Shown here piece by piece: positions 1 through 64,000 of a stretch of 64,000 bases of DNA; the stretch's first letter is position 1; each line of letters starts with the position of its first letter. A program made the position numbers and the translations under genes. This stretch comes from an uncultured Clostridium sp. GTDB lineage: Bacteria; Bacillota; Clostridia; TANB77; CAG-508. The notes beneath the pieces were generated by a model. The model was given only the letters and a program-made list of their open reading frames with translations. It searched no databases and was not told where the DNA came from. The stretch covers positions 11,155 to 75,154 of the forward strand of contig CANTGH010000002.1 of assembly GCA_947653235.1 (NCBI GenBank), given 5' to 3'.

Positions 1-96
1 GAATATAAAGATGGTTTTAAATATGGACAAAAAGTAAAAGTCTATATTAAAAAAATCATCAAGGATAAAAAGAAAATAAAATTATTAATAGTCTAA
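1..96 (+). CDS. 3' end of an upstream gene (C-terminal ...KVKVYIKKIIKDKKKIKLLIV), partial
   Basis: Open frame from the window edge to TAA at 94-96. The next gene's RBS follows directly. Confidence 0.3.
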   Translation, partial: EYKDGFKYGQKVKVYIKKIIKDKKKIKLLIV

Positions 97-106
97 AGGA
101 GGCGTA

Positions 107-1049
107 TTGATTATGGTAGATGATGAAAATATTAAAACTACCGTTTCTCCATTTGCGATTCGAGAAGGAGAAATCAAAAAATTTGACGGAAAAGATGGTT
201 ATGTTTCCATAAGTCAAATTATTCACAAAATTAATTTGGGACATATCAATGATATTCATTTTGAAATCTTAGATTTGGTTAATCAATTTGAATTTATGAC
301 ATCTAGACAAATTTATTTTTTATTATTGCATCGAGGAGTGGAGATAAAATCTCAAGATAAACTAAATATAAAATTAGAACAGATGATTAAATCCAAAATA
401 TTAACCAGATATTTCTTTATTTCTGAAGAAGGAAAAGGAATTTATCGTGTATATTGTTTAGAAAAAATGGGAAAATACTTGCTAAATTCAAAAGAAACAG
501 AATGTAAATGGCAACCAACGGATAACACAAAACCAGTGCCAATGATTAAAAAAAGATTAGCACGGAAATCAAGTCATTATTGCGTATATGAGAAAAGCTA
601 AAAATTTTGCTCAATATAAAGTAAAACCACAAATTACTGCTAAAATCGAAGGAAAAACCATCAAGACACATGCCGAAGTAAAAATCGCAAAAGCTAGTAA
701 ATCTATTAGTTTGCTGTTTGAAGTGGTCAGAAGAGAATTGGGTTGGGAAGAAAAATTTGTAGAAAGAATGCGTTTATTCAAGGATTTTTATGATAATTTT
801 GTGCCATTTGATTCAGGATTTGAAGTGATGCCACAGTTAATTTTAGTTTGTGAAGATGAAAAACATATGGTAGAAACCTTTAAACAAGTTGTTGCCAATA
901 ATTTAAATCCAGAAAAAATTAAAATTTATTTTACAACCGATTTAAAACAAAATTCAACGACATTGGATAAATCATTTATTGAATTTGTAAAAGACAAAGA
1001 AACAGGCAAATTTAAAGCCAATACTGTTGAAATTAAATTGTTAGGATAA
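107..1049 (+). CDS. Hypothetical protein, possibly a wHTH or replication-relaxation-like plasmid/mobile-element protein. Two ORF pieces (107-601 and 588-1049) are joined by a +1 shift at in-frame CGG 563-565.
   Basis: RBS AAGGAGG at 97-104 and ATG at 113. Removing C563 fuses the two ORFs into about 313 aa (LA-G-NQVIIAYMRKAK). Confidence 0.4.
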
Positions 1050-1099
1050 ATAGACAAAACCCAAGAAATTGCTTGTACAGCGAATTTCTTGGGAATTTT

Positions 1100-1525
1100 T
1101 TACAAGAGGAGTGAGATATTTTCAGAAAGAAGACATTTAATATCATACAAAGGTTTTCCATTCTGAAAATCACATTGTTCCACAATGACCTGCAAAATAG
1201 TTTCTGGTGGGAAACTATAAATTTCATTTGATTCTATTTCTGGTAAATACTGAAAAACGCGGAGCAATTCATCTGTGATAAAACGATCTTCACAGTCGAA
1301 AGCAAAAGAAATAGGATGATCTTCAGATGCTTCTTGAAAGAGAACTTCAATTGTTTTTTCAGCAAATAGGCGTTTTACATCGTCTGGTACTGATTTTGTC
1401 TCTCCCCAGACGGCTCCAGTTTGGAATTCATTGAATTTTAAAATTTGCATTTTTTCTATTCTCCGAATGCAAAGCAATTCAGAGAAAGCTTCAGCAATTT
1501 TTCCAATGCCACTTGTGTTGTCCAT
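1100..1525 (-). CDS. Hypothetical protein (about 141 aa)
   Basis: ATG at 1525-1523 preceded by GGAGG with 8-nt spacing. The ORF in the track extends further upstream but has no RBS there. Confidence 0.45.
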   Translation of the reverse strand: MDNTSGIGKIAEAFSELLCIRRIEKMQILKFNEFQTGAVWGETKSVPDDVKRLFAEKTIEVLFQEASEDHPISFAFDCEDRFITDELLRVFQYLPEIESNEIYSFPPETILQVIVEQCDFQNGKPLYDIKCLLSENISLLL

Positions 1526-1634
1526 TCTAATTTCCTCCTTTAAAATGTAGAAAAAGTTCTGTTGCTCTTTTTCATGACTAAATAGTGTTATAAGAATAGT
1601 ATACAAGAAATTTATCTAAAAGTCAACATAATAG

Positions 1635-2438
1635 TTACTTTTGGATAAATTTCTGATTTTCGAAGTTTTTTTCGATTAAAATACTTCCCTCTAAAATACT
1701 AGATGAATTATTTTCCAAAGGAATAGAAACCGATAAAGGGTAAAAATAGTGTTGTTCGTCATTGCTTACCAAGTGAATGGTTAAACTAAAATGAGCTTTT
1801 AAATCGTTTAACGAAATATTAGCCAGATGAAGCAATCGACCATCAAAAAAAATGGGTTCTTGAGAAGTAATCGAATAGTTATCTTTGATGGAATGATTAA
1901 CATATTTTAGGGTTATAGGATTAGAACAATCGGTAAAGAAAACAGGTGTATTGGTTAAAATGGTGTTATTTTTGTTTTCGTCATTTAAAACAGTAAATTC
2001 GATGGAAGAATCAAGTTTGTAATTTCGATTGAAGTTGGCAGTGCCGAAATTGATCGAATCCAAGTAATAAAGGCATGGCTTCCCTAAATTCGGAGTAGAA
2101 ATTTGGATGTTTTCCAAAGATAATTTTTTGATGGTATTGTAGGAGGTCAATTCTTCCCCAGAATGTTCTAGATAAATAGCGATATCACTATATTGTAAAA
2201 GATTTAAAACCCAACTGCTTTTTTGGAAGGTTGTATTTTGATTTTCGCCATGAGCACTACTATATAAAATCATTTTTGATAGCGAAAAAGGACTATTTTG
2301 AATCGTTTTGCTAAAACGAATACTGTCTTTTTCGAATTGATATTTATTCCAAAATTGCAAAAAGATAAATTGATAAAAAAGAATGATAAACATAATTAAT
2401 AAAATAATCATAAAACATTTTTTAATCCAATTTTTCAT
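1635..2438 (-). CDS. Hypothetical membrane-anchored secreted protein (N-terminal TM, Asn/Ser-rich ectodomain)
   Basis: 267-aa ORF with a hydrophobic N-terminus MKNWIKKCFMIILLIMFIILF. Confidence 0.45.
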   Translation of the reverse strand: MKNWIKKCFMIILLIMFIILFYQFIFLQFWNKYQFEKDSIRFSKTIQNSPFSLSKMILYSSAHGENQNTTFQKSSWVLNLLQYSDIAIYLEHSGEELTSYNTIKKLSLENIQISTPNLGKPCLYYLDSINFGTANFNRNYKLDSSIEFTVLNDENKNNTILTNTPVFFTDCSNPITLKYVNHSIKDNYSITSQEPIFFDGRLLHLANISLNDLKAHFSLTIHLVSNDEQHYFYPLSVSIPLENNSSSILEGSILIEKNFENQKFIQK

Positions 2439-2547
2439 AAGTACACCTCTTTTGTTATTGTATTACATTTTTTTAATTTCGTAAATAGATTGAAAAAAAA
2501 TTTATTGTAAGATATAATAAGCAAGAAATAAAGAGGAGGACAAAATT

Positions 2548-3123
2548 ATGAAAATAATATTAGCTTCTGCTTCTCCAAGAAGAAGAGATTTGATGGATTT
2601 AGCCAAAATCGATTATGAAGCAATAGTGAGTGATTTTAATGAAAAAGTAGATGAAAATTTAAGTTTGCAAGAACAATCAAAGGAAATTGCATATGGAAAA
2701 GCGAGATCTGTTTTTGAACATACACAAGGAGATCGAGCAATTATTGGAGCCGATACTTTGGTAATTGCGAATGGAAAGAAATATGGAAAAGCCCAATCTA
2801 AGCAAGAAGCCATTTATATGTTACAAGAATTACAAGGAAAAATGCATTCGATTTACACCAGCCTTGCTATTTTGATAGAAGAACAAGGAAAATATAAGGA
2901 ATATAAAGAACTTTATGAGGTAAAAGTGTTTGTCAAAAGCATGACAGAAGAAGATATTGAAAATTATGTGGATTCCGAGCAACCATTTTTTTGTGCAGGA
3001 AGCTACGCTATACAAGGATTTTTTGCAGTTTTTATAGAAAAAATACAAGGGGATTATGCAACTGCTCTAGGACTTCCCATTGGCAGAGTATATGACATTT
3101 TGAAAGAAAATAATTGGCTTTAA
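2548..3123 (+). CDS. maf: Maf-like nucleoside triphosphate pyrophosphatase (septum formation protein Maf)
   Basis: N-terminus MKIILASASPRRRDLM, typical length, RBS AGGAGG. Confidence 0.85.
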   Translation: MKIILASASPRRRDLMDLAKIDYEAIVSDFNEKVDENLSLQEQSKEIAYGKARSVFEHTQGDRAIIGADTLVIANGKKYGKAQSKQEAIYMLQELQGKMHSIYTSLAILIEEQGKYKEYKELYEVKVFVKSMTEEDIENYVDSEQPFFCAGSYAIQGFFAVFIEKIQGDYATALGLPIGRVYDILKENNWL

Positions 3124-3181
3124 TCCATTGTGAATAACTTTTTGCAAATTTGGAATAATATTGCAAAAGGAGTGTTCACAA

Positions 3182-3958
3182 ATGGAGAAAACAAGAAAAA
3201 AGATTGATGTATGGTCTATTTTTATGTATTTGATTTTATATAGTATAGCAGGTTTTTTAATTGAGACTGTATTTGGTATTTTGACAAAAGGTGTGGTAGA
3301 AAGTAGAAAAAGCTTTTTGTATGGACCTTTTTGTGCTATTTATGGAATTGGAGCCATTGCTATGATTTTAGCTTTACGAAATGAAAAAAATTATTTCAAA
3401 ATATTTTTTGGTGGTGCAATTATAGGTGCAGTTGTAGAATATTCGATGAGTTTTTTATGTGAGAAATTTTTTGGAGTAAAATGGTGGGATTATTCAGAGG
3501 CCTTTTTGAATATTGATGGAAGAACGTGCCTTTTTTATGCGGTTTCTTGGGGATTTTTAGCTATTTTATTATTACAAGTGCTTAATCCGTATGTTGATAA
3601 ATGGATTACGAAACTAAGACAAAAAAAGTCACTTTTCAAAGTAGCAAGCGTATTACTGATTGCTTTTTTTACAGCAGATGCACTCATAACAGGCTATGCT
3701 TTGAAAGTATTTTATTATCGAATTGCAGCACAAAACAATCTAAATTTAACAGATCAACACGAAATCCAAAATAAATATGATAAAATTCAACAAAACAGAA
3801 CTTTTGCAGGTTTTGTCAATCAATATTATGATAATGAAAAAATGTTAAAAACCTATCCTAACATGATGATTGAAGAACAAAATCAAAATACGATTTATGT
3901 AGAAAATCTAATTGATGATGTAGAACCTTATTATTATCGATTAGGAGAGGCGTTTTAG
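3182..3958 (+). CDS. Polytopic membrane protein, function unknown
   Basis: AAAGGAG RBS 9 nt upstream of ATG 3182; several predicted TM helices. Confidence 0.5.
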   Translation: MEKTRKKIDVWSIFMYLILYSIAGFLIETVFGILTKGVVESRKSFLYGPFCAIYGIGAIAMILALRNEKNYFKIFFGGAIIGAVVEYSMSFLCEKFFGVKWWDYSEAFLNIDGRTCLFYAVSWGFLAILLLQVLNPYVDKWITKLRQKKSLFKVASVLLIAFFTADALITGYALKVFYYRIAAQNNLNLTDQHEIQNKYDKIQQNRTFAGFVNQYYDNEKMLKTYPNMMIEEQNQNTIYVENLIDDVEPYYYRLGEAF

Positions 3959-4116
3959 AGAAAAAGAAAGGTAGAAGTTTTGTAAAAGTAAAATAAATAG
4001 AAAACAAAAATCAATATTTTGCTCTAACCTTTTATTATATCATATTTCTATAGAAAAGTCAAATTGACATAATTTTGAAAAAGGAATAATAAATAGGTCT
4101 CCAAATTAAAAAATAA

Positions 4117-4147
4117 GAATAGAGAAGAAAAATCTTCTCTATTTTTT
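4117..4147 (+). terminator. Rho-independent terminator (aatagagaag...cttctctatttttt)
   Basis: Perfect inverted repeat followed by a T-run, downstream of the 3182-3958 gene. Confidence 0.45.
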
Positions 4148-4239
4148 GGTTACAGAATAAAATTTTAAAATTTACAATGGAAATCATTTGACAAAATGCT
4201 AACATATTGGTAATATATTAAATAAGGAAGGAAAAAAGT

Positions 4240-4734
4240 ATGTTTTTTTACCCAGATTATTATTGTAATAAAGTCACAGATATCACGATAGATGTATTAG
4301 AAAAAAATAAGATAAAAGGTATTTTATTAGATGTCGATAACACACTCATTGATTTTGACCGAAATCTGTTAGAAGGTGCGAAAGAATGGGTTGCTCAAAT
4401 GAAAGAAAATAATATCCAATGTATGATTTTATCCAACAGCAATAAAGTTGATAAAGTAACAGCAGTAGCTGAGATTTTGAAATTACCTTATATTTATTTT
4501 GCTACCAAACCATTCAAAAGAGGATTTAAAAAGGCAAAGGCACAATTAGGGCTAGAAAACGAGAACATTGCAGTGGTAGGAGATCAAATTTTTACAGATG
4601 TGATTGGAGCTAATCGAAATAAAATGTTTTCCATTTTGGTCAATCCCATTGCTAAAAAAGATATATGGGTGACAAAATTAAAAAGACCAATTGAGGAATT
4701 GATTATAAAGTCATATGTCAATAAACAAAAATAA
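4240..4734 (+). CDS. yqeG: YqeG-family HAD-IIIA phosphatase
   Basis: ILLDVDNTLIDFD HAD motif I and GDQIFTDV motif. The promoter TTGACA-17-TAATAT lies upstream. Confidence 0.7.
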   Translation: MFFYPDYYCNKVTDITIDVLEKNKIKGILLDVDNTLIDFDRNLLEGAKEWVAQMKENNIQCMILSNSNKVDKVTAVAEILKLPYIYFATKPFKRGFKKAKAQLGLENENIAVVGDQIFTDVIGANRNKMFSILVNPIAKKDIWVTKLKRPIEELIIKSYVNKQK

Positions 4735-4769
4735 AGGAATAAAAACAAAAGAAGAAAGAGGAACCAGAC

Positions 4770-5547
4770 ATGTATGATAAGAATAATGTACATATTTTGA
4801 TGTATGTAGTATTTGGAATACTGGCATTATTAGTTGGAAAATTAGTTGCTTGGATGAATGTTACATTGCCAGAGGAAAAAAAAGTATTTTCGAGGGAATT
4901 TTTTAAAGCTAATAAAGCAGGAATTGAAAAAAGTTATATAAATAGGATTATTATGGTGGCATTGTATTGGGCACTTTTGTATAAATTTGGTATTGGAGAA
5001 ACATTTATGCAAAATTTGGATTTGCTCAAGTTTATGATTTTGATGCCAATGTTAGTTAGTTCTTTTATGATTGATTTGAAACATAGAATATTACCAAATC
5101 GATTGAATTTGACGATTTTTCAAATAGGTTTGATATTTACTTTTATGGCTGGTATTAATAATATAAATTTAGCGCAAGATAAGTTGCTTGGTATGGTAAC
5201 AGGTGCTGGAATTTTTGGTATCATCACATTGCTTGGTGGTATGATTGCTGGCAAAGAGGCGATGGGACTAGGCGATGTAAAATTTATGGGAGCGATTCGG
5301 TTTGTATTTTGGCGTAAGTACAATTGCACAAATTTCATTATTGGCATTTTTTATAGGAGCGATTGTTTCGATTTTTGTTTTGCTAATTCGAAATTTAATT
5401 TTGAAAAGTGAAGATGAATATATGCCATTTGGACCTTTTTTAGTCATTGCTGCTATCGCCTGTATCTTTTTACCTGCTAATACTGTATTTATCTTGTTTA
5501 TGTCGATGTGTAAAGCGATAAGTGATAAAATTTTAAATATTCTATAA
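4770..5547 (+). CDS. Type IV prepilin peptidase (A24 family). Two ORF pieces are joined by a +1 shift at in-frame CGG 5298-5300.
   Basis: GLGDVKFMGAI then, after skipping C5298, GLYFGVSTIAQISLLAFFIGAIVS continues the A24 C-terminal TM region. Confidence 0.6.
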
Positions 5548-5561
5548 AATGGAGGTGTTTT

Positions 5562-6638
5562 ATGAATATACGAATCAAGTGGCTAAGGGACCAATTAAAG
5601 TCAATGGATTTGGAAGGAATGATTGTATCCAATCCCATTAATGTGAAATATTTGACAGGATTGGATGAAGAAGGAATTTTAATGATAGCACCAAAAGAGA
5701 ATGTATTTATTACAGATTCTCGTTATATAGAAAGTGTGAATAGTCAATTAACCATTGAAGATGAAATTATTGCGTATGATATGAGAAATATAAGCAAATA
5801 TGATTATGAAGGTTTTTTTATGGGCTGTAAGGAGATTGGTTTTGAGGAAAAATATGTAACCTATGAAATGTACAAAAAGTATTTGCAAATATATCAAGTC
5901 AATTTGTGTGAAACTGATGGAATTATTGAAAATCATAGAATAGTAAAAGATAAAGAGGAAATCGGATATATCCAAAAAGCTTGTGAAATAACAGATGATA
6001 CGTTCGAATATGTCAAAAAAATAGTAACTTATGGAATGACAGAAAAAGAACTTTGTTTTGAAATTGAAAAATACATGCTTCAAAATGGCGCTGATGGTTT
6101 AGCTTTTGATACGATTGTTGCTTTTGGTGAAAATACATCCATGCCACATGCTGTGCCCACAAATCGAAAATTACAATCAGGTGATATTATTCAATTAGAT
6201 ATGGGTGCCCGATATAACGGCTATTGTTCAGATTTTTCGAGAGTTATTTTTGTGGATGAAATGAAAAGTGAATATAAAGATAGTTATGATTTTGTTTTAG
6301 AACAGCAAAGTAGAATTGTAGATTGCTTGAAAAATGGAGTCAATATCAAACAAGTGATTAAAGATCGAGAAACCGATTATCGTTTGAAAAATTTTAGTAT
6401 ATTGCATAGTTTTGGACATGGTGTTGGAATGGATATTCATGAAGAACCAATTTTAAATGCTAAGATGGATATGATGCTAAAGGAAAATTCGGTTATAGCC
6501 ATTGAACCTGGTGTGTATAAAGCAGGAAAGTTTGGTATAAGAATAGAAGATACGTATCACATTACGAAGGATTCGTGCATAAAATTGACTAAAACTGGAA
6601 AAGATTATACTATAATTAATCCAAAAGAAATGAATTAA
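5562..6638 (+). CDS. pepP: Xaa-Pro aminopeptidase / M24 family metallopeptidase
   Basis: Creatinase-like N-terminal domain plus M24 domain (HGVGMDIHE, metal-binding Asp, His and Glu residues). Confidence 0.8.
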   Translation: MNIRIKWLRDQLKSMDLEGMIVSNPINVKYLTGLDEEGILMIAPKENVFITDSRYIESVNSQLTIEDEIIAYDMRNISKYDYEGFFMGCKEIGFEEKYVTYEMYKKYLQIYQVNLCETDGIIENHRIVKDKEEIGYIQKACEITDDTFEYVKKIVTYGMTEKELCFEIEKYMLQNGADGLAFDTIVAFGENTSMPHAVPTNRKLQSGDIIQLDMGARYNGYCSDFSRVIFVDEMKSEYKDSYDFVLEQQSRIVDCLKNGVNIKQVIKDRETDYRLKNFSILHSFGHGVGMDIHEEPILNAKMDMMLKENSVIAIEPGVYKAGKFGIRIEDTYHITKDSCIKLTKTGKDYTIINPKEMN

Positions 6639-6724
6639 TCAAAAACGCTTGATTTCTATAAATGAATGTGGTATAATAGCAAAGTTAAAATAAAAAATAG
6701 TTTAAAGAAATGAGGTAAAAAATT

Positions 6725-7291
6725 ATGGCTGACGTTTATATGGCAGGTGATTTAAGAAATGGGACAACATTTGAATTAGATGGTAATGTATTTAGAGTTG
6801 TTGAGTTTCAACATGTAAAACCCGGTAAAGGTGCAGCATTTGTTAGAGTAAAAATGAAAAATGTAATATCAGGAAGTGTTTTAGAAAGAACGTTTAATCC
6901 ATCTGAAAAATTACAAGGAGCTGAAATTGAGAAAAAAGATATGCAATATTTATACAATGATGGTGAATTATATTATTTTATGGACAATAATACATATGAC
7001 CAACTTCCACTCAATGCAGGACAAATTGGAGATGCCTTGAAATATATCAAAGAAAATATGAATGTTACAATGTTATCTTTCAAAGGATCTGTTTTTGCTG
7101 TAGAACCACCAATGTTTGTTGAATTAGAAGTAACGTACACAGAACCAGGTTTTAGTGGGAATACGACAACCACATCAGGAAAACCAGCAACGTTAGAAAA
7201 TGGTTTAGAAATTTCAGTTCCATTATTTGTCAATATTGGTGATAAAATTAGAATTGATACAAGAACAGGTCAATATATGGAAAGAATTTAA
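6725..7291 (+). CDS. efp: Elongation factor P
   Basis: [34 protein letters not shown] is canonical. Promoter TTGATT-17-TATAAT at about 6655-6685. Confidence 0.9.
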
Positions 7292-7329
7292 CTTACGTAA
7301 AAAACAAGCAAGGAGGAAAGATTGTTTAA

Positions 7330-7716
7330 ATGCTAAATAAAAAGTTTAAAGAGGTTATGAAGAATTTAGAAGGAAATTTAGAAAATAAAAAAGATTTAAA
7401 CTATGCAAAATCACAAATTACGGAACTAACAATGGAGTATTTAAACGAATTAGAAAAACTAGAAACGGTTTACAAACAAAAAATTATGTTGTTTGAAAAT
7501 CGACTAAATGATTTAGAAACAGAAGTACAAAAATTAGATAATGAAATTTTTCAAGATAGTGAAATAGAACAAGATGCTGATTTAGAACCAATTCAATGTC
7601 CGTATTGTAATACTCACTTTTTTATAGAATTTGATAGTAGCAAAAAGGAAATGAAATGTCCAGATTGCAAAAATATCATTGAACTTGATTGGGGAAATTT
7701 TGAAGATGATATGTAA
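7330..7716 (+). CDS. Hypothetical coiled-coil protein with a C-terminal CxxC...CxxC zinc ribbon
   Basis: 128-aa ORF with CPYC and CPDC motifs. A terminator hairpin (atcgatggcaatgccatcgattttt) follows at about 7733-7757. Confidence 0.4.
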   Translation: MLNKKFKEVMKNLEGNLENKKDLNYAKSQITELTMEYLNELEKLETVYKQKIMLFENRLNDLETEVQKLDNEIFQDSEIEQDADLEPIQCPYCNTHFFIEFDSSKKEMKCPDCKNIIELDWGNFEDDM

Positions 7717-7906
7717 TTAAATAATTTTAATGAATCGATGGCAATGCCATCGATTTTTATGCTCAAATGCATTTAGCTAGATACACCAGAAGTAAGAGAA
7801 AAAACGAAAACTAAAAACTTTTTGTCAAAAAAACATTTACAAAAATATGTACAAGGTGTATAATAAAAGAAATTAACCAAAAAGAGAACTTATATTAATA
7901 GAAGGA

Positions 7907-8560
7907 ATGGGAATAAATATGGATAGAATGAAAACATTTCTTATGTATGTATTGTTGATTATAGGATTTTTTGGACTATCTTTGTTATTGGAAAATGGAT
8001 TACTTATGGCAATGTATTCACACATTTCAGGTGAGTTTGAAGGATATTATTCTGTAACCAATAGTGACTTTACAGTAGAACAGTTATCGGCTAAAGCTTG
8101 CAATGTAAATGGTTATATGAATTTTGATTTAATTAATACAACAGGAAGTTTTATTGATAAATGTTATGTCAAAATAGATTTATATAATGAACAAGAGTTA
8201 TTGGCACATACACAATATTTTGAAATAAGAGGAATACAACCAAAGGATACAAAACCATTTCATATTAAATTCAAAGCCAATCATATAGAAAAATTCAAAA
8301 TTTCAATCGTAGAAAATATGCCAGATAAAACCAATATCATTGATATTTTAGGTTGGGAAATTGATTTAAGTAATGTTTTCGGACTTGGTATTGATTTGAC
8401 AAATGTTACAATTTTTGGTGTGAAATTAACAGATTTATTTTCTTGGCATAATATTAAAACAACTGCACAAGGCTTTGGTTCATGGTTTATTCAATTAGCT
8501 AAAAGTATCCCACTTTCGGGATATGGACTAGGCTGGCTATTCATAGCAGGATTGTTATAA
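7907..8560 (+). CDS. Hypothetical membrane protein (N- and C-terminal TM segments)
   Basis: 217-aa ORF. The start is ambiguous (ATG 7907 or 7919). Confidence 0.4.
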   Translation: MGINMDRMKTFLMYVLLIIGFFGLSLLLENGLLMAMYSHISGEFEGYYSVTNSDFTVEQLSAKACNVNGYMNFDLINTTGSFIDKCYVKIDLYNEQELLAHTQYFEIRGIQPKDTKPFHIKFKANHIEKFKISIVENMPDKTNIIDILGWEIDLSNVFGLGIDLTNVTIFGVKLTDLFSWHNIKTTAQGFGSWFIQLAKSIPLSGYGLGWLFIAGLL

Positions 8561-8587
8561 AAATACGAACGAGAAAGGAAACCAAAA

Positions 8588-9388
8588 ATGGAAAATTTAC
8601 AAAAAATAGCATTATCCATTCGAAGAAATATAATAGAGATGATTTATGCAGCTTCTTCAGGACATCCAGGTGGAGCACTTTCATGTGCAGATATACTAAC
8701 TGTATTATATTTTTCAGAAATGAATGTTAGTACCAATCATCCTAAAGATGAAAATAGGGATCGCTTTGTTTTATCGAAAGGACACGCTTCTGCAGCACTA
8801 TACGCTACTTTAGCCGAAAAGGGTTTTGTCGAAAAAGACAAATTAACAAGTTTTAGAAACATCAATAGCATTTTACAAGGGCATCCAGATATGAATAAAA
8901 TGCCAGGAATCGATATGTCAACAGGTTCTTTAGGACAAGGCTTATCGGTAGCAAATGGAATGGCAATGGCAGCCAAAATGGACGGTAAAGATTATAGGGT
9001 TTACTGTTTGCTTGGTGATGGAGAAATAGAAGAAGGTCAAATCTGGGAAGCAGCTATGACAGCGAGTCATTACAAATTAGATAATCTATGTGCGATTGTT
9101 GATTTTAACAATCTTCAAATTGATGGAAAAGTAACAGATGTTATGAATGTAACACCAATTGATGAAAAATTTAAAAGCTTTGGTTTTCATGTCATCAATA
9201 TAAATGGAAATGATATGGATGAAATTTTAAATGCATTTGAAAAAGCTAGAAATACTAAAGGAAAGCCAACTGCAATTATTGCAAAGACAATTAAAGGAAA
9301 AGGCGTTTCTTTTATGGAAAATCAAGCAGGTTGGCATGGAAAAGCTCCAAATGAAGAAGAATACAAGATAGCTATTCAAGAGTTATAA
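8588..9388 (+). CDS. tktA_N: Transketolase, N-terminal (TPP-binding) subunit
   Basis: GHPGGALSCADIL and GDGEIEEGQIWEA motifs. A split transketolase is typical of Clostridia-like genomes. Confidence 0.85.
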   Translation: MENLQKIALSIRRNIIEMIYAASSGHPGGALSCADILTVLYFSEMNVSTNHPKDENRDRFVLSKGHASAALYATLAEKGFVEKDKLTSFRNINSILQGHPDMNKMPGIDMSTGSLGQGLSVANGMAMAAKMDGKDYRVYCLLGDGEIEEGQIWEAAMTASHYKLDNLCAIVDFNNLQIDGKVTDVMNVTPIDEKFKSFGFHVININGNDMDEILNAFEKARNTKGKPTAIIAKTIKGKGVSFMENQAGWHGKAPNEEEYKIAIQEL

Positions 9389-9431
9389 GCCTTTAAAAAT
9401 ATTGATTTTCATGACGAAAAAAGGAGAAAAT

Positions 9432-10368
9432 ATGAATAAAGATAAAAAAATAGCTACAAGACAAAGTTTTGGTGAGATGTTGTTAGAACTAGGAAACGAA
9501 AATTCGAATATAGTTGCCTTAGATGCTGATTTATCAGCAGCAACCAAAACCAGTATATTTGCAAAAGAATTTCCCAACCGATTTTTCGATATGGGGATTG
9601 CGGAACAAGATATGATTGGAACAGCAGCAGGTTTAGCAACTTGTGGTAAAATTCCATTTGTTGCAACATTTGCTATGTTTGCCACGGGAAGAACGTATGA
9701 CCAAATTAGGAATTGTATTTGTTATCCTAATTTGAATGTAAAAGTAATTGGAACGCATAGTGGTATTACGGTTGGGGAAGATGGAGCTACGCATCAGATG
9801 CTAGAAGATATAAGCTTAATGAGGGGATTACCGAATATGAGAGTATTTTATCCATGTGATGATAGGCAAACAAAATGGGCAGTTAAACAGGCAACAAAAC
9901 TAGAAGGTCCAGTATATATTCGACTATGTAGATTGGCTACACCGACGATTTATGAAGAGGAAAATTTTGAATTTGGTAAAGGCATTATGCATGGGGATGG
10001 AACACAAGCAACAGTTTTTGTAGCAGGAGATCTTGTGTCAGTTGCTCTGGAGGCTAAAGATGAGCTAGAAAAACAAGGTGTTAAGATAAGAGTGGTGGAT
10101 ATGCCTACGATTAAGCCAATTGATAAAGAAATCATTATAAAATGTGCGAAAGAAACGAAAAAACTGATTTCAATAGAAGATCATAGTATCATTGGAGGAT
10201 TGCGGAACAGCTATTTCAGAGGTTTTAACAGATGAATATCCTGCCAAACTCATTCGACTTGGGATGAAAGATGTTTTTGGACAATCTGGAAAACCAGCTG
10301 ATTTATTGAATTATTTTGAATTGAATTCCAAAAAAATTCAAAAAGTAGTTTTAAATGAGGAAAAATAG
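9432..10368 (+). CDS. tktA_C: Transketolase, C-terminal subunit. The end is reached via a +1 shift at in-frame CGG 10203-10205.
   Basis: After skipping C10203 the sequence reads IIGGL-G-TAISEVLTDEYPAKLIRLGMKDVFGQSGKPADLL, the canonical C-terminus. Without the shift the ORF ends at 10235. Confidence 0.8.
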
Positions 10369-10465
10369 TTGGAATTTTAACAAAAAAGCGGGTGGATAAA
10401 AACATCCACCTGTACATACAATTGTGAACATTGTGTGAAAATTATGTAAATTTTGTGTGAAATAT

Positions 10466-10540
10466 TCGGGTGTCGCCAAGCGGTAAGGCATCGGACTCTG
10501 ACTCCGACATGCGTAAGTTCGAATCTTACCACCCGAGCCA
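10466..10540 (+). tRNA. tRNA-Gln (anticodon CUG)
   Basis: Cloverleaf folded by hand: acceptor TCGGGTG/CACCCGA, anticodon loop CTCTGAC, T-loop TTCGAAT, CCA encoded. Close to B. subtilis tRNA-Gln. Confidence 0.8.
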
Positions 10541-10841
10541 AGAAACTTACATTTTAAAGTTATATTCAATATACTAATATAAAGAGATTGAATGTTATGA
10601 AAGAATTAACAAATTTGTAGTGCTAAAAAATAAGTGAAATGTAAAGTACCTGTATGAGTAATTTTTTATTCGTACAGGTGCTTTTTAGAATATAAGAAAT
10701 TTATGCAATTAAGATTGCATAAAAGTACAATAAAAATGACTGTATTATAGTAAATTTGTCTGGAAGAGGTGATAAAAATATAGATACTATTGCTTTTTTA
10801 GGAAAATATGATATAATCAAAAAAAGTTTAGGAGTTAAATT

Positions 10842-12503
10842 ATGATAGAAATGTTTTGTTCTCAAAAAGTTAAAAATAGAATTTTTAATATAGTCGTTAT
10901 ATTAAGTATTATTTTATTTGCCATAGCAATTGCACCCAAAGTGCTACAAAATGATACTTTTTATACCATAAAAATCGGAGAATATATTACACAAAATGGG
11001 ATATCCAATTTGACAGAAGATACTTTTTCTTGGCATGAATTACCATACACATACCCACATTGGCTGTATGATTTGGGGATTTATATAATTTACCATTTTT
11101 TTGGACAAATGGGAATATATCTATCAACCATAATTTTGATAGCTATATTGGGTGGAACCATTTATTTGTCAAGTAGTCAATTTTCCAAAAATAAAATCGT
11201 ATCTTTTGTCCTAACAATCCTGACAATGTATATGCTAAAACCATATGTAGCGGCCAGAGCACAATTGATAACGTTTATCTTATTTTCACTGACAGTCTAT
11301 TTTATCCAAATGTTTTTAACAACGCATAAAAAACGTTACGCAATTGCTCTATTGATCATTCCAATCTTGATTGCTAATTTGCATTGTGCGGTTTTTCCTT
11401 TTTATTTTGTATTATTTTTACCTTATATTGTGGAATATTTGTGGCTAGTTATTTTAGATTGGGATTTAGATTATCGAATCATAGGGATATTTTTAAAAGG
11501 TATCAAAAAGCTTCCAGTTAGTCAAAAAACAAAAGAAAATTGTGATCAAAAAATAAACAATATTCCTTTTGTCATTCAGCAAAAAAGATTGAAAAGAAAA
11601 CATAGAAGGGAAAATCCGTATAAAATTGTGGTGGAAAAAAATCCGTTTGTCAAATGGTTAATACTCCTTGTAGTCATCACAGCTTTTATGGGATTTGTCA
11701 ATCCAACAGGAACAGGAGCGTATACTTATACGTATAAAATTTATCAAGGAAATACGACCAATTCAATCAACGAACATTTGCCTGTTACCTTAATTGATAG
11801 CAAAGAATATTTATGTGCTTTATGCTTATTCCTAGCCATTTTGATATTTACAGATACCAAAATAAAATTATCTGATTTATTTATGTTAGCAGGTTTGACA
11901 ACATTAAGTTTAATGTCAAGAAGGCAGATTTCGATGTTTGCAATATTTTGTGCGCCGATATTAGTAAAATTAATCGCTGCTATGTTTGAAAAATACGATA
12001 AAAACACTTGTCAAAAATTATTTCAAATAGCTACTTCTATATTAGGAGCTGTTATTATTATACTGTGTTTTTCGATTAATACGGTTCAGAAATTAAATCA
12101 TAAGAAAAACAAAACCTATATTGACAATGCAACTTATCCAGTTGAGGCAGCAGATTGGATGCTTAGTCATTTAGAAGTAGAAAAGATTAAGATTTATAAT
12201 GAATATAATTATGGAAGTTATTTACTATTTCGAGGAATTCCAGTATTTATCGATTCACGTTGTGATTTATATTCGCCAGAATTCAATGGTAATCAAGAAA
12301 AAGACATAAGTGGCAAAGATATTTTCTCAGATGCACTAGATATTGCAAGTATAGCAGTTGATTACGATAAAAAATTTGACGAATACGGTGTTACTCATGT
12401 GATTGCTTATTCTAACTCCAAATTGGTTATGCTAATGAAAGAAAATAAAGATTATCAACGCATTTACGAAGATGAACATTTTTCAATATTTGAAAGGTTA
12501 TAG
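10842..12503 (+). CDS. Large polytopic membrane protein with a C-terminal extracytoplasmic domain, possibly a GT-C-type glycosyltransferase
   Basis: 553 aa with more than ten TM helices. An extended -10 promoter lies upstream. Confidence 0.4.
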   Translation: MIEMFCSQKVKNRIFNIVVILSIILFAIAIAPKVLQNDTFYTIKIGEYITQNGISNLTEDTFSWHELPYTYPHWLYDLGIYIIYHFFGQMGIYLSTIILIAILGGTIYLSSSQFSKNKIVSFVLTILTMYMLKPYVAARAQLITFILFSLTVYFIQMFLTTHKKRYAIALLIIPILIANLHCAVFPFYFVLFLPYIVEYLWLVILDWDLDYRIIGIFLKGIKKLPVSQKTKENCDQKINNIPFVIQQKRLKRKHRRENPYKIVVEKNPFVKWLILLVVITAFMGFVNPTGTGAYTYTYKIYQGNTTNSINEHLPVTLIDSKEYLCALCLFLAILIFTDTKIKLSDLFMLAGLTTLSLMSRRQISMFAIFCAPILVKLIAAMFEKYDKNTCQKLFQIATSILGAVIIILCFSINTVQKLNHKKNKTYIDNATYPVEAADWMLSHLEVEKIKIYNEYNYGSYLLFRGIPVFIDSRCDLYSPEFNGNQEKDISGKDIFSDALDIASIAVDYDKKFDEYGVTHVIAYSNSKLVMLMKENKDYQRIYEDEHFSIFERL

Positions 12504-12509
12504 TTAAAT

Positions 12510-12986
12510 ATGTTAAAAAATAAAATGGTTAAATTGATTGCAATTCTAGGAATCGTTTTGGGCGTAATCGATCAAATCAGCAAATGGATTGTAAAAATCA
12601 AATACAAAACACCTATTGGAAATGATATATTTAGTATCACATTAGTGCAAAATACAGGAATTGCTTTTGGATGGAATCCTAACAATACAAAAAATATTGT
12701 ATTGACCTTGATTGTATTATTGGTTTTTATTCATTTTATCCGAAATCAAAAAGAGAGAATGAATATTCCCACAGCGATTACAATTGCTTTAATTTTAGCT
12801 GGTGGTTGCAGTAATTTGTTGGACAGAATAGTAAGAGGTGGGGTAATCGATTTTATCCAAATTAGCAATTTTCCGATATTTAATATAGCGGATTGTTATA
12901 TTGTGATAGGCTGGATTTTATTGATTGTATTTTTTATAAAAAATAATAAAGAAATGGTTGGTGAAAAAGATTGCGAGAAACAGTAA
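12510..12986 (+). CDS. lspA: Lipoprotein signal peptidase II
   Basis: FGWNPNNTKN and FNIADCYIVIGW motifs, four TM segments. Confidence 0.85.
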   Translation: MLKNKMVKLIAILGIVLGVIDQISKWIVKIKYKTPIGNDIFSITLVQNTGIAFGWNPNNTKNIVLTLIVLLVFIHFIRNQKERMNIPTAITIALILAGGCSNLLDRIVRGGVIDFIQISNFPIFNIADCYIVIGWILLIVFFIKNNKEMVGEKDCEKQ

Positions 12987-13726
12987 AAATATTAGGCGTA
13001 GAAATTGATCATATAACAGTTGAGGAAGCTGGTCAAATAACAAAAAATTTAATTGAAAAAAGCAACAAAACTTGTCAATTAATCGTTGCACCCAATGTGG
13101 AATTTATTATGAGAGCACAAAAAGACAAAGAATTTTTTGAAATTCTAAATTCAGCCAAACTTGCTACACCAGATAGTATTGGTATACAAATAGCTGCCAA
13201 ACTTCAGAAAAAACCATTAAAACAACGAATTCCAGGACAGGCCTATTTTAGAAAAGTGTTAGAAGTGGGAGAAAAAGAAGGCTGGACCTTTTATTTTCTA
13301 GGTGGAAAGGGAGATACAGTGCAAAAAGCCATTCAAAATATAAAAAAAATGTATCCGAATTTAAAAGTAGCAGGTTTTCACGAAGGATTTTTTGAAACAG
13401 CAACCGAAGAAACAATTTTAGCAGAAATTAATCAGAAAAAGCCGAATGTTCTCTTTGTTGCAATGGGAGCACCAGCTCAAGAAAAATGGATTTATAGGCA
13501 TAAACAAGAACTAAAAGTAGATGTTGCAGCAGGACAAGGGGGAACCTTTGATTATGAAGCAGGCAATATAAAAAGAGCACCTCAATGGATTCAAAAATGT
13601 GGAATAGAATGGTTATGGCGTTTAATTCTTCAGCCCAGCAGAATTAAACGAATGATAGTATTACCAGCTTATTTAATTAAAATTATAATCACAAAAGATA
13701 TGACAAAAGGAAAATGGAATTCATAA
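12971..13726 (+). CDS. tagA: WecB/TagA/CpsF-family glycosyltransferase (N-acetylmannosaminyltransferase-like)
   Basis: ILGVEID...ITVEEA N-terminus and family-typical length. TTG start overlapping the lspA stop. Confidence 0.75.
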   Translation: MRETVKILGVEIDHITVEEAGQITKNLIEKSNKTCQLIVAPNVEFIMRAQKDKEFFEILNSAKLATPDSIGIQIAAKLQKKPLKQRIPGQAYFRKVLEVGEKEGWTFYFLGGKGDTVQKAIQNIKKMYPNLKVAGFHEGFFETATEETILAEINQKKPNVLFVAMGAPAQEKWIYRHKQELKVDVAAGQGGTFDYEAGNIKRAPQWIQKCGIEWLWRLILQPSRIKRMIVLPAYLIKIIITKDMTKGKWNS

Positions 13727-13741
13727 AGGAGAAAAGTCGAT

Positions 13742-14653
13742 ATGAAAAAATATCAAATAACACCAGAATTTGCTGGCTTAAGATTAGATAAGATATTGAC
13801 AAAGCAAGAAAAAGAATTATCAAGAGCGACAATTCAACGTCTTATTCAAAACGAAAAAATCATGGTAAATGGGCAAAAAGTCAAAGCTTCTTATAAAACG
13901 CAAACAGGAGATGAAATTATCATACAAAAAGAAGAACCCAAAGAAACAAAATTGCAACCAGAAAATATTCCACTAATGATTGTTTATGAAGATAACGATA
14001 TTTTAGTTGTCAATAAACAAAAAGGTTTAGTGGTTCATCCAGGAAATGGAAATCCAAATGGAACGCTTGCCAATGCTGTTATGGCACATTGCAAGAAAAG
14101 TCTTTCTGGGATTGGCGGAGAAATTAGACCAGGAATTGTTCATCGAATTGATAAAGATACTTCAGGTTTGTTAATTATCGCTAAAAACGATAAAGCACAC
14201 ATCAACATGAGTGAACAAATCAAAAATCATGAAGTGAAAAAAACGTATCTAGCATTAGTCAGAGGAAAAACGAAAGAAAATAAAGCAACCATTGATATGC
14301 CAATTGCAAGAAGTAGGAAAGAAAGAACCAAAATGGCAGTGTCCAAACAAGGGAAAAGAGCCATAACCCATATTACGGCAATCGAGAAATTTGACGATTT
14401 TACATTATTAGAAGTAGTGATTGAAACAGGAAGAACACACCAAATCAGAGTGCATTTAGCACAAATTGGTTATCCAATTGTGGGGGATTGTGTATATTCG
14501 AATGGAAAAAATCCGTTTGATGTCAAAGGACAAATGTTACATAGTAGCCAATTAGAGTTTTGTCATCCAATCACAGGAGAAAAGATGCAATTAAAAGCTG
14601 ATTTACCAACATATTTTGAAGCAATTTTACAAAAATTACGTGGAAAAGGTTAA
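13742..14653 (+). CDS. rluD: 23S rRNA pseudouridine synthase, RluA family (RluD-like, with S4 domain)
   Basis: S4-like N-terminus and the HRIDKDTSGLL catalytic motif. Confidence 0.85.
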   Translation: MKKYQITPEFAGLRLDKILTKQEKELSRATIQRLIQNEKIMVNGQKVKASYKTQTGDEIIIQKEEPKETKLQPENIPLMIVYEDNDILVVNKQKGLVVHPGNGNPNGTLANAVMAHCKKSLSGIGGEIRPGIVHRIDKDTSGLLIIAKNDKAHINMSEQIKNHEVKKTYLALVRGKTKENKATIDMPIARSRKERTKMAVSKQGKRAITHITAIEKFDDFTLLEVVIETGRTHQIRVHLAQIGYPIVGDCVYSNGKNPFDVKGQMLHSSQLEFCHPITGEKMQLKADLPTYFEAILQKLRGKG

Positions 14654-14715
14654 AAAAACGGCTACTACTGTTGATTTACAGCAGTAGACACTTGACGTTT
14701 TGCTTAAAATATGCC

Positions 14716-15579
14716 TTAGTCATCATTTTGGTGATGATAAAAATAATCAGCAATTGCTTGAAATTGTTCTAGACTTAATTTTTCTCCACGAATTTTTACA
14801 TCGATACAAAGCTCAGAAAGCATTTTTTCTAAAAAATCACGACTCCCTAAATTTCCCAAAAGAAAAGCATTTACAAGGGTTTTTCTTTTTTGGAGAAAAG
14901 CTAATTTAATCAGTTTAAAAAACAGTGTTTCATCCAAAGGCGAAACAGGAGGTGTATTGAGTATTTTTAATGAAATAACAGCCGAGTCGACTTTGGGACT
15001 AGGCAGAAAACAAGTACGAGGAACATCGATGACCAAACTTGGTTGGGTATAATAATGAATGGTATAAGTTATACTACCAGAATTTTTGTTACCAGGTGTT
15101 TGTGTCAAACGTTCTGCGACTTCTTTTTGTACCATAACAGTTATGGTTTGAAAAGGTAATTTTTCTTCTAATAATTTCATGATAATCGGTGTGGTAATAT
15201 AATAGGGTAAGTTGGCTACTACTTTGAAAGAAGAATAGTTTTTCGAGTGTTCCTTTAAAATGGTATGTAAATCAACTTTTAAAATATCATCGTGAAGTAA
15301 TTCAAAATTGTCGTATAAAGCAAAGCGATCTTTTAAAATAGTGACCATTTTAGGGTCAAGCTCGATACAAATGACTTTTCCAGCTTTTTCTAATAAGCTA
15401 GAAGTAAGAGTACCAAGTCCAGGACCGATTTCAAGGATGCAATCTTTTTTTGAAATAGTAGCTGTTTTTACAATAGAATCGACAATGGTTTGGTCAATTA
15501 AAAAATTTTGTCCATAATTTTTATTGGCACAAATGTGATATTTTTTTAAGATAAATTTTGTTTCTTGTTCTAAATTCAT
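14716..15579 (-). CDS. rsmA: 16S rRNA (adenine1518/1519-N6)-dimethyltransferase
   Basis: GQNFLID and EIGPGLGTLT SAM-binding motifs. A terminator hairpin at about 14665-14700 is shared with rluD. Confidence 0.9.
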   Translation of the reverse strand: MNLEQETKFILKKYHICANKNYGQNFLIDQTIVDSIVKTATISKKDCILEIGPGLGTLTSSLLEKAGKVICIELDPKMVTILKDRFALYDNFELLHDDILKVDLHTILKEHSKNYSSFKVVANLPYYITTPIIMKLLEEKLPFQTITVMVQKEVAERLTQTPGNKNSGSITYTIHYYTQPSLVIDVPRTCFLPSPKVDSAVISLKILNTPPVSPLDETLFFKLIKLAFLQKRKTLVNAFLLGNLGSRDFLEKMLSELCIDVKIRGEKLSLEQFQAIADYFYHHQNDD

Positions 15580-15707
15580 AAAAAACTCCTTTTTATGATT
15601 ATACTACAAGGAAAGAAAAATAGCAAATTTTATGAAAAAGAATAATAAGTATTGTACAAATAAATAACATATGGTAAAATGAAAACAATAAAAAAAGAGG
15701 AGAAAAA

Positions 15708-16262
15708 ATGAGGGAAGAATTTTTGGAATTATTAAAGACTATTAAACGTGAAGGAATGGATAAATTAATCGAATTTATAGAAAAATCAGATTTTTTTAAA
15801 GCACCTGCTAGTACAAGATATCATGGGGCATATGAAGGTGGTTTGTTGGAACATAGTATGAAAGTATATGAAATCTTACAAGCAAAAGTAAAAAGTTCTG
15901 TGATTGAAATGGATGTGTCAGAAGAAACATTGATTATCATTGCATTATTGCATGATATTTGCAAAGTAAATTTTTATAAAGTCGATTATAGAAATGCTAA
16001 AAATGCTTTTGGAGAATGGGAAAAAGTACCGTATTATACGGTAGAAGATACCATTCCATATGGGCATGGTGAAAAAAGTGTCATGATGATTACAGAATAT
16101 GTAAAATTAACAGTAGAAGAAAAATATTGTATTCGTTGGCATATGGGTTTTACAGAACCTAAAGAAAGTTATGGAACATTAGGACAAGCATTCAAAAAAT
16201 TTCCGCTTGCTTTATTATTGCATGAGGCTGATTTAGAAGCAACTTACTTTTTTGATGTATAG
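15708..16262 (+). CDS. HD-domain phosphohydrolase
   Basis: H...HD motif (LLHDICK) in a 184-aa protein. Confidence 0.65.
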   Translation: MREEFLELLKTIKREGMDKLIEFIEKSDFFKAPASTRYHGAYEGGLLEHSMKVYEILQAKVKSSVIEMDVSEETLIIIALLHDICKVNFYKVDYRNAKNAFGEWEKVPYYTVEDTIPYGHGEKSVMMITEYVKLTVEEKYCIRWHMGFTEPKESYGTLGQAFKKFPLALLLHEADLEATYFFDV

Positions 16263-16315
16263 TATGGCGATTCAAAATGTAAATATACAATAAAATACTA
16301 GAGGAGGGAGAAGTT

Positions 16316-17047
16316 TTGAGGAATTTATATGAATTGTTCAAAGTAGAAGAAGATGCAACACCAGAGCAAATCACACAAGCTTATCATCGTTTATTGGCAA
16401 AATCTGAATCCCTACCTCAAACAGAAAATTTAAAAGAGCAAATCGGAAGAATAAAAATTGCTTATGGTATTTTATCTAATCCAGAAAAACGCAAAAAATA
16501 CGATTTGGATTTTGCAACACAAAAAGCTAAAAAATTATTAGAAGAGCTACCAATAAAAGAGGAAGAAAACAAACCAGAAGAAAAAACAAGCAATACTAAC
16601 TCGACTATAACAGATGAGACGAAAATGAAACAGACAATTGCCAAACAAATCGATGCTATCATGGAGGTTTGTAACGATCAAACAAAGCAATATGAAAAAC
16701 AGCAAAAAACCATAGAAAAGCAGCAAAAAAAGTATCTTAGACAAGAACAAAGAAACCAAAAAAAACAAAAACAACTCAAAAGAGAAATGGAAATTCAAGC
16801 CTATGGAAGATATTTGGAACAACAGGGCTACCAAGTAAAATATCCCTGGACATGGCTTAGAGTAAAACGATTATTGTTAGCTATTTTTGTACTTTTGATA
16901 AGTGGTTTTATAATATGGCAAATTCCATTTATTAGAAAACAAATTATGGATTTATATCAACAAAATTTTTTAATTAAAGTTTTTATAGACAGCATAGTCT
17001 CAATATTCACAGGGATAATAGATAGCATAAAATCTATTTTCCAATAG
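16316..17047 (+). CDS. DnaJ-like (J-domain-like, HPD motif absent) protein with a charged linker and a C-terminal TM
   Basis: N-terminal YELFKV...YHRLLAK...KRKKYD resembles a J domain. Lys/Gln-rich middle and hydrophobic C-terminus. TTG start after GGAGGG. Confidence 0.4.
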   Translation: MRNLYELFKVEEDATPEQITQAYHRLLAKSESLPQTENLKEQIGRIKIAYGILSNPEKRKKYDLDFATQKAKKLLEELPIKEEENKPEEKTSNTNSTITDETKMKQTIAKQIDAIMEVCNDQTKQYEKQQKTIEKQQKKYLRQEQRNQKKQKQLKREMEIQAYGRYLEQQGYQVKYPWTWLRVKRLLLAIFVLLISGFIIWQIPFIRKQIMDLYQQNFLIKVFIDSIVSIFTGIIDSIKSIFQ

Positions 17048-17055
17048 AAAAAACG

Positions 17056-19300
17056 GTGGTGATAAAAATAAAAAAGAAAAAAGATAAAGTAAAAAAAAGT
17101 AAAGATAAAAAAAGTACAATCCGAAAATTATTAGTAACAGGACTGGTATCGACTTTTTGTTTTTTAGGGATAACCGCTAACTTAGCTAGGATTTTAATTG
17201 TGCATGGTCAAGAATATAGTGAAGCAGCTTACAATCGACAGATGAAAAATCAGATTTTAAGCCCCAAAAGAGGAAAAATTTATGATGTCAATGGAAATGT
17301 ATTGGCGATGAATATTGGGGTTGATACAATTTCACTAAACCCTGGAAAAGTATGTTATGCAAGTAAAAAACAGGTAGAAAATGAATTTGTTGCACAAGGA
17401 TTAGCTGAAATTTTGGAATTGGATTATAACGAAGTGTTACAAAAAGTTAGTGCGAAATCATCAGTTGTGGTAATTGCCAAAAAAGTCAGTGAAGAAAAAG
17501 CCGATAAACTAAAAGAATGGATGATAGATAATAAAATCACCAAAGGCATTAATATTGACGAAGATACCAAACGCTATTATCCTTACAACAACGTAGCTTC
17601 TAATTTAATTGGAATTTGTCGAGACGACAATAGTGGAATGATTGGTCTAGAGGATCGTTGGAATCATACTTTAACTGGAACTGCTGGAAAAATAGTAACA
17701 GCACAAGATGTCAATGAAAAACCAATTTCCGATGAAACAGAACAATATGTTCCAGTCGAAAATGGAAGCAATCTTTATTTGACAGTGGATATTGCTATTC
17801 AGCAAATTGCCGAAAAATATTTAAAACAAGGTGTAGAAGAAAATGCCTGCGAAGGCGGTCGGAAGTGTAATTGTGATGAACCCTCAAAATGGTGAAGTTT
17901 TAGCAATGGCAACTTATCCAGATTATAATTTGAACGATCCATTTGCCGTTGAACGAACAGGTCAAGCACAAGTTTGGGATACATTGACAACAGATGAGAA
18001 AAATACTGCCTATAACAAAGTTTGGCTCAATAAATCGGTTTCTCAACTATATGAACCAGGTTCTACCTTTAAAATTATTACAGCAGCAGTTGCCTTAGAG
18101 GAAAATATTGTACAGACAGATACGGAAGGGGACTTTATGTGTACAGGTTCTTATCAAGTGGAAGATTATAATATTCATTGTTGGAGAGCTGAACCACATG
18201 GTTCTCAGAACTTAAGACGAGCCTTATGCAATTCTTGCAATCCAGCGTTTATGCAATTAGGGCAACGAATTGGACCAAATACATTATATAAATATTATGA
18301 AGCACTTGGTTTATTTGATTTAATTGGAAGTGATATTGCTAAACCATATAATTCTGTATTTCATAAATTGCAAAATGTCGGAAAAGTAGAACTTGCTACG
18401 ATTTCTTTTGGACAAAGATTTGAAATTTCCCCTTTACAATTAATAACGGCAGTATCTTGCATTGTCAATGATGGAAAATTGATTGAACCTAAAATTGTAA
18501 AACAAATTGAAAATGCTGATACAGGTGTCATTGAAGTACAACAAAATAAAGAAATTAGGCAAGTAGTTTCAAAACAGACTTCTGAAAAAATAAAAGATAT
18601 GATGCAATCGGTTGTTGTAGAAGGTACAGGAAGACATGCGGCTGTAGAAGGCTATACAATAGGAGGAAAAAGTGGAACATCAGAGCCAATGTCAGGAAAT
18701 GAAGAAGAGGGGTATGTGGCTTCCTTTATTGCAATTTCCCCAATTGAAAACACGGAAGTAGTTGTTTTAGTAGTTTTGTATGATCCAGATCAAAATAAGA
18801 GTTATCAAGGAGGACAAACAGCAGGGCCAGTAGCTGCTCATATTATGGCAGAAGTGTTGCCTTATTTGGGAATTAATAAAGATGGTGAAAATGTAACAAC
18901 GCAAGAAAAGTCAGCTGTAACAGTTCCAAATGTATCTTCTAAAACAGTTGCTTCTGCCAAACAAATTTTAGGAGAATATGGTTTTGAGGTAAAGTTTAAT
19001 ATTACACAAAATGAAAATACAAGTATCGTAACAGACCAAATGCCAAAATCAGGTGCATATTTAGAAAAAGGATCGGATGTTTATTTATATACCGCAGAAA
19101 ATGATAATCGCTTCTCCATTCAAGTGCCAACTTTAACAGGACTTACAATGGAGGAAGCAAGACAAAAATTAAAAGAAAATAAATTAAATATGAAAGTGGA
19201 AGGTCAAGAAGGCGTTGTTGTGGCACAAGAGCCAACAGCAGATAAATCAGTTGAAGAAGGAACAATTGTAGATATTGTTCTACAAGAAGATGAGTCATAA
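17056..19300 (+). CDS. Class B penicillin-binding protein (FtsI/SpoVD-like) with C-terminal PASTA domains. Two ORF pieces are joined by a +1 shift at in-frame CGG 17860-17862.
   Basis: Dimerisation domain, then the SxxK/SxN/KTG transpeptidase domain, then two PASTA repeats. Skipping C17860 gives ...ACEGG-G-SVIVMNPQNGEVLAM. Confidence 0.75.
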
Positions 19301-19341
19301 TTATTAAAGGGAAACATATAATTTACCGAAGAGGTGATGAT

Positions 19342-20149
19342 ATGTTTTCTTTTTCTAAAATGCAAGCAACAGGCAATGATTTTGTTATCATAGATTGTAT
19401 AGACAATAAATTTGAATATAGTTTGCCTGTGCTTGCTGAGTTTGTATGTAATCGACATTATGGAGTAGGGGCCGATGGTGCAATTTTAATGGATAAAAGT
19501 GAAATCGCGGATTTCAAAATGAGAATTTTCAATCATGATGGGACAGAGGCTCAAATGTGTGGGAATGGAATTCGCTGTTTGGCCAAATATGTATTTGAAA
19601 AAGGAAAAACTGACAAAACTCAGTTTTCAATTGAAACATTAGCAGGTGTGAAAAAAGTCGAGTTGGAATTAGAAAATCAAAAAGTGATTTCTGTAAAAGT
19701 AAATATGGGAGAACCAGAAATTGAGAATTTAAAGTATGTGATTGAAATCGAAGGGAAACAATACCAAATCTATCCCATAGTTATAGGAAATCCGCATGCG
19801 GTTTGTTTTGTAAAAGGAGTAGATCGATTTGACGTTGAAAAGATTGGACCGATTTTAGAGAATTATAAATATTTTCCTAATAAAACAAATGTCGAATTTG
19901 TAGAAATTTTGGATGAGAACAATATAAAGGTAAGGGTTTGGGAAAGGGGTGTTGGTGAGACTAAAAGTTGTGGAACAGGTGCTTGTGCAAGTAGTATGAT
20001 TGCAATTCATGAAAAGTGGCTTGCAAATGATGTAACCGTTCATTTAAAACGGTGGAAATTTAAGCGTTCATTATTGTAAATCAGACGATATTTTAGAATT
20101 AATAGGACCTGCTGAGTTCGTATTTGAAGGGGAAATTAGGATGATGTAG
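19342..20149 (+). CDS. dapF: Diaminopimelate epimerase. The C-terminus is reached via a +1 shift at in-frame CGG 20050-20052.
   Basis: GNDFVII, CGNGIRC and SCGTGACAS catalytic Cys motifs. Skipping C20050 gives VHLK-G-GNLSVHYCKSDDILELIGPAEFVFEGEI. Confidence 0.8.
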
Positions 20150-20170
20150 AAATTACAAAAACTTACAAAC

Positions 20171-20199
20171 TTGACATAATTTTAAAAATATGATATAAT
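20171..20199 (+). promoter_or_regulatory. Consensus sigma-A promoter TTGACA-17-TATAAT upstream of ftsE
   Basis: Perfect hexamers with 17-nt spacing, followed by the conserved aaaag..gggg motif. Confidence 0.5.
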
Positions 20200-20406
20200 A
20201 AAAGTTAGGGGATTTGTTTGGGAAATAACGAAAAAAGTTATTTCCTTTTTTTATTTAAAAAATTTTTAAATAAAAAAAGGAAAATTGAGAAAATAGAAGA
20301 AAATCATAAAAAAATATCAAAAAAAGGCAAAATATAGTATTGCATTTATTTTAATTTATTGATATGATAGATATGTATTATACAAATCGAAAAGGGAAAT
20401 TTTAGA

Positions 20407-21093
20407 ATGATTGAATTTAAAAATGTAAGTAAATTATATGATACTGGAACAGAGGCTGTTCATGATGCTACGTTTTCTATTGATAAAGGGGAATTTGCCT
20501 TTTTAGTAGGAACTTCTGGTTCAGGAAAATCAACCTTAATAAAATTGATTCTGAAAGAAGAGGAAGTCTCACAAGGAAATATCATCATCAATGGAAAGGA
20601 CATTACTTTTTTAAAAGCCAGAAGAGTACCTTATTTACGCAGAAGTATGGGCGTTGTTTTTCAAGATTTTAGATTGTTACCAGACAAAACGGTTTATGAG
20701 AATGTGGCATTTGCCATGTATATTGTCAAAGCCACGCCAAAACATATTCGAAGACAAGTTCCAATGGTCTTATCTTTGGTAGGATTAAGCAATAAAGCCA
20801 AAATGTATCCTCATGAATTATCTGGTGGCGAGCAACAAAGAGTTGCATTAGCACGTGCTTTAGTCAACAATCCATCGATGATTATTGCAGACGAGCCAAC
20901 TGGAAATCTTGATCCAGAAACCGCATGGGATATCATGAATTTATTAAATGAAATTAATGCCAGAGGAACAACCGTTGTAATGGCAACACACGCAAAAGAT
21001 ATTGTTGATAAAATGAAAAAAAGAGTAATTGAAATTAGTGATGGCGTGATTGTTAGAGATGATAAAAAAGGTGGGTATGATAGTGGGAAGTAA
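20407..21093 (+). CDS. ftsE: Cell division ATP-binding protein FtsE
   Basis: Walker A GTSGSGKST, ABC signature LSGGEQQR, Walker B. Confidence 0.9.
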   Translation: MIEFKNVSKLYDTGTEAVHDATFSIDKGEFAFLVGTSGSGKSTLIKLILKEEEVSQGNIIINGKDITFLKARRVPYLRRSMGVVFQDFRLLPDKTVYENVAFAMYIVKATPKHIRRQVPMVLSLVGLSNKAKMYPHELSGGEQQRVALARALVNNPSMIIADEPTGNLDPETAWDIMNLLNEINARGTTVVMATHAKDIVDKMKKRVIEISDGVIVRDDKKGGYDSGK

Positions 21094-21976
21094 TTATTTA
21101 ATCCGAGAAGGTATCAAAAATGTTTTCAAAAATAAAAAAGCTACGATGATATCATTAGTGACAATGATTTGTACCATGTTTTTATTTGGCACGTTTTTTA
21201 CGATTGGTGAAAATGTCAATAGTGTATTAGAGCAAGTCCAAAAAAAGCAAGGAATGGAGGTTTTTATTGAAAATGAAGCAACCGATGAACAAATCAGTCA
21301 ATTAGAAGAACAAATAAAAGCTTTGGAAGGCATTAATACAGTCACTTTTAAAAGCAAACAAGAAGCTTTAGATTTGATGAAGGAAAATTTAAAAGATAAT
21401 CAGGAATTATTAGAAGGATATGAAGGCGAAAATAATATTTTTCCAGCTTCTTTTGTTGTCACACTAACAGATTTAACAGTTGCCATGGATGTGGAAGCCA
21501 AAGTCAGTACAATGGCAAATGTCAAGAAAATCACAAGTAATAATGAAACTATTATTGCTTTGATCAATATTGCAAACGGTTTTAAAATTGCCATTGGTGT
21601 AATTTTTGGATTTTTATTGGTGGTTTCTATTACCATTATTGCTAATACCATTCGATTAACAGTATTTGCTCGTCGAAAAGAAATTTCGATTATGAAGTAT
21701 GTTGGGGCAACCAATCGATTTATTCGTTTACCATTTGTGATTGAAGGAATTTTGATTGGTGTTTTAGCAGCAGGACTTACGATTTTAATGATTGGTGGTA
21801 TTTATAATGCTGTCATTCAATGGGTAGAGCAAACAAATGTATTACAATCGATTGGTGTTACTTTATTGCAATTTTCAGATATTGTAAAACTAATTGCTGG
21901 TGTCTATTTATTATTAGGAATTGGAGTTGGTGTGATGGGAAGTTCGATATCCATGAAAAAATATTTGGAGGTTTAA
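21077..21976 (+). CDS. ftsX: Cell division permease FtsX
   Basis: FtsX topology with four TM segments. Overlaps the ftsE end. RBS AAGGTGG before ATG 21077. Confidence 0.8.
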   Translation: MIVGSNYLIREGIKNVFKNKKATMISLVTMICTMFLFGTFFTIGENVNSVLEQVQKKQGMEVFIENEATDEQISQLEEQIKALEGINTVTFKSKQEALDLMKENLKDNQELLEGYEGENNIFPASFVVTLTDLTVAMDVEAKVSTMANVKKITSNNETIIALINIANGFKIAIGVIFGFLLVVSITIIANTIRLTVFARRKEISIMKYVGATNRFIRLPFVIEGILIGVLAAGLTILMIGGIYNAVIQWVEQTNVLQSIGVTLLQFSDIVKLIAGVYLLLGIGVGVMGSSISMKKYLEV

Positions 21977-21981
21977 AAATT

Positions 21982-23190
21982 GTGAAAAAATTTATTAAAG
22001 TTAATGGTATAATTTTAGTAATATTTTCATGTATTGTATTTCCAACTTTTGCACAGGAAGAGACAGAAAACAAAGATCGTGTTGAACAATTAGAAGAACA
22101 AAGACAAACGCTAGAACAACAAACAGAAACATTTAGTTCACAATTGCAATTTGTAAATGAAGAATTATCCGCAACAGTTATTGAAATATCGGAATTAACT
22201 CAAAGTATTTATGAGAAACAAACACAAATAGAAGAATTAACTGCAAAATCAGAACAATTAACAAACAAAATTGAAACAGTTGAAAATAGATTAAGTCAAG
22301 TGACACAAAATTATGTGGAACAAAAAGAATTATTAGAAAAAAGATTAGTTGCTATGTATGAAATGGGAGATACTTCGTATTTGGATTTATTACTAAGCTC
22401 AAAAGGAATTTCCAATTTTCTATCTAATTATTATTACATTTCCGAAATAACAACAACTGATGCAGAATTACTGGATATTGTAAAAGTTCAAAAAGAAGAT
22501 ATGGAAAATCTGGTAAACACTTTAACACAGACGGAGGAAGAACTAGAAAAAGCAAAATCAGATTTAGAAAAAGCAACCATTGCCATTTCGAATATGGTGC
22601 TTATAAAAAATCAAAGGGTTCAGAATTTAACCGAAGAAGAACTGTTTTTGCAACAGCAAGTAGAAGAATATCAAACACAAATTCAACAAGTAGAAGCAGA
22701 AATTCGTTTATTATCGCTTGCAAGTGACAATTCAGAATATGTTGGTGGAATTTTTGCCTGGCCAGTTCCTGGTTATATGAGAATAAGTTCGCAATTTGGA
22801 ATGAGAACGCATCCAATTACTGGTGTGTATAAACTTCATACAGGAACAGATATTAGTGCTCCATTTGGTGCGACTTTTGTGGTAGCTAATGATGGAATAG
22901 TAGTCAAAGCAGGGTTTAATACAGCTTATGGAAATATGGTTATAGTAGACCATGGTGGAGGAATTTCTACTTTATATGCTCATGGTTCTGAGATTTTAGT
23001 AGAAGTGGGACAAACCATCACACAAGGAACACCAGTTTTAAAAGTAGGTTCAACTGGTTATTCGACTGGACCACATGCACATTTTGAAATCAGAGTTGAG
23101 GGAGAATATGTTAATCCATTAGATTATTTATCGCAAAACGAAAATACTGTACAAACTGAGACAGAAATGGTTCAATTAGATAGTAAATAA
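21982..23190 (+). CDS. Coiled-coil M23 (LytM) peptidoglycan endopeptidase, EnvC / FtsEX-partner type
   Basis: GTG start after GGAGG. Signal/TM segment, long coiled coil, C-terminal M23 domain (HTGTD...HGGG...GPHAHFE). Confidence 0.7.
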   Translation: MKKFIKVNGIILVIFSCIVFPTFAQEETENKDRVEQLEEQRQTLEQQTETFSSQLQFVNEELSATVIEISELTQSIYEKQTQIEELTAKSEQLTNKIETVENRLSQVTQNYVEQKELLEKRLVAMYEMGDTSYLDLLLSSKGISNFLSNYYYISEITTTDAELLDIVKVQKEDMENLVNTLTQTEEELEKAKSDLEKATIAISNMVLIKNQRVQNLTEEELFLQQQVEEYQTQIQQVEAEIRLLSLASDNSEYVGGIFAWPVPGYMRISSQFGMRTHPITGVYKLHTGTDISAPFGATFVVANDGIVVKAGFNTAYGNMVIVDHGGGISTLYAHGSEILVEVGQTITQGTPVLKVGSTGYSTGPHAHFEIRVEGEYVNPLDYLSQNENTVQTETEMVQLDSK

Positions 23191-23214
23191 GAAAATAAAT
23201 CATAGGAGGAAATT

Positions 23215-24450
23215 ATGAAAATTAATAATTTAAAGAAAATGGAATATATTAGTATTACCATATTAATTATGACATTGCTTTCAAATGTGTTAGTAGCTTA
23301 TGCAAGTCAAAAGTCGGATTTGCAAAGTGAGCAAAGTAGTATTGATAAACAAATTGAGGAAACCAATTCTGAAATTGCTGGAGTAAAATCACAAATGAGT
23401 GATGCCTTAAATCAAATTAATAAATATAATTCACAAATTGGAACCTATGAAAATGAAATTGGTGATTTGCAATCTCAAATTTCAACACTACAAACCCAAA
23501 TCAAAGAAAAAGAAGGAAATATCGAAGAACAACAAAAAAAATATGTAGAACAGCAAGAGTTATTAAACAAACGATTAGTAGCATTATATGAAAGTGGAAC
23601 AACTTCCTATTTAGATATGTTACTTAGCTCAGATGGATTAGCTGATTTTATTTCGAAATACTATATTATCGAACAACTAACAGAATATGACACAGAATTA
23701 TTAAAAAATATTGAAGCAACAAAAGCACAAATTCAAACTGAAAAAACGGAGCTAGAAAGCTCAAAATCACAAGTTGAGACATCCAAATCAACAGTGGAAA
23801 CAAAACGAAATTCTCTAACCGTTTTGGTGAATGAGAAAAATTCTTTAGTTGGTACTTTATCGGCAGAAGAACAAGAATTACAAGCACAACTGGAAGAATT
23901 TGAACAAGATAAAAAAGATATTCAAAGACAATTGGCAGCTATTGCAGCACAAGAAGAAGCAGAAAGGAAAGCAGCAGCGGCTAGAGCAGCCCAAAAGAAT
24001 GGTTCAGGAAATGCAGACACAACACCAACAGCACCAAGTATATCTGGATTTATCAGCCCTTTATCAGGAAGAACCAAAAGTGATATTACAACAGGTTATT
24101 ATGGTTATTCAGGGCACACAGGAGTCGATTTTGCACGAAATAAAAAAGGTGCAGTAGATGGAAATCCAGTATTGGCTGCTAAATCAGGCAAAGTCATCAC
24201 ATCGACTGCTTTAAGGCGTCCGAATGGAAGTTATAAAAGTTATGGAGAGTACATAGTTATTAGTCATGGAGATGGTACTATGACATTATATGCACACATG
24301 AAATCAAGAGTTGTAAGCCAAAATGCTCAAGTAAGTCAAGGTCAAGTTATAGGGTATGTTGGCTCAACTGGAAATTCCACGGGACCACATTTGCATTTTG
24401 AAGTTTGGTTAAATGGAAAAAGAGTTAATCCAACACAATATTTACCATAA
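23215..24450 (+). CDS. Second coiled-coil M23 peptidoglycan endopeptidase (paralog)
   Basis: Same architecture as the preceding gene; M23 motifs HTGVD...GPHLHFE. Confidence 0.7.
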   Translation: MKINNLKKMEYISITILIMTLLSNVLVAYASQKSDLQSEQSSIDKQIEETNSEIAGVKSQMSDALNQINKYNSQIGTYENEIGDLQSQISTLQTQIKEKEGNIEEQQKKYVEQQELLNKRLVALYESGTTSYLDMLLSSDGLADFISKYYIIEQLTEYDTELLKNIEATKAQIQTEKTELESSKSQVETSKSTVETKRNSLTVLVNEKNSLVGTLSAEEQELQAQLEEFEQDKKDIQRQLAAIAAQEEAERKAAAARAAQKNGSGNADTTPTAPSISGFISPLSGRTKSDITTGYYGYSGHTGVDFARNKKGAVDGNPVLAAKSGKVITSTALRRPNGSYKSYGEYIVISHGDGTMTLYAHMKSRVVSQNAQVSQGQVIGYVGSTGNSTGPHLHFEVWLNGKRVNPTQYLP

Positions 24451-24472
24451 CAAAAAGAGAAAGGAAATAAGA

Positions 24473-25684
24473 ATGGGATCGTATGAAAGAAAACAATTAA
24501 TTTATAAATTTATATTAGGACTTGTATTTGTAGCATGTCTGACAGCTGTTATAACATTTTATGCAACTTCTGGCATAGTAGGGCAAAGCGATTTTCCCAA
24601 AATAAGAGAAGTAGGCGAAGACTCAAAAGAAAATATCAATACAATTGCGACATCCTTAAAAGATTTTAGAAAATTAATTGATCAATATTATATTGGTGAT
24701 ATTGATGAACAAAAAGTGATGGATGAAACCATAAAAGGTTATATTAATGGTTTAGATGATGAATATTCAGAATATATGACAGCTGAAGAATGGGAAGAAT
24801 ATCAAATCAATACATTAGGAAATTATGTGGGAATTGGTATTTATATGGCACAAGATAATAATAATAATATTGTTGTAGTAGAACCGATTGAAGAATCTCC
24901 AGCAGCAGAAGTTGGATTAAAAGCAGGTGATTTAATTGTAGAAGTCGATGGAGAAAATGTGACAGGGCAAGATTCGGCAATGGTTTCTTCTAAAATTAAA
25001 GGTCAAGAAGGCACAAGTGTCAATTTAAAAATTAACCGAGATAGCCAATATATGGATATGAATGTAGAAAGAAAAGCGATTAAAGTATATCATGTCAAAA
25101 ATCAAATGTTAGAAAATAATGTAGGATATATCAAACTTGCTACTTTTGATGAAGGTTGTAGCAATGAATTTCAAAACGCTTTTGAAGAATTACAAAAACA
25201 AGGGGCGCAAAAACTAATTCTTGATTTGAGGGATAATACAGGAGGATTAGTTGATGAAGCACTAAATATTGCAGATATGATGGTTCCCAAAGATAAAACG
25301 ATGTTAATCACAAAAGATGCGAAAGAAAACAAAGAAATAACAACAGCCAAACAAGAAGCCATAATCGATATGGATATAGTTGTTCTTGTGAACGAATATT
25401 CAGCAAGTGCTTCTGAAATATTGGTTGGTTGTTTGAAAGACAATCAAGAGGCTACAGTGGTTGGAAAAACAACTTATGGAAAAGGTGTTATTCAAAATGT
25501 ATTTTCTTTATCAGACGGAAGTGTTTTAAAACTTACTACAGCAGAATATTTTACACCCAATGAGACAAAAATCAATAAAGAAGGTATTAAACCAGATATT
25601 GAGATAGATTTAATAGATGAACCAGAAGGGCAAGAAGAAATAGATGAACAATTGAATAAAGCGTTAGAAGTGATAAATCAATAG
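24473..25684 (+). CDS. ctpA: Carboxy-terminal processing protease (S41 family, PDZ domain)
   Basis: PDZ (GLKAGDLIVEVDG) and S41 catalytic region (SASASE...TYGKG). Confidence 0.8.
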   Translation: MGSYERKQLIYKFILGLVFVACLTAVITFYATSGIVGQSDFPKIREVGEDSKENINTIATSLKDFRKLIDQYYIGDIDEQKVMDETIKGYINGLDDEYSEYMTAEEWEEYQINTLGNYVGIGIYMAQDNNNNIVVVEPIEESPAAEVGLKAGDLIVEVDGENVTGQDSAMVSSKIKGQEGTSVNLKINRDSQYMDMNVERKAIKVYHVKNQMLENNVGYIKLATFDEGCSNEFQNAFEELQKQGAQKLILDLRDNTGGLVDEALNIADMMVPKDKTMLITKDAKENKEITTAKQEAIIDMDIVVLVNEYSASASEILVGCLKDNQEATVVGKTTYGKGVIQNVFSLSDGSVLKLTTAEYFTPNETKINKEGIKPDIEIDLIDEPEGQEEIDEQLNKALEVINQ

Positions 25685-25692
25685 AAAAAAGG

Positions 25693-25745
25693 AACAAGTT
25701 CTCATCAGAAGGATATTTTGGATGAGAACTTACTTTTTTAGAAAA
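25693..25745 (+). terminator. Rho-independent terminator after ctpA
   Basis: aagttctcatc...gatgagaactt hairpin followed by a T-run. Confidence 0.45.
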
Positions 25746-25891
25746 GAATACATAAAAAATTAAAATTAACTATTGACTTTTTGAAAATATTTTGTTATAG
25801 TAATATTATTCTAAAACAACATGGGGATTGTTGAAGAAATTAATTTTTGCAATGAAAATGAAGTTTCATGGTTGAAAATTTTATATTTTAT

Positions 25892-25965
25892 GCAGGTATA
25901 GTTTAGTGGTAAAATAAAACCTTGCCAAGGTTTAGTTACGAGTTCGATTCTCGTTACCTGCTCCA
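25892..25965 (+). tRNA. tRNA-Gly (anticodon GCC)
   Basis: Cloverleaf folded by hand: acceptor GCAGGTA/TACCTGC, anticodon loop TTGCCAA, T-loop TTCGATT, CCA encoded. Confidence 0.85.
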
Positions 25966-26034
25966 ATAGGGAAGTTCTTGTATTAGAAAATAGTCTAGTA
26001 TGGGGGCTTTTTAAGTTGTGTTTTTTGTAAAAAC

Positions 26035-26063
26035 TTGACAATTTTATGTAAATGTGGTATAAT
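26035..26063 (+). promoter_or_regulatory. Cassette promoter TTGACA-17-TATAAT (spacer attttatgtaaatgtgg)
   Basis: Perfect consensus hexamers. Lies inside the roughly 100-bp conserved post-core segment. Confidence 0.55.
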
Positions 26064-26116
26064 AAAATAAGGATAATTATATTGTAAAATAGAAAATAAA
26101 GAAAGGAGACATAATT

Positions 26117-26584
26117 ATGTCAAAATTTACAGTTTATATTAATTCAGACCATTTTCAGTACTTGGTGAATTTAGTGCACATGTATGACCATGAACGGTTT
26201 GTCTGCTTAATGGGAAATGTAGAAAAGATTGACGACAGAAATGCCATCGTTATTAAGGAAATGCAGGTTTTGGACGATAACGATTACGAGGGTATGTATA
26301 CAACACTCTGCAGACCTAAAAAGTCTGTTATCGAACAAATGATGCAGAGACTGAAGCAAAAAAAGTATTCGGTTTATATCGAGTACCATACACATCCGTT
26401 GGATTACCCGCATTTTTCTGAAACAGATAAAGTGGATGAAAAGAAGATGTGGAATTGGTTCCACACAGTGTTTCCAAATAAGTACTATGGAAATATGGTG
26501 CTGGATATCAATGCTTGTGGGCAGTCAGTCATTAGAGATTGGCATAATGGAGAATTGCAAGAATTCGACGTTATTCCATATTAA
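26117..26584 (+). CDS. JAB/MPN+ (JAMM) metalloprotease-like protein, RadC-like
   Basis: EYHTHPLDYPHFSETD matches the H-x-H-x7-S-x2-D JAMM motif. RBS AAAGGAGA. Cargo gene of cassette 1. Confidence 0.55.
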   Translation: MSKFTVYINSDHFQYLVNLVHMYDHERFVCLMGNVEKIDDRNAIVIKEMQVLDDNDYEGMYTTLCRPKKSVIEQMMQRLKQKKYSVYIEYHTHPLDYPHFSETDKVDEKKMWNWFHTVFPNKYYGNMVLDINACGQSVIRDWHNGELQEFDVIPY

Positions 26585-26724
26585 ATACCAAGAGGGGATA
26601 TATCAATTGATAGTCTCCTTTTTGGTTATAAGAAATTATATTTTAAAACTTATTTACTCAAATTTGGTATAATTTTATACCATAAATAACCACCTGCATA
26701 TTATTCATTTAATTAGTAACAATT

Positions 26725-26999
26725 AACCTCAATATAGATAATCAATTCTATGCCTAGTAATCACTTAAAAAATTCCCTTTCTACCACTCAAAATTATAGA
26801 ATGCATGAGTGATGCATACAAAATGCATGTGTCTTAAAATCCGTATGATACGAGAAATAATAGAGAGTTCAAGCCCCAATTACCCCAAAATTTGAGAAAA
26901 ATACCTTGTAAATGCATTGTAATTCTAGTAGTATAATTTTCTTTAAAGCAGAAATAGCAAGGTTATGATGTCTTACAGACAAATTACCTGCTCCAATAG
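26725..26999 (+). repeat. Conserved cassette end-block, copy A (about 275 bp, ends in the tRNA-3' core)
   Basis: Highly similar (an estimated 80-85% identity) to 27923-28205. Contains ATGCAT palindromes and a degenerate tRNA-like stretch (gcagaaatagcaaggtt...ttacctgctcca). Confidence 0.6.
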
Positions 27000-27063
27000 G
27001 GAAGTCATTGTATTAGAAAGAAGTCTAGTATGATGGCTTTTTTGTTGTGTTTTTTGTAAAAAC

Positions 27064-27092
27064 TTGATAATTTTATGTAAATATAGTATAAT
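27064..27092 (+). promoter_or_regulatory. Cassette promoter TTGATA-17-TATAAT
   Basis: Second copy of the post-core promoter module (spacer attttatgtaaatatag). Confidence 0.5.
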
Positions 27093-27165
27093 ATAAATAG
27101 ATTAAGTGCTAAGTGCTAAGTGCCTTTATCTGATAATCTACTATAAAATTTTAGGAGGTATTATT

Positions 27166-27750
27166 ATGCGGAGAAAGATTGATGAACTGTTAGCAAAATG
27201 CAAGGCAGTACCTTTTTCAGAACCAGTTTTCTACAAAAAGCCACTTGAAGAAGATGCTTTCTACAAAGTAATGCATCAGCAATTCAAGTTTCCCAGTGGT
27301 GATGTTATTAGACGCGAGTTTATGACAAAGAATCCAGCAGCAGTAGTTGTACCTGTGACAGCTGACGGAAATGTTGTCTGTGTAATCCAGCCAATAGCTT
27401 TGTCAGCGGAAGGCTCTCTTATTGAAGTTCCAGCAGGATATGCAGAAGACAATGAGAATTCTGCTCAGACCGCTATGAGAGAACTGGTCGAAGAGACAGG
27501 GTATGTTCCAGTTGAAGTCAAATATCTTGGTAAGCATTATCAGGATCCGGGCAGTATCAAAGAACCTGTAAATGTTTTTGTTGCACTGGGATGTGACAGA
27601 AAACATGAACAGAAACTTGATAAGGATGAATTTATCACAACCTTGGAAATTCCTAAGGATGAGGTAAAAAGCTTGATGGATGAAGGCGAGATTAAGGATG
27701 CTAATACGTTTATTGCATTGGCAAAGGCTCGACTGGCAAACTACATTTAA
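27166..27750 (+). CDS. NUDIX hydrolase (ADP-ribose pyrophosphatase-like)
   Basis: Nudix box GYAEDNENSAQTAMRELVEETGY. GGAGG RBS before ATG 27166. Cargo gene of cassette 2. Confidence 0.7.
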   Translation: MRRKIDELLAKCKAVPFSEPVFYKKPLEEDAFYKVMHQQFKFPSGDVIRREFMTKNPAAVVVPVTADGNVVCVIQPIALSAEGSLIEVPAGYAEDNENSAQTAMRELVEETGYVPVEVKYLGKHYQDPGSIKEPVNVFVALGCDRKHEQKLDKDEFITTLEIPKDEVKSLMDEGEIKDANTFIALAKARLANYI

Positions 27751-27922
27751 CTATTTTTCATTAACCGCAAAAAGGGAGACTGTAGTACGACATTGTGTTG
27801 TGCCACAGTTTTCTTTTTATAGTAAAAAGAAGTTAAATTTTGAAACTGCTTTACTCATAATTTGCTCATTTTAGTATATAACTAACAGTTTATTTATTAT
27901 TTATATAGTAAATAAAGAACAG

Positions 27923-28205
27923 TAACAATTAACTCCAAAATAGATAATTACTCCTATAGGCAATAATCAATCAAAAAAATTCTTTTCTACCACTCAAAAT
28001 TATAGAATGCTATTTGTGATGCATTAAAAATGCATATGTTTTAAATTCCGATGATACGAGAAATAATAGGAAGTTTAACTCAAAATTACCTAAAAATTTA
28101 AGAAAAATACCTTGTAAATGCGTTGAAGTTCTGTTATATATGAATTGTTTAAGGCAAAAATAGCAAACTTGTAATGACCTACAACCCAATTACCTGCTCC
28201 AATAG
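27923..28205 (+). repeat. Conserved cassette end-block, copy B
   Basis: Paralog of 26725-26999. Ends in the third copy of the core ttacctgctccaatag. Confidence 0.6.
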
Positions 28206-28382
28206 AGAAGTCATTCTATTAGAAAAAAGTCTAGTGTGGTGAATTTTTATTATTATATCAATAATATCTATACCAAGCCACCCAAAGGGTGTCTATTATT
28301 ATGTTCGAAGTAAAAAAAGAAAGATATATATAATTAAATTCTATAAAAAAACTATCCATGGTGGTCTGGATAGTTCTCTTCA

Positions 28383-28616
28383 TCAAAATGACATATCATC
28401 AGATATAGTCATAGTATCAGCAATTCTGTCAATATAAGCAGTTATATATAAAGGGGTATCGTCTTCAAGAAAAACGTACAAACAAACCTTTTTATCTCCG
28501 ACATGATTAAATTTAGTGTTTTTAACATTTTTATTGTATTGCTTTTTGATTTCTTCGGATATTTCTCTTATAATCCGCTTTTTTTCACTTGGAAATAAAA
28601 TATTTATACTTATCAT
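28383..28616 (-). CDS. Hypothetical 77-aa protein (cassette 3 cargo, inverted orientation)
   Basis: GGAGG RBS on the minus strand. Consensus promoter TTGACA-17-TATAAT on the minus strand at about 28700-28730. Terminator hairpin ctatccatggtggtctggatag at about 28350-28375. Confidence 0.45.
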   Translation of the reverse strand: MISINILFPSEKKRIIREISEEIKKQYNKNVKNTKFNHVGDKKVCLYVFLEDDTPLYITAYIDRIADTMTISDDMSF

Positions 28617-28825
28617 ATAAAACCTCCTAAATTATTAGTTTGAAATTTATTAAAGCAACCACCATGCAATAATATAATGACTTGATAAAATTCGTCATTA
28701 CCTATATTATATTACATTCAACATAAAATGTCAAATTTTTTTTTCTTATTACTCTTATTTGGCTATTTTAATTATAAATAACCAATCATTTATTTGATGG
28801 CTTTTAGTTGTGTTTTTATAAAAAC

Positions 28826-28854
28826 TTGACATAATCACAAAAATATGATATAAT
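28826..28854 (+). promoter_or_regulatory. Terminal copy of the cassette-type promoter TTGACA-17-TATAAT
   Basis: Near-identical to the ftsE promoter region. Followed by the terminator hairpin at 28882-28913. Confidence 0.45.
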
Positions 28855-28881
28855 AAAAGGTGGGGGAAAAATAAATAAAAA

Positions 28882-28913
28882 AGAAATCATTTTTTAAGTG
28901 ATTTCTTTTTTTT
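28882..28913 (+). terminator. Rho-independent terminator (agaaatca...tgatttct plus T8)
   Basis: 8-bp perfect stem and U-tract, about 25 nt downstream of the promoter at 28826-28854. Confidence 0.45.
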
Positions 28914-29053
28914 AAGAGAAATATGGTAATTTGTCAACCTTGTCATGATAAATTGACGAATTTTGAAAAAAAATAAAAATAGACTTGAAAAATATGTCGA
29001 CTAATGATAGAATAAAACCATTGTTGTAAAGATAGAAAATATGAGGTAAAAAA

Positions 29054-30949
29054 GTGGAAAAAATTAAGAAATTGAGCCGTTATAGAGATATTATATTGAT
29101 AATTTTAGATTGCTTTTGTATTGTATTTGCATATTATTTAGGAACTGTGCTCATCACCGATTCAGTACTTTGTTTTTCAGATTATTATTCCAAGCGATTG
29201 CTAACATCGATTATAGGGTATATTTTCATTTATGAAATCATTTTTCATATTGCCAAAAGGCATAAAAGTATCATTCGTTATGAAGATGGCAAAGATTATA
29301 TTATTTACATTATCTTGTGTTTACTAACTGCTTTAATACTTGCTGTGATGAAAGCAATTTTTCATATCAATGTAGCGACTGTGAAAATGAACCTTTTGGC
29401 GGCGCTTATTATTGCAATGATGATGGTAGCGTATCGCATTGTAGCTAGATATATTTTGGTGAGTGATGTTATCAATAAAGGTTTGCTAACAAAATCCAAT
29501 AAAATCCAGAAAAAGTTGCTTATCATTGGTGCTGGAAATGCGGCTCATGAGATTATTAAGACCATTCATACTAATTTTAAAGAAGATTACGAAATTGTAG
29601 GAATTATTGATGATAATACGAAAAGACTAAATTTTTCAGTTTCAGGAGTTAAAATTATTGGAAATCGAAACGATATTATAAGAATTTGTAAAGAAAACAA
29701 AGTTGATTTGATATTTTTCTCCATTGCGAAAATTGATAATGAAAATAAGAAAGAAATTTTAAATATTTGTCAGCAAACGCAAGTTAAAGTCAGAGTTTTA
29801 CCAGGAATTCGAGAAATTATCAATGATAAAGATATTTTTGATAGTTTACGCGATGTTGAAATCGAGGACATTTTGGGAAGAGAAGCAGTAAAATTAGATA
29901 ATGAAAATATTGAGCAATTGCTTCATAACAAAACGATTTTAGTCACAGGCGGTGGCGGTTCAATTGGGTCGGAGCTGTGTCGACAAATTGTGAAATATAA
30001 GCCAGAAAAATTGGTGATTTTGGATATTTATGAAAATAGTTTATATGATGTTGAACTTGAGTTAAAAATGAAATATCCTCAAATTAAGATTGACGCTGTG
30101 ATAGCGAGTGTTCGTGATAAAAAACGTTTGACTGAAATTTTTCGAACGTATCATCCAGATTTAGTGTTTCATGCAGCGGCTCATAAACATGTTCCGTTAA
30201 TGGAAAATAGTCCATTGGAGGCCATTAAAAATAATGTGTTTGGAACCTATAACGTAGTCAATAGTTGCGATGAGTTTCAGGTGAAAAAGTTTATTTTGAT
30301 TTCGACCGACAAAGCAGTTAATCCAACGAATATCATGGGGGCGACGAAAAGAATGTGCGAAATGTTGGTACAAGCCAAAAATAAAGTTAGCCAAACAGAA
30401 TATGTTGCGGTTCGTTTTGGCAATGTTTTGGGAAGCAATGGATCGGTTGTGCCGTTGTTTAAGAAACAAATTGCCAAAGGTGGACCAGTCACTGTGACAG
30501 ACAAAGAAATTACGCGCTTTTTTATGACCATTCCAGAAGCGGTCGAGTTGGTTTTGCAAGCAATGACTTATGCCAAAGGAGGCGAAATATTTGTCCTTGA
30601 CATGGGAGAGCCTGTGAAGATTTATGATTTAGCAGAAAGTTTGATTAAGTTATCTGGATTGGTACCAAATCGAGATATTAAAATTGAAATAACGGGCTTA
30701 AGACCAGGTGAGAAGTTGTATGAAGAAATTTTGATGAACGAAGAAGGACTTGAAAAAACAAGACATGACAAAATTTTCGTAGCAGAACCGATGGAGATTA
30801 CGATGGAAGAGATTGTGGAAAAGTTGGGTAAATTTGAGGAGTTGTTGGAGAGGAAAGCTATTTCAATCACAGAGGTAAAGCAAACGATGAAACAAATTGT
30901 ACCGACGTTTCAAGAGCCCAATCATGTCAATGAAAGGAAAGAAGAATAG
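29054..30949 (+). CDS. Membrane-bound UDP-sugar 4,6-dehydratase (CapD/PglF/WbpM family)
   Basis: N-terminal TM region plus Rossmann motifs (IIGAGNAA and TGGGGSIGSEL) and an SDR-extended catalytic domain. Confidence 0.8.
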   Translation: MEKIKKLSRYRDIILIILDCFCIVFAYYLGTVLITDSVLCFSDYYSKRLLTSIIGYIFIYEIIFHIAKRHKSIIRYEDGKDYIIYIILCLLTALILAVMKAIFHINVATVKMNLLAALIIAMMMVAYRIVARYILVSDVINKGLLTKSNKIQKKLLIIGAGNAAHEIIKTIHTNFKEDYEIVGIIDDNTKRLNFSVSGVKIIGNRNDIIRICKENKVDLIFFSIAKIDNENKKEILNICQQTQVKVRVLPGIREIINDKDIFDSLRDVEIEDILGREAVKLDNENIEQLLHNKTILVTGGGGSIGSELCRQIVKYKPEKLVILDIYENSLYDVELELKMKYPQIKIDAVIASVRDKKRLTEIFRTYHPDLVFHAAAHKHVPLMENSPLEAIKNNVFGTYNVVNSCDEFQVKKFILISTDKAVNPTNIMGATKRMCEMLVQAKNKVSQTEYVAVRFGNVLGSNGSVVPLFKKQIAKGGPVTVTDKEITRFFMTIPEAVELVLQAMTYAKGGEIFVLDMGEPVKIYDLAESLIKLSGLVPNRDIKIEITGLRPGEKLYEEILMNEEGLEKTRHDKIFVAEPMEITMEEIVEKLGKFEELLERKAISITEVKQTMKQIVPTFQEPNHVNERKEE

Positions 30950-30951
30950 CG

Positions 30952-32076
30952 ATGGGAAAAATTTATTTGGCTTCTCCTCACATGTCAGATGAAGGATATG
31001 AAAAACAATTTGTAAAAGAAGCATTTGAAACCAATTGGATTGCACCGTTGGGGGAAAATGTAAATAATTTTGAAAAAGAAGTCTGTGCCTATGTTGGAAT
31101 TAAAAATGCTGCTGCTTTGACGAGTGGTACAGCAGGAATTCATTTAGGTTTAAAAGCTCTTGGGATGCAAAAAGAAGATGTTGTTTTTTGTTCTTCGCTT
31201 ACTTTTTCAGCTAGTTGTAATCCGATTTTATATGAAAATGCAACCCCAGTTTTTATAGATAGTGAGCCTGAAACGTGGAATATGAGTCCACAAGCTTTAG
31301 AAAAAGCGTTTGAAAACTATTCTCCCAAAGCTGTAATTGTTGTTCATTTATACGGACATGCTGCTAAAATGGATGAAATTATGGAAATTTGCAATCGACA
31401 TCAAGTACCAGTTTTAGAAGATGCAGCAGAAAGCTTAGGAACGACTTATCAGGGGAAATTTACTGGAACATTTGGAAAATATGGTGTGTTTTCTTTTAAT
31501 GGCAATAAGATTATTACGACAAGTGGAGGCGGAATGGTTGTATCAGACGATGAGAAAGGTATTGAAAAAATCCGATTTTGGGCAACGCAATCTCGTGATC
31601 AAGCACGTTATTATCAGCATTCAGAAATTGGTTACAATTATAGAATGAGTAATGTTTTAGCAGGAATTGGAAGAGGACAGCTGAAGGTTTTGGAAACGAG
31701 AATTGCTCAGAAAAATGCTATTTTTAGGACTTATCGAAAAGCATTTGAAGATATTCCAGAAATTCAAATGCATGAGATAAAAAACGAAGAAAGAACCAAT
31801 AATTGGTTGTCGGTTATGACTGTGAAAGAAGGTTCAAAAGTAAAACCAATGGATATTATTGAGGCTTTAGAAAAAGAAGATATTGAAGCAAGGCTTGTTT
31901 GGAAACCAATGCATTTACAGCCGATATTTGAAAAATATGATTTTTTTAAGCATGATGAAGGAAGAAAAAGCATAGCAGAAGATATTTTTAATCGTGGTGT
32001 TTGTTTGCCATCTGATACGAAAAATACAAAAGAGGATATGGATAACATAATTCAAATCATCAAAAATCTATTTTAG
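30952..32076 (+). CDS. DegT/DnrJ/EryC1/StrS-family sugar aminotransferase (PglE/EpsN-like)
   Basis: PLP-dependent fold; the usual PLP-lysine motif appears as SFNGNK. Confidence 0.75.
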   Translation: MGKIYLASPHMSDEGYEKQFVKEAFETNWIAPLGENVNNFEKEVCAYVGIKNAAALTSGTAGIHLGLKALGMQKEDVVFCSSLTFSASCNPILYENATPVFIDSEPETWNMSPQALEKAFENYSPKAVIVVHLYGHAAKMDEIMEICNRHQVPVLEDAAESLGTTYQGKFTGTFGKYGVFSFNGNKIITTSGGGMVVSDDEKGIEKIRFWATQSRDQARYYQHSEIGYNYRMSNVLAGIGRGQLKVLETRIAQKNAIFRTYRKAFEDIPEIQMHEIKNEERTNNWLSVMTVKEGSKVKPMDIIEALEKEDIEARLVWKPMHLQPIFEKYDFFKHDEGRKSIAEDIFNRGVCLPSDTKNTKEDMDNIIQIIKNLF

Positions 32077-32086
32077 TGGAGAAACT

Positions 32087-32794
32087 ATGTATCAAAAATA
32101 TGTTAAGAGAATATTAGATTGTATATTGAGTTTAGTGGGGTTGATAATGCTCTCACCGATATTTCTACTACTAGCGATTTTCATCCGAGTAAGATTGGGA
32201 AGTCCTGTTATATTTCAGCAAAAAAGACCTGGAAAAGATGGTAAAATTTTTGTTTTATACAAATTTAGAACCATGACCAATCAAAAAGATGAAAAAGGAG
32301 AACTACTTCCAGATGAAGAAAGATTGACCCAATTTGGTAAGTTTTTAAGAAGTACGAGCTTAGATGAATTGCCGGAGTTAGTGAATATTTTGAAGGGAGA
32401 TATGAGTATTGTCGGGCCAAGACCACAACTAATCAAAGATATGGTGTTTATGAATGAAGAACAAAATAAGCGTCATTTAGTAAGACAGGGACTAACGGGT
32501 TTGGCACAAATTAATGGAAGAAATGCAATTACGTGGGAAGATAAGTTGGAATATGATTTGGAATATATCAAGGATATTACTTTTTGGGGAGATGTAAAAA
32601 TATTTTTGAATACGTTTCAAAAGGTATTGAGTAAACAAGATGTTGTAACAGAAGGAATGGAGACGGCAGAGGATTTTGGCGATTATTTGTTGCGAACAAA
32701 ACAGATTACAAAAGAAGAATATGATGTAAAGAATAAAAAAGCAATTGAATTGTTAAAAGAAAGAAGTGAAGAAAATGATCGTATCAAAAAATAA
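32087..32794 (+). CDS. Initiating undecaprenyl-phosphate sugar phosphotransferase (PglC/WbaP-C-terminal-like small sugar transferase)
   Basis: Single N-terminal TM plus the conserved bacterial sugar transferase region (KFRTM...DELP...GDMSIVGPRP). Confidence 0.8.
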   Translation: MYQKYVKRILDCILSLVGLIMLSPIFLLLAIFIRVRLGSPVIFQQKRPGKDGKIFVLYKFRTMTNQKDEKGELLPDEERLTQFGKFLRSTSLDELPELVNILKGDMSIVGPRPQLIKDMVFMNEEQNKRHLVRQGLTGLAQINGRNAITWEDKLEYDLEYIKDITFWGDVKIFLNTFQKVLSKQDVVTEGMETAEDFGDYLLRTKQITKEEYDVKNKKAIELLKERSEENDRIKK

Positions 32795-33812
32795 AAATAA
32801 CACTAAAGTATCTTTAATTGTTCCATTATATAATGAAGAACAGTATATAGAAGGATTTATTGATTCAATATTAGCACAAGAATATGATTTTAATGAAATA
32901 GAAATTCTTTTTATTGATGGTAATTCAAAAGATAAAACAGTAAAAATTATTAATGAAAAATTAAAAAGTAGTGAGATAAATTATAAAATACTGAATAATT
33001 CAAAAAAGATAACGCCAATTTCCTTGAATATGGGAATTAAGGAAGCACAAAACGATATTATCATAAGATTAGATGCACATAGTCAATATCCATCGAATTA
33101 CATAGAAAGATGTGTGTATTACATTAACTGCACAGATGCAGACAATGTAGGGTGTCCGATTAAAACGGAAAGTAGTGGAAAGATAGGAAATGCAATTGCT
33201 TCTGTTTTATCTTCCAAGTTTGGAGTAGGAAATTCAAGTTTTAGAACTGACAAGACAAGTGGTTATGTGGATACTGTTCCATTTGGAACGTTTTATAAAA
33301 AGTTATTTGAAAAAATAGGATATTTTGATGAAAGATTAGAACGAAATCAAGATATTGAAATGAATCGTAGAATATTGAAAAATGGTGGAAAAATATATAT
33401 GTTTAACGATATAGAGTTAATCTATCATCCACGTGATACAATAAAAAAATTGGCTAAAATGGCTTTTAAAAACGGAAAATGGAACATATATACCAGTTAT
33501 ATTGTACCAGGAACTTTAAGATTAAGGCATTTTATTCCATTTATATTTTTTCTATCCTTAATGGTTGGAATTTTATCTATCATATTAAAAATTGGTTGGA
33601 TAAGTGTATTATTTGCAATGGAAATAATAGCGTATTTTGTACTGAATTTATTATTTAGTTTTAAGGGTGGAAAAGAAAAATCATTTGGAGAAAAATTATT
33701 GTGTTTGATAATTTATCCTATATTCCATATAACGTATGGTATGGGAACGTTTTTTGGAATATTTTTTATTTTAAAAAGTGAAATATGGAATATACAGGAG
33801 GAAAAAATATGA
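32766..33812 (+). CDS. Family 2 glycosyltransferase with C-terminal TM helices
   Basis: SLIVPLYNEE and DGNSKD (DxD-like) motifs. Confidence 0.7.
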   Translation: MKKMIVSKNKNNTKVSLIVPLYNEEQYIEGFIDSILAQEYDFNEIEILFIDGNSKDKTVKIINEKLKSSEINYKILNNSKKITPISLNMGIKEAQNDIIIRLDAHSQYPSNYIERCVYYINCTDADNVGCPIKTESSGKIGNAIASVLSSKFGVGNSSFRTDKTSGYVDTVPFGTFYKKLFEKIGYFDERLERNQDIEMNRRILKNGGKIYMFNDIELIYHPRDTIKKLAKMAFKNGKWNIYTSYIVPGTLRLRHFIPFIFFLSLMVGILSIILKIGWISVLFAMEIIAYFVLNLLFSFKGGKEKSFGEKLLCLIIYPIFHITYGMGTFFGIFFILKSEIWNIQEEKI

Positions 33813-34897
33813 AATATGCATTAATTGGATGTGGCAGAATTTCGCCCAATCATTTGGAAGCAGCTATTAACAATAAACTAGAAATCGTTGGGTTGTGTGA
33901 TTTGGTGCCAGAGCATATCAAAATTTTATTGCAAAAACTAGAAATGGAAAAAGAAAATTTTCCTGAATATGTAGATTATCATCAAATGTTACAAGAACAA
34001 AAACCAGAGTTGGTAGCCATTGCTACAGAAAGTGGAGAACATACCCAAATTGCTTTGGATTGCTTAGAAGCAGGCTGTCATGTGATTATTGAAAAGCCAA
34101 TTGCACTGTCTTTGGAAGATGCTGATAAAATCATTGCGAAAGCAAAAGAAAAAGATTTGGTGGTATGTGCCAATCATCAAAATCGTTTTAACAAATCGAT
34201 TCAGAAAATTCGAGAAGCAGTTGAAAGTGGCGATTTTGGAAAAATGTTGTATGGCACAGCTCATATTCGTTGGAATCGTGGTCCCGAGTATTACAAACAA
34301 GCACCATGGCGAGGAACGTGGGCGCAAGATGGTGGCGCACTTATGAATCAATGTATTCATAACATTGATTTATTAAGATGGATGCTAGGAGATGAGATAA
34401 CAGAAGTTTTTGCTTATACCGATAACTTAAATCATGATTTTATCGAAGCAGAAGATTTAGGTTTAGCGATTATCAAATTTAAAAATGGCTCTTATGGCAT
34501 GATAGAAGGTACTACGAATATTTATCCGAAAAATCTAGAAGAAACTTTATATTTATTTGGACAAAAAGGAACTGTAAAAGCAGGTGGAAAATCGGTGAAT
34601 ATCATTGAAGAATGGTGTTTTGAAGGCCAGACCGAAAATTCAGAAGAAGTTAAAGCAAAAAACAGCGAAATGCCTCAGAACGTGTATGGGTTTGGACATA
34701 CGCCGCTTTATCAAAATGTTATTGAAGCGATTGAAAGTCACACCCAACCGTTGGTAGACGCGGAAGCAGGAAGAAGAGCATTAGAACTAGTGCTAGCTAT
34801 TTATCAGTCGGCAGCGACTGGAAAACCAGTAAAATTGCCATTAGAAAAATGTGCAACTATGGATTTTGTTGGAAGATTTGATAAAAAGGAAGATTAA
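33809..34897 (+). CDS. Gfo/Idh/MocA-family oxidoreductase (WbpB-like UDP-GlcNAcA 3-dehydrogenase)
   Basis: NAD-binding N-terminus MKYALIGCGRIS. AGGAGG RBS. Confidence 0.7.
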   Translation: MKYALIGCGRISPNHLEAAINNKLEIVGLCDLVPEHIKILLQKLEMEKENFPEYVDYHQMLQEQKPELVAIATESGEHTQIALDCLEAGCHVIIEKPIALSLEDADKIIAKAKEKDLVVCANHQNRFNKSIQKIREAVESGDFGKMLYGTAHIRWNRGPEYYKQAPWRGTWAQDGGALMNQCIHNIDLLRWMLGDEITEVFAYTDNLNHDFIEAEDLGLAIIKFKNGSYGMIEGTTNIYPKNLEETLYLFGQKGTVKAGGKSVNIIEEWCFEGQTENSEEVKAKNSEMPQNVYGFGHTPLYQNVIEAIESHTQPLVDAEAGRRALELVLAIYQSAATGKPVKLPLEKCATMDFVGRFDKKED

Positions 34898-34899
34898 AA

Positions 34900-36045
34900 A
34901 TGGAGTTTATTGATTTAAAATCACAATATCAAAAATTGAAACAGGAGATTGATTGCCATATGCAAGAAGTTTTAAACGACGGAAGCTATATTATGGGCAA
35001 ACAAGTGAAAATATTAGAAGAAGAATTGGCGAAGTATGTCGGTGTAAAATATTGTGCGACTTGTGCTAATGGAACCGATGCTTTGCAAATGGCTCTTATG
35101 GCACTAGAAATTACAACAACAGATGCCGTATTTGTACCAGATTTCACTTTTTATGCGACAGCAGAGGTGGTTTCACTAATCGGCGCCAAACCGATTTTTG
35201 TGGATGTAGAAGAAAGAACCTTTAACATGGACCCAGAAAAATTGGAAAAAGCCATTCAAAATGTCATAAAAGAAGGAAAATGGACGCTAAAAGCGGTGAT
35301 TCCAGTGGATTTATTTGGGCAACCAGCGGATTTTGAAAAAATCCAAAAAATTGCGCAAAAGTATGATTTAACAATAATTGAAGATGGTGCACAAGGTTTG
35401 GGTGGCGAATGCAAAGGTAAAAAGGCGTGTTCTTTTGGCGATATCGGAACGACATCGTTTTTTCCAGCGAAACCACTTGGTTGTTATGGAGATGGAGGCG
35501 CTGTTTTTACAGATGATGAAGAATTGTATCGTAAAATAACGTCAATTCGTGTTCATGGCAAAGGAGAATTCAAATATGACAATATTCGAGTTGGCATGAA
35601 TTCGAGATTAGATACTCTTCAGGCGGCCATATTGTTGCCTAAATTAAAGGCATTTCAGGAATACGAATTGGCACAAAGAAACAAATTTGCGCAAATGTAT
35701 GAACAAAAATTGAAAGATTATGTCCAAACGCCGATTGTGAAAGAAGATTTTTATAGTAGTTGGGCGCAATATACGATCCTTTTAAATTCCAAGGAAGAAC
35801 GTGATTTTGTCCAAACAAAGTTAAAAGAAGTGGGTATTCCAAGTATGGTTTATTATCCAAAGCCTTTACATAAACAAGTTGTTTATCAGACTTACGATTT
35901 TCATTTGGAGGACTTAAAAGTGAGTGAACATTTAAGTAGAACGGTTCTTAGTTTACCAATGCATCCGTATTTGACGGAAGAATTGGTGGAGACTGTTTGC
36001 AATAAAGTGATTGAAATTATAGGAGAGTTTCGAAATGGAAAATAA
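34900..36045 (+). CDS. DegT-family aminotransferase (WbpE-like)
   Basis: PLP-dependent fold. Position directly after the WbpB-like gene. Confidence 0.7.
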   Translation: MEFIDLKSQYQKLKQEIDCHMQEVLNDGSYIMGKQVKILEEELAKYVGVKYCATCANGTDALQMALMALEITTTDAVFVPDFTFYATAEVVSLIGAKPIFVDVEERTFNMDPEKLEKAIQNVIKEGKWTLKAVIPVDLFGQPADFEKIQKIAQKYDLTIIEDGAQGLGGECKGKKACSFGDIGTTSFFPAKPLGCYGDGGAVFTDDEELYRKITSIRVHGKGEFKYDNIRVGMNSRLDTLQAAILLPKLKAFQEYELAQRNKFAQMYEQKLKDYVQTPIVKEDFYSSWAQYTILLNSKEERDFVQTKLKEVGIPSMVYYPKPLHKQVVYQTYDFHLEDLKVSEHLSRTVLSLPMHPYLTEELVETVCNKVIEIIGEFRNGK

Positions 36046-36616
36046 GGAATATTTTGTCCACGAATCGAGTTATGTGGACGAGCCATGTGACATTGGGAAG
36101 GGAACGAAAATATGGCATTTTTCACATATTATGGCACATTCGAAAATTGGAGAAAATTGCAATATTGGTCAAAATGTAGTGATTTCGCCAGAGGTTGTGC
36201 TGGGAAATTGCGTAAAAGTGCAAAATAATGTTTCAATCTATACAGGTGTAGTGTGCGAAGAAGATGTATTCTTAGGGCCTTCCTGTGTATTTACAAATGT
36301 GATAAATCCAAGAAGTTTTATTGTGCGAAAAGAAGAGTTTCGAAGAACGATTATCCGCAAGGGAGCTTCGATTGGAGCCAATAGCACGATTGTGTGTGGT
36401 CATGAAATTGGTCAATATGCTTTTGTAGGAGCTGGTAGTGTGGTGACAAAAGATGTTCCAGATTATGCATTAGTGGTTGGAAATCCTGCTACCATAAAAT
36501 ATTATGTTTGTGAATGTTCAGAAAAGATGGAATTTGTAGAAAATCGTTTTGAGTGTCCCAAATGTGGTAAGAAATATAGAATAGATGAAGGAAAAGTGGA
36601 GGAAGTTGAAAAATGA
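36035..36616 (+). CDS. Hexapeptide-repeat N-acetyltransferase (WbpD-like) with a C-terminal CxxC...CxxC tail
   Basis: Left-handed beta-helix repeats, then CECSEKMEFVENRFECPKCGKKY. Confidence 0.65.
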   Translation: MENKEYFVHESSYVDEPCDIGKGTKIWHFSHIMAHSKIGENCNIGQNVVISPEVVLGNCVKVQNNVSIYTGVVCEEDVFLGPSCVFTNVINPRSFIVRKEEFRRTIIRKGASIGANSTIVCGHEIGQYAFVGAGSVVTKDVPDYALVVGNPATIKYYVCECSEKMEFVENRFECPKCGKKYRIDEGKVEEVEK

Positions 36617-37935
36617 GTATGAAAGAAAGATTAACTAAGAAAATTGAGAATAAAGAAATGATAGTTGGTGTGATTGGTTTAGGCTATGTTGGCTTGCCGT
36701 TGGCAGTTGAAAAGGCGAAAGCTGGTTTTCGAACCATTGGGTTTGATGTGCAAGATGAAAAAGTAAATTTAGTAAATGAGGGACACAATTATATTGGTGA
36801 TGTGGTTGACAGTGATTTGGAAGAATTAGTCAAAAGTGGTAAGTTGTCGGCTACGACGGATTTTAGTTTTGTGAAAGATGTGGATTTTATTGCGATTTGT
36901 GTTCCGACACCACTAGATAGCCATCAGCAGCCAGATATTAGTTATGTGAAGAGTAGTGCGGAGTCGCTTGCAAAGTATTTGACAAAGAATACAATCGTAG
37001 TGTTGGAGTCGACGACGTATCCAGGGACAACAGAGGGGTTGTTGAAGCCAATTTTGGAAAATGGCTCTGGTTTAACTTGTGGGGAGGATTTTTATTTGGG
37101 ATTTTCACCAGAAAGAGTGGATCCAGGAAATGCAGTTTATAAAACGAAAAATACGCCAAAGGTAGTTGGCGGGATTGGAAAAGAAGCAACAGAAGTGATT
37201 GCGAAGATGTACCGAGCGGTATTAGGAGCTGAAATTTATGAAGTGTCTTCACCAGCGGTGGCGGAAATGGAAAAAATTTTGGAGAATACGTATCGCAATA
37301 TCAATATTGGTTTGGTGAATGAACTGACGATGTTGTGTCATAAGATGGGAATTAGTATGTGGGAAGTTGTGGATAGTGCGAATTCAAAGCCGTATGGATT
37401 TCAGGCATTTTATCCAGGACCTGGATTGGGAGGTCATTGTATTCCGCTTGACCCATATTATTTGGATTGGAAAGCAAGAGAATATGGATTTCATACATCG
37501 ATGATACAAGCGTCTGGTATGATCAATGATAAAATGCCAGAATATTGTATAGAAAGAGCAAGTAAGATTTTGGGCAGAGCACAAAAATCAATGAATGGAG
37601 CAAAAGTGTTGGTTTTGGGTGTTGCTTATAAAAATGATATTGATGATTATAGAGAAAGTCCAGCATTGCGAGTGATTGAGCTTTTGGAACAAGAAAAGGC
37701 AAATGTGGATTGGTTTGATCCATGGATTTCAGAATATAAATATAAAGGAGAAAAACATCAAAGCAGGCTTACCAAAATCGATGAGCAGGTTTTGCAGGAA
37801 TATGATTTAGTTATGATTACAGCGGCTCATTCTAAGTTTGATTATGAGATGATTGCGAAAAATGCGAGGGCAATTTTTGATACGAGAAATGCGATGAAGA
37901 GTGTGGAGAATAGGGAGAAGATTGAGTTGTTGTAG
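36613..37935 (+). CDS. UDP-N-acetyl-D-glucosamine/mannosamine 6-dehydrogenase (WbpA/WecC family)
   Basis: GxGYVG N-terminal Rossmann motif and catalytic GGHCIP. Confidence 0.8.
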   Translation: MSMKERLTKKIENKEMIVGVIGLGYVGLPLAVEKAKAGFRTIGFDVQDEKVNLVNEGHNYIGDVVDSDLEELVKSGKLSATTDFSFVKDVDFIAICVPTPLDSHQQPDISYVKSSAESLAKYLTKNTIVVLESTTYPGTTEGLLKPILENGSGLTCGEDFYLGFSPERVDPGNAVYKTKNTPKVVGGIGKEATEVIAKMYRAVLGAEIYEVSSPAVAEMEKILENTYRNINIGLVNELTMLCHKMGISMWEVVDSANSKPYGFQAFYPGPGLGGHCIPLDPYYLDWKAREYGFHTSMIQASGMINDKMPEYCIERASKILGRAQKSMNGAKVLVLGVAYKNDIDDYRESPALRVIELLEQEKANVDWFDPWISEYKYKGEKHQSRLTKIDEQVLQEYDLVMITAAHSKFDYEMIAKNARAIFDTRNAMKSVENREKIELL

Positions 37936-37944
37936 GAGGAGAGA

Positions 37945-39027
37945 ATGAAAGTAATTATGATTTTGACGAATGGATTTGATCCAGATGTGAGAGTATATAA
38001 AGAAGCAAAATACCTTGTTTCCAAGGGATTTGAGGTAACCATTCTTTGTTGGGATAGAAAATGCGAATATTCGTCTAAAATAGAAGAGGTAGTGGATGGG
38101 ATTCAAATTAAAAGATTTGAAATACCGTCTAAACCAGGAACAGGATTTAAGCAGATTGTACCATATTTAAAGTTTATGAAGCAAGTGAGAAAATATTTGA
38201 AAGATGAAAAATATGAGTATTTGCATTGTCATGATTTTGATGGTATACTTGTAGGAATGTTGGTGAAGGAAAGAAAAAAGAAGAAACTAATATTTGACAT
38301 GCATGAAGTGTATACTCATTATGCTTATGCCAAAAATGTATTTTTTAAGAGTTGCTTTAAATTTGTTTTGAGAAGAGTAAATTACATTATTTATGTAAAT
38401 GATGAACAAATAAAAAATATTACGGAAAAAGAAAAATTAGTATTTTTACCGAATTATCCAGAAATAAAGACATATTTACCGATTGAAAAAAAGAAACAAG
38501 ATAAGATGACAATTAATTATATTGGAAGTTTGAGGGATTATACAGCTTTGAAGGCATTGGCGGATTTGGCTATCCAAAGAGAAGATTTGAAAATTGGATT
38601 ATATGGTATAGGTGTGTGCTATGATAAATTGCGAGAAGAATATAAAGATACGAGAGTTAAAGTTTTTGGAAAATATAATGGAATAGAACAAAGTGGAGAA
38701 ATTTATCGAAATACAGATATTTTATATTGTTCTTATAATCCAGAGGTTGAGAATTGGAAAAATGCCTATCCAGTAAAATTATTTGAAGCGATTGTTACTT
38801 TGACACCAATCGTTGTTTCTAAAGATACAAAGGTAGGTGAATTTGTTAGAGAAAAGGGGATTGGGGAACTTATAGAATATGGAAAGGGACAATCAATTGA
38901 GATGGCAATTTCAAAGATAATGACTCATTATGATGAATATGTTAAAAATTTGAAGAAGATAACAGATGATTATTGTTTGGAAAGAGTGATATTAAATCTA
39001 GACAAAATTTATAAGGAGAAAGGATAG
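37945..39027 (+). CDS. Group 1 (GT4) glycosyltransferase
   Basis: GT-B fold architecture, 360 aa. Confidence 0.6.
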   Translation: MKVIMILTNGFDPDVRVYKEAKYLVSKGFEVTILCWDRKCEYSSKIEEVVDGIQIKRFEIPSKPGTGFKQIVPYLKFMKQVRKYLKDEKYEYLHCHDFDGILVGMLVKERKKKKLIFDMHEVYTHYAYAKNVFFKSCFKFVLRRVNYIIYVNDEQIKNITEKEKLVFLPNYPEIKTYLPIEKKKQDKMTINYIGSLRDYTALKALADLAIQREDLKIGLYGIGVCYDKLREEYKDTRVKVFGKYNGIEQSGEIYRNTDILYCSYNPEVENWKNAYPVKLFEAIVTLTPIVVSKDTKVGEFVREKGIGELIEYGKGQSIEMAISKIMTHYDEYVKNLKKITDDYCLERVILNLDKIYKEKG

Positions 39028-40221
39028 ATGAAGAAAACAATTGTTATTTTAACCCATGTGACATTTGATGATTCGCCCTATTGTAAATATGTCCATAGCC
39101 ATGCGAAAGCTTTGGTGGAACAAGGGTATCATGTTATTGTGTTAGCGGTTATTCATTGGTTGCCCATCTTGTCCAATTTTCAAAGATATAAACAAGATTT
39201 TATGAAAAGGATTAAAAATAGCGATAAGAAACAAATCATCGATGGGGTAGAAGTGATTTATCAAAAGGCATATTCTTTTTCAAATTTATGGTATGATTCA
39301 GCTGTTAATTTGAATGGGATTTTGTATTATAAGAGTATCAAAAAGACAATGGAAAAGATTATGCAGGAAAATGAGGTTGTGTTGATTGATGCACATACGT
39401 TTAAAGTAGAAGGGTATGTTGCGTATTGCTTAAAAAAGAAGTATGCCAATATTAAGACAACGGTTACGTTGCATGGAACAAGTTTTTATAGAAATTTGAA
39501 TACTCAAAATGGAATAAAGCAGATTAAAAAGGTATTTCAAAGAGTTGATTATGCGATATGTGTGAGTGAAAGAATAAAAAAACAAATCAATGCACTTGGT
39601 GTTGAGAATACAAAAGTAGTTTATAATGGAATCAATCAATATCATTTAGAAGCTGTGGATAAGGAAGAAAATCGATATAATATTTTAACAGTAGCAGGTT
39701 TTGTTAGACGAAAAAATATTGATTTGATACTTAAATCGGTGAAAATAGTATTGAACAAGTATAAAAATGTTAAATTGACAATTGTTGGCGAAGGAATAGA
39801 AAGAGCCAATCTAGAAAAATTGGTAGCTGAACTGAAAATGACAGAAAATGTAATTTTTATGGGAGAAATACCAAATCATGAAGTACAAAAGCTAATGAAT
39901 GAAAACTACCTTTTTATTTTGACAAGTGTTGCAGAAGGGTTTGGGATTGTATATCCAGAAGCAATGCGTGCGGGTTGTATCACGATTGGGACCAAGAATG
40001 AAGGGATTGATGGTTTTCTGAAAGATGGAGAAAATGGGTTTTTAGTCAATCCAGATGTAGAAGAAATTGCGAAATTGATAAAACAAATCTATGAAGGAAA
40101 ATTTGATTTGGAAAAAATGAGAGGAAAAGCAATGGAGGCCGTTAAGGAACTAACATGGGAAAATAATGTAAAAGGATATATAGAAATATTTGAGGATAAT
40201 GATGAAAGAAAAAATAAATAA
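39028..40221 (+). CDS. Group 1 (GT4) glycosyltransferase
   Basis: EGFGIV...E motif of the GT4 C-terminal domain. Confidence 0.7.
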   Translation: MKKTIVILTHVTFDDSPYCKYVHSHAKALVEQGYHVIVLAVIHWLPILSNFQRYKQDFMKRIKNSDKKQIIDGVEVIYQKAYSFSNLWYDSAVNLNGILYYKSIKKTMEKIMQENEVVLIDAHTFKVEGYVAYCLKKKYANIKTTVTLHGTSFYRNLNTQNGIKQIKKVFQRVDYAICVSERIKKQINALGVENTKVVYNGINQYHLEAVDKEENRYNILTVAGFVRRKNIDLILKSVKIVLNKYKNVKLTIVGEGIERANLEKLVAELKMTENVIFMGEIPNHEVQKLMNENYLFILTSVAEGFGIVYPEAMRAGCITIGTKNEGIDGFLKDGENGFLVNPDVEEIAKLIKQIYEGKFDLEKMRGKAMEAVKELTWENNVKGYIEIFEDNDERKNK

Positions 40222-41380
40222 AATAAGCTTGTATATCATAGCAGTTATTATTATATTAAGATATACATATTTAACAGAAATAGCAACTTTTGATGTTTTG
40301 AGTATTGTGTTATTTGCATTATCTGGTGTTGTGAATGTATTGCTTTTTTGGAACGAGATTGATATAAGAAAGTGGGTAAAAAATAATATTTTTATTGTAG
40401 TATATTTTATATTAAATATACTTTCACTTCTTTTTTTGGAACATAAAATTTTATTAGGAAAAGAATTGATTTATGAAGTTTATTTTGTTATATTAGTTTA
40501 TGAAATCTATAGAAAAGATAAAGAATATCTAAAAAATTTGTTTTTAAATTTGATTTTATGCAATAGTTTGATGAATTGGTTTGTTTTCTTATTGAAAATT
40601 TGTGGAGTAGATGAATATAATTTTTTAATTTATACAAATCCAAATGCAATGGGTGGTTTTACGTGCATTTGCTTGCTTATTTTTTTGCAGTTTTTTAGAA
40701 AAAAAGTAAATAAAATAGTTGTAATAGGATATGTAATATTTTCAGTTGTGATGTTGTTAATATCAGAATCAAGATCGCCTTTAATCATGTTGAGTGTGTA
40801 TTTTTTACAAGTAATTATTTTAAAATATAAAATTTTTTCGATACAGAAATTAAAAAAATATTATGTAGGAGCAATTCAACTTTTTTTATTAGGAATTATA
40901 GTATTTTCTAATATGATGTATCAAAATATTGTTCCATCAACGCTAGAAAATCTTGTAAATGAGTTTTCTACAAATCGATATAATTTATGGAAATATACGA
41001 TTTTATCGGTTAATAAACAACCAATTACAGGCGTAGGCGAAGCCAATATTGGGGAAAAGAGATTTGAAGAACTTCCTAAAATTATGTTAAATTTCATAAA
41101 AGGAAAAAGAGCAGAAATGATGCAGAAAAATAATTGTCATAATGGATTTATTCAAATAATGGCGTCTCATGGATATTTAGCTTATGTGTTATTTATGATA
41201 TGGTTTTATCAAAGAGTAAAGAAAGTTTCAATGAAACAATTTTTGATAATTAGTAGTATTTTAGCATTAAACTTATTTGAAAATCAGTTTATGACATCAA
41301 ATAATATTAGTATATTTTTGCTGATGTATTTATTAAACACAAACCAATGTAAAATCAAAATATATAAAGGAGAAAAATGA
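40199..41380 (+). CDS. O-antigen/polysaccharide polymerase or ligase-like (Wzy-type) membrane protein
   Basis: More than ten TM helices with a large loop near the C-terminus. Sits between the glycosyltransferases and the flippase. Confidence 0.55.
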   Translation: MMKEKINKISLYIIAVIIILRYTYLTEIATFDVLSIVLFALSGVVNVLLFWNEIDIRKWVKNNIFIVVYFILNILSLLFLEHKILLGKELIYEVYFVILVYEIYRKDKEYLKNLFLNLILCNSLMNWFVFLLKICGVDEYNFLIYTNPNAMGGFTCICLLIFLQFFRKKVNKIVVIGYVIFSVVMLLISESRSPLIMLSVYFLQVIILKYKIFSIQKLKKYYVGAIQLFLLGIIVFSNMMYQNIVPSTLENLVNEFSTNRYNLWKYTILSVNKQPITGVGEANIGEKRFEELPKIMLNFIKGKRAEMMQKNNCHNGFIQIMASHGYLAYVLFMIWFYQRVKKVSMKQFLIISSILALNLFENQFMTSNNISIFLLMYLLNTNQCKIKIYKGEK

Positions 41381-42798
41381 AAGAATTTTTTAAAAAATTG
41401 ATAGGCTTTTCAATTGGACCTATTGCAGGAGCTATGATTAGTTTTATAACGATTCCAGTTACTTCACATCTAGTTTCAGCAGATCAGTTTGGACTAACCA
41501 ATATGTATACATTGGCTACCAATATAATTACATTGATCGTTATTTTAGGAATAGATCAAGCTTTTGTAAGACAATATAACGAAACCAAAGATAAAAAAAA
41601 GTTATTATTGAATAGTTTATTAATTCCTTTAATAGCAACGATAATTATTGGTATAATCCTTATTATATTTAAGAAAGAAGTTTCTTATTTATTATTTGAA
41701 AATGATAGTTTGATAGTACCAATTATATTATTGGCACTATCAATGCCGTTATTTATTATAGAAAGATTTATGTTGTTGTCGATTCGAATGCAAGAAAAGG
41801 CTTTTGAGTATTCTGCTTGGAATATCATTTCTAAAGTATTAAATTTGATATTTGTCATGTTATTTTTATTGTTTTACAAAAGAAATTTTGAATCGATTGT
41901 GTATGCCAATATTTTATCGCAATCCATGGTTAGTATATTACTAATGATTATGTTTAGAAGAAATATAGAAATATCAATAAAAAATATAGATAAGCAGTTA
42001 ATGACAAGTTTAATAAAGTTTGGTTTACCCCTAGTTCCAGCGACGATCATTGGTTGGGGATTAAATTCTATGGATAGTATTTTTTTACGAACAATGAGTA
42101 CTTATACAGAATTAGGATATTATACAGTTTCATTAAAAGTTTCTAATGTTTTAGGATTATTGCAAACAAGTTTTGCCACTTTTTGGAGTCCAATGGCATT
42201 TAAATGGAAAGCCAATCATGAAAAAAGAGAAAAATTTCAATTAGTGATGGATGGTGTTGGATTTGTAATGAGTATAGTTTTAATGTTGATTTTATTATTG
42301 AAAGATCTAATACCCATTGTATTTGGAAAAGATTATAACCATGTGGTTTATATAATACCATTTCTGCTATTTTATCCCATTTTTTATACGATGAGTGAAA
42401 CAACCGTTATGGGAATTTACTTTTCGAAAAAAACAGGGTATAATATAGTTGTTTCAATATTGTCTATTATAGTAAATCTATTTTTAAACTTTTTACTTGT
42501 TCCTCGCTATGAAGCAATTGGTGCTGCTATTGCAACAGGAATATCTTATATCGTTTTCTTTTGGGTACGAACCTTATTGTCAAGAAAATTATGGTTTGCA
42601 TTTCAAATTAGAAAATTTGTAATAATAACCATTATATTATTTGGAATTTCCCTTAGCAATTGTATGATTAGAAATACAATTGCAATAACAATTCTGAACA
42701 GTATTAGTTTAGTGTTAATTATTTTTGTGTATAAAAATATAGTTAATATGTTACTTCAATTTAGAAATAAGATGAAGGAAAAAGACGTTGTTTCATAG
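41377..42798 (+). CDS. wzx: Polysaccharide flippase (Wzx / MOP superfamily)
   Basis: About 14 TM helices, 473 aa. Confidence 0.65.
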   Translation: MKEFFKKLIGFSIGPIAGAMISFITIPVTSHLVSADQFGLTNMYTLATNIITLIVILGIDQAFVRQYNETKDKKKLLLNSLLIPLIATIIIGIILIIFKKEVSYLLFENDSLIVPIILLALSMPLFIIERFMLLSIRMQEKAFEYSAWNIISKVLNLIFVMLFLLFYKRNFESIVYANILSQSMVSILLMIMFRRNIEISIKNIDKQLMTSLIKFGLPLVPATIIGWGLNSMDSIFLRTMSTYTELGYYTVSLKVSNVLGLLQTSFATFWSPMAFKWKANHEKREKFQLVMDGVGFVMSIVLMLILLLKDLIPIVFGKDYNHVVYIIPFLLFYPIFYTMSETTVMGIYFSKKTGYNIVVSILSIIVNLFLNFLLVPRYEAIGAAIATGISYIVFFWVRTLLSRKLWFAFQIRKFVIITIILFGISLSNCMIRNTIAITILNSISLVLIIFVYKNIVNMLLQFRNKMKEKDVVS

Positions 42799-43066
42799 AT
42801 ATAGCTTAGAAAATTAAAAAAAGAGTATCACCATCAAAGAGCAAACAGAATGGAGAGAAACATTGCAAAATGGCTATAATATTTTAACAAAACCAATCGA
42901 ACAAGAATTATTAAACAAAATAATAAATGCAAAAATAGTTGACAATAGAAACAAAATTGATTATTATGGAAAAGGAAATGCTGCAGAAAAAATAAACAGA
43001 ATATATCTTAACTTGATAAAATAATGAAGCTTCAAAAAACAAATTCAACCAAACAAAGGAGAAAAA

Positions 43067-44095
43067 ATGATGATTTTAAAAATATTATTATCACTATTTA
43101 TATTAATAGTAATTCCAACCATACTAGGTTTATTTTTCATCAAAGAAAAAAACAACATTTTCCTAGCATTTGTAGCAGGTTACTTATTAGAATTTGCTAC
43201 CTTTGAGCTAATCTATATCCCCATATATTTTGCCCGATTACCTTTTCAAACACTTGTATATGCTTGGTCAGCAACCATAGCTATTTTAGCTATCCTTTCA
43301 CTCATCGTTAATCGAAAAAAAGGAAAAAAAATTGTAAAATCAATGTTAAAAATAATAAAAACAACCCCTAAAATGCTGACCATTATTTTTTGTATCTTTT
43401 TGATCTTACAAGTATTAGTACCTGTAATCTATAGGCAAAATGTTGATCCAGACGATGCTTTTTATTTAGCCACCATAACAACAACCTTAGAAACCGACTC
43501 ATTATTCCAATACAATGCCTATGATGGAAGTGAATATACACAGATGCCATTAAGATATAGCTTATCAGGTTTATGCATTTATTTTGCTACGTTATCCCAA
43601 ATTTTAGACATTCATCCAGCTATTTTAACACATTCTGTTTGGCCAGTTATAGTTATTCCACTAGAATATATGATATATGGCTTATTAGGAGCAAAAATAT
43701 TTAAAAAAGACAAAGAAAAAGTACTTTATTTTCTCATCTTTTTGTCCATGCTTCATATATTTGGATTTATCTCTATTTATGTCAATTTTTCGTTTTTTGC
43801 GTATCGAAGTTGGCAGGGAAAAGCACTTATTGGAAATTTAATCATTCCAATGGTTTGGTTATGTTATCTTTACAGCACACAAGAAAATCGATTCATGGAT
43901 TGGCTTTTATTATTTTGCACTATGATTGCAGCATGCTTTGTAACTGAAATGGGGGTATTTTTAACACCATTTATCTTAGGAATTTTAGCCATCTTAGAAT
44001 TTGCCCAAAATAGAAAATTTACAAATTTCCTAAAATTTGGAGTTTGTTGCTTGCCACAATGCATCATAGGTATTTTATATATAGTATTAAGTTAA
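43067..44095 (+). CDS. Polytopic membrane protein of unknown function in the polysaccharide locus
   Basis: 342 aa, hydrophobic throughout. Confidence 0.4.
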   Translation: MMILKILLSLFILIVIPTILGLFFIKEKNNIFLAFVAGYLLEFATFELIYIPIYFARLPFQTLVYAWSATIAILAILSLIVNRKKGKKIVKSMLKIIKTTPKMLTIIFCIFLILQVLVPVIYRQNVDPDDAFYLATITTTLETDSLFQYNAYDGSEYTQMPLRYSLSGLCIYFATLSQILDIHPAILTHSVWPVIVIPLEYMIYGLLGAKIFKKDKEKVLYFLIFLSMLHIFGFISIYVNFSFFAYRSWQGKALIGNLIIPMVWLCYLYSTQENRFMDWLLLFCTMIAACFVTEMGVFLTPFILGILAILEFAQNRKFTNFLKFGVCCLPQCIIGILYIVLS

Positions 44096-44112
44096 TAAGG
44101 AGACAAAAGAAA

Positions 44113-45714
44113 ATGAGTGAATATATAGAAATTATCAAAAATGCTTTTTTGAATTATTATGCCGATCAAAAATATTTTATCATATTTTTAGTGGCATTAG
44201 TGGCTGTATTTGTTTATGAAAAACGAATACAAACTAAAAATTTATTATTATATTTTCCATTAATTGCTTTTATTGTATTATTCAATCCTATGTTTGTTTA
44301 TGGATTATCGCATTTTATTTCAGAAAACATATATTATCGATTTTTTTGGACCATTCCATTAGGCATTGTAATAGCCTATTTAGGCGTTGTATTAGTGGCC
44401 AGAATGGATAAAAAGTTGACTAAAAATGTAGCTGCCATTTTGTTTATTTTACTGATTGTTTATAGTGGAAAATTCATGTATGTTGACGAAACTTTTGTAC
44501 CAGTAAGCAACTGGTACAAACTCCCAGACGAATATGTACAAATTACCCAAATGTTATCCGATGTTCCCATTCAAGATAAAAAAGCCATGACTTCCACTGA
44601 CATGATTGGCTACATCAGACAACTAGATGCCAGTATCAAACTTGCTTATTCAAGAGTGATTTATGAAGAGTATGAAAAAAGATATCCGATTGTCAAATAT
44701 TATAATCAAGGAGATGTAAAAAACTTAGTAGAAATTTGTCAGCAACAAAACATAAATATTATCATTTATGACAAAAACATTTCACTTTCACAGCCCTTAT
44801 CCGATTATGGCTATCACTTATATAATCAAACAGAAAATTATGATATTTATACTTTAGGAGAAACTAAAGTATCTGAAATGAACATCGATGAAGAAACTAT
44901 TAAAATAGAAGGAATTCAAGGAAATTATAGGTTATGCTTCATCAATGATTTACATATCATTGTTCCAGACGATGAGGTAAAGGAAGAAAATAAGCAAATC
45001 GTACAACAAAGATATAACGATTTATTCAAAACAGCAGCAGGAGAAGCTTCTTTACAACTATGGAAAAGAATACCTTCTCAAATCAATGCATTAGAATCGG
45101 ATTTGGTTATATTGGGAGGCGATATGTTAGATTATATATCTAGTTCCAATATAGCAGCTCTTCAAGAAGGCATGCAAGAAATTAAGCAGGAAAAAATATA
45201 CTTAAGAGCAGACCATGACTATGGAACTCATTATAATCCAGAATTAACCAAAGAATATGTGACAAGTCTTCATAAAACAATTGATGAAAATTTAGGAATT
45301 TACTATCAAGATTTAGGCGAAATCATCGTCGTGGGAATCGATAATAATACTGCCCTAATAACAACAGAAGTCCTATCTTCGGTAAAAGAAATTTTTGCCA
45401 TGAATAAGCCAGTTATATTAGCACTTCATGTTCCATTAAACCCTAAAATGGATGACACATTAGCCCAAATGTCAGAACAAGTTTGGCAAGAAACAAACTT
45501 AACTTGGGATAAAGAAGGAACGGCTTATACAGCAGACACCAATACAGCAGAGTTTCTAGATTTAATTTATTCTGAAAATAGTCCCGTCAAAGCAGTCTTA
45601 GCAGGACATATGCATTTTAAAAATACCAGTCAATTAACAGAAAATATAACCCAATATGTATTTGATGCTACCTACAAAGGAAGTATTGGTATTCTCAATA
45701 TTCAAGGAAACTAA
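44113..45714 (+). CDS. Membrane-anchored calcineurin-like metallophosphoesterase
   Basis: N-terminal TM helices followed by GDMLDY, ADHDYG and GHMHF metallophosphoesterase motifs. GGAGA RBS. Confidence 0.6.
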   Translation: MSEYIEIIKNAFLNYYADQKYFIIFLVALVAVFVYEKRIQTKNLLLYFPLIAFIVLFNPMFVYGLSHFISENIYYRFFWTIPLGIVIAYLGVVLVARMDKKLTKNVAAILFILLIVYSGKFMYVDETFVPVSNWYKLPDEYVQITQMLSDVPIQDKKAMTSTDMIGYIRQLDASIKLAYSRVIYEEYEKRYPIVKYYNQGDVKNLVEICQQQNINIIIYDKNISLSQPLSDYGYHLYNQTENYDIYTLGETKVSEMNIDEETIKIEGIQGNYRLCFINDLHIIVPDDEVKEENKQIVQQRYNDLFKTAAGEASLQLWKRIPSQINALESDLVILGGDMLDYISSSNIAALQEGMQEIKQEKIYLRADHDYGTHYNPELTKEYVTSLHKTIDENLGIYYQDLGEIIVVGIDNNTALITTEVLSSVKEIFAMNKPVILALHVPLNPKMDDTLAQMSEQVWQETNLTWDKEGTAYTADTNTAEFLDLIYSENSPVKAVLAGHMHFKNTSQLTENITQYVFDATYKGSIGILNIQGN

Positions 45715-45881
45715 AAAACGAAAAATGTCCATTAAACGACTTTTTGCAATAAATGACAAAAATTGAAACAAAAAGCCTCCAAAATGCATTTTTGGAGGCT
45801 CTATAAAAGCACTTTGCGAAAATCAAAAAATAACTATTGACGAACGCCTAAAATTATGTTATAAATAAATAGCAAAGAAAT

Positions 45882-45956
45882 GGCCCCTTGGTCAAGCGGT
45901 TAAGACGCCACCCTCTCAAGGTGGAATCATGGGTTCGATTCCCGTAGGGGTCACCA
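45882..45956 (+). tRNA. tRNA-Glu (anticodon CUC)
   Basis: Near-identical scaffold to B. subtilis tRNA-Glu but with anticodon loop CTCTCAA. A terminator hairpin follows at about 45960-45992. Confidence 0.8.
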
Positions 45957-46086
45957 AAAAAGAATCACTTTTGTGATTCTTTTTCTTATCAAAAATTTTT
46001 CAAAAAAATCCGAACAAATGTATTGACAAAAAATAAAAATCTGATATAATACATTTAACGAACATATTTTTGGTAGGAGGTAACAT

Positions 46087-47709
46087 ATGATTGATTTATT
46101 ACACATAAAAAATATAGGAATTATCGATGATTTATGCATCAACTTAAAAGAAGGTTTCAATGTTTTAACAGGTGAAACAGGAGCTGGGAAAACGCTAATC
46201 ATTGGTGCCTTAAAAATTTTATCAGGAGGCAGATTTTCCCAAGAAATGATGCGTACAGGCAGTCATCATTCCTATGTAGAAATGTCTCTAGATTTACCAC
46301 AATGGGAAGAAAATGTCATTGTCTCAAGAGAAATTAACAACAGCGGAAAAAATATATGCAAAATCAATGGAAGATTAGTCACTGTTAGTGAGCTAAAAGA
46401 TTTCATGAAACCCATCATCGATATTCATGGTCAAAACGATAATCAATCCATTTTAGATTTAAATCAGCATATTCAATTATTGGATGGTTATGCGGAAGAA
46501 GAAATCGGAAATTACAAAAAAGAATATAATAATCTATATGTTCAATATATAAAGTTAAAAAAAGAATTAAGTCTAAATTATGGTGATGATTTAGAAAAAC
46601 AAAGAAAATTAGATTTGCTTAATTATCAGTACAATGAAATTCAACAAGCCAATTTAAAAGAAGAAGAGGAAGAAGAATTAGAAGAAAAAAGAAAACGAAT
46701 GTTAGCCTCTGAAAAGATTGCAATGAATTTAAAAGAGGCACAAGCCGAAATTGACAACCATTCCATCGATAGTTTAAACAATGCCATAAGAGCACTTGAA
46801 AAAATCCAAACCTATCGTCCAAGCTATGCAGAGCTTGTCACAAGGCTAAAAGATTCTTATTATGAAGTTCAAGAAGTCTCCAGAGATTTATCCATCGAAG
46901 ATGTCTATTTTGATCAAGAAGAACAAAACATCATCGAAGAAAGACTAAATTGTATTCACGCCCTAAAAAGAAAATATGGTAATACAATTACGCAAATATT
47001 AGAATACCAAAGCAAAATCGAAAAAGAAATTTTTGACATTACCAATCTAGAAACCTATATTTCAGAATTAAAAGAAAAATTATCCAATTTAGAAAATGAA
47101 ATGCTAACCATCAGTAAAAAAATGAATGAAATTCGTTTGCAATATGCCAAGCAACTATCTCAAGAAATAACCCAAGAACTCAAAGAATTAGAAATGAAAA
47201 ATGCGATATTTGAAGTAAAAGTAGAATGGTTATCAGAGGAAAACTTTCATCCAAATGGCTTAAACAAAGTAGAATTTTTAATTTCTACCAATCAAGGAGA
47301 TGAGAAAAAATCACTCATCAAAATTGCTTCAGGAGGCGAAATGTCAAGAGTAATGTTGGCGATAAAAACGGTATTGGCCGATGTAGACCAAACACCAATT
47401 TTAGTATTTGACGAAATTGATACAGGAATGAGTGGAATGGCAGCCAATAGCACAGGCGAAAAAATGAAAAAAATTGCCAAACATCATCAAGTTATTTGTA
47501 TCACACATCTAGCCACAATTGCGGCCAAAGGAGATTCCAATTATTATATTTTCAAAAGCAACGAAGGAAATATAACGAAAACGCATATCAACGAGTTAAA
47601 TGAAGAACAAACCATTCGCGAAATTGCCAGAATTGCCAATGGTGAAATCACTAAAACATCTCTTCAAAATGCTAAAGAAATGCGAAAAATTTCACAAAAG
47701 ATTGCCTAA
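46087..47709 (+). CDS. recN: DNA repair protein RecN
   Basis: Walker A GETGAGKT, long coiled coil, C-terminal SMC-like signature. Confidence 0.85.
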   Translation: MIDLLHIKNIGIIDDLCINLKEGFNVLTGETGAGKTLIIGALKILSGGRFSQEMMRTGSHHSYVEMSLDLPQWEENVIVSREINNSGKNICKINGRLVTVSELKDFMKPIIDIHGQNDNQSILDLNQHIQLLDGYAEEEIGNYKKEYNNLYVQYIKLKKELSLNYGDDLEKQRKLDLLNYQYNEIQQANLKEEEEEELEEKRKRMLASEKIAMNLKEAQAEIDNHSIDSLNNAIRALEKIQTYRPSYAELVTRLKDSYYEVQEVSRDLSIEDVYFDQEEQNIIEERLNCIHALKRKYGNTITQILEYQSKIEKEIFDITNLETYISELKEKLSNLENEMLTISKKMNEIRLQYAKQLSQEITQELKELEMKNAIFEVKVEWLSEENFHPNGLNKVEFLISTNQGDEKKSLIKIASGGEMSRVMLAIKTVLADVDQTPILVFDEIDTGMSGMAANSTGEKMKKIAKHHQVICITHLATIAAKGDSNYYIFKSNEGNITKTHINELNEEQTIREIARIANGEITKTSLQNAKEMRKISQKIA

Positions 47710-47818
47710 CATTTTGGAACAAAAAAACAAGAAAAAAAGACAAAACAATAAACGATTTCAGTTGTCAAGTAAAAATTGACAACTGAAATTGCCAAAAAGA
47801 CAACAAAAAAGGAGAAAT

Positions 47819-48555
47819 ATGAGAAACATTAAATTAACCATTGAATATGATGGAAAGGGGTTTAACGGTTGGCAAAAACAACCAGACAAATTAAATATCC
47901 AAGGCGAAATTGAAAAAGCCATTAGCACCATAACGGGAGAAAAAATTGAATTAATTGGTTCTGGCAGAACTGATAGACGGTGTACATAGTTTAGGGCAAG
48001 TGGCTAATTTTAAAACCAATAGCCAAATTCCAATTGAAAAGGTACCATTTGCCATTAATTCCCAATTAAAAAAAAGTATTCGCATTAAAAAAGCAGAGGA
48101 AGTAGAAGAACGTTTTCATAGTCGCTATTCGGTGCATAGCAAAAAATATCGTTATATCATCCATAATTCGTCAACTGGAACCGCACTGTATCGTGAATTA
48201 GAATATCAATTTCCCATTCCATTGAATGTGGAAAGAATGCAAAAAGCAGCCCAATATTTTGTAGGAGAGCATGATTTTGCAAGTTTTAAAGCAAGTCGGA
48301 ACCAGTAGTAAAAACAGTATCCGAAAAATTTTTAAGGCAGAAGTTTTCCAAAAAGAAGATACAATATGGATTGAGTTAACAGGAAATGGTTTTTTGTATA
48401 ATATGGTGAGAATTATAGCAGGAACATTGTTAGAAGTAGGGCTTGGAAAAATCAAACCAGAGGAAATTCCCAAAATCATAGAAAGTAAGGATCGAAAAAA
48501 AGCAGGAAAAACATTGCCAGCAGTTGGACTGTATTTGGTAGAAGTAATGTACTAA
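47819..48555 (+). CDS. truA: tRNA pseudouridine(38-40) synthase TruA. Three ORF pieces are joined by two +1 shifts at in-frame CGG 47978-47980 and 48297-48299.
   Basis: After the two skips: GSGRTDR-G-VHSLGQVANF (catalytic Asp region) ... HDFASFKAS-G-TSSKNSIRKIF ... canonical TruA C-terminus. Confidence 0.8.
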
Positions 48556-48631
48556 AAAATAAATAATCACGAAACCCAAAAAAATCGAATATTATATTAC
48601 AAAAGGAATTATAAATGGGGAGGGAAAGGAT

Positions 48632-49130
48632 ATGGACCTATTAATTACTTTTGTAATACCGATATTGGTTATCATTGTTGCTGCCATTTTACAAACATTA
48701 TTAAATTGTCCATTTAAAGTAGCAGGAATTATTTTTGTCATAGCGATTATTGTAGCTCTTGTATTACGGTGGCACTATCGTTTTAATTGCTTTGGCTTGG
48801 GTATATACAGTATTAGCTTTTATTACAGCATTTATTGTTTGTAAATTTTTCAAATGGGAATGTAGATCGAACAATAATTGCATGTGTTGTAGTAACAACA
48901 ATAATACAGTAAACACAAACATAGGTAATAACAATAGTGGTAATAATAACACAGGCAATAACAATAGTGGCAATAATAATACAGGCAATAATAATAGTGG
49001 TAATAATAACATAGGCGATAACAATACAGGAAACAACAATACAGGGAATAACAACACAGGAAATAACAATGGCAATAGCAATACAAACAACAATACAAAT
49101 AGATGTTGTTGCAGATGCAGAAGAGGATAA
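48632..49130 (+). CDS. Small three-TM membrane protein with an Asn-rich GNNN(S/T) pentapeptide-repeat tail and Cys-rich flanks. Two ORF pieces are joined by a +1 shift at in-frame CGG 48767-48769.
   Basis: GGAGGG RBS. Skipping C48767 gives ...IVALVL-G-GTIVLIALAWVYTVLAF...CRSNNNCMCCSNNNN(GNNNS/T)x~11...RCCCRCRRG. Confidence 0.5.
48921..49100 (+). repeat. 15-bp tandem repeat (about 12 units) encoding GNNN(S/T)
   Basis: ggtaataacaatagt / ggcaataataataca units visible in sequence. Confidence 0.8.
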
Positions 49131-49301
49131 AATGAAAAGGGGCTGTAAAAAAACTCAATATATTGCGTGAAAATTTGGGGCAATGCTCAAAATTTCACTC
49201 GCATTTCTTGGAAGGGCTAGAGTTTTTATAGCTCTTTTTTTTAGAATTTTTGTATAAAAAAACCACAAATTGCCAAAATAACTTACGAGGTGATTGAATA
49301 A

Positions 49302-50231
49302 ATGGATTTTAGAACTGATATGGCAGTCGAAAGACGAGATTTATATCGAAAAGCAAATAACATTGAAAATGAGATTGATGGAATTGAAAGTAATGAAGAA
49401 GAAATCGAAGATATAAGGATTACAAGGGTACAGATTACCAATGCACAAGGAGAAAAAGCTTTGCAAAAACCAATGGGAAATTATATTACCATTGATGTCA
49501 AAAAAATTAACAACATTGCTCCTGAAAAAGAAGATAAGATTGTAGAAGTGATTTCTCAAGAATTGTCAAAGATTGTGGATAAGCATATTCAAAAGCAAGA
49601 AGAAATTATGATTGTTGGACTTGGAAATTTGTATTCTACACCAGATAGCTTAGGTTCTCGTGTGGTAAATGAAGTCGAGATTACAAGACATATTAAAATT
49701 TATTTACCACAATATATTGATGCAAACACAAGAGCAATTTCAGCCATTTCTCCAGGTGTTTTAGGGACAACGGGAATTGAAAGTGCTGAAATTATACGAG
49801 GAATTGTGGACAAAATACAACCTAAAATGATTTTAGCAATTGACAGTTTATGTTCTAAAAATGTAAGTCGAATCAATAAATCTATTCAGATTTCAGATAC
49901 AGGAATTGTACCAGGTGGTGGAGTTGGGAACAGCAGAGATGAATTATCAGAAAAAACACTTGGTATACCAGTTATTGCACTTGGTGTTCCAACTGTTGTA
50001 GAAATGGCGTCTATTACCAATGATTGTTTGGATTTATTTATTGAAGACTTGCAAAAAAAAGCAGAATCCAATGATGTCTTAAATAAATTAAAAGACGAAG
50101 ACAATTATCAAAAAATCAAAGAGGCTTTAATTCCAAAAGATTACAATTTTATTGTAACACCAAAAGAAATCGATGAGTTAATCGATAGTATGAAAGATAT
50201 TCTATCCAGAGGAATTAACGAAGCGTTATAG
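49302..50231 (+). CDS. gpr: Germination (spore) protease Gpr
   Basis: MDFRTDMAVE N-terminus and GLGN...TPDSLG motifs of the A25 family. Confidence 0.8.
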   Translation: MDFRTDMAVERRDLYRKANNIENEIDGIESNEEEIEDIRITRVQITNAQGEKALQKPMGNYITIDVKKINNIAPEKEDKIVEVISQELSKIVDKHIQKQEEIMIVGLGNLYSTPDSLGSRVVNEVEITRHIKIYLPQYIDANTRAISAISPGVLGTTGIESAEIIRGIVDKIQPKMILAIDSLCSKNVSRINKSIQISDTGIVPGGGVGNSRDELSEKTLGIPVIALGVPTVVEMASITNDCLDLFIEDLQKKAESNDVLNKLKDEDNYQKIKEALIPKDYNFIVTPKEIDELIDSMKDILSRGINEAL

Positions 50232-50333
50232 ACAAAGCAGGGAGTCACATGAGAAATTTTTCTTGTGTGACTAACACCCATTTTTACTAAAATGAATATG
50301 ATACTATATAGTTCGAAATGAGGGAGAAAACAA

Positions 50334-50825
50334 GTGAAATCAATTTGCATAAAAACCAATAACCAAGAAATGATTGAATATGTCATTCATACGTTTGAAA
50401 AATTACCACTGAATGTATGTATTTCAAATTACAAATTCAAAATTTTTGATAACGTTATATTACATGATATGGAAAGAAATGAAGATGAATTTTGCGAAGT
50501 AGTTGCCATTGTTCTAAAAAGTGCAATTGAAAAATTTTATGAAAAAGAAATCATTCGAAAATGTATCAAGCAAAATTATTTTTACTTAAATGAAATGGAG
50601 CAAGATTACGTCTTTAAAATTAGTAACCAGATCATGAATTTACCAGATAATAAAATTGGTTACAAGAACAAATTATTGAAAAATCTTGTCAAACGATACA
50701 TTACAGAAAATAAATCTATTGTAATGGATGGGTTTATGAATTTTCGCACCAAAGAATACAAAGATTTGTTAGACAATATTGTAGAAGTATCGGTTGTAAG
50801 TTTTTTAGAATTGACATCTTTTTAA
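50334..50825 (+). CDS. Hypothetical protein, possibly a YtxC-like sporulation protein (short)
   Basis: GTG start after GAGGGAG. Position after gpr. Weak resemblance only. Confidence 0.3.
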   Translation: MKSICIKTNNQEMIEYVIHTFEKLPLNVCISNYKFKIFDNVILHDMERNEDEFCEVVAIVLKSAIEKFYEKEIIRKCIKQNYFYLNEMEQDYVFKISNQIMNLPDNKIGYKNKLLKNLVKRYITENKSIVMDGFMNFRTKEYKDLLDNIVEVSVVSFLELTSF

Positions 50826-50888
50826 AAATACTTTAAAATCACAAAATTATGTGTTATAATATAAATTTGTAAGAGGTATTTTTGAAAT

Positions 50889-51569
50889 ATGTCAATTTTT
50901 AGTATTAAATTAATCGCTTGTATAACAATGGTGTTGGATCACATCAAATATGCTATTCCGCAAACCAATCATTTCATAACTCAATATTTGGGAAGAATGG
51001 CTTTTCCATTATTTGCTTTTTTAGTTGGAGAAGGATATTGTCATACAAGCAATTTAAAAAAATATTATCAAAGATTAATTTTATTTGCCATCATTTCTCA
51101 ATTGCCTTTTATGTTATTTCGAACATTGGTTGGGCAATGGAAGATGCTCAATATCTTATTCACATTATTATTTGGATTAGTTGCTATTACGCTGTGGGAT
51201 AAATTAAGTAAAAAGAATGGTTTATCGATTCATGCATTAATTTTAATCATGATAGGGCTCCTTCTTTTTGGAAGAGTAATAAATGTAGATTACGGCTGGT
51301 ATGGCATATTAAGCGTCTTTGTTTTGTATAGATTACGAGATAAAAAAGTCATTCGAATCTTAGGGTTTGCGATTTTGACAGGAATTTACTATTATCCTCG
51401 CATATTGGTTAATGCTTCGCTTTCCAATTTTATATCGTATTTTTGTACGGTTTTACCAACTATTTTACTGCTATTCTACAACGGAAAATTAGGAAAAAAG
51501 ACAAAATATGGATACTATATTTTTTATCCAGCCCACATGTTATTGTTATATGCAATAAGCCTTATCTAA
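50889..51569 (+). CDS. TraX-family membrane protein
   Basis: N-terminus MSIFSIKLIACITMVLDHI is typical of TraX. Confidence 0.7.
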   Translation: MSIFSIKLIACITMVLDHIKYAIPQTNHFITQYLGRMAFPLFAFLVGEGYCHTSNLKKYYQRLILFAIISQLPFMLFRTLVGQWKMLNILFTLLFGLVAITLWDKLSKKNGLSIHALILIMIGLLLFGRVINVDYGWYGILSVFVLYRLRDKKVIRILGFAILTGIYYYPRILVNASLSNFISYFCTVLPTILLLFYNGKLGKKTKYGYYIFYPAHMLLLYAISLI

Positions 51570-51597
51570 AAAATAAAAACCATAAAGGAAATAAAAA

Positions 51598-52255
51598 ATG
51601 CAAGATTTAAAAATATTTTATGAAGACAATCATCTCATTGTAGTACAAAAACCTCATAACATTCCTTCGCAAGCTGACAAAACAGGAGATGAAGATATGC
51701 TAACCATAGTCAAAAACTATTTAAAACAAAAATACAACAAACCTGGACAAGTCTACCTCGGTTTAGTCCATCGATTAGATAGACCAACAGGCGGTATTAT
51801 GGTATTTGCCAAAACTTCAAAAGCAGCAGCCAGATTAAGTGAGCAAATTCGAAATAAAGAGATGAAAAAAAAATATCTAGCCACCTGTGATGGAAAACTG
51901 GAAAAATCACAAGACACTTGGCGTGACTTTTTGTTAAAAAAGGAAAGAACCAATACCAGCAAAACGGTACCAGAAGGTACGAAAAATGCCAAAGAAGCAA
52001 TTTTAGATTATAAAGTCATAAACTATCACGAAAAAAATAATTTATCCATTGTGAAAATCAATTTACATACCGGTAGACATCATCAAATCAGAGTTCAATT
52101 TTCCTCACGTGGACATAGCTTATATGGGGATCAAAAATATGGCACACGAGGAAAGCGGAAAACAACTAAGATTATGGGCGTATTATTTGAGTTTTAAACA
52201 TCCCATTACCAAAGAAAAAATGGAATTTGAAGATATTCCAACAATATTTTGTTAA
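51598..52255 (+). CDS. RluA-family pseudouridine synthase. The C-terminus is reached via a +1 shift at in-frame CGG 52156-52158.
   Basis: HRLDRPTGGIMVFAKT catalytic motif. Skipping C52156 gives YGTRGK-G-KQLRLWAYYLSFKHPITKEKMEFEDIP, the canonical end. Confidence 0.75.

Positions 52256-64000: not shown

Follow-up and report, generated by a model that had tools for sequence, protein, structure and literature searches.

A strain-variable array of single-gene expression cassettes behind tRNA-Gly in an uncultured Clostridium

Introduction

How do small genes, each with its own promoter, come to be lined up behind a tRNA gene in a genome region that encodes no integrase? The question is raised by a locus in a 64-kb stretch of DNA from an uncultured Clostridium sp. 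(hereafter the window), and it bears on a wider one, since little is understood of how gut Clostridia gain and reshuffle small accessory genes. Positions 25892-28911, tRNA included, hold a real array of small expression cassettes that starts at the tRNA-Gly 3′ end and appears hypervariable. Of its origin we propose, with about an even chance of being right, that miniature cassette units were integrated at this 3′ end by a trans-acting recombinase and then reshuffled by homologous recombination.

The anchor tRNA and the junction repeats

The array is flanked by housekeeping genes and starts with an intact tRNA-Gly gene (Table 1), of which only the last 12 nt are repeated at the cores. The 16-mer forming the core, TTACCTGCTCCAATAG, has three exact copies in the window (shuffle mean 0.02; three copies reached in 0 of 100 shuffles), and the exact repeats at 26984 and 28190 pointed out in a previous, sequence-only reading of the locus are therefore far above chance. 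An Rfam scan of 25600-29100 (E ≤ 1) matched tRNA as its sole family, the other listed match being the antisense strand of the same tRNA (25 bits, against a gathering score of 65.7 bits); outside the tRNA, no Rfam covariance model matched the array in this interval.

The first ~45 nt 3′ of each core fold into a hairpin as plus-strand RNA only, the minus strand of these segments reaching just -3 to -5 kcal/mol, and the succession of a hairpin and a T run indicates an intrinsic terminator. The sequence-only reading had described a conserved segment of ~100 bp after each core, carrying a perfect TTGACA-17-TATAAT promoter. Conservation of this segment holds (85-90% identity), but core 3 keeps only ~60 bp of it, the promoter half lying at 28795-28858, where it is part of a fourth junction. 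The promoter is perfect at 26035 but has TTGATA (11/12) after core 2.

Cores 2 and 3 are preceded by a constant block whose length is ~360 bp and not ~275 bp as proposed earlier, when its two 75% identical copies are aligned (in this alignment the start of copy 1 is given as 26619/26627). Copy 1 contains three ATGCAT motifs and a fourth, ATGCRT. The degenerate tRNA-like remnant previously suspected in the block is absent, since identity between block and tRNA body is 26-29% and local alignments are no better than those of shuffled sequences (p 0.06-0.97). Block, tRNA core and terminator make up a junction repeat of ~400-420 bp, and all junctions are oriented like the tRNA. In the fourth junction (28742-28858), the start of the block is fused straight to the 3′ arm of the hairpin, with ~300 bp including the core deleted.

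A profile of the junction matches arrays only; it hits no other part of the 64 kb and no related locus devoid of an array. We rejected a MITE or REP-type dispersed repeat, as the array contains no terminal inverted repeats and the matches are not dispersed, being confined to arrays in a single orientation.

Table 1. Features of the array in the window (positions count from the first nucleotide of the window)
Feature	Positions	Strand	Evidence
Intact tRNA-Gly (anticodon GCC), array anchor	25892..25965	+	ARAGORN; Rfam tRNA model 70 bits
Core copy 1, 12-nt tRNA end with 4 further nt	25954..25969	+	exact match
Terminator hairpin 1 with T run	25969..26017	+	-19.2 kcal/mol, z -4.5; minus strand unfolded
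Cassette promoter 1, TTGACA-17-TATAAT, conserved spacer ATTTTATGTAAATGTGG	26035..26063	+	promoter scan
Cassette 1: 155-aa JAMM/JAB metallopeptidase, motif HTHPLDYPHFSETD	26117..26584	+	Pfam Prok-JAB 2.4e-6
Terminator-like palindrome after the JAB gene	26587..26626	+	inverted repeat I5
Constant block copy 1	26627..26983	+	75% identical to copy 2; junction profile E 1.8e-107
Core copy 2	26984..26999	+	exact match
Terminator hairpin 2 with T run	26997..27049	+	-25.9 kcal/mol, z -7.7
Cassette promoter 2, TTGATA-17-TATAAT, 11/12 matches	27064..27092	+	promoter scan
Cassette 2: 194-aa NUDIX hydrolase, ADP-ribose pyrophosphatase (NudF) type	27166..27750	+	Pfam NUDIX 6.5e-12
Constant block copy 2	27816..28189	+	alignment with copy 1; junction profile E 2.3e-95
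Core copy 3	28190..28205	+	exact match
Terminator hairpin 3, weaker copy	28203..28250	+	-11.9 kcal/mol, z -2.4
Cassette 3, inverted: 77-aa orphan protein	28383..28616	-	ORF list
Inverted cassette promoter, TTGACA-17-TATAAT, 12/12	28706..28734	-	promoter scan; inverted repeat I1 with promoter 2
Fourth junction, left part: remnant of constant-block start	28742..28794	+	score reached in 0/500 shuffles
Fourth junction, right part: hairpin 3′ arm, T run, promoter	28795..28858	+	promoter scan, alignment, shuffles
Cassette promoter of the fourth junction, TTGACA-17-TATAAT	28826..28854	+	promoter scan
Terminator-like inverted repeat closing the empty last cassette	28877..28911	+	inverted repeat I12

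Cassettes in the window

The cargo named by the sequence-only reading (a JAMM/JAB gene, a NUDIX gene and an inverted 77-aa ORF with its own copy of the promoter) was recovered by ORF calling, Pfam and the promoter scan. Each cassette has its own TTGACA-17-TATAAT-type promoter with a terminator upstream of it. The JAB gene shows weak matches to the PADLOC JAB and BilC models and has homologues in two other arrays (L016 and L030), and the NUDIX protein matched ADP-ribose pyrophosphatases of the PDB at 1e-21. The 77-aa orphan, which the inverted promoter would drive, belongs to no Pfam, PHROG or PADLOC family and has no significant fold match. The last cassette is empty, as no ORF accompanies its promoter and ribosome-binding-site-like GGTGGGGG. 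The order of a unit is a terminator hairpin, a strong and conserved promoter, a small gene, its own terminator, the ~360-bp block and the last 11-12 nt of tRNA-Gly.

Related arrays and their cargo

The same junction element and cassette promoter are present in at least eight further arrays of related uncultured Clostridia, for a total of at least nine array loci (the window, L016, L017 (= L028), L025, L026, L027, L029, L030 and L036). One promoter family is common to all of them, and in the window as in the other arrays direct repeats of the tRNA-Gly 3′ part bound the units and the tRNA is intact. Metagenome contigs often end at these repeats. The arrays occupy no fewer than three or four chromosomal contexts: one follows ctpB, another lies between the genes for HU and MurA, and another adjoins gatCAB.

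The window and L025 have tRNA-Gly(GCC) as their anchor, and L016, L017, L027 and L030 have tRNA-Gly(TCC). The two tRNA genes are 73% identical and at the boundary share only the 11-nt TACCTGCTCCA. That arrays are present at both suggests that the tRNA 3′ end is the target.

About 20 units in the nine arrays have one minimal architecture, and none contains pseudogenes of integrases or structural genes. They measure 0.5-1.5 kb and mostly hold a single gene, the junction making up about half of each. Promoter-gene-terminator units without any junction element also occur (L032 and L040). Around 17 cargo families are found in the further arrays, including a homologue of the anti-Thoeris protein Tad4, a phage PHROG protein (phrog_26039) and a DUF4160 gene, taken to be one half of a toxin-antitoxin-like pair. 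The idea that the cargo serves counter-defence or defence is supported for a part of it, which looks like phage anti-defence (the Tad4 homologue, the PHROG protein, JAB and the ADPR pyrophosphatase).

Cassette order is permuted between species: the JAB gene leads the array in the window but takes third place in L016 and L030, and a gene for a 126-aa protein takes first place in L016, second place in L017 and third place in L025. Between L029 and L030, the flanks are 98.4% identical over 9.9 kb but the cassettes differ, this difference being a replacement with no clean core-to-core excision. In addition, L008 is a same-species variant of the NUDIX unit. The locus is a real cassette array, as junctions recur in at least eight other arrays, order is permuted and close strains differ; given these related arrays and differences in content, neither a local duplication of fixed content nor an ordinary integrase-bearing island accounts for it. 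The idea that the array was created by misassembly or is no more than a local segmental duplication is almost certainly wrong: the source is a metagenome assembly, and contigs break at repeats, but the same arrangement is found on contigs of several independent assemblies, and these, the arrays of other species and the comparison of L029 with L030 refute this explanation.

The comparison of arrays also bears on whether the constant element is itself the functional unit. It could encode a ~105-nt regulated small RNA with ATGCRT operators, transcribed from a weak promoter (TTGTAA-17-TAGTAT) in the distal block and ending in a tRNA 3′ mimic and the terminator, with cassettes inserted between its tandem copies. 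Most copies retain the promoter-like hexamers, whose spacer is overlapped by the fourth ATGCRT motif, the hairpin would be functional as plus-strand RNA only, and the element is conserved as much as coding DNA (76-82% identity for junction elements between species, 80% for coding DNA). However, this promoter matches at just 8/12 positions, under the scan threshold, and its -35 box is lost in junction J2 of both L030 and L036. Moreover, no covariation-supported structure lies upstream of the terminator (covariation term -0.17), the sole compensatory pair is within the hairpin, the two haplotypes of the putative RNA body look unrelated to each other, and no Rfam family was matched, all of which makes a small RNA very improbable.

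Mosaic junctions

The junctions are mosaic, 100% identical segments adjoining 66-73% identical ones in the same pair of elements. The mapped exchange breakpoints are scattered over the junction and none lies at the core. For example, a near-identity specific to the 126-aa cassette sets in directly behind the hairpin and fades around mid-block, and other breakpoints fall at junction alignment columns ~125, ~230, ~258 and ~290. Deletions between internal motifs are present in J2 and J3 of L036 and in the fourth junction of the window. This mosaicism and the differences between strains are observed; in the model proposed below, they would result from homologous recombination.

Homologous recombination might also explain the arrays in full, with no site-specific recombinase involved. 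A single ancestral duplication in tandem, bounded by a point 12 nt inside the tRNA and by the block end, would have given rise to the block-core junction, which unequal crossing-over then multiplied. Cassettes would now be exchanged by RecA-type recombination alone, the ~400-bp junctions serving as portable homology arms for DNA arriving by uptake or transduction. The breakpoints spread away from the core, the patchwork of identities and the internal deletions all favor this explanation, as do the failure to find a recombinase in the window or the examined flanks and the call, close to the L030 array, of a partial gene for the transformation protein DprA. We nevertheless consider it rather unlikely, because the same junction stands at two tRNA-Gly genes with only 11 nt in common on the left side, a stretch too short for an array to reach a second tRNA gene by a RecA-dependent route. 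It also leaves unexplained why, in the junction alignment, the 12-nt tRNA end is nearly invariant in the non-tRNA copies and the preceding 40 nt vary.

Search for a recombinase and a parent element

No integrase or recombinase domain was found anywhere in the 64-kb window, which upholds the initial description of the array as integrase-less, nor was a recombinase found in the examined flanks of other arrays (±10 kb of L030 and L036; ~2-5 kb on each side of L025). ORF and family searches of the window and the other arrays revealed no mobility genes in the units. A metagenome scan for elements with both an integrase and the block returned arrays only, and viral scans and BLAST against phages and plasmids gave nothing relevant: no phage or viral contig has the block, the core with the hairpin, or the cassette promoter, and no viral contig carries close relatives of the cargo. 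Metagenome and viral scans and phage and plasmid collections likewise contained no parent ICE, IME or prophage with the same att site. Finally, neither a circular form nor an empty site was seen among the recovered array loci. As no helper recombinase or attP-bearing element emerged from the window, the examined flanks and the metagenome, viral, phage and plasmid searches, and no excised circle either, mobilization in trans is something that we infer.

Comparison with known systems

The dif modules of Acinetobacter plasmids are compact gene modules that lack a recombinase gene, are bounded by short recombination sites and presumably depend on host recombinases acting in trans; their sites are 28-bp XerC/D sites that alternate in orientation and lie on plasmids. 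The array likewise consists of small recombinase-less modules, and no dif-like site was noticed in it. Phage morons are autonomous promoter-gene-terminator modules. The array units have this autonomous organization, which L032 and L040 carry alone, and share cargo with phages (the Tad4 homologue, phrog_26039 and NUDIX). They differ from morons by the constant junctions between units and by the use of one promoter family for unrelated genes, and we rejected their assignment as morons proper since the array lies outside any phage or prophage, between housekeeping genes.

Closer similarities are found with CIMEs (cis-mobilizable remnants) and tRNA islands, as presented in PMC5704250 and PMC4383910: direct repeats of the tRNA 3′ part at the ends of units, a regenerated tRNA, no integration genes, tandem accumulation at one tRNA and a mobilization that would need a helper. 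The definition of a CIME, att sites kept and integration/transfer genes lost, also describes the array units. In contrast to CIMEs, however, the units are only 0.5-1.5 kb with mostly one gene, have a uniform architecture and promoter family, consist of conserved junction for about half of their length, contain no decayed integrase or transfer genes, and have no related complete element known. They could nonetheless be the decayed stumps of full-size prophages or integrative elements that inserted at tRNA-Gly, reduced by internal deletions to their two att arms and a moron-type gene, newer elements integrating at the tRNA and pushing older stumps outwards, an accretion of CIMEs. It is well established that decayed elements accumulate at tRNA genes in this way (PMC5704250; 10.1101/2020.12.28.424599), the core repeats resemble attL and attR, the units have the promoter, gene and terminator of morons, and some of the cargo has phage homologues. 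We regard this origin as distinctly unlikely, as independent decay should give heterogeneous remnants and not the uniform, pseudogene-free units seen here, and as block, core with hairpin, and promoter are absent from phage and viral contigs. Tycheposons of Prochlorococcus resemble the array in that they integrate again and again at a single tRNA, partial copies of which lie between neighbors, and in that newcomers push older elements into the island, where cargo remnants stay (10.1101/2020.12.28.424599), but they span several kilobases and have their own tyrosine recombinase and replication genes, whereas the array units have no mobility genes.

The resemblance to integrons proposed by the sequence-only reading concerns general features. 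Integrons and CALINs (integrase-less clusters of attC sites) share with the array a homogeneous repeated site between cassettes that mostly hold one gene of unknown function, some cassettes in inverted orientation, a toxin-antitoxin-like family gene and strain-variable content, and CALINs and sedentary chromosomal integrons also have no integrase beside the array (PMC4889954). The resemblance does not extend to what defines an integron, namely intI, attC and promoterless cassettes on Pc. No intI is present in the window or the examined flanks (in CALINs it is absent by definition). The repeat, ~420 bp long, differs from attC, an imperfect palindrome of 55-140 bp with R''-L''/L'-R' boxes and the GTTRRRY recombination point; no GTTRRRY box was seen in the array sequence, where the only hairpin is the plus-strand terminator with its T run. 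Moreover, the cassettes have their own promoter and terminator instead of a shared Pc promoter, and the anchor is a tRNA gene. In Firmicutes, the phylum of the array host, no complete integrons were found (PMC4889954).

A model for the cassette arrays

In the model that we favor, integration in trans followed by homologous reshuffling, a unit would enter by site-specific recombination of its junction with the tRNA-Gly 3′ end, catalyzed by a recombinase encoded elsewhere, and the junction (block, core and hairpin) would work like an attP site. As can be read directly from the sequence, the incoming unit would supply the last 12 nt of the tRNA and a terminator, so that the tRNA remains intact. 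This agrees with the standard signature of integration at tRNA genes given in PMC4383910. Repeated events would stack units in tandem, and homologous recombination among junctions that are 75-100% identical would then swap, delete, invert and exchange cassettes within and between genomes. Terminators before the promoter and after the gene are predicted to insulate each gene transcriptionally.

A stronger version, which we advance only tentatively as it is probably not correct, is that the arrays are a dedicated gene-capture platform of gut Clostridia, functionally integron-like, in which a recombinase encoded elsewhere inserts and excises ~1-kb self-expressing cassettes at tRNA-Gly 3′ ends with the ~400-bp junction as its site, stockpiling clade-shared anti-defence genes of phage origin and accessory genes.

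Implications

This family of loci puts the logic of integrons on a tRNA-type attachment site, with a strong promoter and terminators of its own in every unit. Its cargo is a compact list of candidates for function testing, comprising the Tad4 homologue, the ADPR pyrophosphatase, the stand-alone JAB and many orphan genes, and some of it may counter Thoeris- or CBASS-type immunity. If there is no recombinase, conserved junctions alone can sustain a shared pool of cassettes via homologous recombination. If a trans-acting recombinase exists, the arrays would represent a novel cassette system and might be turned into a tool for inserting insulated genes at a tRNA.

Organization of the cassette array

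The array starts at an intact tRNA-Gly(GCC) gene, of which the last 12 nt at the 3' end, together with 4 nt further, form the 16-mer TTACCTGCTCCAATAG, the core of the array. Three exact copies of this 16-mer are present (0.02 expected), in agreement with the core repetition reported in the sequence-only reading. A hairpin of about 45 nt followed by a T run lies directly 3' of every core. RNA folding of the + strand gave -19 to -26 kcal/mol for junctions 1 and 2 (z of -4.5 and -7.7) and -11.9 kcal/mol for junction 3 (z of -2.4), and the complementary strand is left unfolded because of the many G-U pairs. Folding on one strand, together with the T run, marks the element as a predicted intrinsic terminator, and that of junction 1 is the terminator of tRNA-Gly itself.

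The first two cassette promoters are each followed by a single gene and a terminator-like palindrome. The conserved block that the sequence-only reading had placed before cores 2 and 3 is present, at a length of about 360 bp and not 275 bp. It carries three ATGCAT motifs at 11-12 bp spacing and a fourth (ATGCRT) about 75 bp upstream of the core, and such evenly spaced motifs would suit candidate arm-type binding sites. After core 3 the hairpin alone follows, then an inverted unit and a degenerate fourth junction. Downstream of the promoter of this last junction there is nothing more than GGTGGGGG and a terminator, and the last cassette is therefore empty. An ORF-less mini-unit, consisting of a strong promoter, ATAAAAG(G/T)T(G/A)GGGG and a terminator hairpin, occurs in two copies (88% identical over 49 nt). 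One closes the array; the second separates dapF from ftsE, at a place where the related contig L016 shows no conservation. These mini-units may be empty cassettes or genes for small RNAs.

Features of the window discussed in the text (window positions)
Feature	Position	Strand	Remarks
tRNA-Gly(GCC)	25892-25965		intact; ARAGORN and Rfam
Core copies	25954; 26984; 28190		exact
Promoter, cassette 1	26035		TTGACA-17-TATAAT
Promoter, cassette 2	27064		TTGATA-17-TATAAT
Conserved non-coding block, two copies	26627-26983; 27816-28189		75% identical; each ends at the next core
Inverted unit	ORF 28616-28383; promoter copy 28734-28706	minus	terminator, 77-aa ORF, promoter copy
Degenerate fourth junction	28742-28794; 28795-28858		first ~55 nt of the block, fused to hairpin 3' arm, T run and perfect promoter
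GGTGGGGG and terminator	28877-28911
ORF-less mini-units	20150-20260; 28815-28911
Polysaccharide-synthesis cluster	29054-45714
tRNA-Glu	45882-45956
SMC/AAA_15/AAA_21-type ATPase	46087-47709		540 aa
tRNA Val-Asp-Phe cluster	59375-59758
Tad4-domain protein	60090-60857		255 aa
Flanks of the Tad4 gene	59823-59925; 61081-61185		weak ~100-bp direct repeat, 69-79% identical

The degenerate tRNA-like remnant also attributed to the block did not hold up: the block is 26-29% identical to the tRNA body and aligns with it no better than shuffled sequences do, and junction J3 of the related array L030, which has no block, scores alike. With Rfam at E <= 1, the tRNA and its antisense strand were the sole matches. 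The copies of the block differ by 1-nt indels, and a small ORF in it was therefore rejected. Within the promoter spacer, TTATGTAAA resembles an arm of the dif site of Bacillus; a second arm is absent, and a dif-like site was therefore discarded at this position. A conserved RNA structure in the block was likewise discarded, as RNAalifold supports the terminator hairpin alone (covariation term of -0.17). That the constant element acts as a small RNA has a weak promoter match in its favour but no structural support, and appears very improbable.

Related arrays

Further arrays came from loci reached through the neighbouring ctpB gene, from one metagenome scan for a 34-nt pattern of the junction, and from cargo homologues that were looked up. 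The junction element is shared by the arrays of the related contigs L016, L017 (one and the same locus as L028), L025, L026 and L027 (fragments), L029, L030 and L036, so that the array is no mere local duplication. A junction profile matches these arrays with E-values down to 1e-112, and has no match elsewhere in the window or in related loci devoid of an array. According to the record titles, the hosts are uncultured Clostridia/Eubacteriales of animal guts. The arrangement recurs on contigs of several independent assemblies, which excludes an assembly artefact. Chromosomal contexts include a position 3' of ctpB, the interval that separates the genes for HU and MurA, and a site beside gatCAB.

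The array beside gatCAB (L036) opens at 8905-8945 with a truncated 32-nt fragment of tRNA-Gly(TCC), in which ARAGORN finds no tRNA; the fragment comprises the T arm plus the 3' strand of the acceptor and lacks 1 nt. This array seems to have been relocated along with part of its tRNA. Its hairpins have A-U in place of G-U pairs and therefore form a perfect palindrome. In a more distant genome (L031, 1-1640), the 3' end of a tRNA-Gly has a different terminator, and beyond it lies a 1.5-kb segment that carries a class A beta-lactamase-like gene and is bounded by a repeat of about 25 bp of that terminator (TTTCGTG..TCCTATAAGAACA); next comes a core-less JAB cassette accompanied by hairpin, promoter and block fragments. 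Junction-free modules of promoter, gene and terminator are found in L031 and in two other loci (L032 and L040), in other contexts and often close to other tRNA genes.

Cassette cargo

The product of cassette 1 is a JAMM/JAB peptidase of 155 aa (Pfam, 2.4e-6); its HxHx7Sx2D motif is intact, and it weakly matches the PADLOC models of CBASS-type JAB and BilC. Cassette 2 encodes a NudF-type ADP-ribose pyrophosphatase, the Nudix box of which is likewise intact. The 77-aa protein of cassette 3 was assigned to no family by Pfam, PHROG or PADLOC, and its predicted fold (single-sequence model, pLDDT 71) has no significant match in PDB or BFVD. Across all arrays the cargo comprises about 17 families, among them small membrane proteins and many orphans. 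A homologue of Tad4 (anti-Thoeris, 5.7e-16) is present, as is a member of phrog_26039, with homologues 40-46% identical in Stenotrophomonas and Klebsiella phages. No relatives of the JAB protein or of the Tad4 homologue were found in the viral contigs scanned, nor any match of JAB by tblastn against phage genomes. A 126-aa cargo family consists of three clusters only and was of no use as a probe for further arrays. That the units are full-size elements in decay is improbable: about 20 of them are uniformly minimal and free of pseudogenes, which fits poorly with decay.

Some cassettes show particular features. For example, a two-gene unit (L030, 9178-9743; also in L029) encodes a 94-aa protein and a 91-aa DUF4160 protein (3.5e-14), a family that occurs in toxin-antitoxin-like pairs. 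This unit ends at a core and hairpin, the constant block before the core is missing, and the base preceding the core agrees with the TCC tRNA (GCTACC). NUDIX homologues at 64-87% identity lie mostly on contigs of 1-5 kb, as expected if they are flanked by assembly-breaking repeats. Another one, 82% identical (L040), stands alone outside arrays beside a tRNA-Lys gene, with the same promoter and leader. Finally, a 108-aa cassette gene (L026, 1078-1686) continues into a DNA polymerase III alpha subunit-like fragment, reflecting either a chimeric assembly or a rearrangement.

Exchange between junctions

The place of a cassette differs from array to array: JAB leads the array of the window and is the third cassette of L016 and L030, and the 126-aa gene takes the first, second or third place. 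Cassettes are present in both orientations, the promoter moving with the gene either way, and empty or deleted units were also found. Content varies between strains too: the flanks of L029 are 98.4% identical to those of L030 over 9.9 kb, but the cassettes are unlike. At the site of the L030 JAB cassette, L029 has 150 bp of non-coding DNA that is unrelated, and the first units of the two differ as well. Both refuting conditions named in the sequence-only reading, modules confined to a local duplication and an absence of variation among strains, are thus contradicted. In L008, a contig of the window's own species, the NUDIX unit is identical over 1087 nt and then passes to another junction variant from 75 bp before the core. 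This contig was also considered as a circle, for which its end-to-end overlap of only 15 nt gives no evidence.

A comparison of the 126-aa cassettes of L016 and L025 shows 96-100% identity that begins just past the hairpin, covers promoter, gene and terminator, and extends over ~190 bp at the start of the block. Over the distal block, core and next hairpin identity drops to 86-92%, and farther on the two are unrelated. Among 12 aligned junctions, the nearest neighbour changes from segment to segment. For example, junction 3 of the window is 100% identical to that of L008 over the first 255 columns and then 70%, where it is 100% identical to L026. Breakpoints lie near alignment columns 125, 230, 258 and 290. 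Several end points of rearrangements fall at or near the fourth ATGCRT motif and others elsewhere, so that a single crossover site at this motif was rejected. These scattered breakpoints and segment-wise neighbours indicate that exchange occurs by short-patch homologous recombination among junctions, neither by crossover at one site nor at the core. Two junction deletions were also observed in L036: one joins the first ATGCAT motif to sequence past the fourth ATGCRT motif (9740-9760), and the other joins the block start to the hairpin with loss of the core (10640-10700), resembling junction 4 of the window.

Genomic surroundings and search for a helper element

No recombinase gene was found within the 64-kb window, consistent with the integrase-less character first proposed for the array, and none is seen around other arrays, namely in the annotated neighbourhoods of L030 and L036 and among the ORFs that flank L025. 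The core together with its hairpin, two motifs of the block and the promoter of the cassettes were sought in viral contigs, with zero matches; a shorter core pattern gave one chance match, which falls in coding sequence of an unrelated virus (L035). Junction BLAST searches against phage and plasmid collections returned no match.

The annotated remainder of the 64 kb, in which some ORFs were unscanned or had no Pfam match, consists of housekeeping and polysaccharide-synthesis genes with two exceptions. The product of the first is 255 aa long, with a Tad4 (Thoeris inhibitor) domain as its C-terminal half (4.9e-12). This gene is situated immediately 3' of a tRNA Val-Asp-Phe cluster, between unusually long non-coding flanks, and has neither the promoter nor the junction of the array; this locus may represent a further cassette-like insertion beside tRNA genes. 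The second, directly 3' of tRNA-Glu, encodes an ATPase that could be a RecN-like housekeeping protein or a defence ATPase. In some relatives (L018 and L021 compared), the tRNA Val-Asp(-Phe) cluster directly follows ctpB, and in the window it is 33 kb farther (25700-59375), placing the array, the polysaccharide-synthesis cluster and further genes in a region rearranged between species.

Origin of the arrays

The repeats of tRNA ends and their uniform orientation are among the classical signs of integrase-mediated insertion into tRNA genes (PMC4383910), as is the near-invariance of the 12-nt core in the copies outside tRNAs. The arrays of the window and L025 lie at tRNA-Gly(GCC), and those of L016, L017, L027 and L030 at tRNA-Gly(TCC); the two tRNAs are 73% identical and share only TACCTGCTCCA at the boundary. 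The presence of one junction on two tRNA-Gly genes with 11 nt in common is the main argument for integrase-type insertion. The main rival dispenses with a recombinase: one ancestral duplication would have made the junction, and homology would have done the rest. Yet RecA-type transfer of the array to a second tRNA needs more than 11 nt, and we regard this scenario as rather unlikely. The recombinase model is therefore favoured, although we lean on it with about as much doubt as belief. In this model, a recombinase encoded elsewhere would integrate miniature units at the tRNA-Gly 3' end, each arriving unit would supply the tRNA end plus its terminator, and homologous recombination between junctions would then account for most of the visible reshuffling.

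The likeness to an integron cassette array drawn in the sequence-only reading stands as far as function goes: the array works similarly to an integron array or CALIN, but it has no intI, attC or shared promoter, and is thus no integron. It also works similarly to CIME/tycheposon accretion at tRNA genes. By its sequence it qualifies as an array of integrase-less elements linked to a tRNA. It stands apart from those described in its single-gene units of about 1 kb, which are predicted to be self-expressing, in its very large conserved junction, and in that no related complete element was found for these arrays. No description of such arrays in Clostridia was found in the literature accessible outside subscription journals. 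The cassette arrays themselves are a real and reproducible family, for which the route of mobilisation given above is a proposal.
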